Below are positions 1 to 64,000 of a stretch of 64,000 bases of DNA, piece by piece. This DNA is from a virus. A model generated the notes under the pieces. It had not been told where the DNA came from and did not search any database. It saw nothing but the letters and a program-made list of their open reading frames with translations. Where the stretch lies: the UHGV virus genome UHGV-0218015. One strand, written 5' to 3'. The position numbers were made by a program, and so were the translations under genes. Positions within the stretch are counted from its first letter, which is position 1. Each line of letters starts with the position of its first letter.

Positions 1-49
1 CTAAAAAATACACTCTGTGCCCTTCCTGTGCGCACTATACTCGAATAAT

Positions 50-75
50 TTTTGTATAGATATTATCTTAATGAT
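50..75 (+). promoter_or_regulatory. promoter-like motif TAGATATTATC (class 1)
   Basis: tgtatagatattatcttaatg about 35 nt upstream of ATG 102; same 11-mer recurs at 7861, 7940, 21557 and as a variant at 63621. Confidence 0.4.
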
Positions 76-101
76 GTTCCCTTAAAGGAGTATTAACGTT
101 A

Positions 102-425
102 ATGACGCGCGTGCTATTTGGTTTTCTGCTAGACTCTAGCCATTCAGTTCGCTATCGTCCTGAGGAGATTTTAGAAGCGATACAAGAACTGATTTTTCCG
201 GGTGTTCACAATTTACCTGGAGATCGCTTGAAAGTAGCAGAAAGATATTTTGGTTCGGATGCGTGGTTTATGATCAGTGCGTTGGGTCGTGACCACAATA
301 GTCCTTTCTCTTATAAAAATGGAGTTGTGCAAACGTGGTCAAAATACACTTCAATCCAGCTACAGTTTATCATAACTTCTGGGCAGCGATGGAAAAAACA
401 TCCTACGCTTCCGCTTTGCGGATGA
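102..425 (+). CDS. hypothetical protein (107 aa)
   Basis: ATG preceded by AAAGGAG RBS; no recognisable motif. Confidence 0.45.
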   Translation: MTRVLFGFLLDSSHSVRYRPEEILEAIQELIFPGVHNLPGDRLKVAERYFGSDAWFMISALGRDHNSPFSYKNGVVQTWSKYTSIQLQFIITSGQRWKKHPTLPLCG

Positions 426-961
426 CAGTAAAAGAAAAACAGGCCGTTACTGTACAACTGATACACACAGCACTAGAGGATATTTTTCATTCAATCCCCA
501 GAATGCCGAATAGTCGGCTGCCGGATTTTTTAGACCAGTTCACGGATGCTTACACCCTAACGAATTTACTGGTTGCAGATGGTCGTGTAAAACCACCTAA
601 AACAGTGATGTGTCGTCAGGTTCTTGTCCATCGTTCAGCGTTTGGTGAAGTTGCAACAGAACAAGAGCGTGAGGTTTGTGTGCTACGTTCGAAGACATAT
701 CTCTTGGGATTGGCGTTTGATGACTGTTACGACGTTTTGTTGTGTGATGTCGAGTCTTTAGTTAGGGAAGGGTTTGAGGCGGTCGGTGAAGTTTTCAACC
801 CTTATTTAACGGTTGAGATTGAACCACACCTTACGCCGAGAGGTCAAATTGCGATGATGGAGCTTCGTCTTGGAGAAGATATCCGATTTATCCACTACCG
901 GAACTGTTTCCCTGATAAAAGATACGATCCGGATTACCTTACTCGATCACGTGACATATAA
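422..961 (+). CDS. hypothetical protein
   Basis: ORF 335..961; likely start at ATG 422 overlapping upstream stop (ATGA). Confidence 0.4.
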   Translation: MTVKEKQAVTVQLIHTALEDIFHSIPRMPNSRLPDFLDQFTDAYTLTNLLVADGRVKPPKTVMCRQVLVHRSAFGEVATEQEREVCVLRSKTYLLGLAFDDCYDVLLCDVESLVREGFEAVGEVFNPYLTVEIEPHLTPRGQIAMMELRLGEDIRFIHYRNCFPDKRYDPDYLTRSRDI

Positions 962-1301
962 GGCGTATCAACGTATACTCGCGGACGAAAGGTTGTCATC
1001 GTATTCAGGGACAGATGCTGAGCAGTTAAAATATGTCATACTGTCCTTACTAGAGTACCTCATTCCTAATTTTACGGAATCAGGAATGTGGGATACCAAC
1101 TGTGCTGCAACGATAGTAAGGTCTTATCGACCTCGGTCTACAGAAGAAGATGTTCGTCTGATAACATCCTACGTTCGTGGTGCGTTGTGTGAGGAAATGG
1201 GCATTCCTCCCAAAGGGTGGCGTTTTTATTATCGGATAGACGGACATTTTCTTCGTTTTATTCCAAAGAAGGTAACGGATATTTATGACGATCTTTATTG
1301 A
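870..1301 (+). CDS. hypothetical protein
   Basis: long ORF; 5' end overlaps upstream gene, true start uncertain (GTG at 951 possible). Confidence 0.35.
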   Translation: MEKISDLSTTGTVSLIKDTIRITLLDHVTYKAYQRILADERLSSYSGTDAEQLKYVILSLLEYLIPNFTESGMWDTNCAATIVRSYRPRSTEEDVRLITSYVRGALCEEMGIPPKGWRFYYRIDGHFLRFIPKKVTDIYDDLY

Positions 1302-1686
1302 GTTTCCGTGGACAACCGCAGAAATTCTGAAGGTAGTAAAACGAGCCGCCTATCTTCAATACCTGGATGTTTCGGATACAGTAGATTATTACGTAGAACA
1401 GCTCGTTAGGCTGGAGGTGTTACGTCGAAAGTATTGCATCGACGAACTTACAGTACGTGAGCTGTTTGCTGATATTATTCGGCGGTATCCGATTGTAGAA
1501 TCGGAGAGTCCGAACAGTTACTGTATTAATCAAGTTATTGAAGCTGAGCTTCTGAATTCAGTGTCGTTATGGGCGCGACTTGAAGAGGAAGTGGTCGTTT
1601 TACCGAATGAAGGTTTTCTTCTGTTCCACACAGGTTCTGGCGTTTGGCGAATGTTTACAACAGGAGGGGTGGCGTATGGGGCGTGA
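1285..1686 (+). CDS. hypothetical protein (133 aa)
   Basis: ORF with start overlapping upstream stop. Confidence 0.4.
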   Translation: MTIFIEFPWTTAEILKVVKRAAYLQYLDVSDTVDYYVEQLVRLEVLRRKYCIDELTVRELFADIIRRYPIVESESPNSYCINQVIEAELLNSVSLWARLEEEVVVLPNEGFLLFHTGSGVWRMFTTGGVAYGA

Positions 1687-2185
1687 GAGCTATTTTATCA
1701 TACCTGACTATCAATTTATTTGCGGACCGCTGACGGAGTTTGATCCGAACGCGATATTGCGCGAAATCTGTACCGATTTAAATACGGTACTGAATTATGT
1801 CTGGGAGTACGCGTTAACGGGGTACTTCCCGCGGCTAGATCGTTATGCGTTACAAGAAACGTTTGATTTTATTGGACGGGAACTTAACAGCCATGGCGTT
1901 TTGTTGGAGGGTGAGCGTGCGCTGGAATATGTAAGAGCGACGCAGGAGGTAGCGAAGGCTTTTATGACTGCGGTGTCGACAGAGCCGTACTGGTTTACAC
2001 GATACGGCCAGTGGATAGGTGCACGTTATTGTGCACAAAAGCCTGGCGCGGTAGAGTTCCTTGTAAGGTACGAAGAGGTGAAGTATCCGGAATACGAGGA
2101 ACCAGCTTTGTTACAACAAATGACCCCAAAATTGCAAACGTTTACAGAACTGTTGCTGGGTAATCTGGCTGGGAAGGTCTTATAA
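1676..2185 (+). CDS. hypothetical protein
   Basis: ORF 1580..2185; start moved to ATG 1676 (ATGGGGCGTGA overlap with upstream stop). Confidence 0.4.
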   Translation: MGRESYFIIPDYQFICGPLTEFDPNAILREICTDLNTVLNYVWEYALTGYFPRLDRYALQETFDFIGRELNSHGVLLEGERALEYVRATQEVAKAFMTAVSTEPYWFTRYGQWIGARYCAQKPGAVEFLVRYEEVKYPEYEEPALLQQMTPKLQTFTELLLGNLAGKVL

Positions 2186-2691
2186 TGCAGTATGTTTATT
2201 ACGTCGCACAAGAGGTACAAAGTTACGGCAGAACCCGTTTTTACGAAGCAGTACGGGACGTGTTAGTGGACGTTTTAGAAACGAATCGTTTAGACGTTTT
2301 CGAGCACGATATTCGGCGACTCTATGAGGATTTCGGTACCGCATACATCATTGCGGCGAAGTCCTATAATCCCGAGTTGTTAAAAGAACTGCTTACTGTC
2401 ACTGCATACGACGAAAATGTTATTCCTGGCGAAACCGTAGAAAGTATCACGTTTCTTTCTACGATAGGTGATGAAGATAGCCATCTGGCGGCAATTTGTC
2501 ACGCGGCGGATATTCTACAGCGTGAACTCCAGTCGCAGACAGGATTGGCTGCGTTAATTAATTCTATGTTTCCTGGTTCATTGACGCGTTGGATTGGGGA
2601 AACATTCAGCGATCTGGTGTTGGTCTGCTATGAAACTGTTTATGGAAATTTCGGAAGTGTATCTCCCGGAACGCCTACATTCGCGGGTTGA
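2185..2691 (+). CDS. hypothetical protein (168 aa)
   Basis: ORF; ATG overlaps upstream stop. Confidence 0.45.
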   Translation: MQYVYYVAQEVQSYGRTRFYEAVRDVLVDVLETNRLDVFEHDIRRLYEDFGTAYIIAAKSYNPELLKELLTVTAYDENVIPGETVESITFLSTIGDEDSHLAAICHAADILQRELQSQTGLAALINSMFPGSLTRWIGETFSDLVLVCYETVYGNFGSVSPGTPTFAG

Positions 2692-3061
2692 GAATGCGGA
2701 TATTGGTTCGGTAGCACCATATATGGTGTACTGGTTCCTGGCGAAGTATGCAGAGGAATCTGTACGTTCAGTGGTACGTCGTTTGGGTGAGGGTGAAACG
2801 TTTCTGACGTTCATCCCGCCCAATCACCAATTTATTTTCACACAACTAGCACAACTGTTCTCAGTCGATGAAGTGCGTATATTCTCCCATTCTTTGTTGC
2901 AGTTTGAAATAGAAAAGGATGTGGACTATTTTCGTATCCGTAATCTGGTCGAATCACTCTGGCAACAGTCTGGGTTAACGCCTGAAGAGGGATCGAAGAA
3001 AACCAAAGTATCTTTGTTTATGAATGAGATTGGGAGTGGATTTATTTGCATAGAGGTTTGA
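2630..3061 (+). CDS. hypothetical protein
   Basis: ORF 2594..3061; internal ATG 2630 reduces overlap with upstream gene. Confidence 0.4.
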   Translation: MKLFMEISEVYLPERLHSRVENADIGSVAPYMVYWFLAKYAEESVRSVVRRLGEGETFLTFIPPNHQFIFTQLAQLFSVDEVRIFSHSLLQFEIEKDVDYFRIRNLVESLWQQSGLTPEEGSKKTKVSLFMNEIGSGFICIEV

Positions 3062-3676
3062 ATGTATAAGGTACGAGGCGATCATTTCATTCGCCCTAAT
3101 TTGGGACTATTAGAATACGCCACACATGGTGAATTCTACAAAGAAATGCTTCTGAGAGCCTTAAGACACTTTGACTGTATGTGGGTTTTGTTTCCCACAA
3201 GCGTGAAGACGTCGGACGAGGCAATACGTTACATTAATATCGCCATCAGTGAATTCTCGAAAGAGAATGTGTTTCCTGGCACTAATGCGGAACTGAAGAA
3301 GCTAGATAAATACCTGAAACGATTAAACGACGAGTACAGGCAGTGGGAATTTAACTCAATGATGGAAACCAGTTATACGGAGGACATGATTGAGGACATG
3401 CGCCCGCTCCTGGAGATCTATGAGTTATGTAAGATGCAGGGCCAGTCTTCTTGGGATGTGTTACGCGAGCATTCGATAGAAATTCTTCGGGATGCAATCA
3501 CACACATTTACGAGAACGATTGTGTCCCCGCGATCAAATTGTTCCGTACGGCGCATAAACGTGGTATTAAGCGCCTGTGCCTAAACCTGTCCATGCCTAG
3601 ACAGGTGGGAACTGTTGCGGGGGTTTACGTTACGTTCCATCTGGACATCACAATGTTGAGGAGTGATAATGTTTGA
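3062..3676 (+). CDS. hypothetical protein (204 aa)
   Basis: ORF, tightly packed with neighbours. Confidence 0.5.
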   Translation: MYKVRGDHFIRPNLGLLEYATHGEFYKEMLLRALRHFDCMWVLFPTSVKTSDEAIRYINIAISEFSKENVFPGTNAELKKLDKYLKRLNDEYRQWEFNSMMETSYTEDMIEDMRPLLEIYELCKMQGQSSWDVLREHSIEILRDAITHIYENDCVPAIKLFRTAHKRGIKRLCLNLSMPRQVGTVAGVYVTFHLDITMLRSDNV

Positions 3677-4082
3677 TTTTAGTAACATTGAACCAGGGTC
3701 TATCGTAAATATTGTTTACGATACTCCGTTAAAAGGTAATGAAACGCGAGTGCGTGTACTCGCGTCTAAAGTCGGCTATGAGTTTGCAAAAACCGCAGGC
3801 GAAGACCTGGCTGCTATCCAGAAGAACATTTATTCGTCGTTAGTAGCACAACCTTCAAATGACCTCACTGCGTATAACTATATGCTGTTCCGCGATTCTA
3901 CAGGTAAGGTAGGCGTTGCGGCAGATGCGTGGGTACGCGAAGTAAGGGTAATTACCAGTTTGACAGCACGTTTTGTTGTACAGCTCGATAACAAGCAGGA
4001 GAAAGAAGACCTGGAAGCTGCGTTGGCAGCACGTGGGTTTAATGATGTGGAAATCGAGATCATTGAAAACGCGGCAGGTTAA
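3663..4082 (+). CDS. hypothetical protein (139 aa)
   Basis: ORF followed by hairpin/T-run terminator. Confidence 0.5.
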   Translation: MIMFDFSNIEPGSIVNIVYDTPLKGNETRVRVLASKVGYEFAKTAGEDLAAIQKNIYSSLVAQPSNDLTAYNYMLFRDSTGKVGVAADAWVREVRVITSLTARFVVQLDNKQEKEDLEAALAARGFNDVEIEIIENAAG

Positions 4083-4090
4083 TCGAAAAT

Positions 4091-4130
4091 GTCCTCTCTT
4101 CGGAGAGGACATACTTCTTTCTTTTTTTTT
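4091..4130 (+). terminator. intrinsic terminator
   Basis: hairpin gtcctctctt/cggagaggac followed by T-run. Confidence 0.6.
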
Positions 4131-4185
4131 CACGTTATCCACCCTCCTTATAGCCGAGTTAAACTGCCTTTTTTAGAGGTCAGCC

Positions 4186-6498
4186 GTGGAATACATTTCT
4201 CCTTTTCGTTTAACGGTAGATGAATACCATCGTGATATCGATGTCAACGATGCCTACCGCGAACAAGTCGCGTTATACATTCATAACGTGACAGCACAAA
4301 AATACTCTTTAGAGTTTTGTCGTCAGGAAGTTGATGCTCTTATTGCCCCTGGCGGTGAGTTAGCAACTGAATCTCCTGTGTGTAAGATGTGGGTGCGTAA
4401 TCAGAAAACGGGCGATCGTGAGGAAAAATACACAACCGTCGATAAGTTATTTAAAACCGTCATTGACAAACAGATTATCTCCGCACCTTCGTTAACTTTT
4501 TATTTGCCCGAACACGTCAAACGTTCTAAGTTATCTGAATTCACAGCAGCTAACGTGGCGAAACGTGATGCGGTAAAAAAGGAAATGTTTGCAGCAGCAG
4601 CAGCGGGCAATGTAGTATTAAATATCAACAAAAAGAACGAACAGAATGCGGTCAAGACGCTGAACAACGGTATGTCTGGCGCATTTTCCTCCCCGTTCAC
4701 GATCCTTTTTAATCAGTCCTCACACTCCACACTGACGTCCACTTGTCGTACTGCAACATCGTTCGGCAATGCTGGAAATGAACGTTTATTAGGCGGTAAT
4801 CGACATTACGATACCCCGTCGCGTATTATCGATCATTTCTTATCTATCGGTACCTTAACCGATTGGAATAGCTTTAAGAAATGTATGGAGACGTATGAGC
4901 TTCATTACCCGTCTGTAGAAGAGGTGATGGAAGTTATTCATTATTCTGCCGATTTCTACTTTAAGAGCGAAGCGGGGATGGAGTTCGTTGAGCATTACGT
5001 TAGTAATGTATCGCCGTTGACGCGTGCCGCGTTTGTTTACATGGGTGACTTTTTCCACCTGGCGAAATACAACGATAAGTTCATGCGCGACTTTATTGGC
5101 GCATTAATTACCCCTGATGTGCGTGTTGATACTGAGGGCTGGACTGATACGGACTGGGTTGCTGCTGAGAAGACCATCGATGGTGATATGCAGATTATTA
5201 TCTCACAGTTCCGTACCGACGTAGTACCGATGGGTAAAGCGTTCAGTGACGTTAAGAAACTTGACGGTAATAAAAAACCCTTACCGTGGGATCAGCAGGA
5301 TGGTTATAAAGAACTAATTCGTTCCGCGCTGTTCTTACAGAAAACGATCGGTAAATACGCACTACTGATTCGCAATATTCTTACCACGAAAAATTTACCG
5401 ATCAATATTGCCCGAATGCCGGATGTGGTTCGTCGTGTAGGCGTAGTGTCTGATACTGACTCTACAATGATGACTGCGCAATGGTGGGCAATCTGGTACA
5501 CTGGTAAACATTACGGTGAAGTAGCGACCCGTGTTTCCAATGCAATGATCTATATTGCGACACAACACTTGCGACATTTGATGGCGAGCATGTCAGCAAA
5601 CATCGGCGTGGCGAAGGAGCGTTTGTTCCTGTATGCAATGAAGAACGAATTTAAGTTTGATTCGTTTGCACTGACTACCAAAGCAAAACATTACTTCTCG
5701 TTGATTACCGGACAGGAAGGTCAGCTGAAAAAAGATCCCGAGCTGGAAGTAAAAGGTGTGTCTTTACGTACATCTAACATTCCTCCGATTATCATGAAGG
5801 AGTTTAAGAACACCATCAAAGGGTTATGTGAAGTTGTTGCCCGCGGTGATCAGATCGAAATCATTCCGTTGCTGGAAAAGGTTGCCCAAATCGAACACAC
5901 GATTATGGATTCTATTCGTTCTGGGAATCCAGGGTATTTGAAAACGACGAACATTAAGGAACGTAGCGCTTATAACGAGAAGGATGAAAAGAACTACCAT
6001 TACCACCGAATGTATAATGCTATCTTTGGTCCGAAGTTTGGTTATTTGGAAGAACCGCCCTACGATGCTGTGAAACTTCCGGTAACGTTGGAAAACAAAA
6101 CGAAGATTAAAGAATGGATTGACAGTATCGAAGATCCGATTATCAAGAACGGTGCATCGGCGTGGTTTGAGGAGACAAATTTCCGTAAATATAAAACGTT
6201 GATTCTACCAGAGCATTTGGTGGAAAACTACGGTATTCCTAAAGAACTGATCGATATCGCAGATATCCGTCGTACCGCTTTCTCTACGGTTGAACCGTAT
6301 TATCACATTCTTGAATGCTTAGGTGTGTTCATGATGGATAAAAACAGGATGAGGTTGTTGTCGGATTTCTACGATAAAACCGAGGAGAAAGACGAACTGT
6401 ACAAGGAATTAGCGGAAGTACAATACGTTAAGAAATCGGAGAGGGCAGGGGATGACGAAGAAGACGATGATGAAGAAGAGGTTTTTGACGACGAATGA
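4186..6498 (+). CDS. putative DNA polymerase catalytic-domain protein (family B-like)
   Basis: 770 aa, GTG start with RBS; VVSDTDST (motif C-like DTDS), KTLNNGMSGAF (motif B-like) and downstream KAKHY; acidic C-terminal tail DDEEDDDEEEVFDDE; motif A not confidently found. Confidence 0.4.
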   Translation: MEYISPFRLTVDEYHRDIDVNDAYREQVALYIHNVTAQKYSLEFCRQEVDALIAPGGELATESPVCKMWVRNQKTGDREEKYTTVDKLFKTVIDKQIISAPSLTFYLPEHVKRSKLSEFTAANVAKRDAVKKEMFAAAAAGNVVLNINKKNEQNAVKTLNNGMSGAFSSPFTILFNQSSHSTLTSTCRTATSFGNAGNERLLGGNRHYDTPSRIIDHFLSIGTLTDWNSFKKCMETYELHYPSVEEVMEVIHYSADFYFKSEAGMEFVEHYVSNVSPLTRAAFVYMGDFFHLAKYNDKFMRDFIGALITPDVRVDTEGWTDTDWVAAEKTIDGDMQIIISQFRTDVVPMGKAFSDVKKLDGNKKPLPWDQQDGYKELIRSALFLQKTIGKYALLIRNILTTKNLPINIARMPDVVRRVGVVSDTDSTMMTAQWWAIWYTGKHYGEVATRVSNAMIYIATQHLRHLMASMSANIGVAKERLFLYAMKNEFKFDSFALTTKAKHYFSLITGQEGQLKKDPELEVKGVSLRTSNIPPIIMKEFKNTIKGLCEVVARGDQIEIIPLLEKVAQIEHTIMDSIRSGNPGYLKTTNIKERSAYNEKDEKNYHYHRMYNAIFGPKFGYLEEPPYDAVKLPVTLENKTKIKEWIDSIEDPIIKNGASAWFEETNFRKYKTLILPEHLVENYGIPKELIDIADIRRTAFSTVEPYYHILECLGVFMMDKNRMRLLSDFYDKTEEKDELYKELAEVQYVKKSERAGDDEEDDDEEEVFDDE

Positions 6499-6643
6499 GA
6501 TTAATTCGATCCCGAGTAACGAGCGTTGGTTCCGACTGAAGCCCGTTGTCAATTTCGAAATCTATTACGATGATCCGTTGAACGGGTGGTTAGCACACGT
6601 AACCGGACAGAATGTTTTTGTCATGGGATACGAATTACGGTAA
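6452..6643 (+). CDS. hypothetical small protein
   Basis: 63-aa ORF overlapping the 3' end of the upstream gene; may be spurious. Confidence 0.25.
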   Translation: MTKKTMMKKRFLTTNEINSIPSNERWFRLKPVVNFEIYYDDPLNGWLAHVTGQNVFVMGYELR

Positions 6644-6654
6644 AAAAGAAAGTA

Positions 6655-6680
6655 AACGTTGCACCAAAGTGCAACGTTTT
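6655..6680. terminator. bidirectional hairpin terminator
   Basis: aacgttgcac caaa gtgcaacgtt flanked by A-run and T-run between convergent genes. Confidence 0.55.
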
Positions 6681-6731
6681 AACTCTATTATATGGGGATT
6701 CGAAAGAATCCTCAGCGGGGGAGAGTAAGTC

Positions 6732-7793
6732 TTAATTTTCTAATGCGTGATATAATGGTAAAATTAACTCGTGTCGGTAATAATTTCTAGCCGACCGTGT
6801 AAGTTTTTCCAATATCTTCGCATCTTCGAATCTGGCTATACGCACCATTAAATTGGATTTGTATTTGCTCATACTCGAATTGTCGAACTGTAAGCAGAAC
6901 AACGCCCAATACCAGTTCACGATGTTTCGATGCCAACTACCTTGAATGGTCGAGCCCGGGTCTTTAAAAAGGATACGGTCTATCGCAGTGGTGGGTTGTG
7001 TCGGATCATCAAAGAACTGTGGAATGTGTGCCATGACTACCCCAGGTAAAGGTTTACCTGCACGGAGTGCTTTACAAACTTGCGTTGCGTGTTTAATTGA
7101 AAGTTCACGCAAAGGCGGTGTAGGGATAACACGAAGTGGCGTTTCGGTCTCGACTTCTTTACCTGTTGCGACAGCGCGATGAATATTTAAAAAAGCAATA
7201 TTCATGTAGCTGGGTAACATACGGTAAATGATGTGTCGTTGCGCGTAAACTACACGGTTAATCGGTTCGGGTTGTGTTCTGTAATATTGTTCTGCAAGAA
7301 CATATTGCCAAAGTAACGCAACCAGATTGATTTCGATAATACTGATGCCTCGGGGTTTGCCGTTCCCGAGACCCCAGTTAAGATTCGTGTACTCGTGATA
7401 AAGATAAACCGCTGGTGTGTAGTCACGAAATGACAGTTCTGGATTGACGGGACGTGCGACGAGTGAAATAATCTCATCCTGTCCTTCGATAAAGATCCCG
7501 TTGAAAACTTGACCGTACTCCCCCACAGAAGTTAGGTGTAGCGCATTACCGATATCGGAAAGCTTGCGACGACATGCCCACTCGATCTCTTCGTAGCTGG
7601 GTTCACCCGCATATCCGATAGCCGCTAAGATTTTGAGTACCAGATGACCTGAAACAACACGGGTTTGAATGGACTCTAAATAGTTGCGAATGCGCTGATT
7701 ATTATTTTTTACGGCACTGACCAATTGTATAGCGGAAGGGTCTTCGAATTTACCCTTTATGGCTGCTTGGTTTAACTCGGCTTGACTGAACAT
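6732..7793 (-). CDS. hypothetical protein (353 aa)
   Basis: isolated minus-strand ORF, divergent from the duplicated-promoter region upstream of 8002. Confidence 0.5.
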   Translation of the reverse strand: MFSQAELNQAAIKGKFEDPSAIQLVSAVKNNNQRIRNYLESIQTRVVSGHLVLKILAAIGYAGEPSYEEIEWACRRKLSDIGNALHLTSVGEYGQVFNGIFIEGQDEIISLVARPVNPELSFRDYTPAVYLYHEYTNLNWGLGNGKPRGISIIEINLVALLWQYVLAEQYYRTQPEPINRVVYAQRHIIYRMLPSYMNIAFLNIHRAVATGKEVETETPLRVIPTPPLRELSIKHATQVCKALRAGKPLPGVVMAHIPQFFDDPTQPTTAIDRILFKDPGSTIQGSWHRNIVNWYWALFCLQFDNSSMSKYKSNLMVRIARFEDAKILEKLTRSARNYYRHELILPLYHALEN

Positions 7794-7846
7794 GACTTAC
7801 TCCTTGGGGTTACACATAGGAAACGGTCACAGTCTAACTCACATTG

Positions 7847-7873
7847 AAAAATATCTTAGCTAGATATTATCTA
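7847..7873 (+). promoter_or_regulatory. promoter-like element, copy 1 of tandem duplicate
   Basis: 26-nt aaaatatcttagctagatattatcta, identical copy 79 bp downstream; contains TAGATATTATC. Confidence 0.5.
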
Positions 7874-7925
7874 TGTGATGGTTCGGTAGTTAATCATTTT
7901 AAGCTATGTGTGTTTTACGTGTATT

Positions 7926-7952
7926 CTAAAATATCTTAGCTAGATATTATCT
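7926..7952 (+). promoter_or_regulatory. promoter-like element, copy 2 of tandem duplicate
   Basis: identical 26-nt element about 50 nt upstream of ATG 8002. Confidence 0.5.
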
Positions 7953-8001
7953 ACGTGAACCAACACTACAATTGTATTAAACCTTATAAGGATTAAGTAA
8001 A

Positions 8002-9858
8002 ATGGCTAAAGAGTTTATTGACAATCAAAACGACGTTGTGACTGGTGCTGCTGGTGCTGCTGGTGCTGCTGCAGATCCAATTCCGTCTTTCGGTGGCGCG
8101 GGAGCTGCTACTGTGGATAATACCAATGCGGCCAACGCTTTTGGTGGGATGTCTAAAAACATCTCCACTTTCGATAAAGCTTTCGGATACATGTCCTTCG
8201 TGTCCACTGCTTCTCAGTTCACTAGCCTGATTGAGAAGATGGCGGAGAAGAACACATACCTGCGTAACTTCCGTTGGGGTGTCATTGACGGCATCAACTC
8301 TGAAATGGGTTCTGCTGCATACGTGGCTGGTCCGTCCGGCGATAACCATAACGAATGGCTCTACGGCATCCTGTTCTTTGAACATGGCCAGTCCATCCGT
8401 TTCTACGAAATCAACGGTAAAGAAAACTACTACACCCTGGCGCAGCTGTTCAGTCAAGAAGGTGTGATGAACAACATCACTAACCAGATTGCAACTCAAC
8501 ACAATCTGCCGAGCGTACAGTTCATGGTAATGAACTGCGTACCGGAACTGGGTAAAACCATGAACGAAGAATGGGCTAACCAGCTCATGGGCCAGATTGC
8601 ACTGGGTATCTTCGGTCGTCATTCTGGCTACCTGGGCTACCTGAAAATGACCCGTTCTGATCGCTTCACCGCGCAAGTTAGCGTAGTTGAAGAAGGTTCT
8701 GTAACTGACGTTAACGGTTCCGCACAGCGTGCTGACCTGATGGTTGTGGTTGACCATACTCGTACCGGCAACAACGATAATAACCCGACGCTGTTCTCTT
8801 CTGAACGCCTCCAGAATTATCCGAGCGTTGCAGGTGTTGGTTACATCAACCTCCGCCATAAAGGTAAACCTCAGACTCTGACTAACGGTACTCAGGACCT
8901 GCGTCAGCTGGAAGCCGAAGTGGTTGTTTCTCTGATGGATTCTCAATCCTCTGGGGCAATGGCACCTATCGAGCGTCAGCTGATTGAACTGGCCGCGTTC
9001 GCACAAATCGCCACTATCGGCGGCTGGCGTGAACGTTTCATGCAATCGCTGAACAAAACCGATCGTCGCTTCTCCCGCGTTCTGGAGTATGTAGAATGGG
9101 GCAGCGAAAAACCTGACCTGAGCAAAATCGACGGTAACCGTGAAGTTATCGAGAAATGCCTGGACACCTTCGCTAACCCGACTGCGGCTCTGGTGGTGAA
9201 CCATCGTGCAGGTAACGGTATCGGTGGTCTGTCTACTCTCCTGAGTGAAATCGGGATGGGTAACACCAACGCACTGTATACTCTGTTCAACATCCTGGAT
9301 AACATGGCCAGCAACGGCGCGACTAAGTTCAGCACTCGCTTCAAAGCGCTGCTGGGCAAGGACACCAACTTTGAGTGCAAACATGTTGTTATTGCCGGTT
9401 GCCCGACTATCTCTGGTCAGTATTTCAGCAACAGCCAGAAACGTAGCTTCCAGGATATGGACTTGGTTTCCGCTCTGACTAAAGTGGGCGACAACCAGCG
9501 TGATGCGATCGACTACATCAGTGCACAGTCCTACTCTCACCGCTACCTGAATGCGCGTGACCAGCGTCTGTACCTGCTGAAAATGGCTGCGTCCATGTTC
9601 GGTAGCAAACAGCCGCAGGTAACGGGTGAAGCGTCTGACCTGGCGATCAATCCGTTGTTTGGTAAGGCACTGGTGGAATACATCACCGAAAACTGCAACT
9701 TCCAGGTGAACGGTGTTACCGCAGCGAACAGCCTCACTCACTCTGTGTTTGTTAACACGGGTAATGAGAACTTCGCTCTGTCTGGTAGCGGTCCTAACGC
9801 ATTTGGTAGCGATTTCGGTATGTCCTTCGCTGCAACTGACTGGCGTCCGACTTTCTAA
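8002..9858 (+). CDS. abundant 618-aa protein; candidate phage-nucleus shell protein (chimallin-like) or major structural protein
   Basis: extreme codon bias (652-codon stop-free antisense shadow), tandem promoters, strong terminator; Gly/Ala/Phe-rich termini with SFGG/AFGG motifs; sits immediately upstream of the RNAP beta-prime gene; functional call is inference. Confidence 0.55.
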   Translation: MAKEFIDNQNDVVTGAAGAAGAAADPIPSFGGAGAATVDNTNAANAFGGMSKNISTFDKAFGYMSFVSTASQFTSLIEKMAEKNTYLRNFRWGVIDGINSEMGSAAYVAGPSGDNHNEWLYGILFFEHGQSIRFYEINGKENYYTLAQLFSQEGVMNNITNQIATQHNLPSVQFMVMNCVPELGKTMNEEWANQLMGQIALGIFGRHSGYLGYLKMTRSDRFTAQVSVVEEGSVTDVNGSAQRADLMVVVDHTRTGNNDNNPTLFSSERLQNYPSVAGVGYINLRHKGKPQTLTNGTQDLRQLEAEVVVSLMDSQSSGAMAPIERQLIELAAFAQIATIGGWRERFMQSLNKTDRRFSRVLEYVEWGSEKPDLSKIDGNREVIEKCLDTFANPTAALVVNHRAGNGIGGLSTLLSEIGMGNTNALYTLFNILDNMASNGATKFSTRFKALLGKDTNFECKHVVIAGCPTISGQYFSNSQKRSFQDMDLVSALTKVGDNQRDAIDYISAQSYSHRYLNARDQRLYLLKMAASMFGSKQPQVTGEASDLAINPLFGKALVEYITENCNFQVNGVTAANSLTHSVFVNTGNENFALSGSGPNAFGSDFGMSFAATDWRPTF

Positions 9859-9887
9859 TAAGTTGGTAAGTAGTAAGCAGTAGTTGA

Positions 9888-9929
9888 GGGACAGGGGAAA
9901 ACCCCCTGTCCCTTCCCTCTCTTTTTTTG
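9888..9929 (+). terminator. intrinsic terminator
   Basis: gggacagggg aaaa ccccctgtccc followed by T-run. Confidence 0.7.
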
Positions 9930-9942
9930 TTGAGGATTCGGC

Positions 9943-11310
9943 GTGGAACATAAACTAGAATATTACGGGATTTCAGGGCGACTAATTAGTCACGATAAAA
10001 TGCTACGTGACTGTATACAAGAAGCGGAGGAAAAAGGCTACAAACCCCCGATTATTATCAATGACGTTGCTGCAACGATGGATACCATCGAAGCGTCAGA
10101 GATGATTAACCAAATACTTCAAAACCGAATCGTTGATGAAACACTCAACTCGGCTCCTATTTGCAGTCTGACCTGCGAATCACCTATTACCCATCGTTAT
10201 AATCTTGGGTTACGTTGCCCACATTGTGGTCATGTTGTTTCTGAACATCGGATTACGTCCGAAGTTTGGCTACGTGCACCCGATGAGATAGGTAACTTTA
10301 TCAATCCACGTTTTTGGTCTCTCTTTAATGCTTTCTTTGGCTCTAAGCTGAAAAAATTTAATCGTAACAAAGTGACGGTAGAGCGTGGTTCTGATTTGCT
10401 GCTATGGCTAATCGATCCGTACTACCATCCAGAAAAGGACGAAGGAACACGTGCTCGTGTGGTGAAAAGAATACTTGGTGAATACAGGTTCGAACGGGGA
10501 ATTCGAAACTTTATCGACCACCATCGAACCGTCTTTAATATCCTTACGTCCCCAGAAGCCTGGAAGGAGATTTATCCACCGACGAAAAACAACCGTTATG
10601 AGAGTGAACGCGTACGCTTAGAATGGCGTGAGTTCTTTCAGGAACAATCGTTCTCATTCTTTCCAAGACACCTTCCGATTATTTCATCGAAACTGATCGT
10701 TACAGAGGAGCGCCGACAAGGTATCTTTATCGATCCCGTTTACACCAGTGCCATCGATGCAGTAAAAAATGTGGCGTTGTTGTACACGAATGCACGTCGT
10801 ATCGAACCACGATTTATTATTCGTCGTGCGATCAAAGCGAATCGACAACTTGCGTATTTCTATATTGACCATCGTCAGGAAGTGATGGAAGGTAAACCTG
10901 GGTTCTATCGGGCAAAACTCGGGTCAACGCACGTACCGTGGGGCGGACGTGTGACTATCTCTCCTATCTCTGAACCTCACGATGCGTTGAAAGTTATTGC
11001 GCCTTGGCGTTGGTTAGTTCCTTTGGCGAGTGTTCACATTGAGAACAAGTTAGGTCGACGTGACTACACACCTCGACAGTGTGAACGAATTATTGCATTC
11101 GCGGCAATGCAGTATGTACCGTTGGTGCATGAAATTATTAATGAGCTGATTAAAGAATCCCCCGGCGGATTCGGTTTAATGTTGGAAGTTCTACGTAACC
11201 CAACATTGGTTCAGCTTTCTATTCAGACGTTGTTTATCTCAGCGGTACTGACAGATGTAACACAATGTTCTCTGCGTATTTCTGATCGCGTCATCAAAGC
11301 ACCTAATGCT
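9943..11310 (+). CDS. RNA polymerase beta-prime-like subunit, N-terminal part, exon 1
   Basis: GTG start with RBS; Zn-ribbon C..C...CPHCGH; GKPGFYRAKLGSTHVPWGGRVTISP and RNPTLVQLSIQ resemble bacterial beta-prime [23 protein letters not shown] and RAPTLHRLGIQ (from memory); coding sense ends at ...VIKAPNA. Confidence 0.7.
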
Positions 11311-11660
11311 AAATACTGGCCCACTAGACGGGAAACCTCTAGTGCGTATCCCTCGAATTGCTGGGAACTCCTAAAGCTTACGATCCCGACAGGGTGGCGA
11401 AAGTCAGAAACAATTCGTAAGATAGCCTATGCTAACCAATAATGCTAAGGGTTGAGATAATGGATAACCAGCAGCGATGAAAATCGTTCAACGACTATCG
11501 AAAGGGTAAAACCGAGTAGAGTAGCTGCTTAGTTTAGCGGCGAAGTGAGGGAGACCTACGGGTAGCAATACCTACGGTTATGATATAGTCTGTGCCCATG
11601 TGAAAGCATGGGAGGGTGTCATTGCACACCTGCTCCAAAAGGAACGGAGTGGACAAACAG
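11311..11660 (+). ncRNA. group I self-splicing intron (ORF-less, T4 td-like IA2 type)
   Basis: 350 nt between NA and DFDGD codons; U at -1, G at last position; core-like elements AATTGCTGGGAAC (P), GTTCAACGACTAT (R, 11486-11498), GATATAGTC (S, 11582-11590) with GACTA/TAGTC P7 pairing; P9-like hairpin cccatg tgaaag catggg. Confidence 0.7.
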
Positions 11661-11900
11661 GATTTCGATGGCGATCAGTTACAATGCAGATTGGCAATCG
11701 ACCAGATTGAAATGGAACTGGGCATGGCTTATCGTCCAGACAACGGGTTTATGTCAAGCACGAATGTGGATGAGGTTTCGAGCTGCATGATTCTCCATAA
11801 CGAGAACATCAGCAACATAAACCGTTTCTTCCAGGATACTGAAGAGGACCTGGAGGCCGGTATCGCGCTTGACTCGGAAATATTAAAAATGGCGGGGTAA
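11661..11900 (+). CDS. RNA polymerase beta-prime-like subunit, N-terminal part, exon 2
   Basis: begins DFDGDQL...FMSSTN (cf. NADFDGDQM...MMSTNN); frame open to stop at 11900. Confidence 0.65.
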   Translation, partial: DFDGDQLQCRLAIDQIEMELGMAYRPDNGFMSSTNVDEVSSCMILHNENISNINRFFQDTEEDLEAGIALDSEILKMAG

Positions 11901-11906
11901 TGAAAC

Positions 11907-12494
11907 ATGGGCATGTGGAACTTAGGCGGAACCATCTGGACGCGACAAACTGAAAATAGTGGGATGTATCGCTATTTCAGAGACAATTTCGATATTAACG
12001 CCTTTGCTCCTGACATGATCGAAAGCGTTAAACGAAAATGTAATGAGTTAATTTCATTAGAGCGTTTCCGTGAGATGTATGCAGCCGCACGCAAAGTACA
12101 GCACAGCGATGCGACTGACGTTGTACGACAATTGGAGAAGATAGGACAATTCCAGTTTGCAAACGCAACCTTACAGCCGTTGCTAATGGCAATGCCGGAA
12201 TATCGACAATTGTACAATAACAACATGGCGACCGGTTATGAAAACGGGTATTCGAAAATCGATAACTTCCGTGGTTCGGCGTATATGCATACGGACGATA
12301 ACTTCCGCGAAGTAACGTCGGGTATGTCCAACGAGTACGATGAAGATCGTATTTGGAACTGGGTATCCAACGAAGATCGATCCAACAAACTCACTCGTGT
12401 AGAGCAAGTTGACATGCAAATCAACTGGGCACGTATGCGGAATTTTGATTGGGAAGACGAAGATCCGTGTTCTGAACTCGGCGCTTCGTGTTAA
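11907..12494 (+). CDS. hypothetical protein (195 aa)
   Basis: ORF followed by hairpin terminator; no nuclease motifs seen. Confidence 0.5.
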   Translation: MGMWNLGGTIWTRQTENSGMYRYFRDNFDINAFAPDMIESVKRKCNELISLERFREMYAAARKVQHSDATDVVRQLEKIGQFQFANATLQPLLMAMPEYRQLYNNNMATGYENGYSKIDNFRGSAYMHTDDNFREVTSGMSNEYDEDRIWNWVSNEDRSNKLTRVEQVDMQINWARMRNFDWEDEDPCSELGASC

Positions 12495-12500
12495 TCGAAA

Positions 12501-12535
12501 AGAAGGGGATTGGGCACCCCCTTCTTTTTTCTTAT
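12501..12535 (+). terminator. intrinsic terminator
   Basis: gaagggg...cccccttc hairpin followed by T-run. Confidence 0.55.
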
Positions 12536-12571
12536 TTACAGCAGCAGCTATCAATGTGATAGGAGTAGTAA

Positions 12572-12955
12572 ATGGCGATTGCAGTAGGCACGGTTTCTAC
12601 ACGCGGCTGGGCAAAAACGCCCCGCGAACGTATTCGTGAGATGATGAATCATTACACGGAAGCAGGGTATAGCCAATCGCAAATTTATCAAGGTAATGTC
12701 CGGTCACTTGCGAAAGCGAAGCAAATGTTTGCTCAAGATCCCGACGGCTTAGCCAATCGGGTGAAAACAGACTTAACTGCGCTTTACGAACATATTTTTC
12801 CTGAAGGGGTTGAAGTAGAGACAACCTGGGAATATTTACCGGATACCGATGTACGCTATCGTATCATTATCCAAGCTCGCGTTATGTCGGGCGGCGTGTG
12901 GTATGATGTGGAACGATATGTTGAAACTGAAACATCAGTTATTGAGGATGAGTAA
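12572..12955 (+). CDS. hypothetical protein (127 aa)
   Basis: ORF with RBS. Confidence 0.5.
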   Translation: MAIAVGTVSTRGWAKTPRERIREMMNHYTEAGYSQSQIYQGNVRSLAKAKQMFAQDPDGLANRVKTDLTALYEHIFPEGVEVETTWEYLPDTDVRYRIIIQARVMSGGVWYDVERYVETETSVIEDE

Positions 12956-12957
12956 GG

Positions 12958-13626
12958 ATGGATCAAGAACCGGGAAAATTTAATGGGGTGCCCATTGAAG
13001 AACTTTCTGGCCGTGCTAAGTTTGAGTTTGAGAAACTTCTTGAAATGGAAGAGATGCTTAAACAGGGCCAGGGTGTGTGCAGCGTGTTTACTGAATCGAT
13101 GTTCCGTCGACAAGGTTTACCGCTGTTGTCGGGGATGCTGGACGGTACGTTTAACGAAGATACCTGGACGGATTATGTAGGGAACGCTTTCGTTCCGTTA
13201 CAGATTGTTTCGGATTCGGATAATTCAAAACTGCTCTTTACGATCCCGCCTCTGCTTAATACCGGTCGGTCACTTCAACATGTTGACGGTCAGCCATCGC
13301 TCACCGAAGAAACAGAGATGATTCGCCAGCAAGCCGATATCATTTCCGAGGTCGGTGAACGGCAGATGTATCAGATGATCGATTATACGCTGGATGGTAT
13401 CGAACAGTTATCGTACGAAGAAAATGCACTTCGTGCAAAACAGGTTATCGATCTGTTAAACTGGATCTTCCGTCGTTATAACGTATCAGGGCAATTACCT
13501 TATCCTGAAGGACTTGAAGAATTGTGCAACCGTATCCAAGGACGAAAGAAACCTGCAACGGCGGCACAACCTGAACAGTCCTCCCCTGCTAAGGGAAGAA
13601 GAATCATCGATGAAGAGGATTACTAA
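12958..13626 (+). CDS. hypothetical protein (222 aa)
   Basis: ORF; start 2 nt after upstream stop. Confidence 0.5.
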   Translation: MDQEPGKFNGVPIEELSGRAKFEFEKLLEMEEMLKQGQGVCSVFTESMFRRQGLPLLSGMLDGTFNEDTWTDYVGNAFVPLQIVSDSDNSKLLFTIPPLLNTGRSLQHVDGQPSLTEETEMIRQQADIISEVGERQMYQMIDYTLDGIEQLSYEENALRAKQVIDLLNWIFRRYNVSGQLPYPEGLEELCNRIQGRKKPATAAQPEQSSPAKGRRIIDEEDY

Positions 13627-14758
13627 TCCGCCACCGAAACCAGTTGGCGTCAAACGCATTTTCTCAACGGGCGATGTACATTTACTGCACCGTCGTGTAC
13701 CGACGTGGCATATTGTTAACGTGCTCAAGGAAACCTTAGAACGGTTCGATAATACGATTGACGCTATTTATATAGCTGGCGATTTATTTGATGATTCCCG
13801 GCATTTGCGGCAAGAAGATTCTCAAGAAGCCATAGGGTTTTTAACCTGGTTATTGCTCTGGGCCAAACAGACGAATACCGCTATTCGTGTCTTGGAAGGA
13901 ACACCCTCCCACGATCATAAACAATCGAAAATCGTTGAAGAGTTAAATCAGGCGGTGGGTGCAGATTGTTTGTATCTGGATAAGATTGGGGTGTTTTACG
14001 ACGAGGCGTTAGGAGCGACTATCGGTTGGGTCCAGGACGAGTATAAAGCCCTGGGTTCAGAGTCTATTGATGCTGCCGCAACAGAACAGGAAATGGCTGA
14101 ATTATTAGCCACGCGCGGTATACAGCAGATGGATTTCTGCTTTATGCATGGCTGCTTTCAGTTCCAAGTTCCCGTTGAGTCTACCCGCTTTTTCCATACA
14201 GATTTTTGGGAACCGTTAGTCAAGCATTTGATTATCATCCACCACGATCATCGTAGGAAACAATTGGGTAAGATTCGTGTACCAGGCAGCCCCGATCGCC
14301 TGGCAATGGGTGAAGAAGAGGACAAAGGCTTTGCTATTGTCGATTTCACTCCTGATTTAGCCAGAGATTATTTCTTGGTTAATGAACGCGCTTGCCCGCA
14401 GGTTAAAATTGCTGCGGAGGAGGACTACGAATCGCAGTACGCGAAATGTCTCTCTGCGCTTGAGTATATTGATACTCATCCGTCCTCGGTAATAGGACGA
14501 TTGGAAATTGAATATTATCCCGATTCTCCATTGGCGGAAGCCATTACTCGGTGGAAATCGCAATATTCATTCCATATTTCAGGTACGCGTATACGTACGC
14601 CTGAAGAGGAGCAAATTCTCGCAGCCGGTTTTGCTATCGACGCAGAGGTCGAGGAAACCATCTCTGAAGAGAATGTTGAAGCGATTTTGTTAGAAGCATT
14701 AGTGCCGTTTAAATACGATGCACAAATTGTCACTGACATTATCAGGAGCATCAAATGA
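13610..14758 (+). CDS. SbcD/Mre11-like calcineurin-type phosphoesterase (putative recombination nuclease)
   Basis: motifs STGDVHL, IAGDLFDD, GTPSHDH, IIIHHDH in canonical order; start at ATG 13610 with AAGGGA RBS (ORF open from 13514). Confidence 0.5.
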   Translation: MKRITNPPPKPVGVKRIFSTGDVHLLHRRVPTWHIVNVLKETLERFDNTIDAIYIAGDLFDDSRHLRQEDSQEAIGFLTWLLLWAKQTNTAIRVLEGTPSHDHKQSKIVEELNQAVGADCLYLDKIGVFYDEALGATIGWVQDEYKALGSESIDAAATEQEMAELLATRGIQQMDFCFMHGCFQFQVPVESTRFFHTDFWEPLVKHLIIIHHDHRRKQLGKIRVPGSPDRLAMGEEEDKGFAIVDFTPDLARDYFLVNERACPQVKIAAEEDYESQYAKCLSALEYIDTHPSSVIGRLEIEYYPDSPLAEAITRWKSQYSFHISGTRIRTPEEEQILAAGFAIDAEVEETISEENVEAILLEALVPFKYDAQIVTDIIRSIK

Positions 14759-15591
14759 CCCCAATCAGTGTTGATCGCACGTTTGGGTTTTATCAAATGT
14801 CAATTGCTACATCGTTGGCTTTTGAAGGGCTTCTCCATGAAGGAGAATATGCCGATTGGAAGGGTCCTGTCCCTATCCACAAGTATCAGGATATTTACCT
14901 GAATCTACGGACGTTGTTCCGTAACGCGTTTTACGCGTTTGAAACGAATCGTGAACGATTAACACCTGAAGTGTTGCTGGCATCGATTGAAGAAGATATT
15001 GCTTCTATTAACGCTACCGCGAAAGCGGTAGCGCCTTCGGTGCTATGTGTCCCCTATATCTGTACGTATAAAAGTGCGAACAGAATCTTTCCCGAAGCAG
15101 CGTTCCGTACGATCGCAGGCGGGCAGGAAAAGATGACACCTAACCAGCATCACTTTAATGCGTTAGAACACGATACGTTAAAGTTATACGGTGAAAAATA
15201 CCCTGAGCAATTCAAAAGCTTTGATGTGTTTCCGAAAGGACAGCACGACACGTTGATTTTAACCCATTACCCTGCCGATCTGCTGGCCTACAAAGATTTC
15301 CCGCTGTTGAATTTGTTAGAATCACACACGGGGAAAATTAAAGGTCGGTTAGAATGGTACACGAAGCTTTACGGTAAACCCGAACAGATCCCGTTTAACA
15401 AAGCGTTCCTAACGCTATTTGGTGATGGGTATATGTTCTCCCCACTTGACAGAAAGGTTCGTAAGGTGGTGTTGAAGACTGCCGAGAAATACCACTGGCG
15501 ACAAGATACGACCATGGATCGTATTTACAGTTGCTTGAAGTTGGTTAACGAACCCTTTGTCATTGAGTTCCTTCGTAGATTGTCTCGCTAA
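14755..15591 (+). CDS. hypothetical protein (278 aa)
   Basis: ATGA overlap with upstream nuclease gene, AGGAG RBS. Confidence 0.5.
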   Translation: MTPISVDRTFGFYQMSIATSLAFEGLLHEGEYADWKGPVPIHKYQDIYLNLRTLFRNAFYAFETNRERLTPEVLLASIEEDIASINATAKAVAPSVLCVPYICTYKSANRIFPEAAFRTIAGGQEKMTPNQHHFNALEHDTLKLYGEKYPEQFKSFDVFPKGQHDTLILTHYPADLLAYKDFPLLNLLESHTGKIKGRLEWYTKLYGKPEQIPFNKAFLTLFGDGYMFSPLDRKVRKVVLKTAEKYHWRQDTTMDRIYSCLKLVNEPFVIEFLRRLSR

Positions 15592-15649
15592 TTTTACAGA
15601 TCGTTTTGTTAGTTTGAGCACTCCGAAAATGTAAAAATAGGATAAGTAA

Positions 15650-16294
15650 ATGGTCAATAAAAACTTCCTTAAAGAGAAATGGCTTTACCCGCAGACTGAG
15701 CCGGATCAACAGGGCCGTACCCGTAAACTGGGCATTGAATTGAACGAATTCAATGGTGATGTGGAACTGATGAAATTCCACTACTCCTTTGGTAAAGGCG
15801 AAGGTCTTTATTTCACCGCAGGCTATACTGTTTGCGTTGATATCTTTGAAACCCTGCGTACGGTGATGCAGAAACCCGAAAAAGTCGTTTTCAAATGGGA
15901 AGATGCAAAAGGTAAGAAGGCACCGGTTAGCTTACACGTAGGTCGTGATGAAAACCTGACACCGTTCTTTGCACTGAGCGGCGAGATCCCAGGGGTTGGT
16001 GCGCGCCAGAAGAAATTCTATTTCACTTATCCGAAAGGTTATCGTGTTTTCCGTAATGGACAACTGGTCTCCGATCTGGAACTGGCAGAGCGTCAGCTAC
16101 GCGCGTTCCTGAAAAATGCGGATGTATTCCTGGAAGATTTCCGTGACAACTATAAACCGCGTGAGTTTAATAACGCAGGTGGTGGTAGTTACGGTCGCGG
16201 TGGTTACAATAACGGCGGCAATGGCGGCGGTTATAACAACCAGTCTGGTGCAAAAGCCCCAACACCAACTAACGATTTTGACGATATTATTTAA
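15650..16294 (+). CDS. putative ssDNA-binding-like protein with SSB-type C-terminal tail
   Basis: Gly/Tyr/Asn-rich linker GGGSYGRGGYNNGGNGGGYNNQSG followed by acidic tip NDFDDII, resembling E. coli SSB MDFDDDIPF tip (from memory); N-terminal domain unassigned. Confidence 0.4.
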   Translation: MVNKNFLKEKWLYPQTEPDQQGRTRKLGIELNEFNGDVELMKFHYSFGKGEGLYFTAGYTVCVDIFETLRTVMQKPEKVVFKWEDAKGKKAPVSLHVGRDENLTPFFALSGEIPGVGARQKKFYFTYPKGYRVFRNGQLVSDLELAERQLRAFLKNADVFLEDFRDNYKPREFNNAGGGSYGRGGYNNGGNGGGYNNQSGAKAPTPTNDFDDII

Positions 16295-16313
16295 ATAACG
16301 TAAAACTATAACA

Positions 16314-16345
16314 TAGCCCCAGGATATCCTGGGGCTCTTTATCGT
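16314..16345 (+). terminator. hairpin terminator (weak T-run)
   Basis: agccccagga tatc ctggggct. Confidence 0.4.
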
Positions 16346-16427
16346 GTATGTGTGTAGAATACAGTCGAAGTTATCTGAGATAGATTTTATCTTAGTGCAC
16401 GACTATGCTATTCCTGGAGATTTTAAA

Positions 16428-18056
16428 ATGCGTATTGAAAAGAATCGTGACCGTTTAGTGATAAAATACGGTGAAAAGGAGGTCGCGTTTAATGGTTTCC
16501 GAAACGGACGTAAAGACGTGAATGTGCCAGACGTACGCGATAGTTTCGGACAGATCGTAACGCATGATAAAATCATGTTCATGGAAATCGATCGTTATTG
16601 GTCAACTTTAACGCCCGAAGAGAAAAGCGAACTGTTTTCAGTTTACGAAGAATTAGAGTTGTTAGCTAATGAACCCCCGGAAGTTATTCGTGAACACGTT
16701 CCCACACTCGTCGCGAGAATTGCTAAATTTCATCACGCAGATAGATTCCGCCAGCTTTATCCACACGGCTCGGTGTGGATTCCTCAAAACGTCCACGAAA
16801 CGTACGAAGAGATGTCGTCTAATTATCCAAAAGAGATGACGTATATTGTACAAGATTATTACGAACTGGTGATTTTGTCTTTGATGACAAAACCGTTTAT
16901 TCCCGTATTCTTGATTTTGGACGCTTTTCCTGCAACGCGTGCTTCTGTTGAGTCGAAGCGCAAAAGTGTTTATAACCTGACCTACTGCATGGAGCTATTG
17001 TCGGATACCGAGATTGCCACGCTGCCAGCCATTACAAAGTTGCGCGAGTTTTTAGTGTCGGTGATTTCGAAAGTTCAAGACGGGGGCAGTAAAGGACCCA
17101 ATACTGCAAATCTTACCGTCCTGGCATCTATCTGCGGCTACGGCACGGATATGGTAGAGGAATACATCGTAGCGTTCGCTGTTATCCGTTTAATTGCGAT
17201 GAAGTTAATCGGTGCCGAGCTACCACCGGGTACGATGGTTGAAAACAACATCGTGGCGGGAATGTATTTCAATATTCGACAAGAAATTGAAACGGGCTTC
17301 GCGGGAAAAATTTCCGGTCAAAACGTGATGCTAAAGGCGAATCCTGAGAAAATCATGTTCAACGGCGAGAAGGGGAAAACTTCGTCGATTGACTTGGTTC
17401 AAGCTCGGACTAAAGCACCGATGAAAGAATTCGTTCGTACCCAAGAATTCTTTAATGACTACCGTCGTGCGGTGCGTGCTTTGAATCTCGATATTGCTCC
17501 CGCAGATGTGAAAGTGCTGATAGATTCTATCAACATTAATCATCAGTATCCGTTCTACGAACTCTACGAATGGTTGGTGGCGGCAGTGATGCACCGATTT
17601 GCAGATCGTCGTACATACAAGGAAATCGACTCGGAAGCATTTAAGAACGCGATGGGTATATCCCAAGCCGTTTACATCTATTACGGAATGCCTGAGATTG
17701 CACAGCTGTTAAGTTGTGAGATGATCCGGGCACCACTAAACGGCGGGTATCCTATCGAACCAATCGATAATGAGATTAAAATAAAAACGGATAGATATTA
17801 TCCACAGGCATACCGTAAGCATCGTAATACTTACGAACAGTCAACGTTGAAGGATTCTCTCAGCTTGTTGGTTCGTGAGCATATTGCACCGTTCAACTTC
17901 AATCTCAGGGCAACACCGGAAGCAGCCAGAATGTTACGGTGTGGGACAGTGATGTTGGACTATTCGCCTCATCCGCGACTTCAGAACATGTTAGCAGAAT
18001 TTCTGTTAATTCAAAACAGAAAGAAATGTGAAGAAGTGGCATGGTTTAATCAATAA
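16428..18056 (+). CDS. hypothetical protein
   Basis: ORF 16344..18056; start moved to ATG 16428 with GGAG RBS. Confidence 0.5.
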   Translation: MRIEKNRDRLVIKYGEKEVAFNGFRNGRKDVNVPDVRDSFGQIVTHDKIMFMEIDRYWSTLTPEEKSELFSVYEELELLANEPPEVIREHVPTLVARIAKFHHADRFRQLYPHGSVWIPQNVHETYEEMSSNYPKEMTYIVQDYYELVILSLMTKPFIPVFLILDAFPATRASVESKRKSVYNLTYCMELLSDTEIATLPAITKLREFLVSVISKVQDGGSKGPNTANLTVLASICGYGTDMVEEYIVAFAVIRLIAMKLIGAELPPGTMVENNIVAGMYFNIRQEIETGFAGKISGQNVMLKANPEKIMFNGEKGKTSSIDLVQARTKAPMKEFVRTQEFFNDYRRAVRALNLDIAPADVKVLIDSININHQYPFYELYEWLVAAVMHRFADRRTYKEIDSEAFKNAMGISQAVYIYYGMPEIAQLLSCEMIRAPLNGGYPIEPIDNEIKIKTDRYYPQAYRKHRNTYEQSTLKDSLSLLVREHIAPFNFNLRATPEAARMLRCGTVMLDYSPHPRLQNMLAEFLLIQNRKKCEEVAWFNQ

Positions 18057-18086
18057 TTTTCGGCTTGACCTAAAGGAGTATTTACA

Positions 18087-19793
18087 ATGGCAATGAAACT
18101 TTTGAAACTGCAAATGTATCCGGTGTACGAAATCCCAGAGCAGATTCGTCGTCGTATCGGGTTCTTTGAATCGCAGCACGCTTTGGATGAGTTAGTGGAT
18201 GTGGTTGCAGAGCACGGTGATAAAGCAACAGGTTCTCGGGCTTATCAAGAAGCCCTGGGTCAGATTGTGGGCTTCGATAATACTCCAACCGGTATTGAAC
18301 GTCCATTCATTAACGTGAGCGATAATGAATCACAGCCAATCCACTTTGCGTATAACTCTCGTGATACGGGTGTGTATAACTTCGTGGCGATTATTGTTTC
18401 GAACTCGTTAAATGACACACGGACTCAAGAAACGCGTTATGTTGTTTCTGGGTATACATCTCAGGCAGAGCGGTCCATGTTTAATCACCTGCCGGATGAC
18501 ATGGTTCTGTATATCAACGAAATATACGGGTTACAATGTACGTATATCACCGATGCGTTTGGCGGGCGTCGTATCAACCCGGATTCTTTCCGTCTGATAG
18601 ACAACTATGTGTTGTCTAAGACACTAACTGCGGACAGCTATGTGGAGCACACCATCGACGTTATTTCTACCGCGAAAGCGGCTGATATGGTACGTAAAGT
18701 GGTGAAGGCAGGCGAACAGATTGAGCTGGATAATAACACGGTTATCTCCGCTAATTGCCAGCGTGCGCCACAGTTGATGTCTAGTCAATTAACCCGACCG
18801 GAATCTTTCGTGACGGCAATCTCCAATTCCTTTATTAACACCATGGGGATTGAAACGGAGCTGAGCGCAGTAGATAGTTTCTTCGCAGGAGATCATTCTC
18901 TTGGGGTAGAATCTGAACTTAGTCAGATCGGCGTGATGCGTAACTTCAATAGTTACGAATTGGTGAAGGCGTTTAGAACAGCCATATCCAACGCCACGTC
19001 AGATATGACTAGTGGTTGGAACGTTGCGAACCGTGCAGCATTTAAACTGTGTGACTTGCGTAATGCGGTGGTCAATCCCGAAGATGTGGATGCTGCAATT
19101 GCGCACTCGCTGGCTGTCGCGGCCCGTCGTGGTTTTGGTGAAATCGAACGCACCGATGATTGGGTAGGGCGTAATAACTATTCTACTCAGGGTTCATTAG
19201 TGGCGTTTGATTTAGCCATGTTACTGGGGCCTGTGGTCACCCGTAATCTTATCGGTGAAGTGACTTTCTTCTACGATAACCGTATGGCGGATATTGCAAC
19301 ACCTCCTCTGTTGCAAGTGTCAAAACACAACGTTGGGGCATTAACTGAAGACGGATTACCGGATGTATTAGCACGTCGCTTCTTAAGTGACTTACAAGGC
19401 GTATTCTTGCAAGTGACTAAGCATAACCGTATTCGTTGTAAGATGACTGTAACGTGTATCGTTGGGGTGGTTTCGCGTATTGAAATCGAAATCGATGGCG
19501 AGCTGCCTGAGTATTATACACATGCGTCGTTCATGAAAGCACGTCTGCATTGTGGTACAACAACTGACCTTCAGTACACGAACCAGTTAGCTGCAGAAAC
19601 AGCGCAGCTGATGAATAAAGTGGAAGAAGGGTACCAAGAATTCAACCGTGGTCAGAACCGTTCGAATATCCTGTCGAATATTCCAACTGCCCCTGTGTCT
19701 GCGCCTACGAGCCTGGGGAGTTTCGGTAGCTTTGGCGGTAGCGATATGTCAACGCCTGCGCCAGTGTCTGGCTTTGGTGCATTCGGCGAGTAA
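18087..19793 (+). CDS. hypothetical protein (568 aa) with FG-motif C-terminal tail
   Basis: C-terminus SLGSFGSFGGSDMSTPAPVSGFGAFGE. Confidence 0.55.
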   Translation: MAMKLLKLQMYPVYEIPEQIRRRIGFFESQHALDELVDVVAEHGDKATGSRAYQEALGQIVGFDNTPTGIERPFINVSDNESQPIHFAYNSRDTGVYNFVAIIVSNSLNDTRTQETRYVVSGYTSQAERSMFNHLPDDMVLYINEIYGLQCTYITDAFGGRRINPDSFRLIDNYVLSKTLTADSYVEHTIDVISTAKAADMVRKVVKAGEQIELDNNTVISANCQRAPQLMSSQLTRPESFVTAISNSFINTMGIETELSAVDSFFAGDHSLGVESELSQIGVMRNFNSYELVKAFRTAISNATSDMTSGWNVANRAAFKLCDLRNAVVNPEDVDAAIAHSLAVAARRGFGEIERTDDWVGRNNYSTQGSLVAFDLAMLLGPVVTRNLIGEVTFFYDNRMADIATPPLLQVSKHNVGALTEDGLPDVLARRFLSDLQGVFLQVTKHNRIRCKMTVTCIVGVVSRIEIEIDGELPEYYTHASFMKARLHCGTTTDLQYTNQLAAETAQLMNKVEEGYQEFNRGQNRSNILSNIPTAPVSAPTSLGSFGSFGGSDMSTPAPVSGFGAFGE

Positions 19794-19816
19794 AAAGATT
19801 AATCAAGGACTCTTAA

Positions 19817-21172
19817 ATGAAAATTATTGAATTCTATAAATCGTTTCTTAAATCACAAGGATTCGATTTTGAAAACGATTTACTCACTCGTGACGGTGGC
19901 GAACCGGCAGAGTTTACGTACAACAAAGTGAAGCGCCGTTTGGCGCTTCCTACCCCAGCGATGATTAAGCGCGGTATGGAAGACGATGATGGGCGTGAAT
20001 GTCAGGCATTTCATCCGCTGTGTGAATCGGTGCTGGCAGGCGAATCAGGGACAATTCGTTTTCTGAAGAAATCCATTAATGCGAACCTGTTCATTCGTTC
20101 CTTTGCATTAATCGACGCGATTCTGGAAACGGGGGCAAGTGGCAAAGCAGTACGTTCAGCTTCCTACAAGAAGTTCTTAACAGAACAGATTTGCGAAGGG
20201 ATGAAAGATCCGACGTTCGACGAACGTTTGGTGAAATCCTGGGAAGCGGTGAAAGCGTTCGTCTATGGACAATTGGAAAAAGATAAAAAGCACAAGATCA
20301 CCCAGCTTTTTATTGCATCTGATTTAGTTATTGACGGCGTGAAGTTTAACCGCGTAGCTAATTATCGAAATATGTTCGAAGAAGAATCGTTAGATGGTAC
20401 TGCAATGTACTTCTCTGCGAAGCTTCAACGTAAACAAGACAAAATCATTATCCATCGTTTACTGACCACCGTGTTCGGTTGGTATCCGAGTGTAACAGGG
20501 TCTAATGATTCGCGTCCGTATTTCGGTTGCTTAGCACGTGGCTGGGCGCAGTACGTTGTGAATTACAATAACGTCGTTAAGGGATTGCGCGACCACACAT
20601 CTTTACGTCCGTTGGAAGATGAATGGATTTCTCAGCTGGACAATATGGATATTTACGATAACGTCATTCAGACATTACCGTATAACACCGGTCCACGTTC
20701 TGACAGCCCTGAACGTGATACTACGGCGCATGATTTCCGTATCGATCGTTCGCAGGCCCCGCAGCAGATCCCACAGAAACGTGCATCGGATGCGGATAAA
20801 GCGGATAAGTCCGATCCGATGGAATTCTTCCGTGCACGTGAACGTAACATGGCCACGCAAAGTCCTTATGGGAATTTGACGCCAGCGATGCAACGTTATG
20901 CTGAGCAACACGGAACAACTAACCCTGCCAACGGTATGGTAAGTCGAATTTCTGTTGTGGATGCGTTTGGCGGTGAGCGCAAGGTGTCACCTTTCGGTGG
21001 TCAGAGTAGTTTTGGTGTAGGGAATACCGGAGGCTCTTTGGCAAGTACCTTTGGTGGAGGGAATAATTCTTTCAGCGGGGATGTCGGTGGGACTAGCGCG
21101 TTTAGCACGAGTTCAGCATTTGCAACGAACAGCAGTTTCGGTGGATTTGCAACTTCGGCATTTACGCGTTAA
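19817..21172 (+). CDS. hypothetical protein (451 aa) with FG-repeat-like C-terminal tail
   Basis: last 80 aa Gly/Ser/Phe-rich with AFGG, PFGG, SFGV, TFGG, SFGGF. Confidence 0.55.
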   Translation: MKIIEFYKSFLKSQGFDFENDLLTRDGGEPAEFTYNKVKRRLALPTPAMIKRGMEDDDGRECQAFHPLCESVLAGESGTIRFLKKSINANLFIRSFALIDAILETGASGKAVRSASYKKFLTEQICEGMKDPTFDERLVKSWEAVKAFVYGQLEKDKKHKITQLFIASDLVIDGVKFNRVANYRNMFEEESLDGTAMYFSAKLQRKQDKIIIHRLLTTVFGWYPSVTGSNDSRPYFGCLARGWAQYVVNYNNVVKGLRDHTSLRPLEDEWISQLDNMDIYDNVIQTLPYNTGPRSDSPERDTTAHDFRIDRSQAPQQIPQKRASDADKADKSDPMEFFRARERNMATQSPYGNLTPAMQRYAEQHGTTNPANGMVSRISVVDAFGGERKVSPFGGQSSFGVGNTGGSLASTFGGGNNSFSGDVGGTSAFSTSSAFATNSSFGGFATSAFTR

Positions 21173-21183
21173 GTGAAGTATAA

Positions 21184-21212
21184 AAGAAGGGACACGGTCC
21201 CTTCTTTTTTTA
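21184..21212. terminator. bidirectional hairpin terminator
   Basis: gaagggac acg gtcccttc flanked by A-run and T-run, between convergent genes. Confidence 0.6.
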
Positions 21213-21533
21213 ATCATTACCGATGGTGCTAATAATCTCACTGACCGTTCCGACGTCGGGTACGATTAGTTGCGTGATTTCAGGGGTGAAATTCATGGGG
21301 TCTTCTATCCCGTTTAATAGCATCATTGGATAGATGATGATATCGGCGTAACCTTTGAGTTTACAGTAGGCGTAGAAATTGTGGACCTCAGGCCAACTGT
21401 AGCGTGGGTCAACATTTTCTATTTTAGTTTTCGGGTGTTTACGCAGATAGTCTGTGTAATCGTGCATCACTTTCCATGTCGTGGTGTAAGGCGCAGGTAT
21501 GAATTCTTCTAGGGTAATAAAATTGTCTAACAT
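21210..21533 (-). CDS. hypothetical protein (107 aa)
   Basis: isolated minus-strand ORF. Confidence 0.45.
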   Translation of the reverse strand: MLDNFITLEEFIPAPYTTTWKVMHDYTDYLRKHPKTKIENVDPRYSWPEVHNFYAYCKLKGYADIIIYPMMLLNGIEDPMNFTPEITQLIVPDVGTVSEIISTIGND

Positions 21534-21549
21534 AATCGTTCCTAAAATA

Positions 21550-21575
21550 AGTGAGATAGATATTATCCTACTGAA
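21550..21575 (+). promoter_or_regulatory. promoter-like motif TAGATATTATC (class 1)
   Basis: gtgagatagatattatcctactg about 30 nt upstream of ATG 21597. Confidence 0.45.
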
Positions 21576-21596
21576 TCAACCTAAAGGAGCATTAAA

Positions 21597-23834
21597 ATGA
21601 AAACGCCAGTAGAGCTAATGAGCAGTGTGGCTGACCGTGAGATTAATATCACCGAAGTATCAGGTGCAAGGGCATCGATGGTAGGCAACCATATGAAGTC
21701 CGCGGTCCCTATCGATAATCCTGAACCATCGCCACATTTCACAGGTGCAGATATAAACTACCACGATTTTCTGTTCAACGACGTTGTAGAAGATCCCGGT
21801 AGCATCTGCCACTATATGACCAAAGACGGTCGTCAGCGCCGTGCGACATTTACACGTTATGGTCGTCGTGGGGATTCTAAAGCGTTGGAACATGCTATCT
21901 TCTTCCGCCGTGCAGAAATGAAGGGCGGTAAAACCATGATAGATGTGCTGGAGATTAACTTCTATACTAACCACGACAACATCTTCTCATCTGAGAAGCG
22001 TGAGTCGATGAAACTGCGTAGTATTTTACGTGGTGAAACCGATCAGTTGGAAAAGGATGAAATTCTTACAACAATGTCGTGTATGGTGGAAGGTGAGTAC
22101 GCTGATAGCGTCGTGCTACCAACTGTTACGATTTCGCATCCTGATATTATCGAGGATTCTTACACCATCTCTGAGTACGCCGCCCAGAAGCTCCACGGTT
22201 ACGGTTTGAAAATCGTTGAAAAGACGCTACGCGAAGACGAGTTTTTACTGGATACTTACGGTTATATCGATCCGAATGGTAATCGTGTCCCACGCTATTT
22301 CCCGGATGTGGGGGAAGCTATTCGTGACGATGGGCTGGTCATTGCATCACGTCGTTTCGATGAGCTTTACGGTGCAATTGATGCGTCGCTTGGGGAAACC
22401 CAACACGTCTCCCCGTTCTTTGATAGTTGCGAATATGTGGATGCCGATCCCGTCCATTATAAAGCACGCCTTGCGGGCGACAAAGAACTGATGGAGAGTA
22501 GCGGTACACGCATCGTCGATATCCAGGTGTGGCGTGATGAAACGTCTTGCGCGAATGGCACCAACAATATTTCTTGTACCGAAGAGAACAAACGAGAACT
22601 GGATAAATACGCATTAGCATTGAAAGACTATTACAATGCCATTGTACGTTTCTATTTCTCGATGTCTCGTGACAAAAATATTATTTGGTCGCCGAAGGCG
22701 TGTGTGCTGTTGGAAAAAGCCTTCGCTTCCGAAACGTACGAAGTCTATCACGAGTTTCGTGAAGAGATTCGCGTGGTGATTGATGAAGCGATTCGTCGTG
22801 GTGAATATGGTAAAGAAAATGTCAGTCAGCAAATTCTTTCTAAGTTGACCGCACCAGTACAGCGTGGACTCAGCGATCCCATCAACACGTATACCATTCG
22901 TATTGCTGTTCGTTATCCGATCCCGGTAACGGTGTCGTCTAAGATTACTGACCGTTCGGGTACGAAAGGGATTGTTGGACGCGTGTTACCCGTTGAACAG
23001 ATGCCGATTAACGAATTCGGTGAACGTGTTCACGTTTTACGTTCGATGAACGCTGTAATTCGTCGCTCGACTTATGCAGCACTATTCCACATGTATTGGT
23101 CAGCTGCGTCTGAGCAGTTGAAGATGCGTCTTAAACCAATGCTGGACGAAGGCCGTATCAGTGAATGTTGGGAAATCCTGATGGATTATCTGTCACGTTA
23201 TAATCCTGAATGGGCCAACACACTACAGGTAACACATCCTACGGAGGATTTACAACGCGAACTCTTTAAAGAGATTTACGATTTTACAATACGTATTTAC
23301 TTGCCACATGAACTTGACGACACGCCAGTCGATATCAGTGAACGGTTGGGTGAATTTAAACCACGTAAATCAAAACTTCTACTTACTAACTTCGACGGTA
23401 AGCAGGAATGGACAAAAGATGAATTTTACGTAGGTGGTGTGGAAACATTACGTCTGGATAAAACAGGTCGTGAGTTTTCCAGTATCTCGTCAATGTATCT
23501 GAATTATCTGGGTACGATAGACGCGTCTAACCAAGGTCGTGGCTCGTATCCGATAAACTATAAAACGCTAAAATGGGCTGGTCCTTCGGAAGAACGACTG
23601 TTAGCGGGTTATGGTCCAGGTAACTACGAAGAAGTTCACGATAGGGCAAATAACCCTGCGGTACATCGTGAGATTTTAGTAGGGCTTTATCGATCTCAAA
23701 CCCCATCTAATCCGGGTCCATTAGTAGACCGGAATAAATTCCCGTTAGGGGATTCGCAGATTGACAGGATGATGAAAAACATCCACAACTGTGAAGGGTT
23801 TGAATTGGTGAAAATGAAAAGGGGCGATGAATAA
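21597..23834 (+). CDS. RNA polymerase beta-like subunit, C-terminal part
   Basis: 745 aa; DRSGTKGIVGRVLPVEQMPINEFGERVHVLRSMNAV resembles bacterial beta GRHGNKGVISKI..PIEDMPY..PSRMN region; AGPSEERLLAGYG resembles GGQRFGEMEVWALEAYG (from memory). Confidence 0.7.
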   Translation: MKTPVELMSSVADREINITEVSGARASMVGNHMKSAVPIDNPEPSPHFTGADINYHDFLFNDVVEDPGSICHYMTKDGRQRRATFTRYGRRGDSKALEHAIFFRRAEMKGGKTMIDVLEINFYTNHDNIFSSEKRESMKLRSILRGETDQLEKDEILTTMSCMVEGEYADSVVLPTVTISHPDIIEDSYTISEYAAQKLHGYGLKIVEKTLREDEFLLDTYGYIDPNGNRVPRYFPDVGEAIRDDGLVIASRRFDELYGAIDASLGETQHVSPFFDSCEYVDADPVHYKARLAGDKELMESSGTRIVDIQVWRDETSCANGTNNISCTEENKRELDKYALALKDYYNAIVRFYFSMSRDKNIIWSPKACVLLEKAFASETYEVYHEFREEIRVVIDEAIRRGEYGKENVSQQILSKLTAPVQRGLSDPINTYTIRIAVRYPIPVTVSSKITDRSGTKGIVGRVLPVEQMPINEFGERVHVLRSMNAVIRRSTYAALFHMYWSAASEQLKMRLKPMLDEGRISECWEILMDYLSRYNPEWANTLQVTHPTEDLQRELFKEIYDFTIRIYLPHELDDTPVDISERLGEFKPRKSKLLLTNFDGKQEWTKDEFYVGGVETLRLDKTGREFSSISSMYLNYLGTIDASNQGRGSYPINYKTLKWAGPSEERLLAGYGPGNYEEVHDRANNPAVHREILVGLYRSQTPSNPGPLVDRNKFPLGDSQIDRMMKNIHNCEGFELVKMKRGDE

Positions 23835-25933
23835 TGAAGGGCACTCCAGTTCACGTGCGTGATCTGTGTAAGCTGAACTCGGATCAGGTGTGGCTATTGC
23901 GCGGCAGATATGAAGTGACGTTTGATGACGGGGTAACCTTAAACATGTCAGGACGTCACATTAAAATCAGTTGGCCTTATTGGGGGCTAACACGGTTTTA
24001 TCCGCAGATCCCAATCAGTTCGCAAATGGCGTATAAACATGGTGACACCGCTACAGACGACGCACATCTGAAGTTTATGTCATTGGCAGCTGTAGCGGCT
24101 CGTAAAGCGGGTGTGGATTTAGCAGACACCCGTTATTTATTACAGCAGCACGTTTATGCGGATGCGTTTAACTTATCGGTGAAAAATCTGTTATCGTATT
24201 GCGTCACGATTGACTACGATACGATGATGGAAATTTACCAACACCGAAACTTTACGCAGATTCATCAGTGGGCACAAATGTATCCTACTGGATACGACGA
24301 AGAAGGTCGGGATATGGTTGAGGAAGCGTATCTTCTTATCGAAGATATCTTCAAAGACCCACAACTTCGTTTAAACCCTGTGGTGATGTCGGTCTTGGAT
24401 AAGACCATCAAAATGAACCAGGTTCTTCAGGCGTATATACGCGGGAAAACATCAGAGATTGATTCTCGTGTTTATTCTAACCAGGTATGGGAAGGTTTCT
24501 TCACGGGCCTACATTCTGTAATTAGCCGTCTGAAAGAAGCAGGTGCAACGTCACGTTCTCACCTGTATAACACCGATAAAATCGCCGATGCGGAATATGC
24601 GTCACGTAAGCTACAGTTAGCAGCTAACGTGTTAATGTATTTCGAATACGACGATTGTGGTACGCATCATGTTCACCGTCACACGTTTACAGAAAGTAAA
24701 CTGGAGCGTAAGAAGTACGATGCGATGGTGGGAATGCGTTATCGTTTTGAAGGCGTGGGCGGTCCGTGGTTACGATTCGAGAAAGGGGAGTTTGAGAAAG
24801 TCTTAGGCAAACCTATTGAGTTTCGTAGTGCGATGTGTTGTAAGGGGATGGCACGTCAAAGTATTTGTGCTACGTGTATGGGTGATTTGATTTATAACCT
24901 TTCGCCGGGAACGTCCCCAGGTCACTTGGCCTCAACCTCGATATCTGAAAAGGGTACACAGGGGATTCTCTCAACGAAACACCTGGACTTCTTACGCTAT
25001 CTGCTGAACCTGGTGCTGACTCCAAGAATGCGGGATTATCTTGGGGAGTATAAACACAACTCCGTAAAAGGGTTGAGTTTACGAGAGAAACCGCAGTACG
25101 GTAATTGGGATGAATACCAACTCGTTATTTCTGATGAAGTCTATTCTGAAATCAGCCAAATCGCGTATCATGACGACTTGGAAGTGATCGACGAAACGGC
25201 ATTGCCGGAGATTAACGAACTGACCTTTTTGCGATTGGACGAAGCCGGGAATGTGCTGGCCGAAGATCCCATTGATGTCCGTATGGGCGTTTGTGGTAAC
25301 TTCTCGAAAGCCTTCTTGCATTTCTTCCTGAAGCAGCGTGATAACATTACGTTTCCGTCGAAGAAACTGGTACGGATTCCTCTGAAAGGTTGGAAGCCGA
25401 GTTGGCCGATACTAATTTATACGAATCGGTCTGAATCTATGGCGGAGTTTGTAGCAGGGTTAGAATTGAAACTTCGTTCGGTTGCGTCTGATAAATCGGA
25501 TACTTTCGAACAGTTCTCTGATGACTCAATGCGCTTGAGCAAGAAGTCGGGTAAGGTAAAACCAACGACACTGGTTCAGATGCGTGGTGCTACAGAAAAG
25601 CAATGTACGCACGCGTTATTTGATGTGTTTAAATATATCCAACGTAAGCTCGGTGGTATTCCGATGACACACATCGCGATTATGCTGGCGATATCACGCG
25701 TTGAATCACCGACCAATCCTTTCCCGGCGGTTGGGTTTGATAGTGAAGATGCTGATGTGATGGATGGCAAACGTTTCGAGGATCACAATACGTTGATTGC
25801 GATGCGTTCAGCTGTACCGATGTTGTTATTCGAAGGCCAACAGAAAAACCTGGACAACGTGCGTTTCTACACGTCGCGTAAACGTCCGGCGTCGTTATAC
25901 GACAATACGGTGGCCGCGACTATCATAGAGTAA
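23834..25933 (+). CDS. RNA polymerase beta-prime-like subunit, C-terminal part
   Basis: 699 aa; YDDCGTHH (cf. EDDCGTHEG), CATCMGDL (cf. CAHCYGRDL zinc site), SISEKGTQGILSTKH (cf. SIGEPGTQLTMRTFH). Confidence 0.7.
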   Translation: MKGTPVHVRDLCKLNSDQVWLLRGRYEVTFDDGVTLNMSGRHIKISWPYWGLTRFYPQIPISSQMAYKHGDTATDDAHLKFMSLAAVAARKAGVDLADTRYLLQQHVYADAFNLSVKNLLSYCVTIDYDTMMEIYQHRNFTQIHQWAQMYPTGYDEEGRDMVEEAYLLIEDIFKDPQLRLNPVVMSVLDKTIKMNQVLQAYIRGKTSEIDSRVYSNQVWEGFFTGLHSVISRLKEAGATSRSHLYNTDKIADAEYASRKLQLAANVLMYFEYDDCGTHHVHRHTFTESKLERKKYDAMVGMRYRFEGVGGPWLRFEKGEFEKVLGKPIEFRSAMCCKGMARQSICATCMGDLIYNLSPGTSPGHLASTSISEKGTQGILSTKHLDFLRYLLNLVLTPRMRDYLGEYKHNSVKGLSLREKPQYGNWDEYQLVISDEVYSEISQIAYHDDLEVIDETALPEINELTFLRLDEAGNVLAEDPIDVRMGVCGNFSKAFLHFFLKQRDNITFPSKKLVRIPLKGWKPSWPILIYTNRSESMAEFVAGLELKLRSVASDKSDTFEQFSDDSMRLSKKSGKVKPTTLVQMRGATEKQCTHALFDVFKYIQRKLGGIPMTHIAIMLAISRVESPTNPFPAVGFDSEDADVMDGKRFEDHNTLIAMRSAVPMLLFEGQQKNLDNVRFYTSRKRPASLYDNTVAATIIE

Positions 25934-25934
25934 A

Positions 25935-25962
25935 CGAGAGGGGCCTGCGCCCCTCTTTTTTT
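25935..25962 (+). terminator. intrinsic terminator
   Basis: gaggggc ctg cgcccctc followed by T-run. Confidence 0.65.
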
Positions 25963-25975
25963 GTAAGAGGGGAGC

Positions 25976-27685
25976 ATGTACGAATTCCACATGACCTTTA
26001 CGAGTATGGGCGTGAGGGTCGAAGTCCCTTGTAGACCTATAGAGTCGGCAATTTTAAAGTGGGCAGAAGAGAATATGCACGCCCCGAAGATGGGCAAACA
26101 GTACGGAAGAATCATCACTGAACGTGGCGATCCGTATTACGCGCATATACCTTCTATCCGTACCTTTATATTCCATCGGAATTTTTCCGAACGTTTACGA
26201 ATCATTATTAACCGAACGGCTGCCGAGTTTGCAATCGATTTCAAACTTTACGAGCACCACTTAACCCAGGGAACACCTTACCGCTGTACGTTTGAAAACT
26301 ACGGCTTTAAGATGATAGAAGAAGATGAGTCGTCGCGCTTCTTTTATCAGAACGGCGTTGTAGAAACGGCGTGCCAGCCGAACCGGCTGCAAACCATCTT
26401 TGAGATTGGTACAGGGATGGGTAAGTCGAAGACGAACATGAAAGTGATGGTTCGTAAAGGGGTAAGAACGTTATTGATCCATCGACCCACGTACATTTCT
26501 AAATGGTTATTCGACTTAACGGAAGATCCCACCGGACTTCGCGAATCGAAAGAAGACGTCTTGGTTATACAGGGCGTACAAGCGGTCTACGAAGCGCTAG
26601 AAATGGGTGAAAGTGGTGAGTTGGATAAACGTGGCATCAAAGTTATTATCGTCTCTACAGTGACGCTACAGCGGTTTTTGAAAGAGTATATCAATACCGC
26701 CGCGACTAATCCGGTGAATATCGATGATTTCTATAACACGTTAGGTGTTGGGTTTTTATCGATGGATGAAGTGCACGAACATTTCCACTTGGTGTACATG
26801 GCTGGAATTATGTTGAATCCGCCACCCTCTGTTGAAATGTCGGCTACACTCCAACCGGGTGAATCGAAAGCGTTCTTGGCAGAACGGTATAAAGAACGTT
26901 TCCCACAAGAGGCACGTATCACCATTCCGATTATTCCTGCGGTACACGTGAAAGCGTTGTATTACCGGATTGAGAATAAACGGTTTGCGTGGTGGGCATC
27001 GAAAATGACCCCGTACAACCACAAACTATTTGAAGGGAAGTTGATTAGCGAAAACCTTCATCAGTCGTACGCGGATATGGTCTGGGATGTAATAGAACGC
27101 ACGTATCTGGCAGGGTATCAACCTGGTCAGAAAGTGTTGGTGTTGTTTGCAACTGTCGCGATGTGCGAGTTCTTTACGGAGTATGTGCGAGAGAAGCTTG
27201 CACAATCCGATAAGTTCCACGCTTTGATGGTTGCGAAATATAACGCGGGGGATTCGTATGACGACTTCATTCAAGCGGATTTCTCTATTTCAACACCAGG
27301 GAAAGCGGGTACTGCGGTTGACAAACCGGGGTTGGTTCACATGTACATTACCACCCCTGTGGAAGACCAGCAGTTAAACCGACAGATGGCCGGACGCCCA
27401 CGTAAGATCCTCCACAACGACTGGGGTGAACTCGATCCCGTTGTGTGGTTATTCCATTCTTACTCGATACCGAAGCATTGTAATTACTTGAATGCGCGTC
27501 AAAAATCACTGAGTGATTCCGTGTTGTCGTTTAAGATAGCCACTTCACCGTATATTGTAAGGAAAGCTGATGTTACTACCGCCGCAGCCAACAGAGCCAA
27601 CCGCGCCGTATGCCGGTCTGAACTTAGCAAGTTTTCTCGAAAAAGTTTTAAAGGCGTATCCCGACGTTTTAGACGTCGTAAATAA
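25976..27685 (+). CDS. SF2 DExH-box helicase
   Basis: 569 aa; motif I EIGTGMGKSKT, motif II MDEVHE, motif III SAT, motif VI QQLNRQMAGRPRK; GAGGGGAG RBS. Confidence 0.7.
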   Translation: MYEFHMTFTSMGVRVEVPCRPIESAILKWAEENMHAPKMGKQYGRIITERGDPYYAHIPSIRTFIFHRNFSERLRIIINRTAAEFAIDFKLYEHHLTQGTPYRCTFENYGFKMIEEDESSRFFYQNGVVETACQPNRLQTIFEIGTGMGKSKTNMKVMVRKGVRTLLIHRPTYISKWLFDLTEDPTGLRESKEDVLVIQGVQAVYEALEMGESGELDKRGIKVIIVSTVTLQRFLKEYINTAATNPVNIDDFYNTLGVGFLSMDEVHEHFHLVYMAGIMLNPPPSVEMSATLQPGESKAFLAERYKERFPQEARITIPIIPAVHVKALYYRIENKRFAWWASKMTPYNHKLFEGKLISENLHQSYADMVWDVIERTYLAGYQPGQKVLVLFATVAMCEFFTEYVREKLAQSDKFHALMVAKYNAGDSYDDFIQADFSISTPGKAGTAVDKPGLVHMYITTPVEDQQLNRQMAGRPRKILHNDWGELDPVVWLFHSYSIPKHCNYLNARQKSLSDSVLSFKIATSPYIVRKADVTTAAANRANRAVCRSELSKFSRKSFKGVSRRFRRRK

Positions 27686-27953
27686 ACTCTGCACTGATCC
27701 TGTAATGGGTGGCGCATTTCACTATTACATGGTGAATGAACACTTCGCAGGAATGCAGATTTTCCAACGTGGTAAATGTTATTACATCACACGTAACTCC
27801 AGTATTCGTAATACCTCGTCTTATGAATTGTACAGCTGGGTTCTGTGGTCTGAAAACCCCGCAGGTAACGTAGACCAAAACCCGAAAGTGGCTTATCGGT
27901 TATACTCCGAGAAATGGCACAGTTGGGTAACCGTTCCTCATGATAACGGTTAA
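27570..27953 (+). CDS. hypothetical protein (127 aa)
   Basis: ATG with AAGGAAAG RBS; overlaps helicase 3' end by 116 nt in another frame. Confidence 0.4.
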   Translation: MLLPPQPTEPTAPYAGLNLASFLEKVLKAYPDVLDVVNKLCTDPVMGGAFHYYMVNEHFAGMQIFQRGKCYYITRNSSIRNTSSYELYSWVLWSENPAGNVDQNPKVAYRLYSEKWHSWVTVPHDNG

Positions 27954-27963
27954 AAAGAACAGA

Positions 27964-27998
27964 ACGGGTGTATAATGTGTACACCCTTTCTTTTTTTG
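27964..27998 (+). terminator. intrinsic terminator
   Basis: gggtgta...tgtacaccc hairpin followed by T-run. Confidence 0.6.
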
Positions 27999-28015
27999 CT
28001 AAAGGAATATAAAAA

Positions 28016-28588
28016 ATGTCACGTCGTAAAAAGAAACCCGCTTATAACCCACGTGCTCTGGCGAAGAAAACCCTTCGTGAAAGCGTGAAGAACGTGTATA
28101 AACTGGTCATTCTGTTCGAAGACCAAATGAAAATTTTGGCTGAGCGTATCGACAAAGAACGCGAAATTCTGGACGCGCTGCAAGAACCAGAATATAAAGA
28201 ATTTGCCATTAACGCGTTAGATGAAGCGAAAGCGGCTTTCGTGGGTCTGATGGCAGAGGGGAAAGAAAAGCTGGGTGCCAAATTGATTGCGATCGATGAA
28301 GTGGCAACCAAAACCAAAACGATGTTGGAAAGCACGAATTGGTCCAACGTCAAAGAGCAATATGAACTGGATACTTTGCTGGTGACTAACCTGGAAACCG
28401 ATGCGATGTTCCTGGGTAAAGATATCCAGGGTGCCGCGATTGAGATCTTGTCACTGTACAATAGTCGCGCCGATTTCGTAAAACGTGCAATGCAGCAAGG
28501 TAGCACGTTCGCTGAAGCGTACGAACTTCTACAGCAGGCCGAGCAGGCTGTAAAACAACCAGACACCGTCGTTGAAGCAGAGGGTTAA
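28016..28588 (+). CDS. hypothetical protein (190 aa), basic N-terminus, probably abundant
   Basis: strong codon bias (174-codon antisense shadow); N-terminus MSRRKKKPAYNPRALAKK. Confidence 0.5.
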   Translation: MSRRKKKPAYNPRALAKKTLRESVKNVYKLVILFEDQMKILAERIDKEREILDALQEPEYKEFAINALDEAKAAFVGLMAEGKEKLGAKLIAIDEVATKTKTMLESTNWSNVKEQYELDTLLVTNLETDAMFLGKDIQGAAIEILSLYNSRADFVKRAMQQGSTFAEAYELLQQAEQAVKQPDTVVEAEG

Positions 28589-28591
28589 TTA

Positions 28592-30550
28592 ATGTCAGAT
28601 ACTTTAGACCAACGCCCAGGCAATGGGCGTCGTCGGGCTCAGGAAGACGCACCTCATGTCGTCGTGCCCGAGGTTGACTTGTCTACGATGTCCGCCGACG
28701 ATGGGATTATGGCAATCAAGCGCAGTAATCCCCAATTTTCATTCGCTCAAGCAGAAGAGATGTATCACAATCTCGTAAAAGCGAAACCTGCTGAAGAACC
28801 CGTTCTACCTAAACCGGTTTATGAAGAAGAACCTGCTCCGGTAGTGACAATTACCGAGCCAGAACCCGTCGTCGTTGAACCGGTTATTCAGCAAACTGAT
28901 GCTGCCCCTGCCGCACACAAACCTGAGCCTGCGGTAGAAAAGAAAGTCGAAGAACCTTACGTTCCTCAGGCGATTGAAGGTTCGCAGATTGCCGCTGATC
29001 ACGAACCTGAAGCGTCACCGGCAGTGAAAGAACAACCGGCTGAACACCATGTGAATTTCGGTACGCAAGCACCGCACGAAGAGATCAGTGAATTGCCCGA
29101 AGACGACCCAGGTCGAGTTCTGACAGAGTTCAATACACTGATCGGTTTACGTGAAGACCCTAATCTCATCGGTAGCGAGCTGAAGAAATTCTTTTCCAGC
29201 GTTCCGCGTGGTAATGACGGTCGACTCCTGTTTAAATCGGAAGAACAGCGTGACCTGTACGAGCGTTTGTATCGTGCATTGAACATGATGCCGCCGCGTT
29301 TACAAAACCAACAGCAAGCGTTCGATGGTGCATTGTCTCGTGAAGATACCGCCTGGGAACAACGTGTGCAGTTGCCGGGAATGTCTAAGCCGGTTGGCTT
29401 CATTACGCCACGTAACAGCCAGCACACTGGTGCCATTGCGGCACTTCGTCGTCGCCGTAAGTCAGGTATCCCTAACTGGGTATGGTTACCCGCAACGGGC
29501 ATCTTCGTAGGTTTCCGCGCACCGTTAGAACGCGAAATCTGTGATTTTGATATTCAGCTGACCCTGGAAACTGCAAAAATCGGTATGCAGACTTACGGTC
29601 TGATGCTATCTGCGTCTTCGGGTATCTATTTAAGCCATATGGTTGAATTTGCGTTACGCTTCGTCACCGACTGCACGTTGGATTGCGAAGGGAACGACAT
29701 GAAGACTGTGTTGTTGGATACTATCGATCTTGCGGATTATTGGCTGTTGCTGATTGGCGTGATGCAAGCGAAATATCCGGGTGGTTTGCCGTGGACGTTA
29801 ATCTGTGGCCATGAGGGTTGCGGCTATCAGGAAGACATTCGTCTGAACCTGGCTCGTTGTATCCGCATGGGTACATCACTTTACACCGATATGCAGCGTA
29901 GCCTGTGGGTCCAGCAGCGTGGTAAAGAAGACGTTACGATCAGTCGTTTGGAACAACGTAAGTTTGTTGAAGAACATCTGAAAGATCCGTCTGCGACATT
30001 CGTAAGCGATGGTATTACCGTTAAATTCGGCCGTTCGACGTTAGGCAAGTTCTTTGACAATACGGAACGTTGGGTCGAAGAGAACAACACCGCGTCTACA
30101 TCTGCGTTGGCTGAGAAAGGTACCGAACGTGAGCGTGAAGATCATCTCCGTCTCATTACCGAAGCACGTCGCCTAACACGTTATGCGTATATGGTGGAAT
30201 CCATTACAGTAACTGAAGAAGTTGTGCAGGACGATGAAGTTCGTGAGGTAAGCACCACAGAAACGGATACCGATAAGATTATCCAGATTCTGGAGGAGCT
30301 GTCTTCCGATCGTCATTATGTGTATGAGTTTGAGGCGGCTGCGGCGAACTATAACGAACGTAGTCGTTTGGCGGTGTTCGGATATATGGGACAGAAATGT
30401 CCGTCGTGCGGCAAAACGCATGAAGGCGAGAAAGAAGGCACTTACCGTGGTATCGTGACGATCTCACCGGACCGCGTTTTTTTCGAGCTATCTCGAGTGG
30501 TGTCCGAGATTCAGCGGTATCTGAGGGATCAATACGCCGTTATTGGCTAG
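28592..30550 (+). CDS. hypothetical protein (652 aa)
   Basis: Pro/Glu/Val-rich N-terminal region; Cys clusters CGHEGC and CPSCGK. Confidence 0.5.
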   Translation: MSDTLDQRPGNGRRRAQEDAPHVVVPEVDLSTMSADDGIMAIKRSNPQFSFAQAEEMYHNLVKAKPAEEPVLPKPVYEEEPAPVVTITEPEPVVVEPVIQQTDAAPAAHKPEPAVEKKVEEPYVPQAIEGSQIAADHEPEASPAVKEQPAEHHVNFGTQAPHEEISELPEDDPGRVLTEFNTLIGLREDPNLIGSELKKFFSSVPRGNDGRLLFKSEEQRDLYERLYRALNMMPPRLQNQQQAFDGALSREDTAWEQRVQLPGMSKPVGFITPRNSQHTGAIAALRRRRKSGIPNWVWLPATGIFVGFRAPLEREICDFDIQLTLETAKIGMQTYGLMLSASSGIYLSHMVEFALRFVTDCTLDCEGNDMKTVLLDTIDLADYWLLLIGVMQAKYPGGLPWTLICGHEGCGYQEDIRLNLARCIRMGTSLYTDMQRSLWVQQRGKEDVTISRLEQRKFVEEHLKDPSATFVSDGITVKFGRSTLGKFFDNTERWVEENNTASTSALAEKGTEREREDHLRLITEARRLTRYAYMVESITVTEEVVQDDEVREVSTTETDTDKIIQILEELSSDRHYVYEFEAAAANYNERSRLAVFGYMGQKCPSCGKTHEGEKEGTYRGIVTISPDRVFFELSRVVSEIQRYLRDQYAVIG

Positions 30551-30666
30551 ACCCGAACGAGATTCCTTCGGATCACGTCATTAATACGCTTAAGCTTGAT
30601 ACCACCTCACTGTTCAAACAACGTAGCACGCGCCCGATAACTTATCAGGAAGCCCACGATGAGCTT

Positions 30667-30972
30667 TTGGGTGCGTACGATTTATCGGTCGGACTAGACA
30701 CCGGGACGAGACATGTTGGCTTATCAGATTTCGAAAACCCCGAATATGGGAGTCTGTATGAAATCTGGATGGAAGTGTATCTGCGCGAGCAGATAGGTGA
30801 GCATTTCAGAATGACCTTCGACGAGTGGTTAAATCGACCACGGTGGGAGATTTTGATGATGCTCCGTGTGCTTAATCGTCGTAAAGCTGCGATTAAGAAA
30901 GTCATGAGTGACGTTACTGCCGGTGATCCAGAGCTACAAGGTTTGGAGAAAGAACTTAAGCTGAAAAATTAA
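30667..30972 (+). CDS. hypothetical protein (101 aa)
   Basis: ORF followed by strong terminator. Confidence 0.4.
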   Translation: MGAYDLSVGLDTGTRHVGLSDFENPEYGSLYEIWMEVYLREQIGEHFRMTFDEWLNRPRWEILMMLRVLNRRKAAIKKVMSDVTAGDPELQGLEKELKLKN

Positions 30973-31018
30973 GTATAAGGGAGTCTTTACGACTCCCTTA
31001 GCTTTTTCTTTTTTTTTT
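30966..31018 (+). terminator. intrinsic terminator
   Basis: aagggagtc ttta cgactccctt followed by long T-run. Confidence 0.65.
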
Positions 31019-31041
31019 CGCTTTGGTATGAACCCCTTGTA

Positions 31042-31908
31042 TTGGAAAAGGCTATGATTGACATTTATACCGATTACGCCGCCGTTCTTACCGTCAATCG
31101 TGCGGAAGAACGTGCTGCGCCTTTCCTGGACTTAGTAACGCTGTGCATGGATTACGGTTACGATGTTGCGTTAAGCGATGTGTATTGGCAACCGTCGTCT
31201 GATCCTGCCGACGAAACCGTAAGACTGGAAGGGATTATTGTAAAATGCGCAGTGGCGTTAGGTAACCGTTTAGGCGTTGCTTTAAACCCACAAGAAGTTT
31301 TCCGTAAACCGAAAGAGACCGTACGTATTCTAGACGGCATTACGTCTAAATTCGAAGAGTTCGAAGACACCGATACGTTATACGGTCTCGTGATGTCTGG
31401 AGAAACGCCAGAGTTTATCCTGGAAAGTATCTGCCGTTACGTGTACGGCGACGATAATATCCATTTTGAAGATTTGGTCATTCGTGTTTCACCCCGTGTA
31501 ATGACAGTGATGCGTAATTATCTCTCAGCTATGGTTGTGGATGAGCAACTCGCTGTAGGTAACGATGTACGTCTGACGCGTATTGCAGAATACTTGCGTC
31601 TTTATCCGCAAAATCCCTCTGCGTTCGTATTCTTAAACTTACCTGAAGATCCTGATTTGACGGTTGTCCAACAATCGTTAGTCTTTGACGTCGAGGATTA
31701 CAGCGAAACAGAATTGCTCGAGATGTATACGGTAGGACTTTCGATTATCGATAACGATGACTTCGATGACGCGTATGCTGATCTTTCGACGAACTTAGAG
31801 AAACTTAATAATGATGGGTTACAACCCATTACTGTTTTACAACCCGCATTAAAAAGCCTACGGGTAATTTATCGGGTTGAGGAGGCAGAGCACGATGACG
31901 AGGTTTGA
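31042..31908 (+). CDS. hypothetical protein (288 aa)
   Basis: ORF. Confidence 0.5.
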   Translation: MEKAMIDIYTDYAAVLTVNRAEERAAPFLDLVTLCMDYGYDVALSDVYWQPSSDPADETVRLEGIIVKCAVALGNRLGVALNPQEVFRKPKETVRILDGITSKFEEFEDTDTLYGLVMSGETPEFILESICRYVYGDDNIHFEDLVIRVSPRVMTVMRNYLSAMVVDEQLAVGNDVRLTRIAEYLRLYPQNPSAFVFLNLPEDPDLTVVQQSLVFDVEDYSETELLEMYTVGLSIIDNDDFDDAYADLSTNLEKLNNDGLQPITVLQPALKSLRVIYRVEEAEHDDEV

Positions 31909-33196
31909 GTTCTTAGTAGCGGCATGTAAAGCCGAAGCATGGCGTCGCTTGGTCTGGCGTATTGCTATCTTTAACATGTCGGTGTTTCCAACTGGGCGTG
32001 AAGAACCCGAAGCGTTTGATATTACGTACATTGACGGCTTACCGCATTATTACGCTGTAGAAGACGGCAAGGGCAGTTGGGAACCGATTACCGATGGTGT
32101 AAAGGATCAGGAGCTGTTTATTCCTGAAGAACAGTTCGAACTCCGTCCCGACGACTATCCCGGTTTAGAAGGTCCTATCCCCACGACAGTAGGACGATAC
32201 GTTTTTAACTGGATTGTTATCTGGTATGCTTTCGGTACACGTTTACCCTATCTGGCGATTTCACAAAACCCGTTGGAATACCGCAAAGAGATGCATCGGC
32301 GTTGTTTAGACCATGAATCCGATGAGCCAGAAAACGAAGGTGCGATTCGACCGAGTATGATCGAACGCTTCGTAAGCGGCTTACACGAACTCGCTCCACT
32401 CACGTCAGGTATTGCACCAACCGGTACGTTACGAAGCCTTACGGTGCATCCTGATGCGTATAAAATCCGCGATGCGTTGCTGTTGAAGCACAAGGATGAA
32501 TTAGACGATCCTGCCGTTATCGTTAAGATTGAAAAAGCGTTGGATGAGTTAGACAAAGAGTGGTTGTCAGGTGACCAATCTATTGAGTTTTATAACTCGC
32601 CGAAATCACGGATGCGTCGACGTAAATTAATGCTGATGTACGGTATTGAATCGTCTTTTCAGGAAGGGGGGCATTATACGCTCATTCCGAACGCGTTAGT
32701 TGAGGTTGATAAGGCGGGGATGGAAAACCTGGTTGCGAAATTCAACTCTATTCGTGAAGGTTCATTCTCTCGTGGTGCGGAAACAGCGAAAGGGGGTGAG
32801 CAGGTACGTATTATCCAGATGATTTTCCAGAACCACCGAATCGTCCCTGGCGACTGCGGAACGAAACTAACGTACCCGGTTGTGATTACCGAAGATAACG
32901 TAAAACGTTACGTTGGGATGAATGCGATGGTTAATGGTAAACTGACACCACTGTCTGAAGAATATTTAAAGCAGCAGTTAGGTAAGGTGGTGCGGTTACG
33001 CCGACCCATCTTATGTCAGTATGGCCACATCGACACCTGCACAGCGTGTTCGTCTGCGAATAAAGGGGAAGAACCTCGTGCAATCGCTGCGGATATATCC
33101 TCGGCGTTCTCTAACGTTATGTCCGTGGCAATGGCCGCGATGCACGGTAAAGAGACTGTGGTACACGAATTTAATCCATCGATCCACATTACGTAA
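31895..33196 (+). CDS. hypothetical protein
   Basis: ORF 31877..33196; start moved to ATG 31895 with GAGGAGG RBS. Confidence 0.5.
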   Translation: MTRFEFLVAACKAEAWRRLVWRIAIFNMSVFPTGREEPEAFDITYIDGLPHYYAVEDGKGSWEPITDGVKDQELFIPEEQFELRPDDYPGLEGPIPTTVGRYVFNWIVIWYAFGTRLPYLAISQNPLEYRKEMHRRCLDHESDEPENEGAIRPSMIERFVSGLHELAPLTSGIAPTGTLRSLTVHPDAYKIRDALLLKHKDELDDPAVIVKIEKALDELDKEWLSGDQSIEFYNSPKSRMRRRKLMLMYGIESSFQEGGHYTLIPNALVEVDKAGMENLVAKFNSIREGSFSRGAETAKGGEQVRIIQMIFQNHRIVPGDCGTKLTYPVVITEDNVKRYVGMNAMVNGKLTPLSEEYLKQQLGKVVRLRRPILCQYGHIDTCTACSSANKGEEPRAIAADISSAFSNVMSVAMAAMHGKETVVHEFNPSIHIT

Positions 33197-33209
33197 GGAT
33201 TATTAGCCA

Positions 33210-33719
33210 ATGGCAACTAAAGATATTTCGACACAAGACGAGCGTCCGTCAGCTGTAAGACGTGCTGAGGAAAATGCGGTAAATTACAGCCAAGATGACG
33301 CGTACCAGGTGCGACTTATTGCTACCCAGCTCGATGAGGCTGGCGCGGCAATTAGCCAAAATAAACCGAAAGATACTCCAGAAGCTGACGATGCTTTCCG
33401 TAAGCTGCATCAATCGTTCCGTTCGTTATTTGAACTACGCGGTCAGGCGTTCGTTGATGCTTTCAACGTGTTCGTTGAAGCTGCAATTAAACACAAGCGC
33501 GGTATCTTCTACTATCCGAATGTGAACTACCATTTAGATTGGTTTTACGATTCCGCCGAACGTGAAACATACGTCGTGTTCATCAATATGTTAGTACGTT
33601 TCGCAAATTCCCAGGATAAAGCAAACTTCGCTCAGCGTGACAACGTTGGTCGTTTGGTACAACGTGTGACCGATCCAGAGCTGCAACACTTACTGGCTTA
33701 CTGCTTCAACGCGGCATAA
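33210..33719 (+). CDS. hypothetical protein (169 aa)
   Basis: ORF followed by bidirectional terminator. Confidence 0.5.
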   Translation: MATKDISTQDERPSAVRRAEENAVNYSQDDAYQVRLIATQLDEAGAAISQNKPKDTPEADDAFRKLHQSFRSLFELRGQAFVDAFNVFVEAAIKHKRGIFYYPNVNYHLDWFYDSAERETYVVFINMLVRFANSQDKANFAQRDNVGRLVQRVTDPELQHLLAYCFNAA

Positions 33720-33724
33720 AAGTA

Positions 33725-33768
33725 TTACCCTACTCCCGATGGGAGTAGGGTAACGTTTATTTTTTTTT
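33725..33768. terminator. bidirectional hairpin terminator (repeat family copy 1)
   Basis: ttaccctactcc ... ggagtagggtaa plus T-run; same 12-bp stem as 39087..39114. Confidence 0.65.
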
Positions 33769-35548
33769 ACTTTGCGGCTTTGATGTATTCAAAAGGATCG
33801 GTAATTGCTTCTCCTTGTCGACGTAGAAAAGCTTCTAAGACGTCGTTTTTATCGGGCAATAGGAAGAAATCTGTCGCGATCTCCATTGCGTTAACGCGAC
33901 CTGCAGTAAGGTTAATACCGACGCGACGCCGTACTTCTTCAGGAACACCGTGAATGCTTAATAACTCGATTAACGTCGTCTCACGAGACTGGTTCATCAT
34001 GTTTGTTGCGGATGGGTATGCCTGGGTTAAGTCAGCATCTGCGGTTTGACCACGGAAAGCCGTGTAGAAATCATCAACCTCCTTGATGATGTTTCGTAGG
34101 CCATTCTCTGCGTTCATACACGCGGTCAATGTAACAATCCAACCGTCTGTCCCAATGACTTCATTGTCAAAATCGTTACGCATCGCGCTACCCACACAGC
34201 CGATAACCAGACCTTGTTCGTAGAGGTAGTACGTGTACGCAATACAGATTCGCTTCGGCAGAGAAGGGAAGATATCGTACATCGAATAACCTGCCAACAC
34301 TGAAATAGCAGAAGACAGATCGTTCGTCTTTTTATCAAGCAGAACAATCATCAGGTTATCGAAGATGTTATAAACGCAGTATTCTAACGGGAAATCTTTC
34401 TGTGCCTTTAAGTGCCATTCCAATTTTTCCTCGTAGGGTAAATCCGGTAAGTCTAACTTGTTTAAACCCAACTCGGTTTCCAGTATCGCGTTAAGTTTGT
34501 AAGAAGGACGTTGCCCTTCGTGTACACGCAATGAACGGAATAGACACATCGCATCTACACAGTAGAATGACGCCGTACAATAAAGAATGTGCCACTGCTG
34601 CGAAGGTGCTTTTGTTAGTGACTTTGATTCCGTTTTCTTCGATGCTTCGTCTTTCTTAAAGTAGACACGACGGTACTGTTTCGGCACGTCTGGATGACAG
34701 AAGACGTCTTCCGGTGGAATGCCCGCTGCTTCTAAAGCTTCTAACATACGTGAAATATCGAACTCGTGGTTCCATGCGACGAGTAAGTCAGGGAGACGAG
34801 GGTGGATTTCCTCAAACATACGTTGAATACAACAACCCGAATTGAGACATTCGTAAACGAAGATTTTGTAACCGTCGATAACGTTTTTGTATTTAACGAT
34901 AGGATTGTCGTTCTCGTCTTTTCCACGAAAAGCGATTTTAGAAAGCAAATCCTGAGCACGATTGACGAGTCGCGCTTCAAAGTTTTCACGTCCGCAGCGT
35001 GTGACGTAGTCTTTCGTAGCAAAGAAATGAATCTCGTCGTCTAAAACAAAACTCATAATCCAGGGGTCTCGAGATTTGTCTTCTTCTCGAGTTTCCACGT
35101 CGTATACACAGATGCGGTTGGGTGAAACAGCATTAGGCCATTTACGCATGTACTTTTCTTTAATCCAGCTCGTAATGGGCAAATCGGCCCAGTAAACAAA
35201 CGGTGAAGTACAAACTTGGCGGAGCGGTTTCTTTTTGTCGGGAAAACGAATCCCCAAACCCATCTGTATGGTTGAGGACATCATTACATCCGTTGTTAAA
35301 TATTCCTGACACTTACTACGTTCCTCGTATTCCTTCTTTTCCTTGTGGTTACGATGTTGTGGTAAAGTAATGTAGATGGGACGTTTCAGATTTTCACGCA
35401 TGACAATTCGTGGGATATATCTGCCATCTTTAGTATGGACGACCTCCTTTATGAGCACGAAGTCGTTTTCTTTCTGCTGATCGGTTGCGTAAGAAACAAA
35501 CTTGCACTCCTTGGCAATAACGTCTTCCGGTGCGTAATAGTTATTCAT
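33767..35548 (-). CDS. family-B-type 3'-5' exonuclease domain protein (putative DNA polymerase N-terminal/exonuclease subunit)
   Basis: Exo I CVYDVETRE, Exo II AWNHEFDISRM, Exo III YCVDAMCL; start taken at Met 35548 (RBS), ORF open to 35662. Confidence 0.55.
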   Translation of the reverse strand: MNNYYAPEDVIAKECKFVSYATDQQKENDFVLIKEVVHTKDGRYIPRIVMRENLKRPIYITLPQHRNHKEKKEYEERSKCQEYLTTDVMMSSTIQMGLGIRFPDKKKPLRQVCTSPFVYWADLPITSWIKEKYMRKWPNAVSPNRICVYDVETREEDKSRDPWIMSFVLDDEIHFFATKDYVTRCGRENFEARLVNRAQDLLSKIAFRGKDENDNPIVKYKNVIDGYKIFVYECLNSGCCIQRMFEEIHPRLPDLLVAWNHEFDISRMLEALEAAGIPPEDVFCHPDVPKQYRRVYFKKDEASKKTESKSLTKAPSQQWHILYCTASFYCVDAMCLFRSLRVHEGQRPSYKLNAILETELGLNKLDLPDLPYEEKLEWHLKAQKDFPLEYCVYNIFDNLMIVLLDKKTNDLSSAISVLAGYSMYDIFPSLPKRICIAYTYYLYEQGLVIGCVGSAMRNDFDNEVIGTDGWIVTLTACMNAENGLRNIIKEVDDFYTAFRGQTADADLTQAYPSATNMMNQSRETTLIELLSIHGVPEEVRRRVGINLTAGRVNAMEIATDFFLLPDKNDVLEAFLRRQGEAITDPFEYIKAAK

Positions 35549-35619
35549 GATTTCACTCTCAAATCTAGCGGCTGCTATACTGATTTGTGGGTAATGTAAT
35601 TTCTCAAAAGGAAACACAA

Positions 35620-36954
35620 ATGGGATATTGGCAAAATCACATTGCATCAGTTGCGGATGCAAAGGTTGTAGCCGCAGAATCGATTAAATTCCAAGACAAA
35701 AAGAAGCTGGCAGAATTGGCTGATGTTATTGCTAAGTTTCGTGGGGCAGGCGATTTCAGTCCTGCGGGCTACGAAAGTGCCGGGGTTTCGGATTGGGTAT
35801 TTAAGAATATCGGCATTACGATTCACTTTAAGAACGGTGGCGAACTGGGTCTTGCTGACGTCGCTTTTGCAGGTGTAGAACCACCGAAATTGGATGCAAA
35901 CAGCCCAATCATCGCGTCGATGACTCGCGCACTGTACGCAGGTAACAAAGACCTGGATATGTACAGTAAGTTCATCAAAGAAAACGAACTAAACACAACA
36001 ATCGATGACAGCAGTGCAAGAATCAGTGGTGACCTAAGCAAAGTAGGTTCTCCGCTTTACCTTACCCCGGTGCTGCTGGAAAAACTAAACTTGACCGATC
36101 TGGAGATCGCTTCGGTGATTCTTCACGAGGTGGGGCACATCTACTATTATTTCCGTACGCTGATGCGCACTGTAGTGACTGATTTGCTGGCAGATGCTGC
36201 GGCTAACCGCATTATGGAAACGGAAGACCAAACTGTCCGCCTGCGTATCGTTAAAGACGTGGAAAAGATGCTGAACACGAAAGTGAATCAGCCGGAAACG
36301 ATTTGTACTGAGTACAAAAAAGAAAACGTCTATATGCACCTAGTCACACAGCTGTTATTAGATCGTCCGTACATTAGCGGCAGTCAAGGCTTTGCTAACA
36401 GGACATGGGAACGTGCTGCGGATGATTTTGCTTCCCGCTTTGGCGGCGCTCCTTATCTGGCCTCGGCACTGTATAAAATGGAAACCAGTCCGTTCTATTT
36501 GCTGCGGAACTCAGCGTATATGAACATGGGTGTCCATTTGACACTGGAGCTTTTCCGCGTGACTGCGCTGATAGTTTCTTCTACGATTCCAATTATTCCG
36601 GTGATCTCTGTGACGTTCGGAATGATCTTAAATGACCCGGATAACACCATTTACGATCCGCCGCAGCAGCGTTTTGAGGCGATGCGTCGTACACTCGTTG
36701 AAGAACTCAATACGATTAAAGACAAGAATACGAAAGCTGCTAACGAACAACGTAAACGTATTCTGGATGGTATTGCGGTTATCGACAAGCTGTTAGAAAC
36801 GGTAAAAGACAAAGATAATCTGTATCAGTTTATCTGGAATACCTTGACGCCGAAGGGTCGTCGTTCACGTGCTGCTGTGGACTATCAGCGTGCAATCGGG
36901 AAGTACATGTCGAATGACCTTCGTATTGCTTCAGCCATGTTTAATGTCGAATAA
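35620..36954 (+). CDS. putative HExxH zinc metallopeptidase-like protein
   Basis: VILHEVGHIY motif; start at ATG 35620 with AAAGGA RBS (ORF open from 35587). Confidence 0.4.
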   Translation: MGYWQNHIASVADAKVVAAESIKFQDKKKLAELADVIAKFRGAGDFSPAGYESAGVSDWVFKNIGITIHFKNGGELGLADVAFAGVEPPKLDANSPIIASMTRALYAGNKDLDMYSKFIKENELNTTIDDSSARISGDLSKVGSPLYLTPVLLEKLNLTDLEIASVILHEVGHIYYYFRTLMRTVVTDLLADAAANRIMETEDQTVRLRIVKDVEKMLNTKVNQPETICTEYKKENVYMHLVTQLLLDRPYISGSQGFANRTWERAADDFASRFGGAPYLASALYKMETSPFYLLRNSAYMNMGVHLTLELFRVTALIVSSTIPIIPVISVTFGMILNDPDNTIYDPPQQRFEAMRRTLVEELNTIKDKNTKAANEQRKRILDGIAVIDKLLETVKDKDNLYQFIWNTLTPKGRRSRAAVDYQRAIGKYMSNDLRIASAMFNVE

Positions 36955-36968
36955 GTAAAGGTAAAATC

Positions 36969-37412
36969 ATGACGCATAAAGTTTCTTTAAACTCCTTAGT
37001 TCTGGACTTTAAACGTACGAACGAGGGTAAGGGAGTACAGGCACAACGTGCTCTGACTGGCCTGGTTGCATTCACACTGGCGTATAACGCCGATATGCCC
37101 GATAATGGACCGCTGGGAGCGAATGAGGTAGCACAACTTAAACTTCGTCCGCTGATGAAAAACGTTGTGTCCGATGTGAATGAACTCTATTGTGTCGACC
37201 TGGGCAGCATCGAAGATTTGACCGTTGGGCTATTCTGTAACCGTTACGACAGTGCTTGGGGCGGTCGTCGCGCTATTGAGAATTTCTCTGTTCGTGAGAT
37301 TTTCAATGAAGCGCTGGGCGATGATGTATGGGATACCGTTAACCTGTGGCTGGAACGCTTCATGGAAACGGTGAAATTCTATATGGATGAAACGCGAGGC
37401 AAACTGGTATGA
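36969..37412 (+). CDS. hypothetical protein (147 aa)
   Basis: ORF. Confidence 0.5.
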   Translation: MTHKVSLNSLVLDFKRTNEGKGVQAQRALTGLVAFTLAYNADMPDNGPLGANEVAQLKLRPLMKNVVSDVNELYCVDLGSIEDLTVGLFCNRYDSAWGGRRAIENFSVREIFNEALGDDVWDTVNLWLERFMETVKFYMDETRGKLV

Positions 37413-39079
37413 GCATGGAGATGATGGCAAACATTGCGCAACCGCAGTGGAAACTCGATGAACTTCCTGCGTTATTAGAACAACGTATGGAAGAACGAAT
37501 CGATTCTGTTAGCCAACTCAATCTCTACATGCAGCGTAATGAAGCAGACCTGATCTACGGTTCTCGTCTTATCGCACAGATTGAAGCGATTCTGCGTGAA
37601 ATCCGTAAAGCAGGATTGAACCGTGATGTTGCTGTAGCGACTGAATCTTTGCGTCCTGGCACGATCCCGAAGGCTGTACAAAGTGTACTGACGTCGAATT
37701 ATTCCAAAACACACCAGAAAGAAACGGTGGTGGCATTAGAGTCTTACGCTAATTTCGGTAAGATTAGCCTTATCGTGATGGTGATGATGGGGATAATGAA
37801 AATCCTCAGTTGGATTATCAGCAACGCTGTTCCTTTTGCGGGCGCTGCGAACATTGACGGGAACGACTATCGCGAGAAACTGGAAGAGAAGTTGGCCGAT
37901 CTTCCTTTCACAGAGCGCTTGAAAACTACTGTACTGAAAGAAGTTTATCTGGTACTGTCAAAAGGTTTGAAAGACAGCGAGTTAAGCAACCTGGAGTTAT
38001 CTCTTTCACTGGCCGACGATGTTTTCGTGAACATGGAAGCTGAAGAGTTTCTAAATAAACTCGCCGCCGCGTTAGGGAAATCGCCGTTTATCGATACGTT
38101 TAAGAACCACCTTAAACGACGTCAGAATGAGCTGCAGGTTATTCAGGATCTGCTAGATACGCTGCTACGGACGAACATCGGTTACGGTGTATTTGATTTC
38201 GGGGTTGCTGAGGAAGTCTATAACGGTTTGCCGCCTGATGTGAAACGTGCTGGTGTGAACATTCCGTCAGATACCCAGTTCAACCTAATGAGCATGATTC
38301 TTGACAGTTTTGCTCGTGCGCTTCAGGACTTAGACCAGTCGCTGAAAGATATCAAAACTTACTACCTGTCAAATAACCCGAAGGTAGGCACGTCGCAAGA
38401 GAACCAAGTTGCTGCGGTGCATCTGGTCCGTGCGTTAGGTGAGATCAACGGCCGAATTGAATTTACTGCCACGGAGTTCGGTCGACAGAAAGGTAGCCCG
38501 GGCCCAATTTTGCGTGTAAAAGACAAGGTTGAGCTTCTCGGTTATACCACACGTGAATTAGACAACGGTTGGATGATTGCATCAGTCGGTGTTAACTCTT
38601 TCTTTGGCTCCACAACAAACCTGGAGATGATGCGCCAGGAGTTGAGCTTAAGTAACGGCGACTATCGTGAGCTGTTAGCATGTCTGATTACGCTGGCACG
38701 TAGTGGTATCTCGGACGGTGTGGCGAATACTGCGCTGGACAAGTATAAAGTGTTGGAAAAACGTGTCGATCAGGTTGTAAAAACGCTGAAAGAGATGGCG
38801 CGTCAGTCACGTTCTGGTGTTGACACTGAGAAATGGCAGGCGATGGAACAGGCGTTTAAAGACCAGGTGACGCGAAGGGAAAATTTTAACATTCACGGTC
38901 GTGAATTGACCACGATGATGGTGTTAAACCCTGACCGTAATGTCTGGGATTCTGTTGCGCATAGTGCAAATATGATTAACATGTGGTGCAAGGCTGCAGG
39001 GTCTATGGCAACGGTGTTGAAACGCGCCAAGTCCAACCCACTTGTAAAAGGCGGGAAGTTCAATAAATTAGTTGATTAA
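37409..39079 (+). CDS. hypothetical protein (556 aa)
   Basis: ATGA overlap with upstream gene. Confidence 0.5.
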   Translation: MSMEMMANIAQPQWKLDELPALLEQRMEERIDSVSQLNLYMQRNEADLIYGSRLIAQIEAILREIRKAGLNRDVAVATESLRPGTIPKAVQSVLTSNYSKTHQKETVVALESYANFGKISLIVMVMMGIMKILSWIISNAVPFAGAANIDGNDYREKLEEKLADLPFTERLKTTVLKEVYLVLSKGLKDSELSNLELSLSLADDVFVNMEAEEFLNKLAAALGKSPFIDTFKNHLKRRQNELQVIQDLLDTLLRTNIGYGVFDFGVAEEVYNGLPPDVKRAGVNIPSDTQFNLMSMILDSFARALQDLDQSLKDIKTYYLSNNPKVGTSQENQVAAVHLVRALGEINGRIEFTATEFGRQKGSPGPILRVKDKVELLGYTTRELDNGWMIASVGVNSFFGSTTNLEMMRQELSLSNGDYRELLACLITLARSGISDGVANTALDKYKVLEKRVDQVVKTLKEMARQSRSGVDTEKWQAMEQAFKDQVTRRENFNIHGRELTTMMVLNPDRNVWDSVAHSANMINMWCKAAGSMATVLKRAKSNPLVKGGKFNKLVD

Positions 39080-39086
39080 AAAAAGA

Positions 39087-39130
39087 TTACCCTACTCCCG
39101 GAGGAGTAGGGTAACTTTTATTATTTTTTC
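39087..39130. terminator. bidirectional hairpin terminator (repeat family copy 2)
   Basis: ttaccctactcc cgga ggagtagggtaa plus T-rich tract. Confidence 0.65.
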
Positions 39131-42085
39131 TTAATCGGCGGTAGTATCGTGGCGGTTATAAACAATAACGATATCGTCTTTAAGTCCGATGTCGCCGCTG
39201 GCCTCAATGTCCAGCTTTTTACCTATAGTTGCTCTTGATGCTTCTGAGACAACGGTAAAGAGACGCATGTCTTTATCTGGCCCCATAGCATCGAGTTCAA
39301 CACCGATAATAGACGCATCGAGGGTTTCACTCAACGCATTACCGATTTCGGTTGCAGAGATTGTTAGATGGCTACCCAAGTAATCGTTGATAACCTGAGA
39401 AGTTTTCTTACGAATCTGCGTTAAGAGCTCGGTGTTATTACGGTTAGCAGCCGTTAGGTAATAGCGTACTGTGAACTGGTTTTCCGCAGGGACAGGTGTT
39501 ACTACCCCGTCCTCTGTACGAGCGTCGATATACCCCATTGTTGTAATCGGCACAAAGTAACCTTCGGTGCGTTCTAACAACATAGGCTTCAAAGTCGGGA
39601 GTATTACCGTGACGTAGTTAACGATGTTTTCGATAACTTCATTCAGATACGATTTCGCAGAAGGTGTCGTCGCGAATTTATATCGCGCATCGAACACTGC
39701 CATCTCACTCCGGAATTTGATAGAACGCGATTTCGCAATTTTCGGATTACCAAACTCGTCTTTAACTAAGTCTCCCTCACGGTGTAGGACGATCTGTTCC
39801 CCAGCTTCGTCGAGTTTAGGATCACCTTTACGATGTTCGTACGTGATCTGAAGTGGTGGTGTGCGGCCTGCATCGTAAGTATAGATTGGTACACCATTCT
39901 CATCGCGTTTAACAACATCGATCTCCCACGTTGCCATCACGTCTTGTTCGTAATACTGGTAGTTAATGCTGTCAGTAACAGCACGCGCTTTACGCCAGTA
40001 GTACGTCATTGCCTTACCCAATTCGATTTTGAAAATTTCATGGGTAATACCTATCGCATCACGTGATGGGGCAGTGATTAACGCATCCATTTCCGCACGT
40101 TCGTAATTGCCAGGGTAGTAACCCGTGCAGCCGTAGAACAGGTTGAAGTCTGTTGTCAGCGGTACAGGCGTTTCCGTTGGCGTGCTACTACTAATACGCG
40201 TATTCGTTAGTACCAATTCGTCATTACGGTCAACGTCCAGGTTGGTTTCCAGTAGGAACTCCCATACACGTTCGCTACCCTGCTTACCGACTAACGTACC
40301 GTTGATGTACGCTAAAGTGTTGTCTGCGTTACGCGGACGGAACGATAGCTGCGCAAAAACTTGGTCGTCGGTCAGTGCTTGATAAGGTGCCTCCGACTTC
40401 GTTACGGTACGCAAAACATAACCGGCTTCGGTCTTTTCGATAGTGTAGTCGGCCGTTACCACACTGAGTTCCGTACTTACGTTAGTAGCAATAAAGCGTT
40501 TGGAGTTTAACGTCGGTTTATCTAATTGATAAATACGAACGTCAATGGCTTTATTGTTGATATCCACAACGTAATGGAATGGTGTAAAGAGATAACGATT
40601 AGCGTTGGCCGCGTTAATCAAATCTTCTTTACGCATGGTTTTTGCTAAGACCGTCATTTCCGCATCAACCGTCAGGCTGGTGTCGGTGAATCGATAAAGC
40701 GTATCAGGAAGAATCGTCAGGCGATTACCGTTAACCTTTACCGTCGGCAGATTAACCAATTCATTCCAGGAGAAATAGAACGGTGCCGTGATTGTCCCGA
40801 TGGGAGAACTGACGTTGGGGATTGTCGAATCGAGCATCGGTGCCGTTAAGAAGTATGTACGGCTGGTAACATAGTCGTTTGGTTTCGACAACGTTAGGCC
40901 GTAATCGGAAACCGTTGCTTCTAATTGTTTCTCCGTTACAGGGAGTTTTCGTGCACCTACAGCGTTATTGACCACACGTGTACGCAAATCTTCGAACGTG
41001 AGCTGACTACGTCCACCTGATAACATTTTACCCGCTTTTGCAGCCATCTGTTTGATGGAAAAACTCTTAATCGGGTTAACGTAGTTTTCGTCGTACTCAC
41101 CGTTTAAATCGCGCAGCGTGAACGTGTATTCGTCAGACGGATAAGCCGAGATATCGACACTCAAAGGCCCTAAGGTCGTGTAGATATCCATGCGAATTTC
41201 GCCACTTACCAAATTCTTCGCCATGTAGATCGAAGGGATGGTACACCGTATAACACCGTCACCGACCTGAATCAACGCCGTTGGGGTGTTGGGGTCGTAA
41301 ACGTCACGACTGTGCGTATGTTGAATTTCAACCCACTTGTTATCGTTGGTTGATTTCATCCACACCCTTACGTAGAAAAATTTGTTAGTGTAATGGCGGG
41401 TCATGACAAAGGTATTTTTCCCCGCAACAGTGTCACTTTCGTTCTTCACCGCGTACTGCATGACGGGGATATGGATTGCCAGCAGTTGTGAAGCCGTGGT
41501 GTTAGACGATGTCAATTCCCAGTCCAGCGCATTCGTTGAGACAGGAGAAATAGGTGACTGTGTTTCGGTAATCCATAGAACCTGAAAAGCTGGGTTTTCA
41601 TTGGTGCCGTATGGAAGTACCCTGATTTCAATCGGGTATTGGATGGCGAAGGTGTAACCTGAAACCGTGAAAACTGTGTCTCGAGGGATAACAACTTTAC
41701 GCACACCCGCTATTTGCAAAGGGTACGCCTTGGAGATTAAACTGTCAACGTCGATTAATAACAACAACTCGGTGGTCGAAGGTTGGGCGAACACATCAAC
41801 ATAGTCCACATCGGACATATGTCGGAACAGGTCATCGTACGTTTGCGCCATCGATGGAAAAGTCTTTGGTACCGATTCTTGCAAACCCATGAGCGTCGCA
41901 TGACCTAACATTGTCCCCATTTCCGCCAAGTAAACAACAGGGTCTGTTGGATCACGTAACACTATTTGGCCTTCGGCGTCTTCTACATCCAGAAGCTGAT
42001 TCAAGAGCAGTGTTTGCATCGCTGCCGGATGGTGGGCAAACAACAATATGTTCTTTGCCAAAGTATCGTAAGTCGTAGAACTCAT
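39131..42085 (-). CDS. large hypothetical protein (984 aa), possibly virion structural
   Basis: long minus-strand ORF, stop/start overlap with the next minus gene; no motif recognised. Confidence 0.5.
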   Translation of the reverse strand: MSSTTYDTLAKNILLFAHHPAAMQTLLLNQLLDVEDAEGQIVLRDPTDPVVYLAEMGTMLGHATLMGLQESVPKTFPSMAQTYDDLFRHMSDVDYVDVFAQPSTTELLLLIDVDSLISKAYPLQIAGVRKVVIPRDTVFTVSGYTFAIQYPIEIRVLPYGTNENPAFQVLWITETQSPISPVSTNALDWELTSSNTTASQLLAIHIPVMQYAVKNESDTVAGKNTFVMTRHYTNKFFYVRVWMKSTNDNKWVEIQHTHSRDVYDPNTPTALIQVGDGVIRCTIPSIYMAKNLVSGEIRMDIYTTLGPLSVDISAYPSDEYTFTLRDLNGEYDENYVNPIKSFSIKQMAAKAGKMLSGGRSQLTFEDLRTRVVNNAVGARKLPVTEKQLEATVSDYGLTLSKPNDYVTSRTYFLTAPMLDSTIPNVSSPIGTITAPFYFSWNELVNLPTVKVNGNRLTILPDTLYRFTDTSLTVDAEMTVLAKTMRKEDLINAANANRYLFTPFHYVVDINNKAIDVRIYQLDKPTLNSKRFIATNVSTELSVVTADYTIEKTEAGYVLRTVTKSEAPYQALTDDQVFAQLSFRPRNADNTLAYINGTLVGKQGSERVWEFLLETNLDVDRNDELVLTNTRISSSTPTETPVPLTTDFNLFYGCTGYYPGNYERAEMDALITAPSRDAIGITHEIFKIELGKAMTYYWRKARAVTDSINYQYYEQDVMATWEIDVVKRDENGVPIYTYDAGRTPPLQITYEHRKGDPKLDEAGEQIVLHREGDLVKDEFGNPKIAKSRSIKFRSEMAVFDARYKFATTPSAKSYLNEVIENIVNYVTVILPTLKPMLLERTEGYFVPITTMGYIDARTEDGVVTPVPAENQFTVRYYLTAANRNNTELLTQIRKKTSQVINDYLGSHLTISATEIGNALSETLDASIIGVELDAMGPDKDMRLFTVVSEASRATIGKKLDIEASGDIGLKDDIVIVYNRHDTTAD

Positions 42086-43383
42086 CAGTTATTACCTGTC
42101 GGTAGTGAAGCGGCATTAGCATTATCCAGTAATCCCGCTTTCTTGAGAATATGTTGGTAGTCTGCTTGGTAAACATACCAGGTAAGTTTGCGTCGTACGG
42201 AATCGATGTGTGGATAACCGTAATAGTTGAATAACGGCAGTAGTTGTGGCGCGATGGGCACTAATTGATCGCTGGCAATCGGGATAAAGTTGCCCGACTG
42301 GATAGAACCAGGTTGCGGTAACATATCCGGATTAAAAATGGAGACGGTGCGGTTAAACATTTCCATGTATAACGGATCGTTAAACCGCGCACCGATAGCT
42401 TGCCAGTTAATAGTAATCGTAACGTCATCGTTTAACTGCGGTTTGGAGTTATCAACGTTCGCCATTTGTCCTGCGTTATCGTTCATTGGCCACGCGACAC
42501 AAATCGTCCAGAAGCGGGTGATGTTTCCCAGAGCATCGTAACGCATCCCGTAAATTCGTGACTGATAATCGATTCTGCGTTGAATGGAGTTGCGCATCTT
42601 CGGACGGAATTTACCCATCTTCACGCCAGACATATACTCTAGCCACACGCCCATCATTTTCATTAACGGGTCGCCATAAGGGTTGTTTAATGACATGCTG
42701 ATGGAAAAGCTATTGTTAACTTCGTGGGTAGAGTCAACCATCCCCCATTGTTCACGCATTAAACCTTCACTTGCCATCCAGTTATCAATCGATTGATCGG
42801 GTGCACCACTAAGGCTGATCAGTTGCGTACTGAGTATTGGTATGAACGCTTGTAGATTATCGAATTTTACTTGAGGCATAAACGGCGTACCTAAGCGATT
42901 CTTTCGTCTACCGTTTTCCATAGGTGCGTCTGTAAACCCGAGTTCAAAATCAGGGTCAAGCGCAGCTAAAATCGAATAATCTATGGAGTCCTTTGGCTGC
43001 ATTGCCATGTTCGACATTTTACGTGACTTAGCAATGTTGTCGTAGCACAGGTTAAAATCGGGCCGGGTAATAAAAGTTAGTCCACCGTATTCTCGGTTGA
43101 TTGGCGTGGGGTTAGACGCCATCATATGGTTGAACCCCATGTAGGGGTTGGTCAAACGCTGCGCAGCAAGACCCAAACCTACAGTAAGACGGATACGATC
43201 GTTCCATGCCGTAAGTTCAGTATTAGCGTCGTAAGGCGTCGGGGGGTTAGCATTACTAATCCGTCCGTCGAAATATCCTGCGACCGAAGGCACCGCGTCC
43301 GCGTTATTCGGATTGTGGAGAGAATCGTCGTAGTCAGTATTCGGGTCATACCCCGGATCGTTCTTATCTGTCTCGTCACTCAT
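42085..43383 (-). CDS. hypothetical protein (432 aa)
   Basis: minus-strand ORF coupled to the 984-aa gene. Confidence 0.5.
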   Translation of the reverse strand: MSDETDKNDPGYDPNTDYDDSLHNPNNADAVPSVAGYFDGRISNANPPTPYDANTELTAWNDRIRLTVGLGLAAQRLTNPYMGFNHMMASNPTPINREYGGLTFITRPDFNLCYDNIAKSRKMSNMAMQPKDSIDYSILAALDPDFELGFTDAPMENGRRKNRLGTPFMPQVKFDNLQAFIPILSTQLISLSGAPDQSIDNWMASEGLMREQWGMVDSTHEVNNSFSISMSLNNPYGDPLMKMMGVWLEYMSGVKMGKFRPKMRNSIQRRIDYQSRIYGMRYDALGNITRFWTICVAWPMNDNAGQMANVDNSKPQLNDDVTITINWQAIGARFNDPLYMEMFNRTVSIFNPDMLPQPGSIQSGNFIPIASDQLVPIAPQLLPLFNYYGYPHIDSVRRKLTWYVYQADYQHILKKAGLLDNANAASLPTGNN

Positions 43384-43409
43384 CTTTAACTCCGGAGTTC
43401 ATTAGGAAA

Positions 43410-44516
43410 ATGTTAGAAAAAACGTTTGAGACAAGCGTTGTCTCTTTCCTCTCCAGACTTCCCATGCTGTTTCGTTCGCGTGCGGAGTCGATGGAGGAAT
43501 TTAACTCAGTGCTCTATAACGAGCACATTACCTTAGTCGAACAAAGCCTGCTGGGTTTAGATTACCTTCCGGGAATTCTGGAGAAAATCCAAATTTTGCT
43601 GGCAGGAAACCAATTAACGGCTATCTCACTGTTAACCGGTGTACCGGATGTTGACATTATCGGTACCCTGGATCAGGTCAGCACACGTCGTAGTGCGCTT
43701 GATAACGCAGTCCGCACCGGTTCCCGCTTAGCAGCGCTTGCAGTCGGCGAATCTGCCCGTTATGGTTTACCATCATACGATAAAATCGGCATTGCAGTCG
43801 GCGAATCTGCCCGACGGGTCGCCCAGGAATCAAAAGGTTCGGTCAGTGGCGGGAAAGGTGAACCGATTAAACTGCTTTTCGATCAAGAAGGGTTGTCCAA
43901 CGGGAAAATGTTCTCAGTAACATTCGAACGTGACGGTAATAAAGTCGAACTCCCAATGCGCCTACGTTTGGATGTGAAATCCTTACCGACCGAACAAATT
44001 GAAACGCTGATTGCGTTCAGTGACCAGACGAAAACATTCTGGGAACGTTGGCTGCGTGCACGTGTTGGTGCGTTGAGTTACGTAAAAGACATCGCGTTCT
44101 GTAACGACCTGGTAGAAGAATATCGTAAGAACCGTTATCGCGATAAGTCCGGCTATTACCGTAAGATGATGGAGAAGAAGAACGGTAACTGGTTATCTGG
44201 TTTGCTGTCTCTGGCACCGTCTATCAATAACGCTTCTTCCGTCATGGTGGTTTCTCAAGACACAATCGACGGCTTGACCGCACAGCTAGGTGGCGAATTC
44301 GACGATTTCAATATCCGTCAACGTGTATTCAAAGACACCCTGACTGTCTACTATGTTGTTGTGGACACCACCTGGAATCGTGTCACTATTTATACCCGTG
44401 GTCAGAATGGCTCTCAGGAACTCGATAAATCTGACTTTAGTAAATCGAAGTCTGGTAGCGCCGATGTGAATAAAATCATCGAAGCGTATCGCTCTGGCGC
44501 TCAGCCAGTTCTTTAA
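43410..44516 (+). CDS. hypothetical protein (368 aa)
   Basis: ORF. Confidence 0.5.
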   Translation: MLEKTFETSVVSFLSRLPMLFRSRAESMEEFNSVLYNEHITLVEQSLLGLDYLPGILEKIQILLAGNQLTAISLLTGVPDVDIIGTLDQVSTRRSALDNAVRTGSRLAALAVGESARYGLPSYDKIGIAVGESARRVAQESKGSVSGGKGEPIKLLFDQEGLSNGKMFSVTFERDGNKVELPMRLRLDVKSLPTEQIETLIAFSDQTKTFWERWLRARVGALSYVKDIAFCNDLVEEYRKNRYRDKSGYYRKMMEKKNGNWLSGLLSLAPSINNASSVMVVSQDTIDGLTAQLGGEFDDFNIRQRVFKDTLTVYYVVVDTTWNRVTIYTRGQNGSQELDKSDFSKSKSGSADVNKIIEAYRSGAQPVL

Positions 44517-44526
44517 GGGGTAAGGC

Positions 44527-45462
44527 ATGGCAATCCCGAATATGCTCGCTATGTTGTTGCCGAGCTTTGAAGCAACAAACTTGAAAAACCAGCTCTCATC
44601 AAACTGTGATGCGATTGGTGAACAACTTTTACCGCGTTTCCAGTCTCTGCAAGAGCTGGTAGCGTCGAAAGAAGGCAAGCCGTTCAAATCGAAAACGGTG
44701 CAGGACATGTCGGATGATTTGGTTAAGTACCTGCGGAATTCCGGTCTGGAAGCCAAAGGTCTCCGTAATCCTTCGATGCTGGAATACATCGTTGCCTCGA
44801 TGGAAAACACGCTACAATTGCGTTCTTTCTTAGACCAATGTATTACACGTGACATTGGTAAAGCGTTAGTCACGTCTTCAATGACGTTTAATAAATTAAC
44901 GGTGCTCAGACTGCTTGACCTGATTGATTTCTTTACAGGCTACAGTGCCACCTTACTTAACTACGTAACCGCAGAAGAAATAGCCGCCGTAGAAGGCTCG
45001 AATATTGAAGTAAAAGGCGTCGGTCCGAATGACCTTCAATACCTCAATACTCGTTCTATTTCTTACTGCATTGCTGTCCGTGTGCTGGCAACGCCGCTGA
45101 ATAAACTGAAAGCGGATTATGCGGAAATTCCTGAAGCGATCTTTAACGACGAAACTTACGGTGAGTTGGCGCAACAGTTCGGTTCGAGCTCCGTTGACCC
45201 ACTGGGAATGAGCAGTGTACCGTTCCCAATCTCACTGATACTGCGCGTACGTTTAAATATCGCTGAACGGCAGATGGATAAGTACGACGAGTGTGTAGAA
45301 GCGGCGAAAGCGGCGGAACTGCGTATCTTACTTTACAAAAAGCAAGTCGCAGAAGGTAAGGGTGATGCCCACATTGAGAAACTGATTGAAATCAGTGAAA
45401 AGCATCTGATGGAACTCAAGCACAAGCGTGAGCGTCTTGAAAAGAAATACGGTTTAGCGTAA
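44527..45462 (+). CDS. hypothetical protein (311 aa)
   Basis: ORF with AAGGGG RBS. Confidence 0.5.
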   Translation: MAIPNMLAMLLPSFEATNLKNQLSSNCDAIGEQLLPRFQSLQELVASKEGKPFKSKTVQDMSDDLVKYLRNSGLEAKGLRNPSMLEYIVASMENTLQLRSFLDQCITRDIGKALVTSSMTFNKLTVLRLLDLIDFFTGYSATLLNYVTAEEIAAVEGSNIEVKGVGPNDLQYLNTRSISYCIAVRVLATPLNKLKADYAEIPEAIFNDETYGELAQQFGSSSVDPLGMSSVPFPISLILRVRLNIAERQMDKYDECVEAAKAAELRILLYKKQVAEGKGDAHIEKLIEISEKHLMELKHKRERLEKKYGLA

Positions 45463-45479
45463 ACCGTTAGGAGAGGCGA

Positions 45480-46040
45480 ATGTTTGAGCACGATAGTCCA
45501 GAATTTAGTGTTGCTGTAGAGCGCATTAAATCCTACATGTCGATTTTATCGAAGAACCCAATCGACACACACGATGACGAAGTTATTCACAAAACATTGG
45601 AAGCGGCTGCCGTTCTTTTACCGTATTTTCGTCTGATGGCTGCTGACTCATTGCAGCAGGTATTATATGACGAATATCCGCAGGTCGGATTTACCTTTAA
45701 TACGTTTTATAACGAAAGCGTAGCCTTCCTGCTGGATGGTAAGCGACGTAATGTGACGTTAGGGCAGTGGTCGACTTTGCTGTCGTCGTATATGAACGAT
45801 GTTCGTAACACGAAGAATGTTGAACAGACGGGTGGATTAGGCTCACGTCTACTAGCTGCTGCGTTTGGTCGCCGAGGTACTGTACGTAATATGGGCTCCG
45901 CTCACCAATCCATTGAGTGTAGCAAACGTCTTTTATCTTATGCAGACCATGAACTGCTGGCACGCTGGATGACACGCCCGAACGGGTTGTCCGACATGAT
46001 CTCGTCGTTAGCAGTGTTTTTGAAAATCGCACGTCCCTAA
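45480..46040 (+). CDS. hypothetical protein (186 aa)
   Basis: ORF with GGAGAGG RBS. Confidence 0.5.
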   Translation: MFEHDSPEFSVAVERIKSYMSILSKNPIDTHDDEVIHKTLEAAAVLLPYFRLMAADSLQQVLYDEYPQVGFTFNTFYNESVAFLLDGKRRNVTLGQWSTLLSSYMNDVRNTKNVEQTGGLGSRLLAAAFGRRGTVRNMGSAHQSIECSKRLLSYADHELLARWMTRPNGLSDMISSLAVFLKIARP

Positions 46041-46099
46041 GGGGGCCCCTCATTCTAGGGGCGTGTAATTGGGTTATATAACCAAAGGAAATAAACGAA

Positions 46100-47371
46100 A
46101 TGGCAAATTTCGCAAAAACTCGCGCCGCTCGTGAATCGATGGAAGCGGCCGATGAAGTAATCGACGGTATCAGCAACGTTGAACCGGCAGAAGAGAACCT
46201 GGACGTCCAACTTGCGGACGTTGCATCTATCGACGGTCAGCTCGATCAGCTGGAAACCGACGGTGAAACCCTGGCTGCCGATACCGAGCGTACTGAAGAC
46301 GCTATCGAACAGGCGGAAGAAGCCGTTGCTAACGGTGAAGAAATGCCGGAAGAAGCGGTTGCCCTGCACGAAGTGGCACAGGAATCCATCGCACGTCGTT
46401 GGTGCCTGGAACGTACTAAACTGGCTCGCGAATCCTATCGCCGTGGTCGTGGTATGACTGCTGCTGCCCAGGAAGGTTGGAAAGAAACCCTGAAAGATCT
46501 TTACGATCGTTTCATTCAGTTCTGTAAAGAAGTGATTGCGAAGATCAAAGACCTGAAACTGAAATATTTCAACGTCGGTAAGACTGCACAGAAACGTGCG
46601 AAGAAATATCAGGAAATGCTGCGTAAGCTGGGCAAACAGAAGAAAGATGAGATCTCTGGTGGGTTTATCACCAAGCTGTCTATCGAAGGTAAATTCGATG
46701 CTGCTGGCTCTATCGCTATTGCGAAAGAAGTTACCGCTGGTAAAGCTAAAGGTTCCATCAGTGCTCTGGAAAAACAGGCCGGTGAAGCTGTAACTGCTGT
46801 GAGCAAGGGTGACGACGATTCCTTCAAAGCAATGCGCGGCGATCAGCCTGTAGACCTGTTCGGTAAAGCAGCGTCTAAACTGCATTCTCTGCCGAATTTT
46901 GAAAAAGGCGATGCGTCTAAATTGCTGGCACTGCCAGGCAACGCGTACATTCAGGCTGGTACTAAAGAACTGGCTGGCGGCCACAAGTTCACCGCAATTG
47001 CTTTCATGAGCACCGGTGACGCTTCTGACGATAAAGACGTGAAAACTCCGTCTGTTTCTGAAATGGCTGGTGCTGCTTCTGCTCTGGAAGCAATCGGTAA
47101 AGGCTTCGAAGCCGTACTGAAAGATTTCCGTGCTTACGATTCTGAAATCGTGAAACTGCAACAGGCTGCTGAAAAAGCAACCAAAGAGCTGAATAACGAG
47201 AAAGACGAAAGCAAATGGGATGGCCTGCGTAACGCACGTCAAGCTGCTGATTGGTCTGTTAAGAACTACCAGACCCTGAACCGCGCCGTTAGCTATGTTG
47301 CTAACACCGTTATTAGCGGTCTGAATGGTTACCTGGGTGCTGGTATCGGTGCTTACGAAAAATCTAAATAA
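46100..47371 (+). CDS. abundant paralog A (423 aa); putative processed virion-internal protein
   Basis: extreme codon bias (395-codon antisense shadow); acidic N-terminal region with ARES, AQES motifs; shares RKLGKQKKDEISGGFI and C-terminal GYLGAGIGAYEKSK with downstream paralog. Confidence 0.6.
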   Translation: MANFAKTRAARESMEAADEVIDGISNVEPAEENLDVQLADVASIDGQLDQLETDGETLAADTERTEDAIEQAEEAVANGEEMPEEAVALHEVAQESIARRWCLERTKLARESYRRGRGMTAAAQEGWKETLKDLYDRFIQFCKEVIAKIKDLKLKYFNVGKTAQKRAKKYQEMLRKLGKQKKDEISGGFITKLSIEGKFDAAGSIAIAKEVTAGKAKGSISALEKQAGEAVTAVSKGDDDSFKAMRGDQPVDLFGKAASKLHSLPNFEKGDASKLLALPGNAYIQAGTKELAGGHKFTAIAFMSTGDASDDKDVKTPSVSEMAGAASALEAIGKGFEAVLKDFRAYDSEIVKLQQAAEKATKELNNEKDESKWDGLRNARQAADWSVKNYQTLNRAVSYVANTVISGLNGYLGAGIGAYEKSK

Positions 47372-47453
47372 TAATTTAGATTCGTAGTTCCGTACAGTTC
47401 TTGAAATAAATCATCAGGGGAACAACGCGTTCCCCTTAGAGGAAAAGCTTAAA

Positions 47454-48719
47454 ATGGCGAATTTCTACAAAAACAAAATTGCTCGTGAGTCTATGGAGTC
47501 TACCGCTACTGTAGTTCCAGACGGCATCGAACTGCCAGCAGAATCCGTAGAAGGCACTCTGGCCGATATCGAGCATGACACCAAACCGATCGAAGCCCTG
47601 GACGCTGACGCTGAACTGCTGGCAGAAGACGGCGACGAAACTGACGCACAGCTGGATGTTCTGGATGAAGCTCAGGCCGCTGCTGACGGTGAAGGTGCTG
47701 GCGAAGACGGCGAAGACCCGATGGACGCCGAAGAAGATATGCCGGACGACGCTGCGACCGCGCTGGACGTTGCTCAGGAATCTATCCGTTCTCGTTGGAA
47801 CTTCGATCACCGTTCTTCCGTTGCACACGAATCCTACGGTTCTCGTAACCGTCGCCAGGTGGCTCGTGAATCCCTGTGGGAAGACATTAAAGCCTTCCTG
47901 GGTCGTATCTGGGAATGGCTGAAAGAACAAGGCCGTAAGATCAAAGATCGTTGGCTGAAATTCTCCAACCAGGGTAAATCTATCCAGGCGCGTGCTAAGA
48001 AATACGATGAAGTTATTCGTAAGCTGGGCAAACAGAAGAAAGATGAGATCTCTGGTGGGTTTATCAAGTCTCTGTCTATCGATGGCAAGTTCGTCGGCGA
48101 TAATATTCCGAAACTGAAAGGTATCCTTAGCCAGGTTTCCACATTCTATAGCACTAAGATGCCTTCCATGGCCGCTAAAGCTGCTGAAATGGTTTCCGAT
48201 GTTACCAAAGGTAATGGTGCTAAAGTTGAAAAACTGAAAGCCGACTTTACCGAACTGGCCGAAAAAGACAGTCAACAAAACTTCAAACTCGGTAACATGG
48301 CGTTGAAAACCGAGTATGACAACGAAGGCGGTTTCAGCTCCACCTTTGTTGCAGCAGAAAATAGCGTTGAAACTAGTGTGAAAACTCCGTCTGCTGGCGA
48401 ATTGGCTAAAATCAACGCCTTCTTCAATGAAGTGGGCAAACAGATTGAGAAGAACGTTCAGGATTATCGTAAAGTCGAAAGCGCGCGGAAAACTTTTGAA
48501 GATAATATCGATAAGCTCCTGAAAGAAGTCGATAAAGTTAAGATCGACGAAAAACCGGAACTGACCGAAGCTGTACGTGCTGCCCGTCGTTACATCACCA
48601 GCATTAACCAGGCCCTGTCTCTGGGTGAGAAAGTTATTGCTTCTACTCAGAAACATCTGGCTGGCGGTCTGAACGGCTATATCTCCGCAGGTATCGCTGC
48701 TTACGAAAAATCTAAATAA
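47454..48719 (+). CDS. abundant paralog B (421 aa); putative processed virion-internal protein
   Basis: paralog of 46100..47371 (MANF.K...ARESMES, AQESIRSRW, RKLGKQKKDEISGGFI, AGIAAYEKSK); 436-codon antisense shadow; strong terminator. Confidence 0.6.
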   Translation: MANFYKNKIARESMESTATVVPDGIELPAESVEGTLADIEHDTKPIEALDADAELLAEDGDETDAQLDVLDEAQAAADGEGAGEDGEDPMDAEEDMPDDAATALDVAQESIRSRWNFDHRSSVAHESYGSRNRRQVARESLWEDIKAFLGRIWEWLKEQGRKIKDRWLKFSNQGKSIQARAKKYDEVIRKLGKQKKDEISGGFIKSLSIDGKFVGDNIPKLKGILSQVSTFYSTKMPSMAAKAAEMVSDVTKGNGAKVEKLKADFTELAEKDSQQNFKLGNMALKTEYDNEGGFSSTFVAAENSVETSVKTPSAGELAKINAFFNEVGKQIEKNVQDYRKVESARKTFEDNIDKLLKEVDKVKIDEKPELTEAVRAARRYITSINQALSLGEKVIASTQKHLAGGLNGYISAGIAAYEKSK

Positions 48720-48737
48720 TCTCTGATTGTTTAGTAA

Positions 48738-48785
48738 GAGAACCACCCTATTACAGGGTGGTTCTCTCTTTTCTTTTTTTTTTTC
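48738..48785 (+). terminator. intrinsic terminator (strong)
   Basis: gagaaccaccct attac agggtggttctc followed by about 19-nt T-run. Confidence 0.75.
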
Positions 48786-48796
48786 GATTAAAAATA

Positions 48797-48821
48797 ATTT
48801 CAGATATATATTACCTAGGTG
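48797..48821 (+). promoter_or_regulatory. promoter-like motif TATATATTACCTAGGTG (class 2)
   Basis: atttcagatatatattacctaggtg; identical 25-mer at 57053..57077; contains TATATTAC. Confidence 0.5.
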
Positions 48822-48874
48822 GGATTATACAATAATCTCTTTACGACTTGTTTATTACGTTTAGGAGAAATATC

Positions 48875-49516
48875 ATGAGCCGCATTAATTTAACTGATTT
48901 TGTTGATGGTGTTGTGTCTATGGAGAAAGGTGTCGTTACGATGGTGGCACCGAACAGTAAAGTTGTTACTTTAAATCCGGTAGAAGTGATTTCTATTTCT
49001 ACCTGGTTGCGCTTACTTTCTGGTAAGAAACCTAAAGAGCAAACGAAGGGTGGCTTATTAGTCGGTACACGCGAGTTTGTTTTCAAAGCCATAAACCAAG
49101 ATAAACTGGACAGCTTTGCTAACGAACTGAACGCCAAACTTAAAACCAACGGGATCGGGAGTGCCGAATACGACGGAGTAACGTACCATGCATTTCTTGA
49201 TAGCCACGTAGCGTTGCGTGAAAAAGAAAATGGAATGTACGATTCCGTTTGTTTCTTTCATTTAATTGCACCAACAGAGAACGATGCTGTGTATAATACC
49301 ATTGAAAAATCGGCGGAAGCTGTTATGGAAACGGTATCAGAACTTGTAGAAGGGATGAAAAGAATCCCACGTGTGTTGAAAGTTACTGATGGTGCTATCG
49401 ATTGTTTTAAATTATTACCCCTAATAGCCAGTAAAGAATTCGAAGAAGAGAACACGTTCGGACTATTTGAACTTAGCCTTTCGGAAGCAGTTGTTACTTT
49501 CTTTGAAAACTTGTAA
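48875..49516 (+). CDS. hypothetical protein
   Basis: ORF 48848..49516; start moved to ATG 48875 with TAGGAG RBS. Confidence 0.5.
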   Translation: MSRINLTDFVDGVVSMEKGVVTMVAPNSKVVTLNPVEVISISTWLRLLSGKKPKEQTKGGLLVGTREFVFKAINQDKLDSFANELNAKLKTNGIGSAEYDGVTYHAFLDSHVALREKENGMYDSVCFFHLIAPTENDAVYNTIEKSAEAVMETVSELVEGMKRIPRVLKVTDGAIDCFKLLPLIASKEFEEENTFGLFELSLSEAVVTFFENL

Positions 49517-49518
49517 GT

Positions 49519-49550
49519 TAAAGCCCTCTACGGAGGGCTTTATTTTTTTC
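49519..49550 (+). terminator. intrinsic terminator
   Basis: aaagccctc tacg gagggcttt followed by T-run. Confidence 0.65.
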
Positions 49551-49569
49551 GACCTTTAGGAGAATAGAA

Positions 49570-50121
49570 ATGAACAAATTTAATATCTTAGACGCTGAAG
49601 TCGTATCTGAAACCAGCCTACAGCAGGAAATTTTCCGCATTCAGTTTGGCGATAAAACCCTTATCGTCCCACGCCCGGTAATGATTGGACTGGCTATTTT
49701 TATTAACTGTGTGCATTGTAATGGTTCTCAACTCTCCACGCTCACTTACGGCAATTACGAATTCTATATTCCAGAGCACCTGGAATATAATCGTTTCATC
49801 GCTTTACGCCCGTTCTACAAGTTTATGTTAGACGCAGGTTATTCTACACTGACGAAAACATACATTCGTGATTATTCGAAGCTGGAAACGTTTTACCGTC
49901 GCCGCAGTTATCGCGTTCCTGAACCTATTGACGGTTTTCAAACCCGTGTTGTATTACTTAAACCGCTAGAAAAAGAACTGGCTTGCTATAAACTTGATAT
50001 TGAGCAGAAGTTACTGCGTGAGGATTTGTTGAATCTATACAACCAACTTTCAGTTGTACCGAAAGCCACAGTAGAAAACATTCTACCTGATTACGGAATT
50101 AGACAATACCAGGAAGGTTAA
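49570..50121 (+). CDS. hypothetical protein (183 aa)
   Basis: ORF with TAGGAG RBS. Confidence 0.5.
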   Translation: MNKFNILDAEVVSETSLQQEIFRIQFGDKTLIVPRPVMIGLAIFINCVHCNGSQLSTLTYGNYEFYIPEHLEYNRFIALRPFYKFMLDAGYSTLTKTYIRDYSKLETFYRRRSYRVPEPIDGFQTRVVLLKPLEKELACYKLDIEQKLLREDLLNLYNQLSVVPKATVENILPDYGIRQYQEG

Positions 50122-50123
50122 AA

Positions 50124-50429
50124 ATGAAACTCAAAGCCGATGCGATATGTGTTGTTAAGTTGCCGGAAAGTAATGTGGTGTACTGCGTAAAACGGTTAGA
50201 CATCCGATTACTGATACCGAGACTTAATGAACCTGGTTGGAATGGGGATTTGATGATTCCACTGATCAGACCACTTCCTACGAACGATGGTAATATAACG
50301 CATTTGCACATGGAAGCCAAAGGGCGGTACATCACCGTTTACCATTTGGCCGATCAATACAAAACGAGCCGGTATACCCGAAGAGATTTTATACGGCATT
50401 TAAGGGGCTCACTGGAGATAGAGAAATGA
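50124..50429 (+). CDS. hypothetical protein (101 aa)
   Basis: ORF; ATGA overlap with DHFR start. Confidence 0.4.
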   Translation: MKLKADAICVVKLPESNVVYCVKRLDIRLLIPRLNEPGWNGDLMIPLIRPLPTNDGNITHLHMEAKGRYITVYHLADQYKTSRYTRRDFIRHLRGSLEIEK

Positions 50430-50962
50430 CAATTACAGTTTCGATGATAGCTGCTGCTGGGTTGAATAACGAAATCGGGAAAGACAATAAACTACCGTGG
50501 CGTATTCCTGATGACTTAAAGAATTTTAAGGCACTTACATCAGGTAAAGTTATCGTGATGGGAAGCAAGACATGGGAATCGTTAGGGTATAAACCCCTAC
50601 CCAATCGTCACCACGTTGTGTTAACGAGAAGACCTGGCGGTGTGCCCGATATAGACGGGGTGCTTAACCTTAAGGGTGAAATGGGTTCGATTATTGAATT
50701 CCTCAAAACCGAGGTTGAGAAAAAGGGTTATCCTAAGGAAATCTTTATTATCGGCGGCGCAGAAATTTACCGTCAGGCGTTACCTTACGTGGATAAGATT
50801 TACTTGTCACGTGTAGAAGTTAAAGTCGATGGTGCAGATGCGTTCTTTCCTGAAATCGATCGTAACAAGTTTGGACTGGTTTATAACTTAACGCACGCTT
50901 CCAAACCGGATAGCGATGTTCCACGTTGGCATTATCAGATTTGGAAAAGAGATGGGCACTGA
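50426..50962 (+). CDS. frd: dihydrofolate reductase
   Basis: 178 aa; canonical DHFR pattern ISMIAA..N.IG.DNKLPW.IP.DLKNFK..T.GK.VIMGSKTWESLG, RPLPNRHHVVLTR, IIGGAEIY. Confidence 0.85.
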   Translation: MTITVSMIAAAGLNNEIGKDNKLPWRIPDDLKNFKALTSGKVIVMGSKTWESLGYKPLPNRHHVVLTRRPGGVPDIDGVLNLKGEMGSIIEFLKTEVEKKGYPKEIFIIGGAEIYRQALPYVDKIYLSRVEVKVDGADAFFPEIDRNKFGLVYNLTHASKPDSDVPRWHYQIWKRDGH

Positions 50963-51248
50963 GTTTGCAACCTTAGAAAAGCTCTTTTTAGGTAGCGTTG
51001 CGAAAAGGAAAATAGCGCGCTTCACTTGGTATCCTTCCCCTGCAAAACACGCGTTCATACGTCGTTTACATCAAGATAAAAGCGTCAGGCTGGTCTTGAT
51101 AGTGTTGTTCGAAAACAACCGTGGGCTGTTGATTAACAATCAGCGTTTTGCGGCAGAGATTTGGGCAACCACATCTGGGGGCGAGGAAGCGTCTGTTGGC
51201 TTCGCTAACGACGAGATTATCTTTGAAGGTATACCTTATCTGTTATAG
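50952..51248 (+). CDS. hypothetical protein
   Basis: ORF 50916..51248 overlapping DHFR 3' end; start possibly ATG 50952; may be spurious. Confidence 0.3.
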   Translation: MGTEFATLEKLFLGSVAKRKIARFTWYPSPAKHAFIRRLHQDKSVRLVLIVLFENNRGLLINNQRFAAEIWATTSGGEEASVGFANDEIIFEGIPYLL

Positions 51249-51258
51249 GTAGTTTAAA

Positions 51259-51300
51259 CGTAAAAGGGGACTTCGGTTCCCTTTTATTTTTTTTTTCATT
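51259..51300 (+). terminator. intrinsic terminator
   Basis: aaaagggga cttcgg ttccctttt followed by T-run. Confidence 0.6.
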
Positions 51301-51338
51301 TCGCGCCTGTGATATGACTATAACGAAGGAACAAGCCA

Positions 51339-52847
51339 ATGCAACAGTATTTTGAAATTCCGTCGTTAGACGCGACCATTCGCAAACCAATAATCGATGG
51401 TGTTATACAACGTGTACTTAATGAGTCTGGTATCGATACAGCAGCGGTTGTTTTCCTCGATGAATTCAATAGCGCCCATCAACCAGATTCCACGTTAGGT
51501 GACGGTACTGATGTAGAGTACAGTTCACCTGAAAAGGTTTACGTTGAAGTAGAAGAAGAACGCGATGAGTGGGCAAGAATCAACCGTCAGGTTGGTCAGC
51601 AGGCTGAACCGTACTTCTTTGAGAACCGTGTCGATCAGGTACGCGCCTGGCCCGTTAGAACGATGTATAACGTAACAGTAACGTTACGACGTACCAGTGC
51701 CTCACGTGATGAGTTACTGCGCTGGACGAACCGTTTAGACTCGTTAGTGGACATGGGTCGATATTCGACCATGACGGAGTCAGAAGCGTTCTATTATATC
51801 CCTAAACCTGCTTTAAAATTGTTGAATGCCTGCTACGTTGCTGCGGGAACGCGAGTATCAACGTTTGACGATTTTAAAGCCTATTTGAAAGCGTATTTTA
51901 CGCCCGATGTATTTCGCGCAGCTAATGTTGCTGGCGGTCAGGAAACCATTGCGGTACGTTACGCACCTACGCGTTTAGAAACGGTATATGACGTTCAAAC
52001 ACCGGCTTGGGATAAAGATGAAAACCGCTGGGAAGCAACGTTCGTTATCCGTTTCTCTTATCAGCGTCCTGAGGAGATTGTGGTTTCGTATCCGTATATC
52101 ATCAACCAGACACCACTGCCTGATGAATATTGGCCGGAGATAGATCCTCCGTGGGTATCTAACGAGGAGTTAGTTTACCGTCATCCTCAGCAACGCAATC
52201 TGGATTCGACCTGGTGGATTAACGAAACTCGTCAGTATATTCGTCTCCCGTATTTGTTATCCCCCACGGAACAGTTCCATCGTACGCACTCACCGCTTAA
52301 AGATAAACTCTTACCGATTTTTGGTACAGATGTTGTGTTTGAACCGGACAACATGTTATCGCCGAAGGTGATGTCTACGGAAGATTTACCTTACGAGTGG
52401 AACGAAGCGTTGCTGCCGTATATCGAACATTGTCGTGCGATTGACCCGACAGGACAGACGGGCGTATTCCGTGTCGAGCTGTTCGAAGAGGGACAGATTA
52501 TCGAACCGCGTTTCTACCATTGGGAAGGAAATACGTTTTCGCTTAAAGGTCGTGACCTGAAAGTAAATAAGGGTTATTACTTAACCGAATCGGTTATGTT
52601 TGACTGGCGTGGAATGAACCTCTGGCCATTACAGTTATATCCGCAGGCAGCGAAAGTGTTAATTGAATGGTTGTTCCCGAAATGGGACGTTCCTGATTGG
52701 TGGTGGGATAAGCCGGTGTTACCGCCGAGTGTTATCGATGACATTAATAAACTGATTCCGAACGTAGAAGCCCGTGTGTTACTGACGGTGCTGAACTCGA
52801 CCATTATTACCATGCGAGGAACAGAGAATGCTCAAAGCGAAGCGTGA
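51339..52847 (+). CDS. hypothetical protein (502 aa)
   Basis: first gene of a run of overlapping plus-strand ORFs. Confidence 0.5.
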   Translation: MQQYFEIPSLDATIRKPIIDGVIQRVLNESGIDTAAVVFLDEFNSAHQPDSTLGDGTDVEYSSPEKVYVEVEEERDEWARINRQVGQQAEPYFFENRVDQVRAWPVRTMYNVTVTLRRTSASRDELLRWTNRLDSLVDMGRYSTMTESEAFYYIPKPALKLLNACYVAAGTRVSTFDDFKAYLKAYFTPDVFRAANVAGGQETIAVRYAPTRLETVYDVQTPAWDKDENRWEATFVIRFSYQRPEEIVVSYPYIINQTPLPDEYWPEIDPPWVSNEELVYRHPQQRNLDSTWWINETRQYIRLPYLLSPTEQFHRTHSPLKDKLLPIFGTDVVFEPDNMLSPKVMSTEDLPYEWNEALLPYIEHCRAIDPTGQTGVFRVELFEEGQIIEPRFYHWEGNTFSLKGRDLKVNKGYYLTESVMFDWRGMNLWPLQLYPQAAKVLIEWLFPKWDVPDWWWDKPVLPPSVIDDINKLIPNVEARVLLTVLNSTIITMRGTENAQSEA

Positions 52848-54198
52848 TAAACCGTCTTCTTTCGAACCGGTGGAACGCCCGATACCTGAGTTGAATAAAC
52901 CGCAAGACGGCGTGAAGGAAACCACGAACGTGGTGACACAGCCGACCCGTACAACGGTGACGGATTTAGAGCGTATACCGAAGCAGTACTTGATGAAATA
53001 CCTGGAAGGGTCTTCCTGGACTGTTGATTTCTTTAATTTCCTGAAAGGGCGTAATGACGCGAAGAAATTCTTCGATTCGAAGGTGCTTACGCCTGACCAG
53101 CAAGTAGAGAAAATCATCGGGTTAGAATTGCGTGTCACTACACCGTTAGATCGTTCTCAGGACACAACAAACAAAACGTTCACCATGTCCGGTGCCGCAA
53201 CAATGGCGAACTCGGTGATTCCCAATGAAGGGTGTTTTTTCGTTGCCCCGATTGGAGACGGACGGTTTGCGTTGTTCAACGTCACTAACGTCGTGCGGAT
53301 GTCCAATAACAAAATTGCAACATATAACATCGAGTATACATTGCTGTTTGAAGTTGATCCGGGCGTTGCAGAAACCATTCGTCGCTGTACGGTTCGTGAG
53401 TATTATTACGTTTCTGAGCGTGCCTGGACGGGCGGTGATACGTTACTGACACCGAAAGAATACCGTGCGTTTTTGAAAGTTGTTGATGCGATTGCGGATA
53501 TTGAACAGACTTACGTAAAACGGTTTTACGATGGGGAAACGGCAACGTTGCTTTTCCCCCACGATCGTCACAGTGATGGGCTGCGTAGTCGCGCGTATTA
53601 CGATGTGTTCTTGGCACAGTTTGTACGCTCTGTAGGCTTACGGACCGTCGGTAAAGATATTCAAATCTACCCGCACCCACCAATGCGTGTGGAAGATATT
53701 GAAACGGTCTGGACAGCATTGTTAAATCAATCGCCAACATTCTTAGCGGATTACAAACGTGATTCCAGTGTCTGGCAGGTAAAAACCTTCCGCACGATGC
53801 AGCATCGGAATTCTGTGACCTGGTCATTAATTTCGGATACCCGATTCTTTACCGATGAATTAAAACCGGGTTATGGGATGGCACAACGTTTTCCTGGACA
53901 GTGGCCGAAGTGGACGGAGTTTGAACCGGTTGAAGTGGAAAACTATCGGGGTAACGAAGGTGAATCGATCCCCGCGTTTTTACCGCTGACCTACAAGCCG
54001 TATTTGTTAAGCCCAACGTTTTACGAGGGCTCGTACAGTTCGTTATTAGAATACGGTTTATATCTCTATCTGAATAAGCGTCCACTGTCGACAGTAATTG
54101 CGTTGCGGTTGTTTGAAGAAGTTTACCGTTTGCCGAAGGATGCGCAATTCTATTACATCCCGATGGTGTATTTGTTGTTACGGTATGCGAGGGATTAA
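52828..54198 (+). CDS. hypothetical protein (456 aa)
   Basis: ORF overlapping upstream gene by 20 nt. Confidence 0.5.
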   Translation: MLKAKRDKPSSFEPVERPIPELNKPQDGVKETTNVVTQPTRTTVTDLERIPKQYLMKYLEGSSWTVDFFNFLKGRNDAKKFFDSKVLTPDQQVEKIIGLELRVTTPLDRSQDTTNKTFTMSGAATMANSVIPNEGCFFVAPIGDGRFALFNVTNVVRMSNNKIATYNIEYTLLFEVDPGVAETIRRCTVREYYYVSERAWTGGDTLLTPKEYRAFLKVVDAIADIEQTYVKRFYDGETATLLFPHDRHSDGLRSRAYYDVFLAQFVRSVGLRTVGKDIQIYPHPPMRVEDIETVWTALLNQSPTFLADYKRDSSVWQVKTFRTMQHRNSVTWSLISDTRFFTDELKPGYGMAQRFPGQWPKWTEFEPVEVENYRGNEGESIPAFLPLTYKPYLLSPTFYEGSYSSLLEYGLYLYLNKRPLSTVIALRLFEEVYRLPKDAQFYYIPMVYLLLRYARD

Positions 54199-54739
54199 CG
54201 TGGCTGAAAAACGTAGCGCAGCATTTATGCTGTTTCACAAGTGGGTAGGATGGCGTGTTCCTGAATGGACGACGATTTCAACGTATATGTCTCAGGAACA
54301 TGGGTTGTTCTTACCGGAAGACGAGAAAAAAGCACGCGCGATACTGCTAAATAAAAAGACCGTATACATGCGACCTTTCGAAGTTGCGGTTTATGCAGAA
54401 ACGGGTGCGGCATTAGACGTCCACGACCCACATGACGGGATTATCGTGTACGGGTATATCATGGAGCACTTAGCCGATTGGCTAAATTACATGCAGACCC
54501 CACACTTAACAATACGTAAAGTCCCTATGGAGGGGTTGCGTCAGTTTAATGCGTTAGCGCGTAAACTGTTCCCGGTAGCGAACCGTTACGGTTACTTTAA
54601 GAAACCTGAAGTAACCATGGTGGTTTCCGTACAAGCGTTATTTGGCGAAGTCCGATTGGAAACAGAACGGCATCAGTTCAACGATACGATTATGCACCGT
54701 ATTGAACAGATATACCGTAGACGTGGAGGAATTCTGTAA
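54185..54739 (+). CDS. hypothetical protein
   Basis: ORF 54098..54739; start moved to ATG 54185. Confidence 0.45.
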   Translation: MRGINVAEKRSAAFMLFHKWVGWRVPEWTTISTYMSQEHGLFLPEDEKKARAILLNKKTVYMRPFEVAVYAETGAALDVHDPHDGIIVYGYIMEHLADWLNYMQTPHLTIRKVPMEGLRQFNALARKLFPVANRYGYFKKPEVTMVVSVQALFGEVRLETERHQFNDTIMHRIEQIYRRRGGIL

Positions 54740-56058
54740 TGTCGTTTGGTCGGTTACAGAACATAGCAAACGTGCACATTGCACAAGCGGCGGGATTACC
54801 GGCCATCGACTACGTACCCCTTATTACAGTTCGTGGGGTGACGATCGACGTTTACAAAACCATGTCGATAATCCATGCCAGTAATTTCGCTCAGGATTTA
54901 ACGACTATCACACATCTCAGTGTGGTAATTCCACTGAGCCAGCAACGTATTCTTACGTCGTCGGCAGAAGGGGATTTATCAGTTAAAATCCTGATGCGGA
55001 CAATGAACAAGAAAACCATTGCTCAGCTGAACTACCGAGGAATCGTGGTTAACAATCACGATCCTGATATGGAATCGCCCACGATGTTCTTGGGTGAGTC
55101 TGATCAAAAAGGGTTGGGCGTGGTGACGCTGGAACTGATGGACGAATCGATGTGGTTCCTTCGCTGTCGGCAGGTAGGAGGGATTTACCACGAGACGGAT
55201 GGATTAAGTGTCGTTCGTGCATTACTTGCTGATACGTTACCTACTGGGGATGCACCAGAAGGTCAGTTGGTTGGTGTGGAATACGAGGAAGAAGAACAAC
55301 AGCCTTATCGTGACATTTTGATTCCCGATTCGCAAAGTTTTCTTTCGGTTTTCGATTTCATTCAGAACCGTTACGGTGTGTATAGCCAAGGATTAGGTGT
55401 CTTCTTGTATAAACACCGTTGGCATATCTTTCAGCCGTGGGACTCTAAGAAATTCTCTACGGCGAAAAAGAAACTGGTGGTAATTAACCTTCCAAGAGAG
55501 AAGGTTGCCTATTTAGATAAAACGTGTCACATTGCAGGTGACGTCATTTATCTGATTTGTGGTGGCGATGTTCACACCTTCGAAGACAAAGACGCCCTTG
55601 CGCTAAATCAGGGAACGGGTTACCGTGTGGGTTCAATCCGTGCCTTAGATGGACGTGCAAGTTCTTTCTCTCCAGGCGATGTTTCGGCAACGACGTCAGA
55701 TTCGTTTGTTTCAGCGGCAGACCCTACACAGTACCCTGGTGGTGTTGTTAATGCGCCTATTGATCCAAACGAACACTTCAGCGACACAGATAAACCCCGT
55801 CGTTCTAAGTTGGCTGCCGCTAGAGGGACACTTACCGCAACGACCTGGAACCGTTCGGCGTACGGTTTATTACAGCCGGGTATGGCAGTAAAATATCTGT
55901 ATGCGAATAATTACGGTGTATACACTCGTTATGGGACGTTGGTTGGTGAAGTTTTCCAAGCTGCCGTTGATGGCGGTTCGATGGCGTCCCCACAATTTAA
56001 TACCATTAGTCAATTGACGTTGTGGTTGACTAATGAAAAATTTACAACCGCTACGTAA
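54739..56058 (+). CDS. hypothetical protein (439 aa)
   Basis: TAATG stop/start overlap. Confidence 0.5.
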   Translation: MSFGRLQNIANVHIAQAAGLPAIDYVPLITVRGVTIDVYKTMSIIHASNFAQDLTTITHLSVVIPLSQQRILTSSAEGDLSVKILMRTMNKKTIAQLNYRGIVVNNHDPDMESPTMFLGESDQKGLGVVTLELMDESMWFLRCRQVGGIYHETDGLSVVRALLADTLPTGDAPEGQLVGVEYEEEEQQPYRDILIPDSQSFLSVFDFIQNRYGVYSQGLGVFLYKHRWHIFQPWDSKKFSTAKKKLVVINLPREKVAYLDKTCHIAGDVIYLICGGDVHTFEDKDALALNQGTGYRVGSIRALDGRASSFSPGDVSATTSDSFVSAADPTQYPGGVVNAPIDPNEHFSDTDKPRRSKLAAARGTLTATTWNRSAYGLLQPGMAVKYLYANNYGVYTRYGTLVGEVFQAAVDGGSMASPQFNTISQLTLWLTNEKFTTAT

Positions 56059-56084
56059 ATTATGTTGTCCGTAACCTAAAGGAT

Positions 56085-56891
56085 TTGTTAATGAGTAATC
56101 TACTTACTTTCAGAATGTCTGGTCAAACGTTAATTCAAATCGACAAATTCGAAGAAGAGAATTTTTCGAAACCGTCGAAGTTGTTAGAACGTTGCCTTAA
56201 TGTTATTCCTGGTGGCGAACAACGCCAGTTGGATTACATCATGGCGTCCAGTGCTGACAAAACGATTTCTGTTATCTATACCGTAGACGGTGTACAGAAT
56301 TGTCGCTTATTATCAATCGAAGAAAAAGGGACGTTAGGTCATTTGTTGTTCCTGCACGCGATCACAACTGCTGTGGTGTCTGGTGCTTTAGAAGCGCAAT
56401 ACGGTTTTGCTTATTGTTACTTCTATGCTCAGAAATTGGCTGCAGCGGTTACCCCAGGGCAACAGGAAACCTATCCTCAGTATATTGAACGTATTCTCCC
56501 TTCACACTTTAGTGAGTCGGAAGACTATGACTTCAATGCGTTTCGTTTTACCGTAGTGGGTGAAGCCCGCGACCCTGAATATACCACGGCTGTGCGTGCG
56601 GTGGTGCGCTATTCTGTTATTTCTACAGACAGTGGCACATCAAATAACTTCAATGAAGTGTATCCGGTCTTGCAGTTAGGTCCTTATGTGACCTTCAACA
56701 GCTATGTACCTTTCAGTTGCCAGCTTGTGGGTCCGCAGGATAACGATTCTATTCTTCCTGTTGCGGAAGAAAAGTCATTGTTTATTCGCGAATCCGTAGA
56801 AGCTATTAGCGATAAGCGCTTTATGATTTCTTCGAAGACGGGCATTAGCGATCCTGAAATCGCTGTAATGGATAAGATGCAAGGTCTGTAA
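56085..56891 (+). CDS. hypothetical protein (268 aa)
   Basis: ORF with AAAGGA RBS. Confidence 0.5.
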   Translation: MLMSNLLTFRMSGQTLIQIDKFEEENFSKPSKLLERCLNVIPGGEQRQLDYIMASSADKTISVIYTVDGVQNCRLLSIEEKGTLGHLLFLHAITTAVVSGALEAQYGFAYCYFYAQKLAAAVTPGQQETYPQYIERILPSHFSESEDYDFNAFRFTVVGEARDPEYTTAVRAVVRYSVISTDSGTSNNFNEVYPVLQLGPYVTFNSYVPFSCQLVGPQDNDSILPVAEEKSLFIRESVEAISDKRFMISSKTGISDPEIAVMDKMQGL

Positions 56892-56898
56892 AAACTTC

Positions 56899-56940
56899 CC
56901 GTTACCTCTGTGGGTAACGGGAATACCTTTTATTTATTCC
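56899..56940 (+). terminator. hairpin terminator (weak T-run)
   Basis: cccgttacc tctgtg ggtaacggg. Confidence 0.4.
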
Positions 56941-57052
56941 TAAACGCCACACAGAAGTCATTTCTCCATTAAGACGACTAATTACCCTTTAAAAAGAAAA
57001 TTGCGTTAGAATGCGTTTTAGAGCGTTCTAGAGGGTATATGGATTCAAAAAG

Positions 57053-57077
57053 ATTTCAGATATATATTACCTAGGTG
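57053..57077 (+). promoter_or_regulatory. promoter-like motif TATATATTACCTAGGTG (class 2)
   Basis: identical 25-mer to 48797..48821, about 50 nt upstream of ATG 57127. Confidence 0.5.
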
Positions 57078-57126
57078 AGAGTTTACGTAATACTCATTTA
57101 TCGAATACCTAATTAGGAGTTATATC

Positions 57127-57270
57127 ATGATTTCTGTAAAACACAAAAAAGCTATCTTCGCTGTTGTTATCGCTGTTGTTCTGGGTTGCCTGTACCTGGA
57201 TATCGACAAAGGCTACGACACTTGCATCGACAACGGTAATTCCGTTGCACAGTGCACTGGTCGTGGTTAA
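57127..57270 (+). CDS. small putative lipoprotein (47 aa)
   Basis: not in ORF track (under 60 aa); AGGAG RBS; MISVKHKKAIFAVVIAVVLGC: basic N-terminus, hydrophobic core, lipobox-like VLGC; short Cys-containing mature part; own promoter and terminator. Confidence 0.45.
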   Translation: MISVKHKKAIFAVVIAVVLGCLYLDIDKGYDTCIDNGNSVAQCTGRG

Positions 57271-57274
57271 TGTA

Positions 57275-57306
57275 TAAGGCACCTTCGGGTGCCCTTAATT
57301 TTTTTA
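57275..57306 (+). terminator. intrinsic terminator
   Basis: aaggcacc ttcg ggtgccctt followed by T-run. Confidence 0.65.
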
Positions 57307-57324
57307 TTAATTGGAGCATAAAAG

Positions 57325-58140
57325 ATGATTACTATTAAAGATTATTTTCCGCGTGGGCTGAGCAATGAAAACTTCGTTCCAACTGAAGACATTGCCATCG
57401 TTGCAGAGTCTAACGATAAGTCTTTTAAACTCTACTTGAGTACGGCAGCAGGAAAATCTACTCTTATCCTTCGTGAACCTGAAGTGATAAGCATCTGCTC
57501 GTTTAGGGGCGGTGTAGAAGGAACGATTAACTGGTTGAAATCCAGAATGCATCGTTTACTTATCGTGAATACCGATCCTACGATTCGATTACAGCAATTG
57601 AAATCGTTGAATGAAGTTATCGTCGGATTATTGGAACATGAAACGTTCGGTAATGCTGAGATTGCGGAAGCGATTAAATCTGTAGAACTAATCGAGTGGA
57701 GTGATATCGAATACGAACGTGCTGCGTTATTCGCAATGCACGGTGACGATAATCCCGTTGTGTTTGCACAAACGTTGGATAATGTTACCGTGACGGCACG
57801 CGTATTGTTCGGCTTGCAACGTGTTGAGTTTGAACTGAAACACGTTTATGTAAGTAATACCCCAGAGATGGTGGAAACGTTGACTCGTGCGTTCGCTTAC
57901 CCGTTAGACGGAGAATGGGAACAGCAGATTAATGAAGCGTTAGGCGCAATGCTGTTCTTAGCAGGCACACTAAGGAAAGAAGAGAAATTAGAAGGTCGTG
58001 TTTATCCAGAATACGATTTTGTTTGTGAAGAATGTGGAGCACAGTATCAAATACGTGTTCCTTTAACCGGCCTGACAATCCCGAAAGCCAACGTGGAATG
58101 TAAAGAATGTGGCCATGTCCAATACGTAGCGACTAAATAA
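57325..58140 (+). CDS. hypothetical protein (271 aa) with C-terminal zinc-ribbon motif
   Basis: C-terminus CEECGAQYQ...CKECGH (CxxC...CxxC). Confidence 0.5.
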   Translation: MITIKDYFPRGLSNENFVPTEDIAIVAESNDKSFKLYLSTAAGKSTLILREPEVISICSFRGGVEGTINWLKSRMHRLLIVNTDPTIRLQQLKSLNEVIVGLLEHETFGNAEIAEAIKSVELIEWSDIEYERAALFAMHGDDNPVVFAQTLDNVTVTARVLFGLQRVEFELKHVYVSNTPEMVETLTRAFAYPLDGEWEQQINEALGAMLFLAGTLRKEEKLEGRVYPEYDFVCEECGAQYQIRVPLTGLTIPKANVECKECGHVQYVATK

Positions 58141-58146
58141 AAGCAA

Positions 58147-58190
58147 CCCCTAATCCCGAAAAGGATTAGGGGTACACTTTATTTATTTTC
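58147..58190 (+). terminator. intrinsic terminator
   Basis: cccctaatcc cgaaaa ggattagggg followed by T-rich tract. Confidence 0.6.
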
Positions 58191-58197
58191 GCAAATT

Positions 58198-58281
58198 CAA
58201 CAGCTTGGATTAAATAAAAGGTTTAAACCTTCTAATAATCGACGAGTACAAATCTTCACCGAAAGGAGAAGTAACTACTAA
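58198..58281 (+). pseudogene. 3' remnant of a small paralogous gene (no start codon)
   Basis: encodes ...QQLGLNKRFKPSNNRRVQIFTERRSNY*, homologous to the C-terminus SQLGTDKRLKPSTNRFTQIFTEKRSEHY* of the 58438..58611 ORF; no in-frame ATG. Confidence 0.4.
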
Positions 58282-58313
58282 ATAAAATAAAGGGGTGCTG
58301 TCACACCCCTTAT

Positions 58314-58350
58314 CATAGCTTTAACTTTTCGAAAAGAGAAGTTAAAGCAG
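58314..58350 (+). repeat. 37-nt palindromic element, copy 1
   Basis: catagctttaacttttcgaaaagagaagttaaagcag, identical at 58715..58751; 9-bp inverted repeat ctttaactt/aagttaaag. Confidence 0.6.
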
Positions 58351-58437
58351 GGTACGCTGTAGCACCAGCGTACCCTTTACAACACCACTACGTTTCCGTA
58401 GTGGATTTCTTTAATCACCCTACAAAGAGGGCTTACC

Positions 58438-58611
58438 ATGAACAATGGTTACTACTTTACCGACAAAATGCTTGCAGAACAGAGTGCAGCAAAGACCAAT
58501 TTACAGCAACGTATCTACAAGTATAGTCAGCTCGGCACGGATAAACGGTTAAAACCGTCTACCAACCGTTTCACGCAGATATTCACTGAAAAGAGGAGTG
58601 AACACTACTAA
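58438..58611 (+). CDS. small protein (57 aa), member of local paralog family
   Basis: not in ORF track; MNNGYYFTDKMLAEQSAAKTNLQQRIYKYSQLG...; preceded by 37-nt element and RBS. Confidence 0.4.
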   Translation: MNNGYYFTDKMLAEQSAAKTNLQQRIYKYSQLGTDKRLKPSTNRFTQIFTEKRSEHY

Positions 58612-58714
58612 CAAATAAAGGAGAGGCGTGTCAGCGCCTCTCCTCCTCGTACAGTAACCTGCCGAGATGGTGGTCGTAGGTATAATAAAAAAGGGGTGGT
58701 GAAGCACCCCTTTT

Positions 58715-58751
58715 CATAGCTTTAACTTTTCGAAAAGAGAAGTTAAAGCAG
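58715..58751 (+). repeat. 37-nt palindromic element, copy 2
   Basis: identical to 58314..58350; followed by a different perfect 9-bp hairpin. Confidence 0.6.
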
Positions 58752-58837
58752 CAGAGACTGGCGGAACAGTCTCTGCTGTACGGTGTCAACACATAAAGTT
58801 GTTGACGTTTTTACAACATTACGAAAGGTAATGAAAA

Positions 58838-58999
58838 ATGAACGAATATCAAATACAGATGTTCAATACCGCGATGCGAAATCGTGAAAAACAAATTCAG
58901 TTTAACCAACGCATGGACGAATATGTTCGTCTCGGCCTCGTTGCGGCACCGAAAACGGTTAACAACCACAATGTTCAGCAACCACCTCTAAGGAGATAA
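58838..58999 (+). CDS. small protein (53 aa), member of local paralog family
   Basis: not in ORF track; MNEYQIQMFNTAMRNREKQIQFNQRMDEYVRLG...; similar to 58438..58611 product. Confidence 0.4.
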   Translation: MNEYQIQMFNTAMRNREKQIQFNQRMDEYVRLGLVAAPKTVNNHNVQQPPLRR

Positions 59000-59142
59000 G
59001 TTACTAACTAATAAAGGGGGTGGTAGCAACACCCCCTACTTAGTTCGGTAGTTGTTTTCCGTTCATAATTAATAGCCTTCTGTTTTTTTTTGCTTTTCGA
59101 GACGCATAAGGGGTTATAGGGGGGAGCCGAAGCTCCCCAGAC

Positions 59143-60705
59143 TCAAAAGAGTTCGTCACCCATGCCGCCGGTAAATACGTTAATCGACGAGGCTGTTACA
59201 GTTTCTTCTTTATCACAATCCCATGGCAAAATGCCAACATCACGGAAAGGTATTACAGTATAATGATAAGCTTCTTTGGTATCAATAATGGTGCGGTGTT
59301 TACCGCGTTGTACTTCTAAATAGCTGTGACCGTTGACGACACGTTTGTTAAAATACATCTCACCGTCAGCTTCGTTGTCTAAGCTAGAGCAGTTGTCGTA
59401 AAGACCACGACCAGGTAAGTTCTTACAGAAACTCGCTGGGTCGAGTGCTTTTAATTTTTTGCCTTCTGGTGAGATTTGGTGTGGTGCTAACAGGAAACCA
59501 CGATTACGTACCACTTGGATGTTTCGTGCGATACGATAAATTTCTTTAATGTCGCTACCCGCAATGCCGTTACCGTGCCCTGCTTTGCTGATAGTACCGA
59601 AATAGTCTCCGCGTATTCCAGCTACATGATAACCTCGACGTTTTAAATCTAAAATCAAATCGTTCAAATAGTGAATTTTAAAATCGGAGTTTGTGTGTTT
59701 TTGGAAAATATACTCCCAACCGTTCGCCCGCATCTTACTACAGAGGTAGTCTGACATTTGTGCATTATGTGACGCTTTTTCTTCGTCAGTTGCGGTTTCT
59801 GGCGCAACCATCACCGGGGCTGTACCTTCAAAGTGTCCGTAAAGTGCCTGATACGCGTAAGCCAAGTTAACATCCAATTCGTTTTCTAAACTTAAATCTA
59901 GAATAACCGGTTGTAGATCACCTTTAACATTCGCCATCACTTTTTCTGGGGTGTTGAAAACAGGAATGCTAATAGAGAGCAATAAACTGAATAATGACTT
60001 ACAGTTAAAGGGGAGAGCAGGCATCAGCCAGAGTTCTTCGGTGATCCCTTTGTTACAACCGAGCATCTGGTTAATTGCTTTCCAGCCTGTACGCAACCCG
60101 TTCCCTGCCGCTTTCTTACTGATAGAGTCGAAAACGTGCACGAAAGGTGCTTTATTATCAGTAATCAATTCCCCTACCAGAGAAGGAATCTTATTATGAG
60201 AGCGTTCACTGAACGTGGATAAGGTATCCTTAAGGTCGTTGAGCGCCGTTTGTAAATCAACGCGCGTTTCGGTACCGTTCAGTGCGCCTAACGTACGACC
60301 CAATTTTTGTTTCAGTTGTACGCCTTGAATAGCTTGACGTAACTGAAAGTAGTATTGTGCTACTTGGCGATTAAGATGCTCGATGCGTGCTTCTGGTTCT
60401 TCTGGAATATCATCTTCCAGGAATTTGGTAATCGTATCGTATAGAGGACGTATTTGCGTAGTGGCCAGTTTCAAACGTTTCATGACGTTTGTGTGGTCGT
60501 AAGGCATACCGCCGTCTATGATGGATGTGATGATATCCTTGATTTCGACGAGGGCGGCACGTTCGTCACCTTCCTCTGCGTAATCAGGAAGCTTAGCCTC
60601 TAACAGCACTTTTCTTATGATGTCGTGGTCCTTTTCAGGATCGGTCAGAAGACTTTCAGCGTATAATGTGGCTAAGGCGGTTATCAACATCATTTTGTTA
60701 TTCAT
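59143..60705 (-). CDS. hypothetical protein (520 aa)
   Basis: isolated minus-strand ORF; Gly-rich segment GDYFGTISKAGHGNGIAG; no confident family. Confidence 0.5.
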   Translation of the reverse strand: MNNKMMLITALATLYAESLLTDPEKDHDIIRKVLLEAKLPDYAEEGDERAALVEIKDIITSIIDGGMPYDHTNVMKRLKLATTQIRPLYDTITKFLEDDIPEEPEARIEHLNRQVAQYYFQLRQAIQGVQLKQKLGRTLGALNGTETRVDLQTALNDLKDTLSTFSERSHNKIPSLVGELITDNKAPFVHVFDSISKKAAGNGLRTGWKAINQMLGCNKGITEELWLMPALPFNCKSLFSLLLSISIPVFNTPEKVMANVKGDLQPVILDLSLENELDVNLAYAYQALYGHFEGTAPVMVAPETATDEEKASHNAQMSDYLCSKMRANGWEYIFQKHTNSDFKIHYLNDLILDLKRRGYHVAGIRGDYFGTISKAGHGNGIAGSDIKEIYRIARNIQVVRNRGFLLAPHQISPEGKKLKALDPASFCKNLPGRGLYDNCSSLDNEADGEMYFNKRVVNGHSYLEVQRGKHRTIIDTKEAYHYTVIPFRDVGILPWDCDKEETVTASSINVFTGGMGDELF

Positions 60706-60718
60706 GGAGCATCCTTAA

Positions 60719-61243
60719 ATGCAAATTCGTTTTAGTCCACCGTGGGAAGTTCAACCTAACATAGATAAAGGCGCTGCCGTTAAAAGTATAGAATTGCTCC
60801 AGGCAGGGTTCTTTAACTGGTTATATGACTGTCCGAATGGTTTCAGTTCTATCATCTTACCTGAAGTAAGTCGTTCTGCTATTTATAAAGCACTGATGGC
60901 TCCGCCTGTGCTTCCAGGTAAATATTATGATCAGGTGTTACGTCTGGTCGAATCAGGCGAAAAGGTTTCCCTTGACGATTTATATGGGGAAACAATTCCT
61001 TGTCGCGTACGTTGGGTGTTTACTCAACGTGGTGATACGATTGTGGCGTCATTTGCAGAAGCAAAGTCCGGTTCGGGTTTTTCTTCGGGTGAAGACCACG
61101 CTGCGAAAAAGATGTTCTGCGCAGAACTTTTTAAATATATGCGTACCAAGACTCGCGTCGTGGATGACTGCTTCAGTACCTCAACGCAGTTTGCCGCTAA
61201 CGAAGTGCTGACGCAATTATACGCATGTCATTTATCTCATTAA
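60719..61243 (+). CDS. hypothetical protein (174 aa)
   Basis: ORF with GGAG RBS. Confidence 0.5.
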   Translation: MQIRFSPPWEVQPNIDKGAAVKSIELLQAGFFNWLYDCPNGFSSIILPEVSRSAIYKALMAPPVLPGKYYDQVLRLVESGEKVSLDDLYGETIPCRVRWVFTQRGDTIVASFAEAKSGSGFSSGEDHAAKKMFCAELFKYMRTKTRVVDDCFSTSTQFAANEVLTQLYACHLSH

Positions 61244-61255
61244 GGTATTAAACAA

Positions 61256-63550
61256 ATGAAAGATACCCGAATCTCTAATCTGGAGAAACTCGTACAAGCT
61301 GGTAACTCGCTGGTACAAAGCGTCATTAGTAACAACACTGCTGGCGAAATGTGGAACACCATCGTTGCTGGTGAATCTGTACGTAGCAACACTAAAGTTT
61401 TTGGTACCCTGCGTGACGACGCTGCACAGCACTACGCAAACGCGTTTGCTGGCGGTAAGAAAATGTCCCACGCTGCGGAAGTTGCTTCTGCAATGATTCT
61501 GGGTGCTGCTGGTCACGGTATGGACTTGCAAGAAAAAGTAGCTCAAGAATACGCTAAACCGGAATTCCATAGCCGTTTTAACCTGGACGTTGCGATTCCT
61601 GGCTCCCAAGCTGGTAACGGCGACTGGGGCAAAGAGCGTATGGTTGTCGCTCAGGAATACTACACCAACAAAGACTACGACAAAAACCTGGGTCTGACCT
61701 GGACGCTGAACGTACGTGCTCTGGAAACCCAGTCTCGTTTTGCTGAGACTCTGTTCCCGACCATCACTGTTGACACTAACGATGTTGGTATTACCGTACG
61801 TACCAAAGTGACCACCGTTTCTCGCGGTGTAATGAACGCACTGCTGAGCAAAGACGTTGTTGAAGATCATCGTCGTAACTTACATGAAGCGCTGACTGAC
61901 CACACTGTTCTCCAGGACGAAGCGATCAACATCGTTCCTTACGTAATGGAAACCGGTGAAAACGCTGAATACTTCGTAAGCGAAGATCTGGTACCGAACG
62001 AATCTGTTCGTCTGGGTCGTGTACCTCCGTACCCGACTAACTACCTGAGCTTTGCTAAAGACACTCTGAACCTGTTCCAGCTGTCCGCGCATCCGGGTAT
62101 CGTAATCGAAGGTTACGACGAAACTGATGAAATCGCGCCGGGCTGTGCTCTGGGCAGCCTGCTGATTTCCGTACGTAAAGCGGCTGAAGATGCAAAAGCA
62201 GGTAAATTCATTAAACTGCACGTTCGCGACATGCAGTTCGCAACCTTCCAGCGCCCTGCTGAAGGTGATGGCCGTGAGCTGGTACTGCAATTCCGTCGTA
62301 CTGCGTTCTCTCTGAACGCGAAAACTACCGACTGGAAAGGCGAAGCTATTCCGGCTCTGAAAACACTGGAACAGAACTCCTACACCCTGCGTTATGTGAT
62401 CACCATCAACATGTCTCTGTTCACTACCGGTCAGTTCGGTGGTAAAGTTGACATCGCTGGTCACAAACTGGAAATCGAAGGTCTGTACGACGCTACCGGT
62501 AACAAAGTTGATATTAAGACTGGTACCGGCAAAGCTGTCCTGGAAAATCTGAAACTTGAACTGATCGGCTGGCGTTTCGATGGTACTCGTACCAACGAAA
62601 ACCGTCGTACCCAGGGTCTGCTGCTCGACCCAATCTGGGAACAAGAAAACTACAAGCTGCAATACGGTTCTCCGATTCTGACCAAGTCTCCGGTTGGCGT
62701 TGAATACGACGATACCGAGCGTCTGGACGACCTGATTTCCGCAGTTAACATCCGTAACGAACAGTTGGCTATCACTCAGACACTGTCTTACACCGAAGCG
62801 GTACGTAACGCTGCTGCAAGCATGATCACTCCGTGGGACAAACCGGCCATTCGTGGTCTGGGCCGTCACTGGGTTGCTCCGTGGTTCAAAGAGTCTGACT
62901 ACAACGTTGATAAAGTTGTACAGTCCCTGGATACCAAAGAAGCACTGATCAACGCTCGTCAGGGTCTGGTACAGCGTATCGGTAATCAGGTAACTCAGGC
63001 TATCCAGGAATCTCGCTTCATTCCTGCGCTGCGTCTGTACACTGCTGATCCGGACATTCTGCCGAAGGTTGTTATTGCAACCGACGAACCGACTGCATCC
63101 ATGCTGCTGCTGGTACAGGGCGACCAACGTCTGCTGGGCGATCGCTACGAATACGAAGTGATCACCACCAACGATGACCGCTGGCGTATCTACAACGCAG
63201 CTGACGGTTCCTGGACTCGTCGTCTGCAATGGTTCCTGAAAGTTCCGACTGCGGACGATGGTTCCTACAACGTGCTGAACTGGGGTAACCACTTCTGGTC
63301 TCCGATCATGGTTACTAACATCAACATTCAGCGTAACGGCTCTACCTCTAAAGAGCTGGCCGTACAGCCGCGTAACGCGCACATCTGCCACTGCCCGATC
63401 ACTGGTCTGATCTGGGTTAAAGGCATCACCAAACTGGTTGAAGAAAAACTGGCTTACAATGTTTCTGTTGAACAGAACGGTCAGAAACAAACCGAAGGTG
63501 GTGTAGCAGGTAACGTTGCTGGCGAAGGCAAAGCTGCTGCCGGTAAGTAA
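61256..63550 (+). CDS. abundant 764-aa protein; putative major capsid protein
   Basis: extreme codon bias (536-codon antisense shadow), strong terminator; size fits phiKZ-type major capsid proteins; N-terminal AGE/GES motifs; assignment by size and expression only. Confidence 0.5.
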   Translation: MKDTRISNLEKLVQAGNSLVQSVISNNTAGEMWNTIVAGESVRSNTKVFGTLRDDAAQHYANAFAGGKKMSHAAEVASAMILGAAGHGMDLQEKVAQEYAKPEFHSRFNLDVAIPGSQAGNGDWGKERMVVAQEYYTNKDYDKNLGLTWTLNVRALETQSRFAETLFPTITVDTNDVGITVRTKVTTVSRGVMNALLSKDVVEDHRRNLHEALTDHTVLQDEAINIVPYVMETGENAEYFVSEDLVPNESVRLGRVPPYPTNYLSFAKDTLNLFQLSAHPGIVIEGYDETDEIAPGCALGSLLISVRKAAEDAKAGKFIKLHVRDMQFATFQRPAEGDGRELVLQFRRTAFSLNAKTTDWKGEAIPALKTLEQNSYTLRYVITINMSLFTTGQFGGKVDIAGHKLEIEGLYDATGNKVDIKTGTGKAVLENLKLELIGWRFDGTRTNENRRTQGLLLDPIWEQENYKLQYGSPILTKSPVGVEYDDTERLDDLISAVNIRNEQLAITQTLSYTEAVRNAAASMITPWDKPAIRGLGRHWVAPWFKESDYNVDKVVQSLDTKEALINARQGLVQRIGNQVTQAIQESRFIPALRLYTADPDILPKVVIATDEPTASMLLLVQGDQRLLGDRYEYEVITTNDDRWRIYNAADGSWTRRLQWFLKVPTADDGSYNVLNWGNHFWSPIMVTNINIQRNGSTSKELAVQPRNAHICHCPITGLIWVKGITKLVEEKLAYNVSVEQNGQKQTEGGVAGNVAGEGKAAAGK

Positions 63551-63565
63551 TCTTGCTTAAAAAGA

Positions 63566-63606
63566 GTCTAAGCCCTTCGGGGCTTAGACCTTTTATTTTT
63601 TTCTTT
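63566..63606 (+). terminator. intrinsic terminator
   Basis: gtctaagccc ttcg gggcttagac followed by T-run. Confidence 0.7.
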
Positions 63607-63614
63607 CTATTATT

Positions 63615-63640
63615 TTTTGGATAGATATTATTAAAGGGAG
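63615..63640 (+). promoter_or_regulatory. promoter-like motif (class 1 variant ATAGATATTATT)
   Basis: ggatagatattattaaagggag just after the terminator. Confidence 0.35.
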
Positions 63641-63731
63641 ACAGTCAGTTGGCTTTAAAGGAGTATGTATGGAAAAAATACAGTTTAAACTAAAGATATG
63701 TAACATCATTAAAATTTAGCTTGGGTCACCC

Positions 63732-64000
63732 ATGAAACGTCTTGATATCGATGTGGTGCCCAGTATCTCTGAACGCTCGTTGTATCAAACGTCTGGATTG
63801 AGGAAACTCGTTACGTTTGAAAATAACACTGGCGTACCTATTCACGTCACTGAAACCAGTGGCGGTAGCTTTATTTTAAATGCTTCGAAAAACCCCGCTG
63901 ATGAGCATGGGGTTATCGTTTACGTGACGTATCAATCGTACGGAAGATGTGCGAATCTCAATGGGTTTGCTGAACTGTTGCCGGGAAAACAATTTTCTCG
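63732..64000 (+). CDS. hypothetical protein, 5' partial in window (runs off the end)
   Basis: ATG 63732 opens a stop-free frame to the window edge (MKRLDIDVVPSISERSLYQTSGL...). Confidence 0.4.
   Translation, partial: MKRLDIDVVPSISERSLYQTSGLRKLVTFENNTGVPIHVTETSGGSFILNASKNPADEHGVIVYVTYQSYGRCANLNGFAELLPGKQFS

What the first reader, a model, noticed from the sequence alone, without database searches (positions are those of the whole stretch)
33767..35548. DNA polymerase functions apparently split between two distant, oppositely oriented genes
The minus-strand protein has Exo I/II/III motifs of family-B 3'-5' exonucleases in the right order. A separate plus-strand 770-aa protein (4186..6498), about 28 kb away, has a DTDS motif-C-like element, a motif-B-like KxxxNxxSG and a KxKxY element plus an acidic tail. 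If both are real, proofreading and polymerisation are encoded as separate polypeptides on opposite strands; motif A was not located, so one of the assignments may be wrong.
Basis: partly seen in the sequence, partly recalled or inferred. Interest (0 to 1): 0.45.

Follow-up and report, generated by a model that had tools for sequence, protein, structure and literature searches.

The report
Known split jumbo-phage DNA polymerase
The two distant, opposite-strand genes are the two halves of the split family-B DNA polymerase already described in phiKZ/SPN3US-type giant phages; the one detail beyond published maps is that the "missing" catalytic motif A appears to sit on the exonuclease half.

Summary
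The minus-strand ORF 33767..35548 (593 aa) carries Exo I/II/III. The plus-strand ORF 4186..6498 (770 aa) carries motif B, DTDS and KxY.

The window is a SPN3US/ChrisDB-like, phiKZ-related jumbo phage, syntenic with SPN3US. Both genes there are annotated "DNA polymerase" (gp18 and gp44) in the same arrangement. The literature already calls them a split-subunit DNA polymerase. The 770-aa protein matches Pfam PF20286 (divDNApol, E 7e-279) and the 593-aa protein matches PHROG 3011 (E 4e-249). Predicted structures of both find RB69/T4 gp43 as the best match.

It lies near the C-terminus of the "exonuclease" protein (D504-A-D506-LTQAYPS...N519...T524). Its spacing is identical to RB69 region II, and it is invariant in 150 diverse relatives. 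The break therefore appears to fall inside the palm, between motifs A and B. On this reading the polymerase active site is built from both chains, not split into proofreading versus polymerisation. This differs from published domain maps but is sequence inference only.

It has precedents in T4-like gp43A/B and Methanothermobacter PolB. Verdict: already known, low interest.

The parts
33767..35548 (-). Gene for chain 1 of the split PolB (593 aa): N-terminal domain, 3'-5' exonuclease domain, and first palm segment with motif A. Orthologue of SPN3US gp44.
   Evidence: PHROG 3011 'DNA polymerase' E 3.6e-249. AF2 model pLDDT 81. Foldseek to RB69 gp43 E 3.7e-13 over about 466 columns. hhalign to RB69 residues 98-432, probability 96.6%. 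Syntenic with SPN3US YP_009153338.1.
35090..35107 (-). Exo I (VYD150VE152T)
   Evidence: D150 and E152 are invariant in 150/150 representatives. Aligned to RB69 D114/E116.
34754..34774 (-). Exo II (WN260HEFD264I)
   Evidence: N260 in 144/150; position 264 is D in 144/150 and E in 6/150. Aligned to RB69 WNVESFD222.
34355..34381 (-). Exo III (Y390CVY393NIFD397N)
   Evidence: Y393 and D397 are invariant in 150/150. Aligned to RB69 Y323/D327.
33974..34045 (-).
   Evidence: Aligned to RB69 FD411LTSLYPSIIRQVN424ISPET429 with identical spacing. D504 in 150/150, D506 in 147/147, Y511 and P512 in 141/143.
33770..34177 (-). C-terminal 136 residues of chain 1 (458-593): first palm segment plus a conserved about 66-aa extension (GINLTAGRVNAMEIA...). 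Predicted with low confidence in isolation.
   Evidence: pLDDT 30-60 for residues 458-593 against above 90 for most of residues 1-450. Conserved residues N553, P565 and others. That it folds only on the partner is inference.
4186..6498 (+). Gene for chain 2 of the split PolB (770 aa): N-terminal extension, fingers, helical insert, second palm segment, thumb, acidic tail. Orthologue of SPN3US gp18.
4465..4785 (+). Pre-finger hairpin and fingers (residues 94-200), including motif B K157TLNNGMSG165 at 4654..4680
   Evidence: Pfam PF00136 residues 94-189 to HMM 98-190, E 1.5e-4. Profile hit to Pol zeta 1020-1099, E 0.001. hhalign residues 120-150 to RB69 475-505. K157, N160, N161, S164 and G165 are invariant.
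4786..5430 (+). Long all-helical insert between fingers and motif C (residues about 201-415), with invariant D288
   Evidence: DSSP of the AF2 model shows helices 211-398. Described as a family hallmark in PMC7824862. D288 conserved in 42/42.
5443..5472 (+). Motif C hairpin (VVSD423TD425STMM)
   Evidence: D423, T424, D425 and S426 are invariant. Beta-hairpin at 420-423/426-429 in the model.
5677..5697 (+). KxY element (TKAK501HY503F), equivalent to RB69 K705-K706-R-Y708
   Evidence: hhalign residues 495-558 to RB69 706-765. K501 and Y503 are invariant.
6352..6495 (+). Conserved C-terminal RLLSDFY motif (6352..6372) followed by a lineage-variable acidic tail (ERAGDDEEDDDEEEVFDDE, 6439..6495)
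   Evidence: Many relatives end at ...SDYY. The tail is present only in some lineages. The motif was noted as a possible clamp-binding-like signature in PMC3201878. Tail pLDDT is below 50.
3663..4082 (+). Upstream small gene: SH3-fold protein associated with phage DNA polymerases, a possible accessory subunit
   Evidence: Pfam PF20287 SH3DP E 1.1e-30. Conserved neighbour noted in PMC7824862. Same position in SPN3US and EL.
4089..4112 (+). Hairpin plus T-run between the SH3DP gene and the polymerase gene
   Evidence: Terminator-like site, 10-bp stem. This is a consensus match only.
33724..33754 (.). 13-14 bp hairpin between the convergent genes, immediately downstream of the chain-1 stop codon; terminator-like on both strands
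   Evidence: This is a consensus match only.

Best explanation
The two ORFs encode the two chains of the divergent, naturally split family-B replicative DNA polymerase of phiKZ-related (chimallin-type, 'group 1') jumbo phages. They are orthologues of SPN3US gp44 (593-aa chain) and gp18 (770-aa chain).

Chain 1 supplies the N-terminal domain, the 3'-5' proofreading exonuclease and the first palm segment, which carries motif A (catalytic D506, plus D504, Y511 and P512).

Chain 2 supplies the fingers (motif B), a large helical insert, the second palm segment (motif C, D423/D425, and KxY) and the thumb.

The most likely mechanism is an obligate heterodimer. The motif-A strand and helix of chain 1 dock onto the palm of chain 2 to complete the two-metal active site. 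The extra conserved segments that flank the break (chain 1 residues 528-593 and chain 2 residues 1-93) probably serve as the docking module.

Shown here: homology, motif content, fold of each chain, synteny and co-occurrence.

Inferred: physical association, trans-completion of the active site, and any role of the upstream SH3DP protein or the acidic tail.
For: Family assignment:
- PF20286 E 7.4e-279, PHROG 2927 and PHROG 3011 E 3.6e-249.

Synteny and annotation:
- SPN3US has the same two genes, same orientation, about 27 kb apart, both named DNA polymerase.
- The window is about 74% identical in DNA to Erwinia phage ChrisDB at both loci.

Literature:
- Exonuclease and polymerase lie on two chains in phiKZ-like phages (PMC3201878).
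- 'Split subunit DNA polymerase', SPN3US gp18 and gp44 (PMC5105663 and PMC5694885).
- No fused exonuclease, SH3 neighbour (PMC7824862).

Fold:
- Chain 1 model to RB69 gp43, Foldseek E 3.7e-13.

Motif A on chain 1:
- hhalign probability 96.6-97.8%, running through RB69 D411-LTSLYPS...N424...T429.
- Spacing is identical.
- D504 in 150/150, D506 in 147/147, Y511 and P512 in 141/143 representatives at 50% identity or less.

Motif order on chain 2:
- It starts at the pre-finger hairpin (residue about 100, equivalent to RB69 about 455) and runs B then C then KxY.

Other support:
- The C-terminal 136 residues of chain 1 are the only long low-confidence part of an otherwise confident model. This is consistent with folding on the partner.
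- Co-occurrence: 317 versus 324 phage records with near-identical genus counts.
- No fused form among the best 150 representatives.
- In some relatives an HNH-endonuclease element, probably a group I intron, is inserted exactly inside the motif-A codons of chain 1. Such elements typically home into catalytic-site coding sequence.
- Precedent that PolB tolerates splits between motifs A and B: Aeromonas phage 65 gp43A/43B and an engineered split Pfu polymerase that is fully active (PMC3061061).
Against: No experiment or complex model here shows that the two chains bind each other.

Published maps place the motif-A aspartate on the polymerase chain (EL D229; PMC3201878) and treat the exonuclease as a possibly stand-alone partner (PMC7824862).

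Sequence similarity of chain 2 to classical PolB is weak outside the fingers and KxY regions (E about 1e-3).

The motif-A region of chain 1 is modelled with pLDDT below 50, so its strand-helix structure is not confirmed.
Confidence: 0.8

Rival explanations
1. This is the clean functional split proposed by the first reader and implied by earlier papers. The 770-aa protein would be a self-sufficient polymerase with its own motif A inside the chain (the equivalent of EL D229, window D226). The 593-aa protein would be a stand-alone proofreading exonuclease that merely associates with it.
For: PMC3201878 marks EL polymerase D229 and D398 as the two active-site aspartates. [quoted passage not shown] Chain 2 folds confidently on its own (pLDDT 84.7).
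Against: EL D229 aligns to window D226, which is D in 35 and N in 6 of 41 relatives.

D226 lies after motif B, which is the wrong order for PolB. In the model it sits between helices, not at the end of a beta-strand.

Chain 1 carries a complete region II with exact RB69 spacing, invariant in 150 representatives. Such conservation would be hard to explain in a pure exonuclease.
Confidence: 0.13
2. The two products would be joined after translation by a split intein, or at RNA level by trans-splicing, into one conventional PolB polypeptide. Precedents are Nanoarchaeum PolB and the intein-bearing PolB of phage MIJ3.
For: Split-intein PolBs exist in other jumbo phages (PMC6892783). Both chains have extra segments at the break.
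Against: No Hint or intein family hit appears in either protein, even at E up to 1.

The chain 2 N-terminus is helical in the model, whereas inteins are all-beta. It has no conserved HN followed by C/S/T junction: H33 and N34 are not conserved and the next residue is V.

The genes are on opposite strands 27 kb apart, each with its own start and terminator-like hairpin.
Confidence: 0.02
3. One of the two genes would be a decaying remnant or would have another role, for example a repair nuclease, so that the pairing is coincidental.
For: No direct evidence for this was found. The two genes are not adjacent and are not co-transcribed.
Against: Both ORFs are intact. All catalytic residues are invariant across hundreds of relatives. 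The two genes show the same phyletic distribution. The representative search found 1,490 proteins at E up to 0.001, 606 of them at E up to 1e-30.
Confidence: 0.03

Closest known systems
SPN3US gp18 (YP_009153312.1) plus gp44 (YP_009153338.1), and their orthologues in phiKZ, 201phi2-1 (gp144), EL and OBP: the phiKZ-type 'split subunit' divergent PolB (Pfam PF20286 divDNApol; PHROG 2927 and 3011)
   Same: The two protein families, gene order, opposite orientation, spacing of about 27-29 kb, upstream SH3DP gene and all motifs are the same. Protein identity to SPN3US-like phages is 74-79%.
   Different: Nothing structural differs. This window is a distinct species-level relative: about 74% DNA identity to the nearest isolate phage, and 94-96% protein identity to uncultured or E. 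coli-associated contigs.
T4-like split gp43A/gp43B (Aeromonas phages 65, 25, 31, 44RR; Acinetobacter phage 133)
   Same: It is a natural two-chain PolB with motif A on the exonuclease-bearing chain and motifs B and C on the other chain (PMC3061061).
   Different: There the break is at the fingertip and the genes are adjacent (2 bp to 3 kb apart), on the same strand, with otherwise canonical gp43 sequence. Here the break is before the fingers, both chains carry extensions at the break, the genes are 27 kb apart on opposite strands, and the enzyme is highly divergent with a helical insert of about 215 aa.
Methanothermobacter thermautotrophicus PolB1/PolB2 (Kelman et al. 1999, cited in PMC3061061)
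   Same: It is a split within the palm domain, with genes far apart (85 kb) and activity reconstituted from two chains.
   Different: The break lies further C-terminal, about 83 residues beyond the Pfu fingertip split. It is a cellular archaeal enzyme with canonical sequence.
Rhodothermus phage RM378 PolB (predicted split between the N/exonuclease part and the palm; cited in PMC3061061)
   Same: The exonuclease-bearing part and the polymerase part are separate polypeptides.
   Different: Here motif A stays with the exonuclease chain.
RB69/T4 gp43 (single-chain PolB)
   Same: It is the best structural match for both chains, and Exo I-III, motifs A, B, C and KKRY are all collinear with it.
   Different: gp43 is a single polypeptide, has no helical insert, and uses a gp45 clamp through its C-terminal tail. 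No clamp is known in phiKZ-like phages (PMC3201878).

Membership tests
Family B DNA polymerase (PolB) | Exo I (DxE), Exo II (Nx2-3[FY]D) and Exo III (Yx3D) in order | tested here: met
   D150/E152, N260/D264 and Y393/D397 on the 593-aa chain. They align to RB69 D114/E116, D222 and Y323/D327 and are conserved in 144-150 of 150 representatives.
Family B DNA polymerase (PolB) | Motif A / region II (DxxSLYPS...N....T) | tested here: met
   D506LTQAYPS...N519...T524 is on the 593-aa chain, with spacing identical to RB69. D506 is present in 147/147. It is not on the same chain as motifs B and C.
Family B DNA polymerase (PolB) | Motif B / region III (KxxxNSxYG) in the fingers | tested here: met
   K157TLNNGMSG165, with S164 in place of Y. 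The residues are invariant. PF00136 matches residues 94-189, E 1.5e-4. Pol zeta fingers match at E 0.001.
Family B DNA polymerase (PolB) | Motif C / region I (DTDS) and the KKRY-type element | tested here: met
   D423TD425S and K501HY503 are invariant. The KxY region aligns to RB69 706-765.
Family B DNA polymerase (PolB) | PolB fold (N-terminal, exonuclease, palm, fingers, thumb) | tested here: met
Family B DNA polymerase (PolB) | All domains on one polypeptide (canonical architecture) | tested here: not met
   There are two ORFs on opposite strands, 27 kb apart. No fused relative appears among 150 representatives.
Family B DNA polymerase (PolB) | Templated DNA synthesis and 3'-5' proofreading activity | not testable with these tools
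   This needs biochemistry.
phiKZ-type split divergent PolB (SPN3US gp18/gp44 type) | Polymerase chain belongs to Pfam PF20286 divDNApol above the gathering score | tested here: met
   927 bits against a cut-off of 25.7, covering 3-705 of 705 profile positions.
phiKZ-type split divergent PolB (SPN3US gp18/gp44 type) | Separate exonuclease-bearing chain of the PHROG 3011 family encoded elsewhere in the genome | tested here: met
   E 3.6e-249, covering 2-573 of 576 profile positions. The same arrangement is seen in SPN3US.
phiKZ-type split divergent PolB (SPN3US gp18/gp44 type) | SH3DP gene immediately upstream of the polymerase chain; jumbo-phage context with split multisubunit RNAP genes | tested here: met
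   PF20287 E 1.1e-30. RNAP beta-type subunit PHROG 2962 at 31877..33196. SPN3US synteny.
T4-like split gp43A/43B | Break at the fingertip, adjacent cistrons, canonical gp43 sequence | tested here: not met
   Phage 65 gp43A ends inside the fingers and gp43B starts 2 bp later. Here chain 2 already contains the whole pre-finger hairpin and both finger helices, and the genes are 27 kb apart.
Split-intein PolB | Intein (Hint) blocks flanking the break | tested here: not met
   No Hint or intein Pfam hit at E up to 1. The N-terminus of chain 2 is helical. No conserved HN followed by C/S/T.

The most novel reading that the evidence does not exclude
Throughout the phiKZ-related phages the catalytic motif A (region II, D506) is carried by the 'exonuclease' chain, not by the chain called divDNApol. 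The polymerase active site would then be assembled in trans from two polypeptides encoded tens of kilobases apart. The published domain maps (EL D229 as the motif-A aspartate; exonuclease as an optional stand-alone partner) would need correcting. The enzyme would be an obligate heterodimer held together by lineage-specific extensions at the break, possibly with the SH3DP protein.
Probability: 0.7. Interest if true: 0.3.

Novelty: already known. Interest (0 to 1): 0.15.

Why it matters
The split replicase of phiKZ-like nucleus-forming phages is known, so the finding adds no new kind of system.

The placement of motif A is the practically useful point. Anyone expressing the divDNApol chain alone should then expect no polymerase activity. 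Both chains, and perhaps the SH3DP protein, would have to be co-expressed for biochemistry or structure work. Annotation as "exonuclease" versus "polymerase" would also be misleading.

It also adds one more break point (in the palm, before the fingers) to the list of places where family-B polymerases tolerate being split.

Tried and rejected
- Single-sequence searches of the PDB gave nothing for either protein. Profiles were needed.
- hhalign of the polymerase-chain profile against RB69, or against a small T4-like profile, recovered only the KxY region and one finger helix. Motif B rests mainly on the Pfam PF00136 and Pol zeta profile hits and on exact spacing.
- I looked for a fused exonuclease-polymerase relative and found none among the best 150 of 1,490 hits. 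The 894-aa outlier P0190 has an unrelated acidic C-terminal extension.
- The split-intein idea was rejected: no Hint hit and a helical N-terminus.
- The tblastn '2 pieces' for the exonuclease chain in phiKZ/201phi2-1-type phages looked like an intron. It is a single annotated CDS with an insertion.
- The longer TTG start at 35662 was rejected.
- Cornelissen et al. 2012, the paper credited with identifying the split polymerase, is not in the held library. I could not check whether it already places motif A on the exonuclease chain.
- The sigma-70 promoter scan was uninformative: the number of hits did not exceed the shuffles, and these phages use their own RNA polymerases.
Full report
**1. The observation**

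Both ORFs are present as described.

- The minus-strand ORF 33767..35548 starts at an ATG preceded by GAGAG and encodes 593 aa. The mechanically longer TTG start at 35662 is not supported. PHROG 3011 covers residues 3-583 of the 593-aa form, and the closest database protein (P0001, 94% identity) is also 593 aa.
- The plus-strand ORF 4186..6498 starts at a GTG 7 nt after AGAGG and encodes 770 aa.
- They are 27.3 kb apart on opposite strands.

- 593-aa protein: Exo I VYD150VE152T, Exo II WN260HEFD264I, Exo III Y393NIFD397.
- 770-aa protein: K157TLNNGMSG165, D423TD425S, K499AK501HY503, and an acidic tail at residues 752-770.

These are not chance matches.

- In 41 homologues of the 770-aa protein (down to 35% identity) the motif B, C and KxY residues are invariant.
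- In 150 representatives of the 593-aa family (each under 50% identical to the others, mostly about 30% to the query) D150, E152, Y393 and D397 are present in 150/150.

**2. What it is**

The window comes from a phiKZ-related jumbo phage of the SPN3US / Erwinia-phage ChrisDB type.

- DNA identity to ChrisDB is about 74% at both loci.
- Protein identity to SPN3US-like phages is 74-79%.
- Protein identity to uncultured or E. coli-associated contigs is 94-96%.
- The window is collinear with SPN3US. There YP_009153312.1 (11544..13823, +) and YP_009153338.1 (41224..43008, -) occupy the same relative positions and orientations, and RefSeq names both "DNA polymerase".

Family assignments:

- The 770-aa protein is a full-length member of Pfam PF20286 "Divergent Family B DNA polymerase" (E 7.4e-279) and PHROG 2927.
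- The 593-aa protein is a full-length member of PHROG 3011 "DNA polymerase" (E 3.6e-249).
- The small ORF just upstream of the polymerase gene (3663..4082) is Pfam PF20287, "SH3 fold domain associated with phage DNA polymerases" (E 1.1e-30).

**3. What the literature already says**

- Kazlauskas and Venclovas 2011 (PMC3201878) discovered the divergent PolB of phiKZ-like phages. [quoted passage not shown]
- Thomas et al. 2016 (PMC5105663) speak of the phiKZ "split subunit DNA polymerase".
- A 2017 paper on SPN3US (PMC5694885) names SPN3US gp18 and gp44 explicitly and credits Cornelissen et al. 2012 (phage OBP).
- Iyer et al. 2021 (PMC7824862) note that there is no fused exonuclease, that the exonuclease is encoded elsewhere, and describe the long helical insert and the SH3 neighbour.

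The finding is therefore a rediscovery of a documented feature.

**4. Structure**

- AlphaFold2 with the homologue alignments gave a 593-aa model of pLDDT 81. Residues 1-450 are mostly above 90, while residues 458-593 are at 30-60.
- The 770-aa model has pLDDT 84.7.
- Foldseek against the PDB puts RB69 gp43 first for the 593-aa model (E 3.7e-13, about 466 aligned columns), followed by Pol epsilon.
- For the 770-aa model all 50 top Foldseek hits are RB69 or T4 gp43 (best E 2e-4).

The 770-aa protein has the polymerase fold, and the 593-aa protein is not a complete polymerase.

**5. Where motif A is**

This is the one point where my analysis goes beyond, and partly against, the published maps.

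The 593-aa chain does not end with the exonuclease domain. Residues 502-525, TAD504AD506LTQAY511P512SATNMMN519QSRET524T, match PolB region II.

- Profile-profile alignment with RB69 gp43 (probability 96.6%, E 5e-10; 97.8% with a small T4-like profile) runs collinearly from Exo I to RB69 residue about 430. It pairs D506-LTQAYPS with D411-LTSLYPS (also the hmmsearch alignment).
- The extended spacing D(+5)Y(+6)P(+13)N(+18)T is identical to RB69 D411/Y416/P417/N424/T429.
- Across the 150 representatives D504 is present in 150/150, D506 in 147/147, and Y511 and P512 in 141/143.

The 770-aa chain begins, in RB69 terms, just before the fingers.

- Its IISAPSLTFYLP...KRSKLSEF...R...VKKEM...K157...NN..SG aligns to Pol zeta 1020-1099, to PF00136 HMM positions 98-190 and to RB69 475-505.
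- This is followed by a helical insert of about 215 residues, then motif C, KxY and the thumb.

The break is therefore most likely inside the palm, between motif A and the fingers. Each chain carries a conserved extension at the break: chain 1 residues 528-593 and chain 2 residues 1-93.

Kazlauskas and Venclovas marked EL polymerase D229 as the motif-A aspartate. That residue aligns to window D226.

- D226 is D in 35 and N in 6 of 41 relatives.
- It lies after motif B.
- It sits between helices in the model.

I therefore consider the chain-1 assignment much better supported. It remains an inference from sequence.

**6. Mechanism**

The most likely mechanism is an obligate heterodimer, in which the motif-A strand and helix of chain 1 complete the palm of chain 2.

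Supporting but indirect evidence:

- The only long low-confidence stretch of chain 1 is exactly this C-terminal part.
- The two families have the same phyletic distribution: 317 and 324 phage records, with matching genus counts (Pseudomonas 81/81, Erwinia 62/62, Vibrio 23/23 and so on).
- No fused form was found.

There are functional precedents for splits between motifs A and B.

- Aeromonas phage 65 gp43A carries Exo I-III, motif A and the first finger helix. gp43B carries motifs B, C and KKRY.
- An engineered Pfu polymerase split at the fingertip is fully active, and its C-fragment folds only in the presence of the N-fragment (PMC3061061).
- The same paper lists Methanothermobacter PolB (palm split, genes 85 kb apart) and phage RM378 (split between the N domain and the palm).

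Roles for the SH3DP protein and for the acidic tail are speculative. The tail is lineage-variable and lies downstream of the conserved RLLSDFY motif.

**7. A side observation that bears on motif A**

About nine of the 150 representatives stop exactly at or just after the D-x-D. In one such contig (L008):

- The ORF ends ...IRTHFGD*.
- It is followed by an HNH_3 endonuclease ORF and a weak Rfam group I intron match (25.8 bits, E 6e-4, below the gathering score).
- Then comes an 85-aa ORF reading (VDKG)LDVSASYPNNGAVFNISKATT..., which is the rest of motif A and the C-terminus.

A mobile element inserted precisely in these codons fits a catalytically critical, highly conserved target. The window's own gene is uninterrupted.

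**8. Rivals**

- Clean exonuclease/polymerase division with motif A inside chain 2: possible, but disfavoured for the reasons in section 5.
- Post-translational joining by a split intein: rejected. There is no Hint hit at E up to 1, the N-terminus is helical, and there is no conserved splice junction.
- Pseudogene or unrelated function: rejected by conservation and co-occurrence.

**9. Verdict**

The feature is already known and annotated in close relatives. The modest added value is the placement of motif A on the exonuclease-bearing chain, which implies a composite active site. Interest is low.

Noticed in passing
L008:4001-7527 (ENA ERZ27292636 k141_223071); also representatives P0292, P0320, P0297, P0302, P0304, P0313, P0321, P0323: In some relatives the exonuclease-chain gene is interrupted exactly inside motif A. 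Exon 1 ends ...HFGD*. An HNH_3 endonuclease ORF and a weak group I intron match (25.8 bits, below the gathering score) follow. An 85-aa ORF then resumes with LDVSASYP.... This is probably a homing intron, or a further gene fracture, at the catalytic site.
   Followed up: partly
window 3663-4082 (+) and hairpin 4089-4112: The SH3DP (PF20287) gene lies directly upstream of the polymerase chain. It is separated from it by a 10-bp GC-rich hairpin plus T-run, so the conserved gene pair may not be simply co-transcribed.
   Followed up: partly
window 6352-6495 (+): The polymerase chain ends with the family-wide RLLSDFY motif followed by a 19-residue acidic tail (16 D/E in the last 30 residues). Similar tails occur only in some lineages and many relatives stop at ...SDYY. 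The function is unknown. By analogy with acidic tails of phage SSBs, which is my own knowledge, it may be a protein-protein interaction handle.
   Followed up: partly
window 7993-9951 (-) vs 8002-9858 (+); 46055-47242 (-) vs 46100-47371 (+); 47436-48746 (-) vs 47454-48719 (+); 61880-63490 (-) vs 61256-63550 (+): Four places have long stop-free ORFs (395-652 aa) on both strands over nearly the same interval. At least two coincide with locally GC-rich segments (about 0.50). This is probably a compositional artefact of the real plus-strand genes, but it was not checked.
   Followed up: no
window 35620-36954 (+): This gene diverges from the exonuclease-chain gene and shares an intergenic region of about 71 nt with it. 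It has an HEVGH zinc-metalloprotease-like motif and a weak Peptidase_M48 hit (E 0.0045, below cut-off). Its SPN3US counterpart is annotated as a virion structural protein.
   Followed up: no
window 9943-11442, 21597-25933, 31877-33196 (+); 13514-14758 (+): Other split or dispersed machinery typical of phiKZ-like phages lies between the two polymerase genes. There are several separate RNA polymerase beta/beta'-type subunit genes (PHROG 2962 at 31877-33196). There is also an SbcD-like gene without an adjacent SbcC. This is the same 'scattered subunits' pattern as the DNA polymerase.
   Followed up: partly
window 33724-33754: A 13-14 bp perfect hairpin lies between the convergent genes 33210-33719 (+) and 33767-35548 (-). 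It is terminator-like in both directions.
   Followed up: no
L006:1453-3369 and L007:1501-3630: phiKZ-type (SL2) and 201phi2-1 orthologues of the exonuclease chain are longer (638 and 709 aa) because of an internal insertion that splits the tblastn match into two pieces. Each is a single annotated CDS, not an intron.
   Followed up: partly

What the first reader, a model, noticed from the sequence alone, without database searches (positions are those of the whole stretch)
46100..48719. Tandem pair of highly expressed paralogs with repeated A-x-E-S motifs
Two adjacent genes encode 423- and 421-aa paralogs sharing N-terminus MANF.K...ARESMES, a central block RKLGKQKKDEISGGFI and C-terminus GYxxAGIxAYEKSK, while the middle regions diverged. 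Both have extreme codon bias (antisense shadows of 395 and 436 codons). Their acidic N-terminal regions contain repeated A-(R/Q/H)-E-S motifs (ARES, AQES, AHES), which resemble the S/A/G-x-E cleavage sites of jumbo-phage prohead proteases. This suggests abundant, proteolytically processed head-internal (inner-body or ejection) proteins made as a duplicated pair.
Basis: partly seen in the sequence, partly recalled or inferred. Interest (0 to 1): 0.55.

Follow-up and report, generated by a model that had tools for sequence, protein, structure and literature searches.

The report
Jumbo-phage internal head protein pair

Summary
ORFs 46100-47371 (423 aa, IP1) and 47454-48719 (421 aa, IP2) are 35% identical paralogs, and both match Pfam PF12699 (phiKZ internal head proteins; E 1.6e-72 and 1.4e-60). 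By identity (68% and 60%) and synteny they are orthologs of SPN3US gp53 and gp54. Those are ejection proteins present at more than 600 copies each per head and cut by the S80 prohead protease gp245 after A-x-E.

All five mass-spectrometry-mapped SPN3US sites are present here, and four sites per protein are near-invariant in 116 homologs: E12, E95, E111, E125 in IP1 and E12, E109, E126, E139 in IP2. Cleavage would remove acidic propeptides (pI about 4) and leave basic 31-32 kDa domains (pI about 9.4).

The codon bias is real: Nc is about 37, there are no TTA/CTA/TCA codons, and only the capsid gene is more biased. That explains the antisense "shadow" ORFs, which are not genes.

The exact proteins already sit in GenBank as "hypothetical protein". 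Minor extras:
- a 49-nt gene-conversion tract behind the shared central block
- an invariant element upstream of IP1
- a covarying hairpin before IP2
- a strong terminator after IP2

What PF12699 proteins do after ejection remains unknown.

The parts
46041..46099 (+). Sequence-invariant element between the gp52-like gene and IP1. It contains GGGGGCCCC...AGGGGCGTGTA, the 12-nt palindrome GGTTATATAACC (46072-46083) and the ribosome-binding site AAGGA.
   Evidence: Nearly invariant in 10 phage genomes whose IP1 proteins are only 56-88% identical. It is unique in the window. There are no compensatory changes and the fold is not significant (z = -0.89), so recognition looks sequence-specific rather than structural.
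46100..47371 (+). IP1: 423-aa precursor of an internal head (ejection) protein, the ortholog of SPN3US gp53.
   Evidence: PF12699 E = 1.6e-72. PHROG 2497 E = 5e-148. 68% identical to gp53. Syntenic with SPN3US. Nc 36.7 and CAI rank 2 of 51.
46100..46474 (+). IP1 acidic propeptide, aa 1-125 (13.7 kDa, pI 4.2, net charge -19). Conserved A-x-E sites: ARE-12 (46127-46135), AQE-95 (46376-46384), ARE-111 (46424-46432), AQE-125 (46466-46474).
   Evidence: Sites listed. They align with SPN3US gp53 ARE-12, AQE-95 and AQE-125, mapped by mass spectrometry (PMC10052503). Kept in 48-55 of 55 gp53-type and 61 of 61 gp54-type homologs. Charge and pI.
46475..47368 (+). IP1 predicted mature domain, aa 126-423 (32.2 kDa, pI 9.3), starting GWKETLKDLYDR. 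Long helices plus a small beta unit.
   Evidence: The gp53 maturation peptide (E)GWKETLKDLFER is published. AlphaFold2 model: pLDDT 82, pTM 0.79. The fold is shared with jumbo-phage internal head proteins in BFVD, TM up to 0.83.
46622..46669 (+). IP1 copy of the gene-conversion tract (RKLGKQKKDEISGGFI). Its twin lies at 48018-48065 in IP2.
   Evidence: 16 of 16 codons are identical, including rare GGG and AAG. The exact run is 49 nt, against 14-23 nt in four relatives. In the 88%-identical relative, IP1 reads RQLGKQEKDKVSGGFI there.
47416..47436 (+). Hairpin GGGGAAC-loop-GTTCCCC, 2 nt upstream of the IP2 ribosome-binding site AGAGGA.
   Evidence: z = -2.56. The stem is kept in 10 genomes, with compensatory changes in 4 of 8 pairs. 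No T-run follows it on the + strand (sequence).
47454..48719 (+). IP2: 421-aa precursor of an internal head (ejection) protein, the ortholog of SPN3US gp54.
   Evidence: PF12699 E = 1.4e-60. PHROG 2497 E = 3.5e-123. 60% identical to gp54. Nc 37.7 and CAI rank 3 of 51.
47454..47870 (+). IP2 acidic propeptide, aa 1-139 (15.1 kDa, pI 4.05, net charge -27). Conserved A-x-E sites: ARE-12 (47481-47489), AQE-109 (47772-47780), AHE-126 (47823-47831), ARE-139 (47862-47870).
   Evidence: Sites listed. AHE-126 and ARE-139 align with SPN3US gp54 AQE-124 and ARE-137, mapped by mass spectrometry. Conservation.
47871..48716 (+). IP2 predicted mature domain, aa 140-421 (31.4 kDa, pI 9.4), starting SLWEDIK.
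   Evidence: The gp54 maturation peptide (E)SLWDDIK is published. pI and mass.
48737..48785 (+). Intrinsic terminator closing the two-gene unit: a 13-bp stem (48737-48767) followed by a T-run.
   Evidence: Terminator scan. Folding energy -23.2 kcal/mol, z = -6.36. Present in all 10 genomes, with compensatory changes in 8 of 10 pairs.
46055..47242 (-). Antisense shadow ORF (395 codons) over IP1. Not a gene.
   Evidence: In codon register with IP1. It exists because IP1 has no TTA, CTA or TCA codons. No Pfam or PHROG match.
47436..48746 (-). Antisense shadow ORF (436 codons) over IP2. Not a gene.
   Evidence: Same reasoning as for the IP1 shadow. No PHROG match and only sub-threshold Pfam matches.
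43410..46040 (+). Upstream head-protein genes of the same module, orthologs of SPN3US gp50 (43410-44516), gp51 (44527-45462) and gp52 (45480-46040; the last resembles the phiKZ gp91 vertex-binding protein).
   Evidence: Synteny. PHROGs 3239, 3187 and 8199. PF25618 E = 6.5e-07. The gp50 ortholog has VAQE-S where SPN3US gp50 has VATES, matching the published ATE-127 motif.

Best explanation
The two genes encode the two major internal head proteins (PF12699, 'ejection' or inner-body proteins) of an SPN3US-like giant phage of enterobacteria.

Proposed mechanism, with the basis for each step:
1. Expression. The pair forms one unit: a conserved upstream element, IP1, a hairpin, IP2, then a strong terminator. 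It is translated at very high level late in infection. The signals and codon bias are shown here; the expression level is inferred.
2. Precursor. Each ~46 kDa precursor has three parts (shown from sequence). The 12-residue basic leader MANF...ARE co-evolves between the two paralogs. An acidic, mostly helical propeptide follows. The third part is a basic, helix-rich domain of about 290 residues.
3. Assembly. The precursors assemble under the capsid shell of the prohead. This is inferred from the T=1 inner shell of gp53/gp54 seen in protease-deficient SPN3US capsids.
4. Cleavage. The S80 prohead protease is encoded outside this window. It would cut after Glu at four conserved A-x-E sites: E12, E95, E111, E125 in IP1 and E12, E109, E126, E139 in IP2. 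The sites are shown and conserved here; cleavage itself is inferred from SPN3US mass spectrometry.
5. Fate. The acidic fragments are largely cleared. The basic 31-32 kDa domains stay with the packaged DNA and enter the host with it. This is inferred from SPN3US, phiKZ gp93 and Goslar gp58.

What the domains do biochemically inside the host is unknown for the whole family.
For: Family and orthology:
- PF12699 and PHROG 2497 matches far above threshold.
- IP1 is 68% identical to gp53 and IP2 60% to gp54, against 34-37% across the paralogs.
- The gene order gp50-gp51-gp52-gp53-gp54, with DHFR a few genes downstream, is the same as in SPN3US, phiEaH2 and six further phages.
- Nearly all of the 64 related phage records carry two copies.

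Cleavage sites:
- The five published gp245 sites (PMC10052503 Table 2) fall on invariant alignment columns.
- The four sites are kept in nearly all of 116 full-length homologs, while other A-x-E occurrences are not.
- A-x-E-S is enriched only in the propeptides.
- The predicted neo-N-termini, GWKETLK and SLWEDIK, match the published semi-tryptic peptides.

Protease: an S80 protease (PF20034, E 5.7e-83) that is 81% identical to gp245 keeps its own VAQE-S autocleavage site. It occurs in the same Shigella, Salmonella and E. coli assemblies that carry the exact IP1 protein; the longest contig is 227,147 bp for both.

Abundance proxy: Nc about 37 and CAI ranks 2 and 3, just behind the major capsid gene.

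Charge: the propeptides are acidic and the mature domains basic.

Fold: the AlphaFold2 model is confident (pLDDT 82) and matches 101 jumbo-phage internal or virion proteins in BFVD.

Expression signals are conserved or covary across 10 genomes.
Against: Nothing was measured in this phage itself. Virion location, copy number, cleavage and ejection all rest on orthology at 60-68% identity.

- The protease gene is not in the 64-kb window, and its presence on the same contig as IP1 was not read directly.
- ARE-111 of IP1 has no published cleavage in gp53; only the equivalent site in gp54 was detected.
- The term 'ejection protein' is partly an inference even for SPN3US, and recent cryo-EM studies failed to see an ordered inner body in phiKZ or Goslar.
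- Codon bias is only a proxy for expression.
Confidence: 0.88

Rival explanations
1. The proteins are mainly scaffold or core proteins. They would build the internal T=1 shell on which the T=27 capsid assembles, and their later presence in the head and ejection would be incidental.
For: In protease-deficient SPN3US 'mottled' capsids, gp53 and gp54 form an ordered T=1 inner shell that disappears on maturation (PMC7552025). Without gp243, gp53 and gp54 are not incorporated and heads are unstable (PMC5694885). The propeptides are acidic and helical, like scaffolding proteins.
Against: The mature domains are retained in virions at very high copy rather than expelled. The homologs phiKZ gp93/95/97 and Goslar gp58 are seen to enter the host cell. 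This rival is compatible with the main explanation as an additional role.
Confidence: 0.35
2. Each precursor is a two-in-one polyprotein. The fragment between the first two cuts (IP1 13-95, IP2 13-109) would stay bound to the inner capsid surface as a fibre-like cement between capsomers. Only the C-terminal domain would be free cargo.
For: In the phiKZ capsid structure, gp93 residues 14-84 start exactly after a cleavage site and bridge neighbouring hexamers on the inner surface, while the helix-rich domain is cut off (PMC11297242). SPN3US gp53 propeptide peptides remain detectable in heads. The E12 and E95/E109 sites bounding this fragment are the best-conserved ones.
Against: No detectable sequence similarity between this fragment and a solved phiKZ chain was obtained. 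The fragment is strongly acidic (pI 4.1). AlphaFold2 predicts it as long helices packed on the body, not extended arms. Most SPN3US propeptide material is reported as cleared.
Confidence: 0.25
3. After ejection, the basic mature domains act on host membrane. They would organise or coat the early-phage-infection vesicle that shelters the incoming genome.
For: Injected phiKZ gp93 co-purifies with host membrane and lipid-metabolism proteins and co-localises with a lipid-stained vesicle (bioRxiv 10.1101/2024.03.24.586471). The weak Foldseek hits of the model cluster on TolC-like channels and ClyA-family alpha-pore-forming toxins.
Confidence: 0.12
4. The long antisense ORFs (395 and 436 codons) are real genes that overlap the sense genes.
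For: Their length alone.
Against: They are in exact codon register with the sense genes and are fully explained by the absence of TTA, CTA and TCA codons. The same effect is seen over the capsid gene (555 of 764 codons) and one other biased gene. No family matches were found.
Confidence: 0.01

Closest known systems
Salmonella phage SPN3US gp53 and gp54 ('paralog family A', high-abundance ejection proteins)
   Same: - A tandem pair at the same place in the same gene order.
- 68% and 60% identity.
- Same lengths, and a similar paralog divergence (34-35%).
- The same MANF...ARES leader, and the same five mapped A-x-E cleavage sites.
- An acidic propeptide and a basic mature part.

   Different: - A different, unnamed phage lineage with a genome of about 225 kb. 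The closest named phage is Erwinia phage Asesino, at 73%.
- The 15-residue leaders are not identical here (11 of 15), whereas they are 15 of 15 in SPN3US.
- This lineage has a 49-nt gene-conversion tract in the central block that SPN3US lacks.
- Nothing has been measured experimentally in this phage.
phiKZ inner-body proteins gp93, gp95, gp97, gp162 and Goslar gp53-gp58 (Pfam PF12699)
   Same: - The same Pfam family and the same predicted helix-rich fold.
- High copy number in the head.
- N-terminal processing after Glu by an S80 protease.
- Clustered paralogs.

   Different: - Sequence identity is too low for direct BLAST detection.
- phiKZ has 7-8 paralogs at about 100-200 copies each and Goslar has six, whereas this clade has exactly two.
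- The phiKZ protease accepts S/A/G-x-E, while the SPN3US-type sites are strictly A-x-E.
Phage T4 internal proteins IPI, IPII and IPIII with their capsid-targeting sequences
   Same: The logic is the same. These are small basic proteins packed with the DNA, carrying a short conserved N-terminal leader that targets them to the prohead and is removed after Glu by the prohead protease, and they are ejected with the DNA. This comparison rests on established knowledge and on the comparison drawn in PMC5694885.
   Different: There is no sequence relationship: no T4 internal-protein family appeared in the Pfam or PHROG scans. The propeptides here are far longer (125-139 residues with four cuts), the proteins are larger, and the copy number is higher.

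Membership tests
Pfam PF12699 / PHROG 2497 (phiKZ-like internal head proteins) | Full-length match to the family profile above the curated threshold | tested here: met
   245.3 and 206 bits against a cut-off of 27, covering profile positions 2-387 of 387. PHROG 2497 E = 5e-148 and 3.5e-123.
Pfam PF12699 / PHROG 2497 (phiKZ-like internal head proteins) | Helix-rich fold shared with other family members | tested here: met
   AlphaFold2 model with pLDDT 82 and pTM 0.79. 101 BFVD matches at E <= 1e-3, all jumbo-phage internal or virion proteins, with TM up to 0.83. No solved structure of the fold exists: the best PDB Foldseek hit has E = 0.07.
Pfam PF12699 / PHROG 2497 (phiKZ-like internal head proteins) | Located inside the capsid and delivered into the host | not testable with these tools
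   This needs virion proteomics and imaging. It is known for SPN3US gp53/54, phiKZ gp93/95/97 and Goslar gp58.
SPN3US gp53/gp54 orthologs (paralog family A) | Each gene is closer to its own SPN3US counterpart than to the other paralog | tested here: met
   IP1-gp53 68% and IP2-gp54 60%, against 34-37% across the paralogs. The 116 homologs split cleanly into 55 gp53-type and 61 gp54-type.
SPN3US gp53/gp54 orthologs (paralog family A) | Conserved genomic position: after the gp50-gp52 head genes, with DHFR a few genes downstream | tested here: met
SPN3US gp53/gp54 orthologs (paralog family A) | A-x-E cleavage motifs at the positions mapped by mass spectrometry | tested here: met
   gp53 ARE-12, AQE-95 and AQE-125 and gp54 AQE-124 and ARE-137 align to IP1 E12, E95, E125 and IP2 E126, E139. 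They are conserved in 116 homologs. Actual cleavage was not tested.
SPN3US gp53/gp54 orthologs (paralog family A) | A cognate S80 prohead protease encoded by the same genome | tested here: inconclusive
   It is not in the 64-kb window: tblastn with gp245 found nothing below E = 2.4, as SPN3US gene order predicts. An S80 protease (PF20034, E 5.7e-83) that is 81% identical to gp245 occurs in the same assemblies, and its longest contig is the same 227,147 bp as for the exact IP1 protein.
SPN3US gp53/gp54 orthologs (paralog family A) | Very high copy number per virion | not testable with these tools
   Only a proxy is available: the second and third strongest codon adaptation in the window, after the capsid gene.
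ClyA-family alpha-pore-forming toxins (considered because of weak fold hits) | Significant structural similarity to the helical bundle with a hydrophobic beta-tongue | tested here: not met
   [not shown]
ESCRT-III / Snf7 (considered because of a weak profile hit) | Significant sequence match to the Snf7 core | tested here: inconclusive
   [not shown]

The most novel reading that the evidence does not exclude
The basic 31-32 kDa domains, released from their acidic propeptides, would not be passive packing material. Delivered in more than a thousand copies with the DNA, they would be the structural organisers of the early-infection vesicle that hides the incoming genome. The two paralogs would be kept at fixed stoichiometry by a dedicated cis-regulatory unit: the invariant upstream element plus the covarying hairpin.
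Probability: 0.12. Interest if true: 0.7.

Novelty: new member of a known kind. Interest (0 to 1): 0.2.

Why it matters
[quoted passage not shown] It does not open a new question.

Its practical value has three parts:
- About 185 and 7 near-identical GenBank and metagenome entries, now labelled 'hypothetical protein' in Shigella, Salmonella and E. coli assemblies, can be annotated as processed internal head proteins of a roughly 225-kb phage.
- The comparative set fixes four cleavage sites per protein. It points to ARE-111 of the gp53 type as a site not yet seen by mass spectrometry.
- The conserved expression signals and the co-evolving leaders give testable handles on how the two paralogs are made and targeted together.

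Tried and rejected
3. The upstream 59-nt element as a general late promoter. Rejected, because it occurs only once in the 64-kb window.
4. The upstream element as an RNA structure. Not supported: z = -0.89 and no compensatory changes. There is also no Rfam family in 45400-49600 above gathering score.
5. Solved structures of the family. Neither a single-sequence nor a profile search gave a credible hit.
6. Protease, gp243 or gp244 homologs in the window: none found.
7. Direct proof that the S80 protease and IP1 share a contig. The cluster representative P0293 gave a 141-kb contig with only +/-3 kb read.
8. The 651-aa gene at 7993-9951(-) as chimallin. No Pfam, PHROG or PDB support was found, and the literature names a different SPN3US gene.
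9. The antisense ORFs as genes: rejected.
Full report
**1. The observation**

The region holds two same-strand ORFs, 46100-47371 (423 aa, here IP1) and 47454-48719 (421 aa, IP2). BLASTP aligns them end to end at 35% identity, E = 8e-56. The shared N-terminus (MANF..ARESME), central block (RKLGKQKKDEISGGFI) and C-terminus (GY..AGI.AYEKSK) are as described. The only correction is that 'ARESMES' applies to IP2 alone.

The antisense ORFs of 395 and 436 codons are present and lie in exact codon register with the sense genes.

**2. Codon bias and the antisense shadows**

- Neither gene contains a TTA, CTA or TCA codon, the three codons that read as stops on the opposite strand.
- The window's other genes use these codons for 25%, 7% and 14% of Leu, Leu and Ser respectively. 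The probability of avoiding them, given each amino-acid sequence, is about 1e-7 per gene.
- Nc is 36.7 and 37.7. Among the 54 ORFs called, only the major capsid gene (61256-63550, Nc 33.1; PF25620 and PHROG 3231) is more biased.
- With the capsid gene as the sole reference, CAI is 0.658 and 0.630, ranks 2 and 3 of 51, against a median of 0.324.
- Long stop-free antisense runs occur only over the four most biased large genes.
- The antisense ORFs match no protein family.

The shadows are therefore a by-product of codon bias, and the bias points to very high expression.

**3. Identity**

- Both proteins match Pfam PF12699, 'phiKZ-like phage internal head proteins', at E = 1.6e-72 and 1.4e-60 over the whole model. 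They also match PHROG 2497, 'internal head protein'.
- The DNA around them is about 75% identical to SPN3US-like Salmonella phages and Erwinia jumbo phages.
- The gene order is the SPN3US order: two virion-protein genes on the minus strand, then gp50, gp51, gp52, gp53 and gp54, with dihydrofolate reductase a few genes downstream.
- IP1 is 68% identical to SPN3US gp53 and IP2 60% to gp54, while cross-paralog identities are 34-37%.
- Nearly all of the 64 related phage records carry two copies, so the duplication predates this clade.
- A profile search of 1.84 billion representative proteins finds 697 family members at E <= 0.001, nearly all 400-470 aa long.

**4. What is known about the orthologs**

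*SPN3US*
- gp53 and gp54 ('paralog family A') are, with the capsid protein, the most abundant head proteins, conservatively more than 600 copies each (PMC5694885).
- They form a T=1 inner shell in protease-deficient capsids and are retained, rearranged, in mature heads (PMC7552025).
- The prohead protease gp245 cuts after A-x-E, with a preference for Val at P4 and Ser at P1'. The mapped sites are gp53 ARE-12, AQE-95 and AQE-125 (maturation) and gp54 AQE-124 and ARE-137 (maturation) (PMC10052503 Table 2).

*phiKZ and Goslar*
- PF12699 proteins of phiKZ and Goslar are injected with the DNA and associate with the early-infection vesicle.
- phiKZ gp93 residues 14-84 remain on the inner capsid surface.
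- As of 2026 the role of the family is called unsolved.

**5. The cleavage motifs here**

IP1 carries ARE-12, AQE-95, ARE-111 and AQE-125. IP2 carries ARE-12, AQE-109, AHE-126 and ARE-139.

- In a six-sequence alignment these columns are invariant, and they coincide with all five published sites.
- The residues after the two maturation sites (GWKETLKDLYDR and SLWEDIK) match the published semi-tryptic peptides (E)GWKETLKDLFER and (E)SLWDDIK.
- Across 116 full-length homologs the four sites are kept in 48-55 of 55 gp53-type and 61 of 61 gp54-type sequences. The other A-x-E occurrences in the window proteins are mostly unconserved; two exceptions confined to the gp54 type are noted in section 10. 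One caveat: the gp54-type set is dominated by close relatives.
- A-x-E-S is enriched in the propeptides (P = 4.5e-4 and < 5e-5 by shuffling) and absent from the mature parts. Plain A-x-E is only about two-fold enriched.

Positional conservation, not motif count, is therefore the strong evidence.

**6. Properties of the products**

- Cleavage at the maturation sites would remove acidic propeptides of 13.7 and 15.1 kDa (pI 4.2 and 4.05; net charge -19 and -27).
- It would leave basic domains of 32.2 and 31.4 kDa (pI 9.3 and 9.4).
- The 12-residue leaders are basic.
- An AlphaFold2 model of IP1 built on a 41-sequence alignment is confident (pLDDT 82, pTM 0.79). It shows long helices (34-77, 84-100, 119-175, 319-366, 371-417) and a beta unit (276-315). 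Low confidence at residues 15-29 and 111-113 lies next to sites E12 and E111.
- The model matches 101 predicted jumbo-phage internal or virion proteins but no solved structure by Foldseek.

**7. The protease**

SPN3US gp245, gp243 and gp244 have no homolog in the window, as their distant position in SPN3US predicts.

The exact IP1 and IP2 sequences are in GenBank as EFY2245052.1 and EFY2245051.1, 'hypothetical protein [Shigella flexneri]'. They also occur on 220-227-kb contigs from many Salmonella, Shigella and E. coli assemblies and on metagenome scaffolds.

The same assemblies hold an S80 protease (P0361). It matches PF20034 at E 5.7e-83, is 81% identical to gp245, keeps the VAQE-S autocleavage site, and has the same longest contig of 227,147 bp. 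That the protease and IP1 sit on one contig is inferred. It was not read directly.

**8. Expression unit**

- Upstream of IP1, positions 46041-46099 are nearly invariant in 10 genomes whose coding DNA has diverged to about 75% identity.
  - The element is unique in the window.
  - It shows no covariation or significant folding.
  - It includes the palindrome GGTTATATAACC at 46072-46083.
- Between the genes, a hairpin at 47416-47436 sits 2 nt before the invariant AGAGGA ribosome-binding site. Its stem is kept through compensatory changes in 4 of 8 pairs (z = -2.56).
- After IP2 there is a strong intrinsic terminator at 48737-48767 plus a T-run (z = -6.36). It is conserved, with compensatory changes in 8 of 10 pairs.
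- No sigma-70-like promoter is present near the genes, as expected for phages that use their own RNA polymerases.

**9. Concerted evolution**

The central block is identical at all 16 codons, including rare GGG and AAG, and forms a 49-nt exact repeat at 46622-46669 and 48018-48065. In the 88%-identical relative, IP1 reads RQLGKQEKDKVSGGFI there while IP2 keeps RRLGKQKKDEISGGFI. The longest exact runs in four other genomes are 14-23 nt. This indicates a recent IP2-to-IP1 micro-conversion in this lineage.

The leaders also co-vary within genomes. Identity at seven variable leader positions sums to 41 across nine genomes, against 27.4 for permuted partners (P = 0.0014). The genomes are not phylogenetically independent, so this P value is indicative only.

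**10. Verdict**

The feature is a new, unstudied member of a well-described kind. The family, the tandem pair, the abundance and the A-x-E processing are all published for SPN3US, and standard profile annotation names the proteins immediately.

The leftover open question is what PF12699 domains do after ejection. This window does not advance it, and my one structural lead (a membrane-active fold) did not hold up.

Two A-x-E motifs conserved only in the gp54 type (AGE-84 and AEE-94, in 56-58 of 61 sequences) lie in the acidic insert and were not examined further.

Noticed in passing
window 46622-46669 and 48018-48065: A 49-nt exact repeat between the two paralogs, including rare codons. It is absent from the 88%-identical relative and from SPN3US, phiEaH2 and another relative. 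It looks like a recent short gene conversion from IP2 into IP1, and it is the reason the 'central block' looks perfectly conserved.
   Followed up: yes
window 46041-46099: The stretch upstream of IP1 is almost invariant in 10 phage genomes and is much better conserved than the flanking coding DNA. It contains GGGGGCCCC...AGGGGCGTGTA and the palindrome GGTTATATAACC (46072-46083). It is unique in the window and shows no sign of RNA-structure covariation, so it may be a gene-specific promoter or operator.
   Followed up: partly
window 47416-47436: A hairpin directly before the IP2 ribosome-binding site. Its stem sequence differs in nearly every lineage but stays complementary (4 of 8 pairs with compensatory changes). 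No T-run follows it, so it is not a classical terminator. It may be an mRNA-stability, processing or translational-coupling element.
   Followed up: partly
window 46100-46144 and 47454-47498; loci L001, L002, L007-L012: The short N-terminal leaders of the two paralogs resemble each other more within a genome than between genomes (41 against 27.4 identities, P = 0.0014). That suggests co-evolution with a shared partner or repeated conversion. SPN3US, with 15 of 15 identical residues, is the extreme case.
   Followed up: partly
window 47357-47368 and 48705-48716: Both proteins end in A-Y-E-K-S-K, an A-x-E motif three residues from the C-terminus. It is kept in all 61 gp54-type and 24 of 55 gp53-type homologs. 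C-terminal trimming of KSK is conceivable. No such cleavage site appears in the published SPN3US cleavage-site table.
   Followed up: no
window 48848-49516: An ORF of 213-222 aa sits right after the terminator. It has no Pfam or PHROG match and low GC3 (0.38). It is present in some otherwise near-identical genomes (L014-L016) but is replaced by a 58-59-aa ORF in others (L003, L013). This looks like a variable accessory-gene slot.
   Followed up: partly
window 7993-9951 (- strand): A 651-aa gene with strong codon bias (Nc 39.5 and a 620-codon antisense shadow) and locally raised GC. It has no Pfam, PHROG or PDB match. It is at most 38.6% identical to its counterparts in phages whose neighbouring proteins are 68-84% identical. 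It appears to be a highly expressed, fast-evolving gene of unknown role.
   Followed up: partly
whole window; loci L003-L005, L013-L016: The window's phage, or near-identical relatives, appears as 220-227-kb contigs in many Salmonella, Shigella and E. coli isolate assemblies and in metagenome scaffolds, with its proteins labelled 'hypothetical protein'. One protease variant is on 867 contigs. Possible causes are a carrier state, a broad host range or recurrent contamination; none was examined.
   Followed up: no
[not shown]
   Followed up: no
IP propeptides (profile positions 9-85): The family profile weakly matches ESCRT-III protein Snf7 (E = 0.0085, 18.5 bits) over the acidic helical propeptide. 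The match is probably compositional.
   Followed up: partly
window 43410-44516: The gp50 ortholog has VAQE-S at the alignment position where SPN3US gp50 has VATES, which matches the published ATE-127 cleavage motif. Another protease substrate therefore sits in the same gene module. phiEaH2 carries a long insertion just before this site and lacks the motif in the alignment.
   Followed up: partly

What the first reader, a model, noticed from the sequence alone, without database searches (positions are those of the whole stretch)
57053..57306. Small lipoprotein gene as a stand-alone unit behind a TATATTAC motif
A 47-codon ORF missed by the ORF track has a strong RBS, an N-terminal signal peptide ending in a lipobox-like VLGC, and a short mature peptide with further cysteines. 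It has its own promoter-like element (identical to the one at 48797) and its own terminator. Small phage lipoproteins expressed early are classic superinfection-exclusion or receptor-masking factors (for example T5 Llp).
Basis: inference. Interest (0 to 1): 0.5.

Follow-up and report, generated by a model that had tools for sequence, protein, structure and literature searches.

The report
Small conserved jumbo-phage envelope peptide gene
This is a real 47-codon early gene of an SPN3US-like jumbo phage, encoding a tiny membrane-tethered peptide with a disulfide loop facing the periplasm; it belongs to a catalogued family of unknown function, and its "lipoprotein" cysteine is present in fewer than half of its relatives.

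Summary
An ORF at 57127-57270 (47 aa) sits behind AGGAG. A 36-nt promoter-type repeat (57043-57078) precedes it and a GC hairpin plus T-run (57278-57305) follows it.

The window is an uncultivated SPN3US/Machinavirus-like jumbo phage. The ORF is the syntenic orthologue of SPN3US gp66 (phrog_8574, unknown function). It is under purifying selection (pN/pS 0.14-0.49).

The promoter 25-mer is exact in seven related phages. It resembles the AR9 virion-RNA-polymerase early consensus. In SPN3US the motif class precedes non-structural operons, including both non-virion RNAP operons. Early expression is therefore likely but inferred.

The lipoprotein reading is only partly supported:
- Cys21 passes a permissive PROSITE-type rule but fails the strict lipobox.
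- Only 19 of 44 distinct family members have Cys there; the rest have V, T, S or A.
- When Cys is present it is always in that column, with A/G at -1 in 18 of 19.

What is invariant is a C-terminal C-x9-C loop ending in TGRG in most members.

Best reading: an N-in/C-out envelope mini-protein that shows a disulfide loop in the periplasm. The anchor may be a helix or a lipid, varying between lineages. There is no similarity to T5 Llp. Superinfection exclusion is untested. The stand-alone architecture is specific to this lineage. Modest interest.

The parts
57003..57032 (+). Three tandem 10-nt units (GCGTTAGAAT GCGTTTTAGA GCGTTCTAGA) just upstream of the promoter. Possibly a regulator-binding or upstream promoter element; function unknown.
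   Evidence: Read directly. Similar units lie at the syntenic place in SPN3US, ChrisDB, Caitlin, pEa9, Asesino, phiEaH2, Wellington and Huxley, but not at the 48787 promoter copy. Conserved in related IMG/VR contigs.
57043..57078 (+). Promoter-type element: A-rich stretch, then TTTCAGATATATATTACCTAGGTGA (57054-57078), with TATATTAC at 57063-57070. By analogy the transcription start is G57077.
   Evidence: One of six + strand copies of a 36-nt repeat family in the window. The 25-mer is exact in 7 related phages at the syntenic site. It resembles the AR9 early consensus AAATATATATTAT-(6N)-G (PMC5312081). In SPN3US the motif class gives 23 hits against 4.2 in shuffles, 22 of them on the + strand. 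These lie upstream of non-structural operons, including the nvRNAP genes gp34-35 and gp76-77.
57077..57126 (+). Predicted 50-nt 5' UTR with AGGAG at 57115-57119, 7 nt before the ATG.
   Evidence: Sequence. The start point is inferred, not measured. A 5' hairpin that begins at the start G is clear in most related phages but weak here (-2.7 kcal/mol, z -0.3).
57127..57270 (+). CDS of 47 codons plus TAA. Residues 1-8 are a basic n-region (K5, K7, K8). Residues 9-24 are hydrophobic. The Cys21 codon is at 57187-57189. Residues 25-47 are the periplasmic tail, with Cys33 (57223-57225) and Cys43 (57253-57255).
   Evidence: Full-length match to phrog_8574, E=3.4e-23. Purifying selection. AlphaFold2 gives helix 4-35, a turn, then helix 40-44, with mean pLDDT 79.8.
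57278..57305 (+). Intrinsic terminator: GGCACC-TTCG-GGTGCC stem-loop, CTTAA, then T7.
   Evidence: scan. A hairpin with the same TTCG loop and CTTAATTTTTT tail follows the orthologue in Huxley and pEa6. Conserved in four related IMG/VR contigs.

Best explanation
The unit is a real, clade-conserved small gene: the orthologue of SPN3US gp66, family phrog_8574.

Expression (inferred). It is probably transcribed early by the injected virion RNA polymerase, from a strongly conserved AT-rich promoter starting near G57077. In this phage lineage its own terminator insulates it from downstream genes.

Product and topology (inferred). The 47-residue product enters the inner membrane with its basic N-terminus in the cytoplasm. 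Its last ~20 residues sit in the periplasm. There, the two invariant cysteines (C33 and C43, C-x9-C) most likely form a DsbA-made disulfide. This would staple a helix-turn-helix loop ending in the near-invariant TGRG carboxy-terminus.

Anchor (open). The tether differs between lineages:
- Most members have an uncleaved signal-anchor helix, or an SPase I-type A-x-A/G site.
- In Cys21-bearing variants, including this one, the same position forms a weak lipobox. These may instead be lipid-anchored after Lgt/LspA processing. I put that at about 45% for the window protein.

Function (inferred). The conserved working part is the periplasmic loop, which presumably binds a partner conserved across the clade or across Enterobacterales. 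My preferred but unproven role (about 25%) is early modification of the infected envelope against secondary infection by related phages. That would work like T4 Imm or Sp rather than like the receptor-masking T5 Llp.

Shown here: gene reality, family membership, synteny, motif conservation and the Cys21 polymorphism. Inferred: early timing, topology, disulfide, anchor mode and function.
For: Gene reality and family:
- ORF, RBS and terminator are present.
- Orthologues sit at a syntenic position, between the gp64/gp65 homologues and the DnaB-like helicase, in Seoulvirus, Machinavirus, Erskinevirus, Wellingtonvirus and Derbicusvirus.
- Full-length phrog_8574 match.
- pN/pS 0.14-0.49 with near-saturated pS. 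Only synonymous changes in near-identical contigs.

Protein features:
- C33, G37, S39 and C43 are invariant across the 21 aligned sequences, and Y30, N36 and TGRG are at least 90% conserved. C-x9-C is present in all 44 distinct sequences.
- Basic n-region plus an uncharged run of 15-22 residues in all members.
- AlphaFold2 predicts a continuous helix 4-35, a turn, then helix 40-44, mean pLDDT 79.8.

Cys21:
- The column is C in 19, V in 10, T in 5, S in 4 and A in 3 of 44 sequences.
- Cys never appears elsewhere in the hydrophobic segment.
- Position -1 is A/G in 18 of 19 Cys-bearing members.
- It is polymorphic within Machinavirus and within Wellingtonvirus.

Promoter:
- Exact 25-mer in 7 phages.
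- Similar to the AR9 early consensus. The review states that such AT-rich motifs near -10 mark early vRNAP promoters in RNAP-encoding jumbo phages (PMC7598289).
- The SPN3US census is enriched, strand-coherent and upstream of the nvRNAP operons and other non-structural genes.
Against: - No transcript, protein or phenotype data exist for any family member; no paper held mentions SPN3US gp66.
- The start site and the early class rest on analogy with AR9 and phiKZ, not on data for this clade.
- I could not run SignalP or LipoP, so helix anchor, SPase I cleavage and SPase II lipidation are not separated.
- AlphaFold2 on a 7-sequence alignment of a 47-mer is weak evidence, and I could not measure the Cys-Cys distance.
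- If Cys21 variants are lipidated, residue +2 (L, S, A or G) would normally send them to the outer membrane in Enterobacterales. That location differs from helix-anchored relatives, which is awkward for a single shared mechanism.
- The functional guess has no direct support.
Confidence: 0.5

Rival explanations
1. The window protein is a bona fide Lgt/LspA-processed lipoprotein that is expressed early. It acts as a superinfection-exclusion or receptor-masking factor in the manner of T5 Llp or Cor.
For: - K5, K7 and K8, a 12-residue h-region and VLGC at residues 18-21 pass a permissive PROSITE PS51257-type rule.
- Cys recurs only in this column and follows A/G in 18 of 19 cases, which fits selection for a modifiable Cys.
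- Lipidation would leave an even number of free cysteines (C33 and C43).
- UniRef auto-labels the Kwan/Wellington homologue 'Lipoprotein'.
- The promoter is early-type.
Against: - The strict lipobox [LVI][ASTVI][GAS]C is met by 0 of 19 Cys-bearing members, because Leu sits at -2 rather than -3.
- 25 of 44 homologues lack the Cys, so the conserved function cannot need lipidation.
- No similarity to T5 Llp or Cor in tblastn against 50,697 phage records at E<=10, nor in PHROGs or Pfam.
- The periplasmic motif is near-invariant across phages of five host genera, unlike receptor-specific masking proteins.
Confidence: 0.15
2. The N-terminal 20 residues are a cleavable signal peptide in the whole family. 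SPase I would cut after A-x-A/G where residue 21 is V, S, T or A. SPase II would act where residue 21 is Cys. The active product would be a ~25-27-residue periplasmic disulfide peptide, either soluble or lipid-tethered, not an integral membrane protein.
For: - Position -1 is A, G or S in 34 of 44 sequences.
- Position -3 is A, V, T, L, I or G in all 44, at one aligned column.
- That column is exactly where Cys appears in the other members.
- The n-region and total length of 20 are typical of Gram-negative signal peptides (sequence).
Against: - The uncharged run continues 4-7 residues past the putative site, for 15-22 residues in total (median about 18). That is more like a transmembrane helix.
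- AlphaFold2 shows no break at residues 20/21.
- Several members have T, V, I, L or F at -1.
- Small residues in a helix can equally reflect helix-helix packing: A9, A12, A16 and G20 lie on one face.
- The sequences are related by descent, so column agreement overstates the support.
- No predictor could be run.
Confidence: 0.25
3. It is a lysis-timing component: a holin or antiholin-like factor, or a small spanin-type lipoprotein.
For: The protein is small, with one hydrophobic helix and periplasmic cysteines. o-Spanins are small lipoproteins with disulfide-forming cysteines, and T4 RI is a small N-terminally anchored periplasmic protein (established knowledge).
Against: - No partner i-spanin or holin gene is adjacent. 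The neighbours are a gp65 homologue and a 271-aa zinc-ribbon protein.
- In SPN3US the annotated endolysin gp198 lies about 110 kb away.
- The early-type promoter differs from what lysis genes would be expected to use.
- The Cys is not conserved.
- The sequence is not proline-rich.
Confidence: 0.07
4. The ORF is a chance open frame inside a non-coding spacer or small-RNA locus.
For: It is short (47 codons) and lies between a promoter and a terminator, as an sRNA would. An antisense open frame of 57 codons overlaps it.
Against: - The protein is conserved while synonymous sites are near saturation (pS 0.41-0.84, pN/pS 0.14-0.49).
- There are 44 distinct homologues with invariant Cys, Gly and Ser positions.
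- Strong RBS.
- Only sub-threshold Rfam hits: best overlap 13 bits against a gathering score of 84.
- The antisense frame is broken in Huxley, pEa6, Wellington and EarlPhillipIV.
Confidence: 0.02

Closest known systems
SPN3US gp66 (SPN3US_0066) and its orthologues, e.g. ChrisDB gp82, Asesino gp84, Wellington gp81, Huxley gp81; PHROG family phrog_8574 (unknown function)
   Same: - Full-length HMM match (E=3.4e-23).
- 45-53% identity and the same length (45-50 aa).
- Same synteny: after the gp64 neck protein and gp65, and before the DnaB-like helicase.
- Same upstream 25-nt promoter element.
- Same invariant C-x9-C; the TGRG end is shared with all but the Derbicusvirus-type members.
   Different: - The window protein has Cys at residue 21, where SPN3US has Val.
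- In the window the gene is monocistronic with its own terminator.
- In SPN3US, gp67 is translationally coupled to it and gp68-70 follow (gp67-69 are absent from the window). In ChrisDB it is the third gene after the promoter.
T5 Llp and the Cor proteins of T1 and phi80 (small early lipoproteins that block the FhuA receptor)
   Same: Small size, an N-terminal signal sequence with a possible lipobox, further cysteines, and probable early expression. This comparison rests on established knowledge of Llp, not on a test here.
   Different: - No detectable sequence similarity.
- The lipobox Cys is absent from most of the family.
- The periplasmic motif is conserved across phages of different hosts, rather than matched to one receptor.
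T4 Imm and Sp (spackle): early, envelope-located superinfection-exclusion proteins conserved within the T4-like clade
   Same: Clade-wide conservation, inferred early expression, and a periplasm-facing small protein. Such a conserved partner could be the incoming phage's own ejection machinery. This is a functional analogy from established knowledge.
   Different: No sequence similarity. It is much smaller (47 aa, against 83 and 97 aa). It has a single helix plus a 20-residue disulfide loop. No functional data exist.
Early (virion RNA polymerase) promoters of RNAP-encoding jumbo phages: AR9 AAATATATATTAT-(6N)-G and the phiKZ AT-rich early element
   Same: - An ATATATATTA core followed 6 nt later by G.
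- Over-represented and strand-coherent.
- Located upstream of non-structural operons, including the nvRNAP genes.
   Different: - The conserved element here is longer, about 25-36 nt with a fixed CCTAGGTGA tail.
- It comes in two sub-types: AGATATATATTACC and AGATAGATATTATC.
- I found no transcript mapping for this clade.

Membership tests
Bacterial lipoprotein precursors (Lgt/LspA substrates) | Basic n-region: K/R within the first ~7 residues | tested here: met
   K5, K7 and K8.
Bacterial lipoprotein precursors (Lgt/LspA substrates) | Uncharged h-region of about 7-22 residues ending at the lipobox, with Cys between positions 15 and 35 | tested here: met
   A9-G20 (12 residues), Cys at position 21.
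Bacterial lipoprotein precursors (Lgt/LspA substrates) | Lipobox, permissive PROSITE PS51257-type rule: {DERK}(6)-[LIVMFWSTAG](2)-[LIVMFYSTAGCQ]-[AGS]-C | tested here: met
   A regex implementation passes the window protein, and among the 20 sequences scanned five homologues also pass (ChrisDB, Caitlin, pEa9, Wellington, P0005). UniRef labels P0005 'Lipoprotein'.
Bacterial lipoprotein precursors (Lgt/LspA substrates) | Lipobox, strict consensus [LVI][ASTVI][GAS]C, with Leu-type at -3 and a small residue at -2 | tested here: not met
   VLGC has Leu at -2. 0 of 19 Cys-bearing family members match.
Bacterial lipoprotein precursors (Lgt/LspA substrates) | The lipid-modified Cys is conserved among orthologues | tested here: not met
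   Cys in 19 of 44 distinct sequences; V, T, S, A, I, W or L in the rest. Polymorphic within two genera.
Bacterial lipoprotein precursors (Lgt/LspA substrates) | Diacylglyceryl modification and globomycin-sensitive cleavage | not testable with these tools
   Needs experiment. SignalP 6 and LipoP were not available either.
T5 Llp / Cor receptor-blocking lipoproteins | Sequence homology to Llp or Cor | tested here: not met
   tblastn against 50,697 phage records at E<=10 hits only SPN3US-like phages. The only PHROG is phrog_8574. No Pfam or NCBIfam hit.
T5 Llp / Cor receptor-blocking lipoproteins | Blocks the phage's own outer-membrane receptor | not testable with these tools
   Needs adsorption and infection assays.
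Spanins (o-spanin type) | Outer-membrane lipoprotein gene embedded in, overlapping or adjacent to an i-spanin gene within a lysis cassette | tested here: not met
   The neighbours are a gp65 homologue and a 271-aa zinc-ribbon protein with no i-spanin features. The SPN3US endolysin is about 110 kb away.
phrog_8574 (SPN3US gp66 family) | Full-length match to the family HMM | tested here: met
   E=3.4e-23, residues 1-47 against profile positions 1-47 of 47.
phrog_8574 (SPN3US gp66 family) | Syntenic position downstream of the gp64/gp65 homologues and upstream of the DnaB-like helicase | tested here: met
Jumbo-phage early (vRNAP) promoters | Highly conserved ~10-nt AT-rich element centred near -10, with a purine start a few nt downstream | tested here: met
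   ATATATATTAC-(6N)-G compared with the AR9 AAATATATATTAT-(6N)-G. General statement in PMC7598289.
Jumbo-phage early (vRNAP) promoters | Over-represented motif upstream of presumed early operons, on the coding strand | tested here: met
   Window: 8 hits, all on the + strand, against 1.75 in shuffles. SPN3US: 23 hits (22 on +) against 4.2. The hits precede nvRNAP gp34-35 and gp76-77, the DHFR cluster and a regulator gene; none precedes capsid or tail genes.
Jumbo-phage early (vRNAP) promoters | Transcription within minutes of infection, independent of new protein synthesis | not testable with these tools
   I found no transcriptome for this clade.

The most novel reading that the evidence does not exclude
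The gp66 family would be the clade's dedicated early envelope factor: a ~25-residue disulfide-closed periplasmic loop that blocks secondary infection by related jumbo phages, or otherwise conditions the envelope. Evolution would have switched its tether repeatedly between a transmembrane signal-anchor and an N-terminal lipid anchor through single changes at one residue. That would be a natural experiment showing the loop works from either membrane.
Probability: 0.15. Interest if true: 0.55.

Novelty: new member of a known kind. Interest (0 to 1): 0.3.

Why it matters
Nucleus-forming and related jumbo phages have many small early genes of unknown function. Few of their envelope-directed factors are known.

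This family is present in every sequenced member of the SPN3US/Machina/Erskine/Wellington/Derbicus group that I examined. It is driven by one of the best-conserved promoter copies. It has an unusually constrained 15-residue periplasmic loop. It is therefore a tractable candidate for an early phage-envelope interaction, such as exclusion, envelope conditioning or lysis control.

The polymorphism between Cys and Val/Ser/Thr at the putative processing site offers a simple test of whether the mode of anchoring matters.

As it stands the gene is an already-annotated 'hypothetical protein' family. The case for the specific Llp-like function is weak.

Tried and rejected
- The 8-mer TATATTAC as a signal on its own was rejected: 3 hits against 1.87 expected. 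The evidence lies in the 25-36-nt element.
- The word-indexed protein search with the single 47-mer found only a 98% identical Logan protein. The exhaustive representative search found 6 clusters plus one weak repeat protein. The profile search found 36.
- Pfam, NCBIfam and PDB sequence searches gave nothing meaningful. The best PDB hit was the CRF receptor ectodomain at E=0.056, which I treat as chance.
The 7-sequence run gave only helices. I did not run a fold search, because a 47-residue helix-turn-helix would give meaningless matches.
- Rfam on 56800-59200 gave only sub-threshold hits.
- Literature: no paper held mentions SPN3US gp66. The J Virol infection-proteome paper is not held. Searching for the motif string gave no phage paper among the 15 best-ranked of 463 hits.
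- SPN3US gp67, gp68 and gp69 have no homologue in the window. gp70 is probably represented by the 271-aa zinc-ribbon ORF, but tblastn does not detect this.
- The CR5 and EarlPhillipIV rows of the pN/pS table are invalid, because their C-termini are two residues shorter and my ungapped comparison was out of register.
- My first identity check against the IMG/VR loci was faulty. I redid it.
- The context of the repeat protein P0007 was uninformative: a 1.9-kb contig.
Full report
**1. What is in the sequence**

Reading 56700-57700 confirms the anatomy.

- A hairpin terminator at 56896-56923 follows the stop of a 268-aa gene (56085-56891).
- A 235-nt spacer comes next.
- AGGAG lies at 57115-57119, and an ATG-initiated ORF at 57127-57270 encodes MISVKHKKAIFAVVIAVVLGCLYLDIDKGYDTCIDNGNSVAQCTGRG (47 aa).
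- A GGCACC-TTCG-GGTGCC hairpin at 57278-57293 is followed by CTTAA and seven T.
- The next gene starts at 57325.

TATATTAC is at 57063-57070. As a bare 8-mer it is not enriched: 3 hits against 1.87 expected. It is, however, the core of a much longer repeat. The repeat finder gives a 36-nt family with six + strand copies, at 7843, 7923, 16363, 21539, 48787 and 57043. The copies at 48798 and 57054 agree at 24 of 25 positions.

**2. Where the window comes from, and whether the ORF is a gene**

Megablast of 56000-58500 against phage genomes matched only about 40-100 nt. That stretch is exactly the promoter element, found at 90-97% identity in most records (30 at 90-95%, 11 at 95-99%), mostly in intergenic DNA of SPN3US-like Salmonella phages and Erwinia jumbo phages.

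tblastn with the 47-mer found 61 records of that clade and nothing else, even at E<=10. A divergent homologue used as query raised this to 66 records, adding Cronobacter CR5 and the Derbicus and Erskine groups.

The SPN3US orthologue is gp66 (SPN3US_0066, 47 aa, 'hypothetical protein'). Synteny is preserved: gp64, gp65, spacer with promoter, gp66, small genes, then the helicase on the other strand. gp64 is an essential head-tail joining or neck protein (PMC5105663). In the window the same order holds:

- a 439-aa gene matching phrog_3245;
- a 268-aa gene matching phrog_8163;
- the 47-aa ORF;
- a 271-aa zinc-ribbon protein;
- a DnaB-like helicase at 59143-60705 on the - strand;
- the major head protein.

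The 47-mer matches phrog_8574 (unknown function) end to end, E=3.4e-23.

Four IMG/VR contigs of 150-225 kb encode the identical protein. Their five CDS substitutions are all synonymous, and promoter, UTR and terminator are conserved.

Against more distant orthologues, the last 20 codons show pS 0.41-0.84 but pN only 0.10-0.21, giving a ratio of 0.14-0.49. The antisense open frame is not preserved in several phages. Rfam finds nothing above threshold. So this is a real protein-coding gene.

**3. The protein family and the lipobox question**

I collected 44 distinct sequences from the representative search, the profile search and the phage loci.

All share these features:
- a basic N-terminus, often HK(R/K);
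- an uncharged run of 15-22 residues;
- a polar tail, (D/G)Y(N/D)xC-x-(D/A)NGNS-x-x-x-C, ending in TGRG-stop in most members.

C33, G37, S39 and C43 are invariant across the 21 aligned sequences, and C-x9-C is present in all 44.

The residue aligned with the window's Cys21 is C in 19, V in 10, T in 5, S in 4, A in 3, and I, W and L once each. By phage:
- SPN3US, SPAsTU and pEa29 have Val.
- Huxley has Ser and pEa6 has Val.
- Asesino and phiEaH2 have Val.
- CR5 and EarlPhillipIV have Thr.
- ChrisDB, Caitlin, pEa9 and Wellington have Cys.

The state is therefore polymorphic within Machinavirus and within Wellingtonvirus.

The window's VLGC passes a permissive PROSITE PS51257-type rule. None of the 19 Cys-bearing members fits the strict [LVI][ASTVI][GAS]C, because Leu sits at -2. 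So lipidation cannot be what the family conserves.

The Cys is not random either. It never occurs elsewhere in the hydrophobic segment. It follows A or G in 18 of 19 cases. Modification would leave exactly two free cysteines. UniRef already auto-labels the Kwan/Wellington homologue 'Lipoprotein'.

The same column also fits an SPase I (-3, -1) pattern in most non-Cys members: AFA|V, AFG|S and ALS|V. Three anchoring or processing modes therefore stay open: an uncleaved signal-anchor, SPase I release, and SPase II lipidation.

The long uncharged run favours a helix anchor for the family as a whole. So does an AlphaFold2 model with an unbroken helix 4-35, a turn at NGNS, and a short helix 40-44 (mean pLDDT 79.8, shallow alignment).

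I estimate about 45% that the window variant is truly lipidated.

**4. The promoter**

TTTCAGATATATATTACCTAGGTGA is exact at the syntenic site in SPN3US, ChrisDB, SPAsTU, Caitlin, pEa29, pEa9 and pEa6. It has 1-5 changes in Huxley, phiEaH2, Asesino, Wellington, CR5, EarlPhillipIV and pEa11.

It closely resembles the experimentally mapped AR9 early consensus AAATATATATTAT-(6N)-G(+1) (PMC5312081). The review of jumbo-phage RNAPs states that each RNAP-encoding jumbo phage has such an AT-rich motif centred near -10 of its early operons (PMC7598289). By that register the start would be G57077, giving a 50-nt leader.

I tested the class assignment by scanning the whole SPN3US genome for AG[AC]TA[GT]AT[AT]TTA[TC] with at most one mismatch. 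There were 23 hits against 4.2 in shuffles, and 22 were on the + strand.

Mapped onto the annotation, the hits sit upstream of:
- gp5, gp22, gp30 and gp31;
- gp34, which heads the gp34-gp35 operon, where gp35 is nvRNAP beta-prime;
- gp55, which heads a cluster containing dihydrofolate reductase;
- gp66;
- gp76 (two copies), which precedes the nvRNAP beta fragment gp77;
- gp99, gp101 (a putative regulator), gp112, gp125, gp135, gp180, gp209, gp221 and gp249.

None lies before capsid, sheath or tail genes.

In the window, the 21539 copy likewise precedes the 745-aa RNAP beta homologue. In phiKZ the nvRNAP genes are early (PMC10914365). Early transcription by the injected polymerase is thus well supported by inference, though unmeasured in this clade.

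**5. Is it a stand-alone unit?**

Only in some lineages.

- In SPN3US, SPAsTU, pEa29, pEa11, Asesino, Wellington and phiEaH2, the stop overlaps or abuts the start of a conserved 60-aa gp67 homologue (TAATG or TAAGATG) and there is no terminator.
- In ChrisDB, Caitlin, pEa9 and others, one to four genes lie between the promoter and the gene.
- In Huxley and pEa6, as in the window, a TTCG-loop terminator with the same CTTAATTTTTT tail follows directly.

The window lacks gp67-69 altogether. In two of the related IMG/VR contigs the gene after the terminator is a different one.

The promoter-gene-terminator cassette is real here, but it is a lineage-specific trimming of a variable early operon. Of that operon, gp66 was present in every phage of the clade that I examined.

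**6. Mechanism**

Shown:
- it is a real gene;
- it is conserved across the clade;
- its sequence is of the envelope-targeting type;
- it has an invariant C-x9-C loop;
- residue 21 is variable;
- its promoter is of the early type.

Inferred:
- N-in/C-out insertion, from the positive-inside rule;
- a DsbA-formed C33-C43 disulfide closing a helix-turn-helix;
- a conserved binding partner.

The loop is almost identical in phages of Salmonella, Erwinia, Cronobacter, Escherichia and Proteus. A receptor-specific masking role like Llp's therefore seems unlikely. A partner conserved in Enterobacterales, or in the clade's own ejection apparatus, is more plausible, as with T4 Imm and Sp. I give superinfection exclusion about 25%. 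Lysis control and other envelope effects remain possible.

**7. Comparison and novelty**

By sequence it is a member of phrog_8574 (SPN3US gp66), annotated 'hypothetical protein' in more than 60 genomes, with no Pfam, NCBIfam or PDB relative. It is not a member of the Llp/Cor family or of the spanins.

What this analysis adds:
- the anchor-site polymorphism;
- the link to the early promoter class;
- the lineage-specific monocistronic layout.

This is a new member of a known but uncharacterised kind. Interest is modest.

Noticed in passing
window 57077-57095 and 48821-48839; related loci L001, L009, L011-L017: In 11 of 14 related phages a 6-9-bp hairpin begins exactly at the predicted start G of ..GTGA. 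The stem sequences differ: GAUAGA/UCUAUC, GAGAGUUGA/UCAACUCUC, GAACGA/UCGUUC and GAGAGA/UCUCUC. z-scores reach -5.6. The hairpin is weak at the window's 57054 copy and 8 bp long at the 48798 copy. It could be a 5'-terminal stabilising stem of early mRNAs, or part of promoter recognition.
   Followed up: partly
window 57003-57032: Three tandem 10-nt units (GCGTTAGAAT, GCGTTTTAGA, GCGTTCTAGA) sit immediately upstream of this promoter copy. Comparable GCGTT..AGA units occur at the syntenic site in SPN3US, ChrisDB, Caitlin, pEa9, Asesino, phiEaH2, Wellington and Huxley, but not at the 48787 copy. This may be a locus-specific regulator site.
   Followed up: partly
window 58146-59040: There is about 0.9 kb with no ORF over 60 aa. 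It holds a 65-nt direct repeat (58286-58350 and 58687-58751, 91% identical) and six hairpin-plus-T sites on the - strand. Two small + strand ORFs (58438-58611 and 58838-58999) loosely resemble the SPN3US paralogues gp71 and gp72. The only Rfam hit is sub-threshold: ylbH at 25.9 bits against a gathering score of 50.
   Followed up: no
P0007 / L026:448-1593 (Logan SRR21621036): A 381-aa protein from an unrelated 1.9-kb contig carries four tandem copies of Y-x-x-C-I-G-N/S-G-x-S-x-x-Q-C, the same disulfide-loop motif as the C-terminus of the 47-aa protein (E=9.1e-4). The loop may therefore be a free-standing extracellular mini-module.
   Followed up: partly
window 7843-7878 and 7923-7958; SPN3US 72486 and 72684: The promoter family has two sub-types: AGATATATATTACCTAGGTGA and AGCTAGATATTATCTAYGTGA / AGATAGATATTATC. 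It sometimes occurs as tandem pairs. The window pair is 80 nt apart, before the gp22 homologue. The SPN3US pair is 198 nt apart, before gp76.
   Followed up: partly
L001:4081-4263 and the syntenic genes in L009, L011-L015: A 60-aa gp67 family (MDFSD.QFAEFL.NPR.KREWDNL...) is translationally coupled to the gp66 homologue in seven of the 14 related phages examined (Seoulvirus, Erskinevirus, Wellingtonvirus). It is absent from the window and from Huxley and pEa6, where a terminator takes its place.
   Followed up: partly
window 46100-47371 and 47454-48719: Two adjacent paralogous internal-head-protein genes (phrog_2497) share 157-nt and 57-nt DNA repeats and the same ...GAYEKSK C-terminus. The second strong promoter copy follows directly after them.
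   Followed up: no
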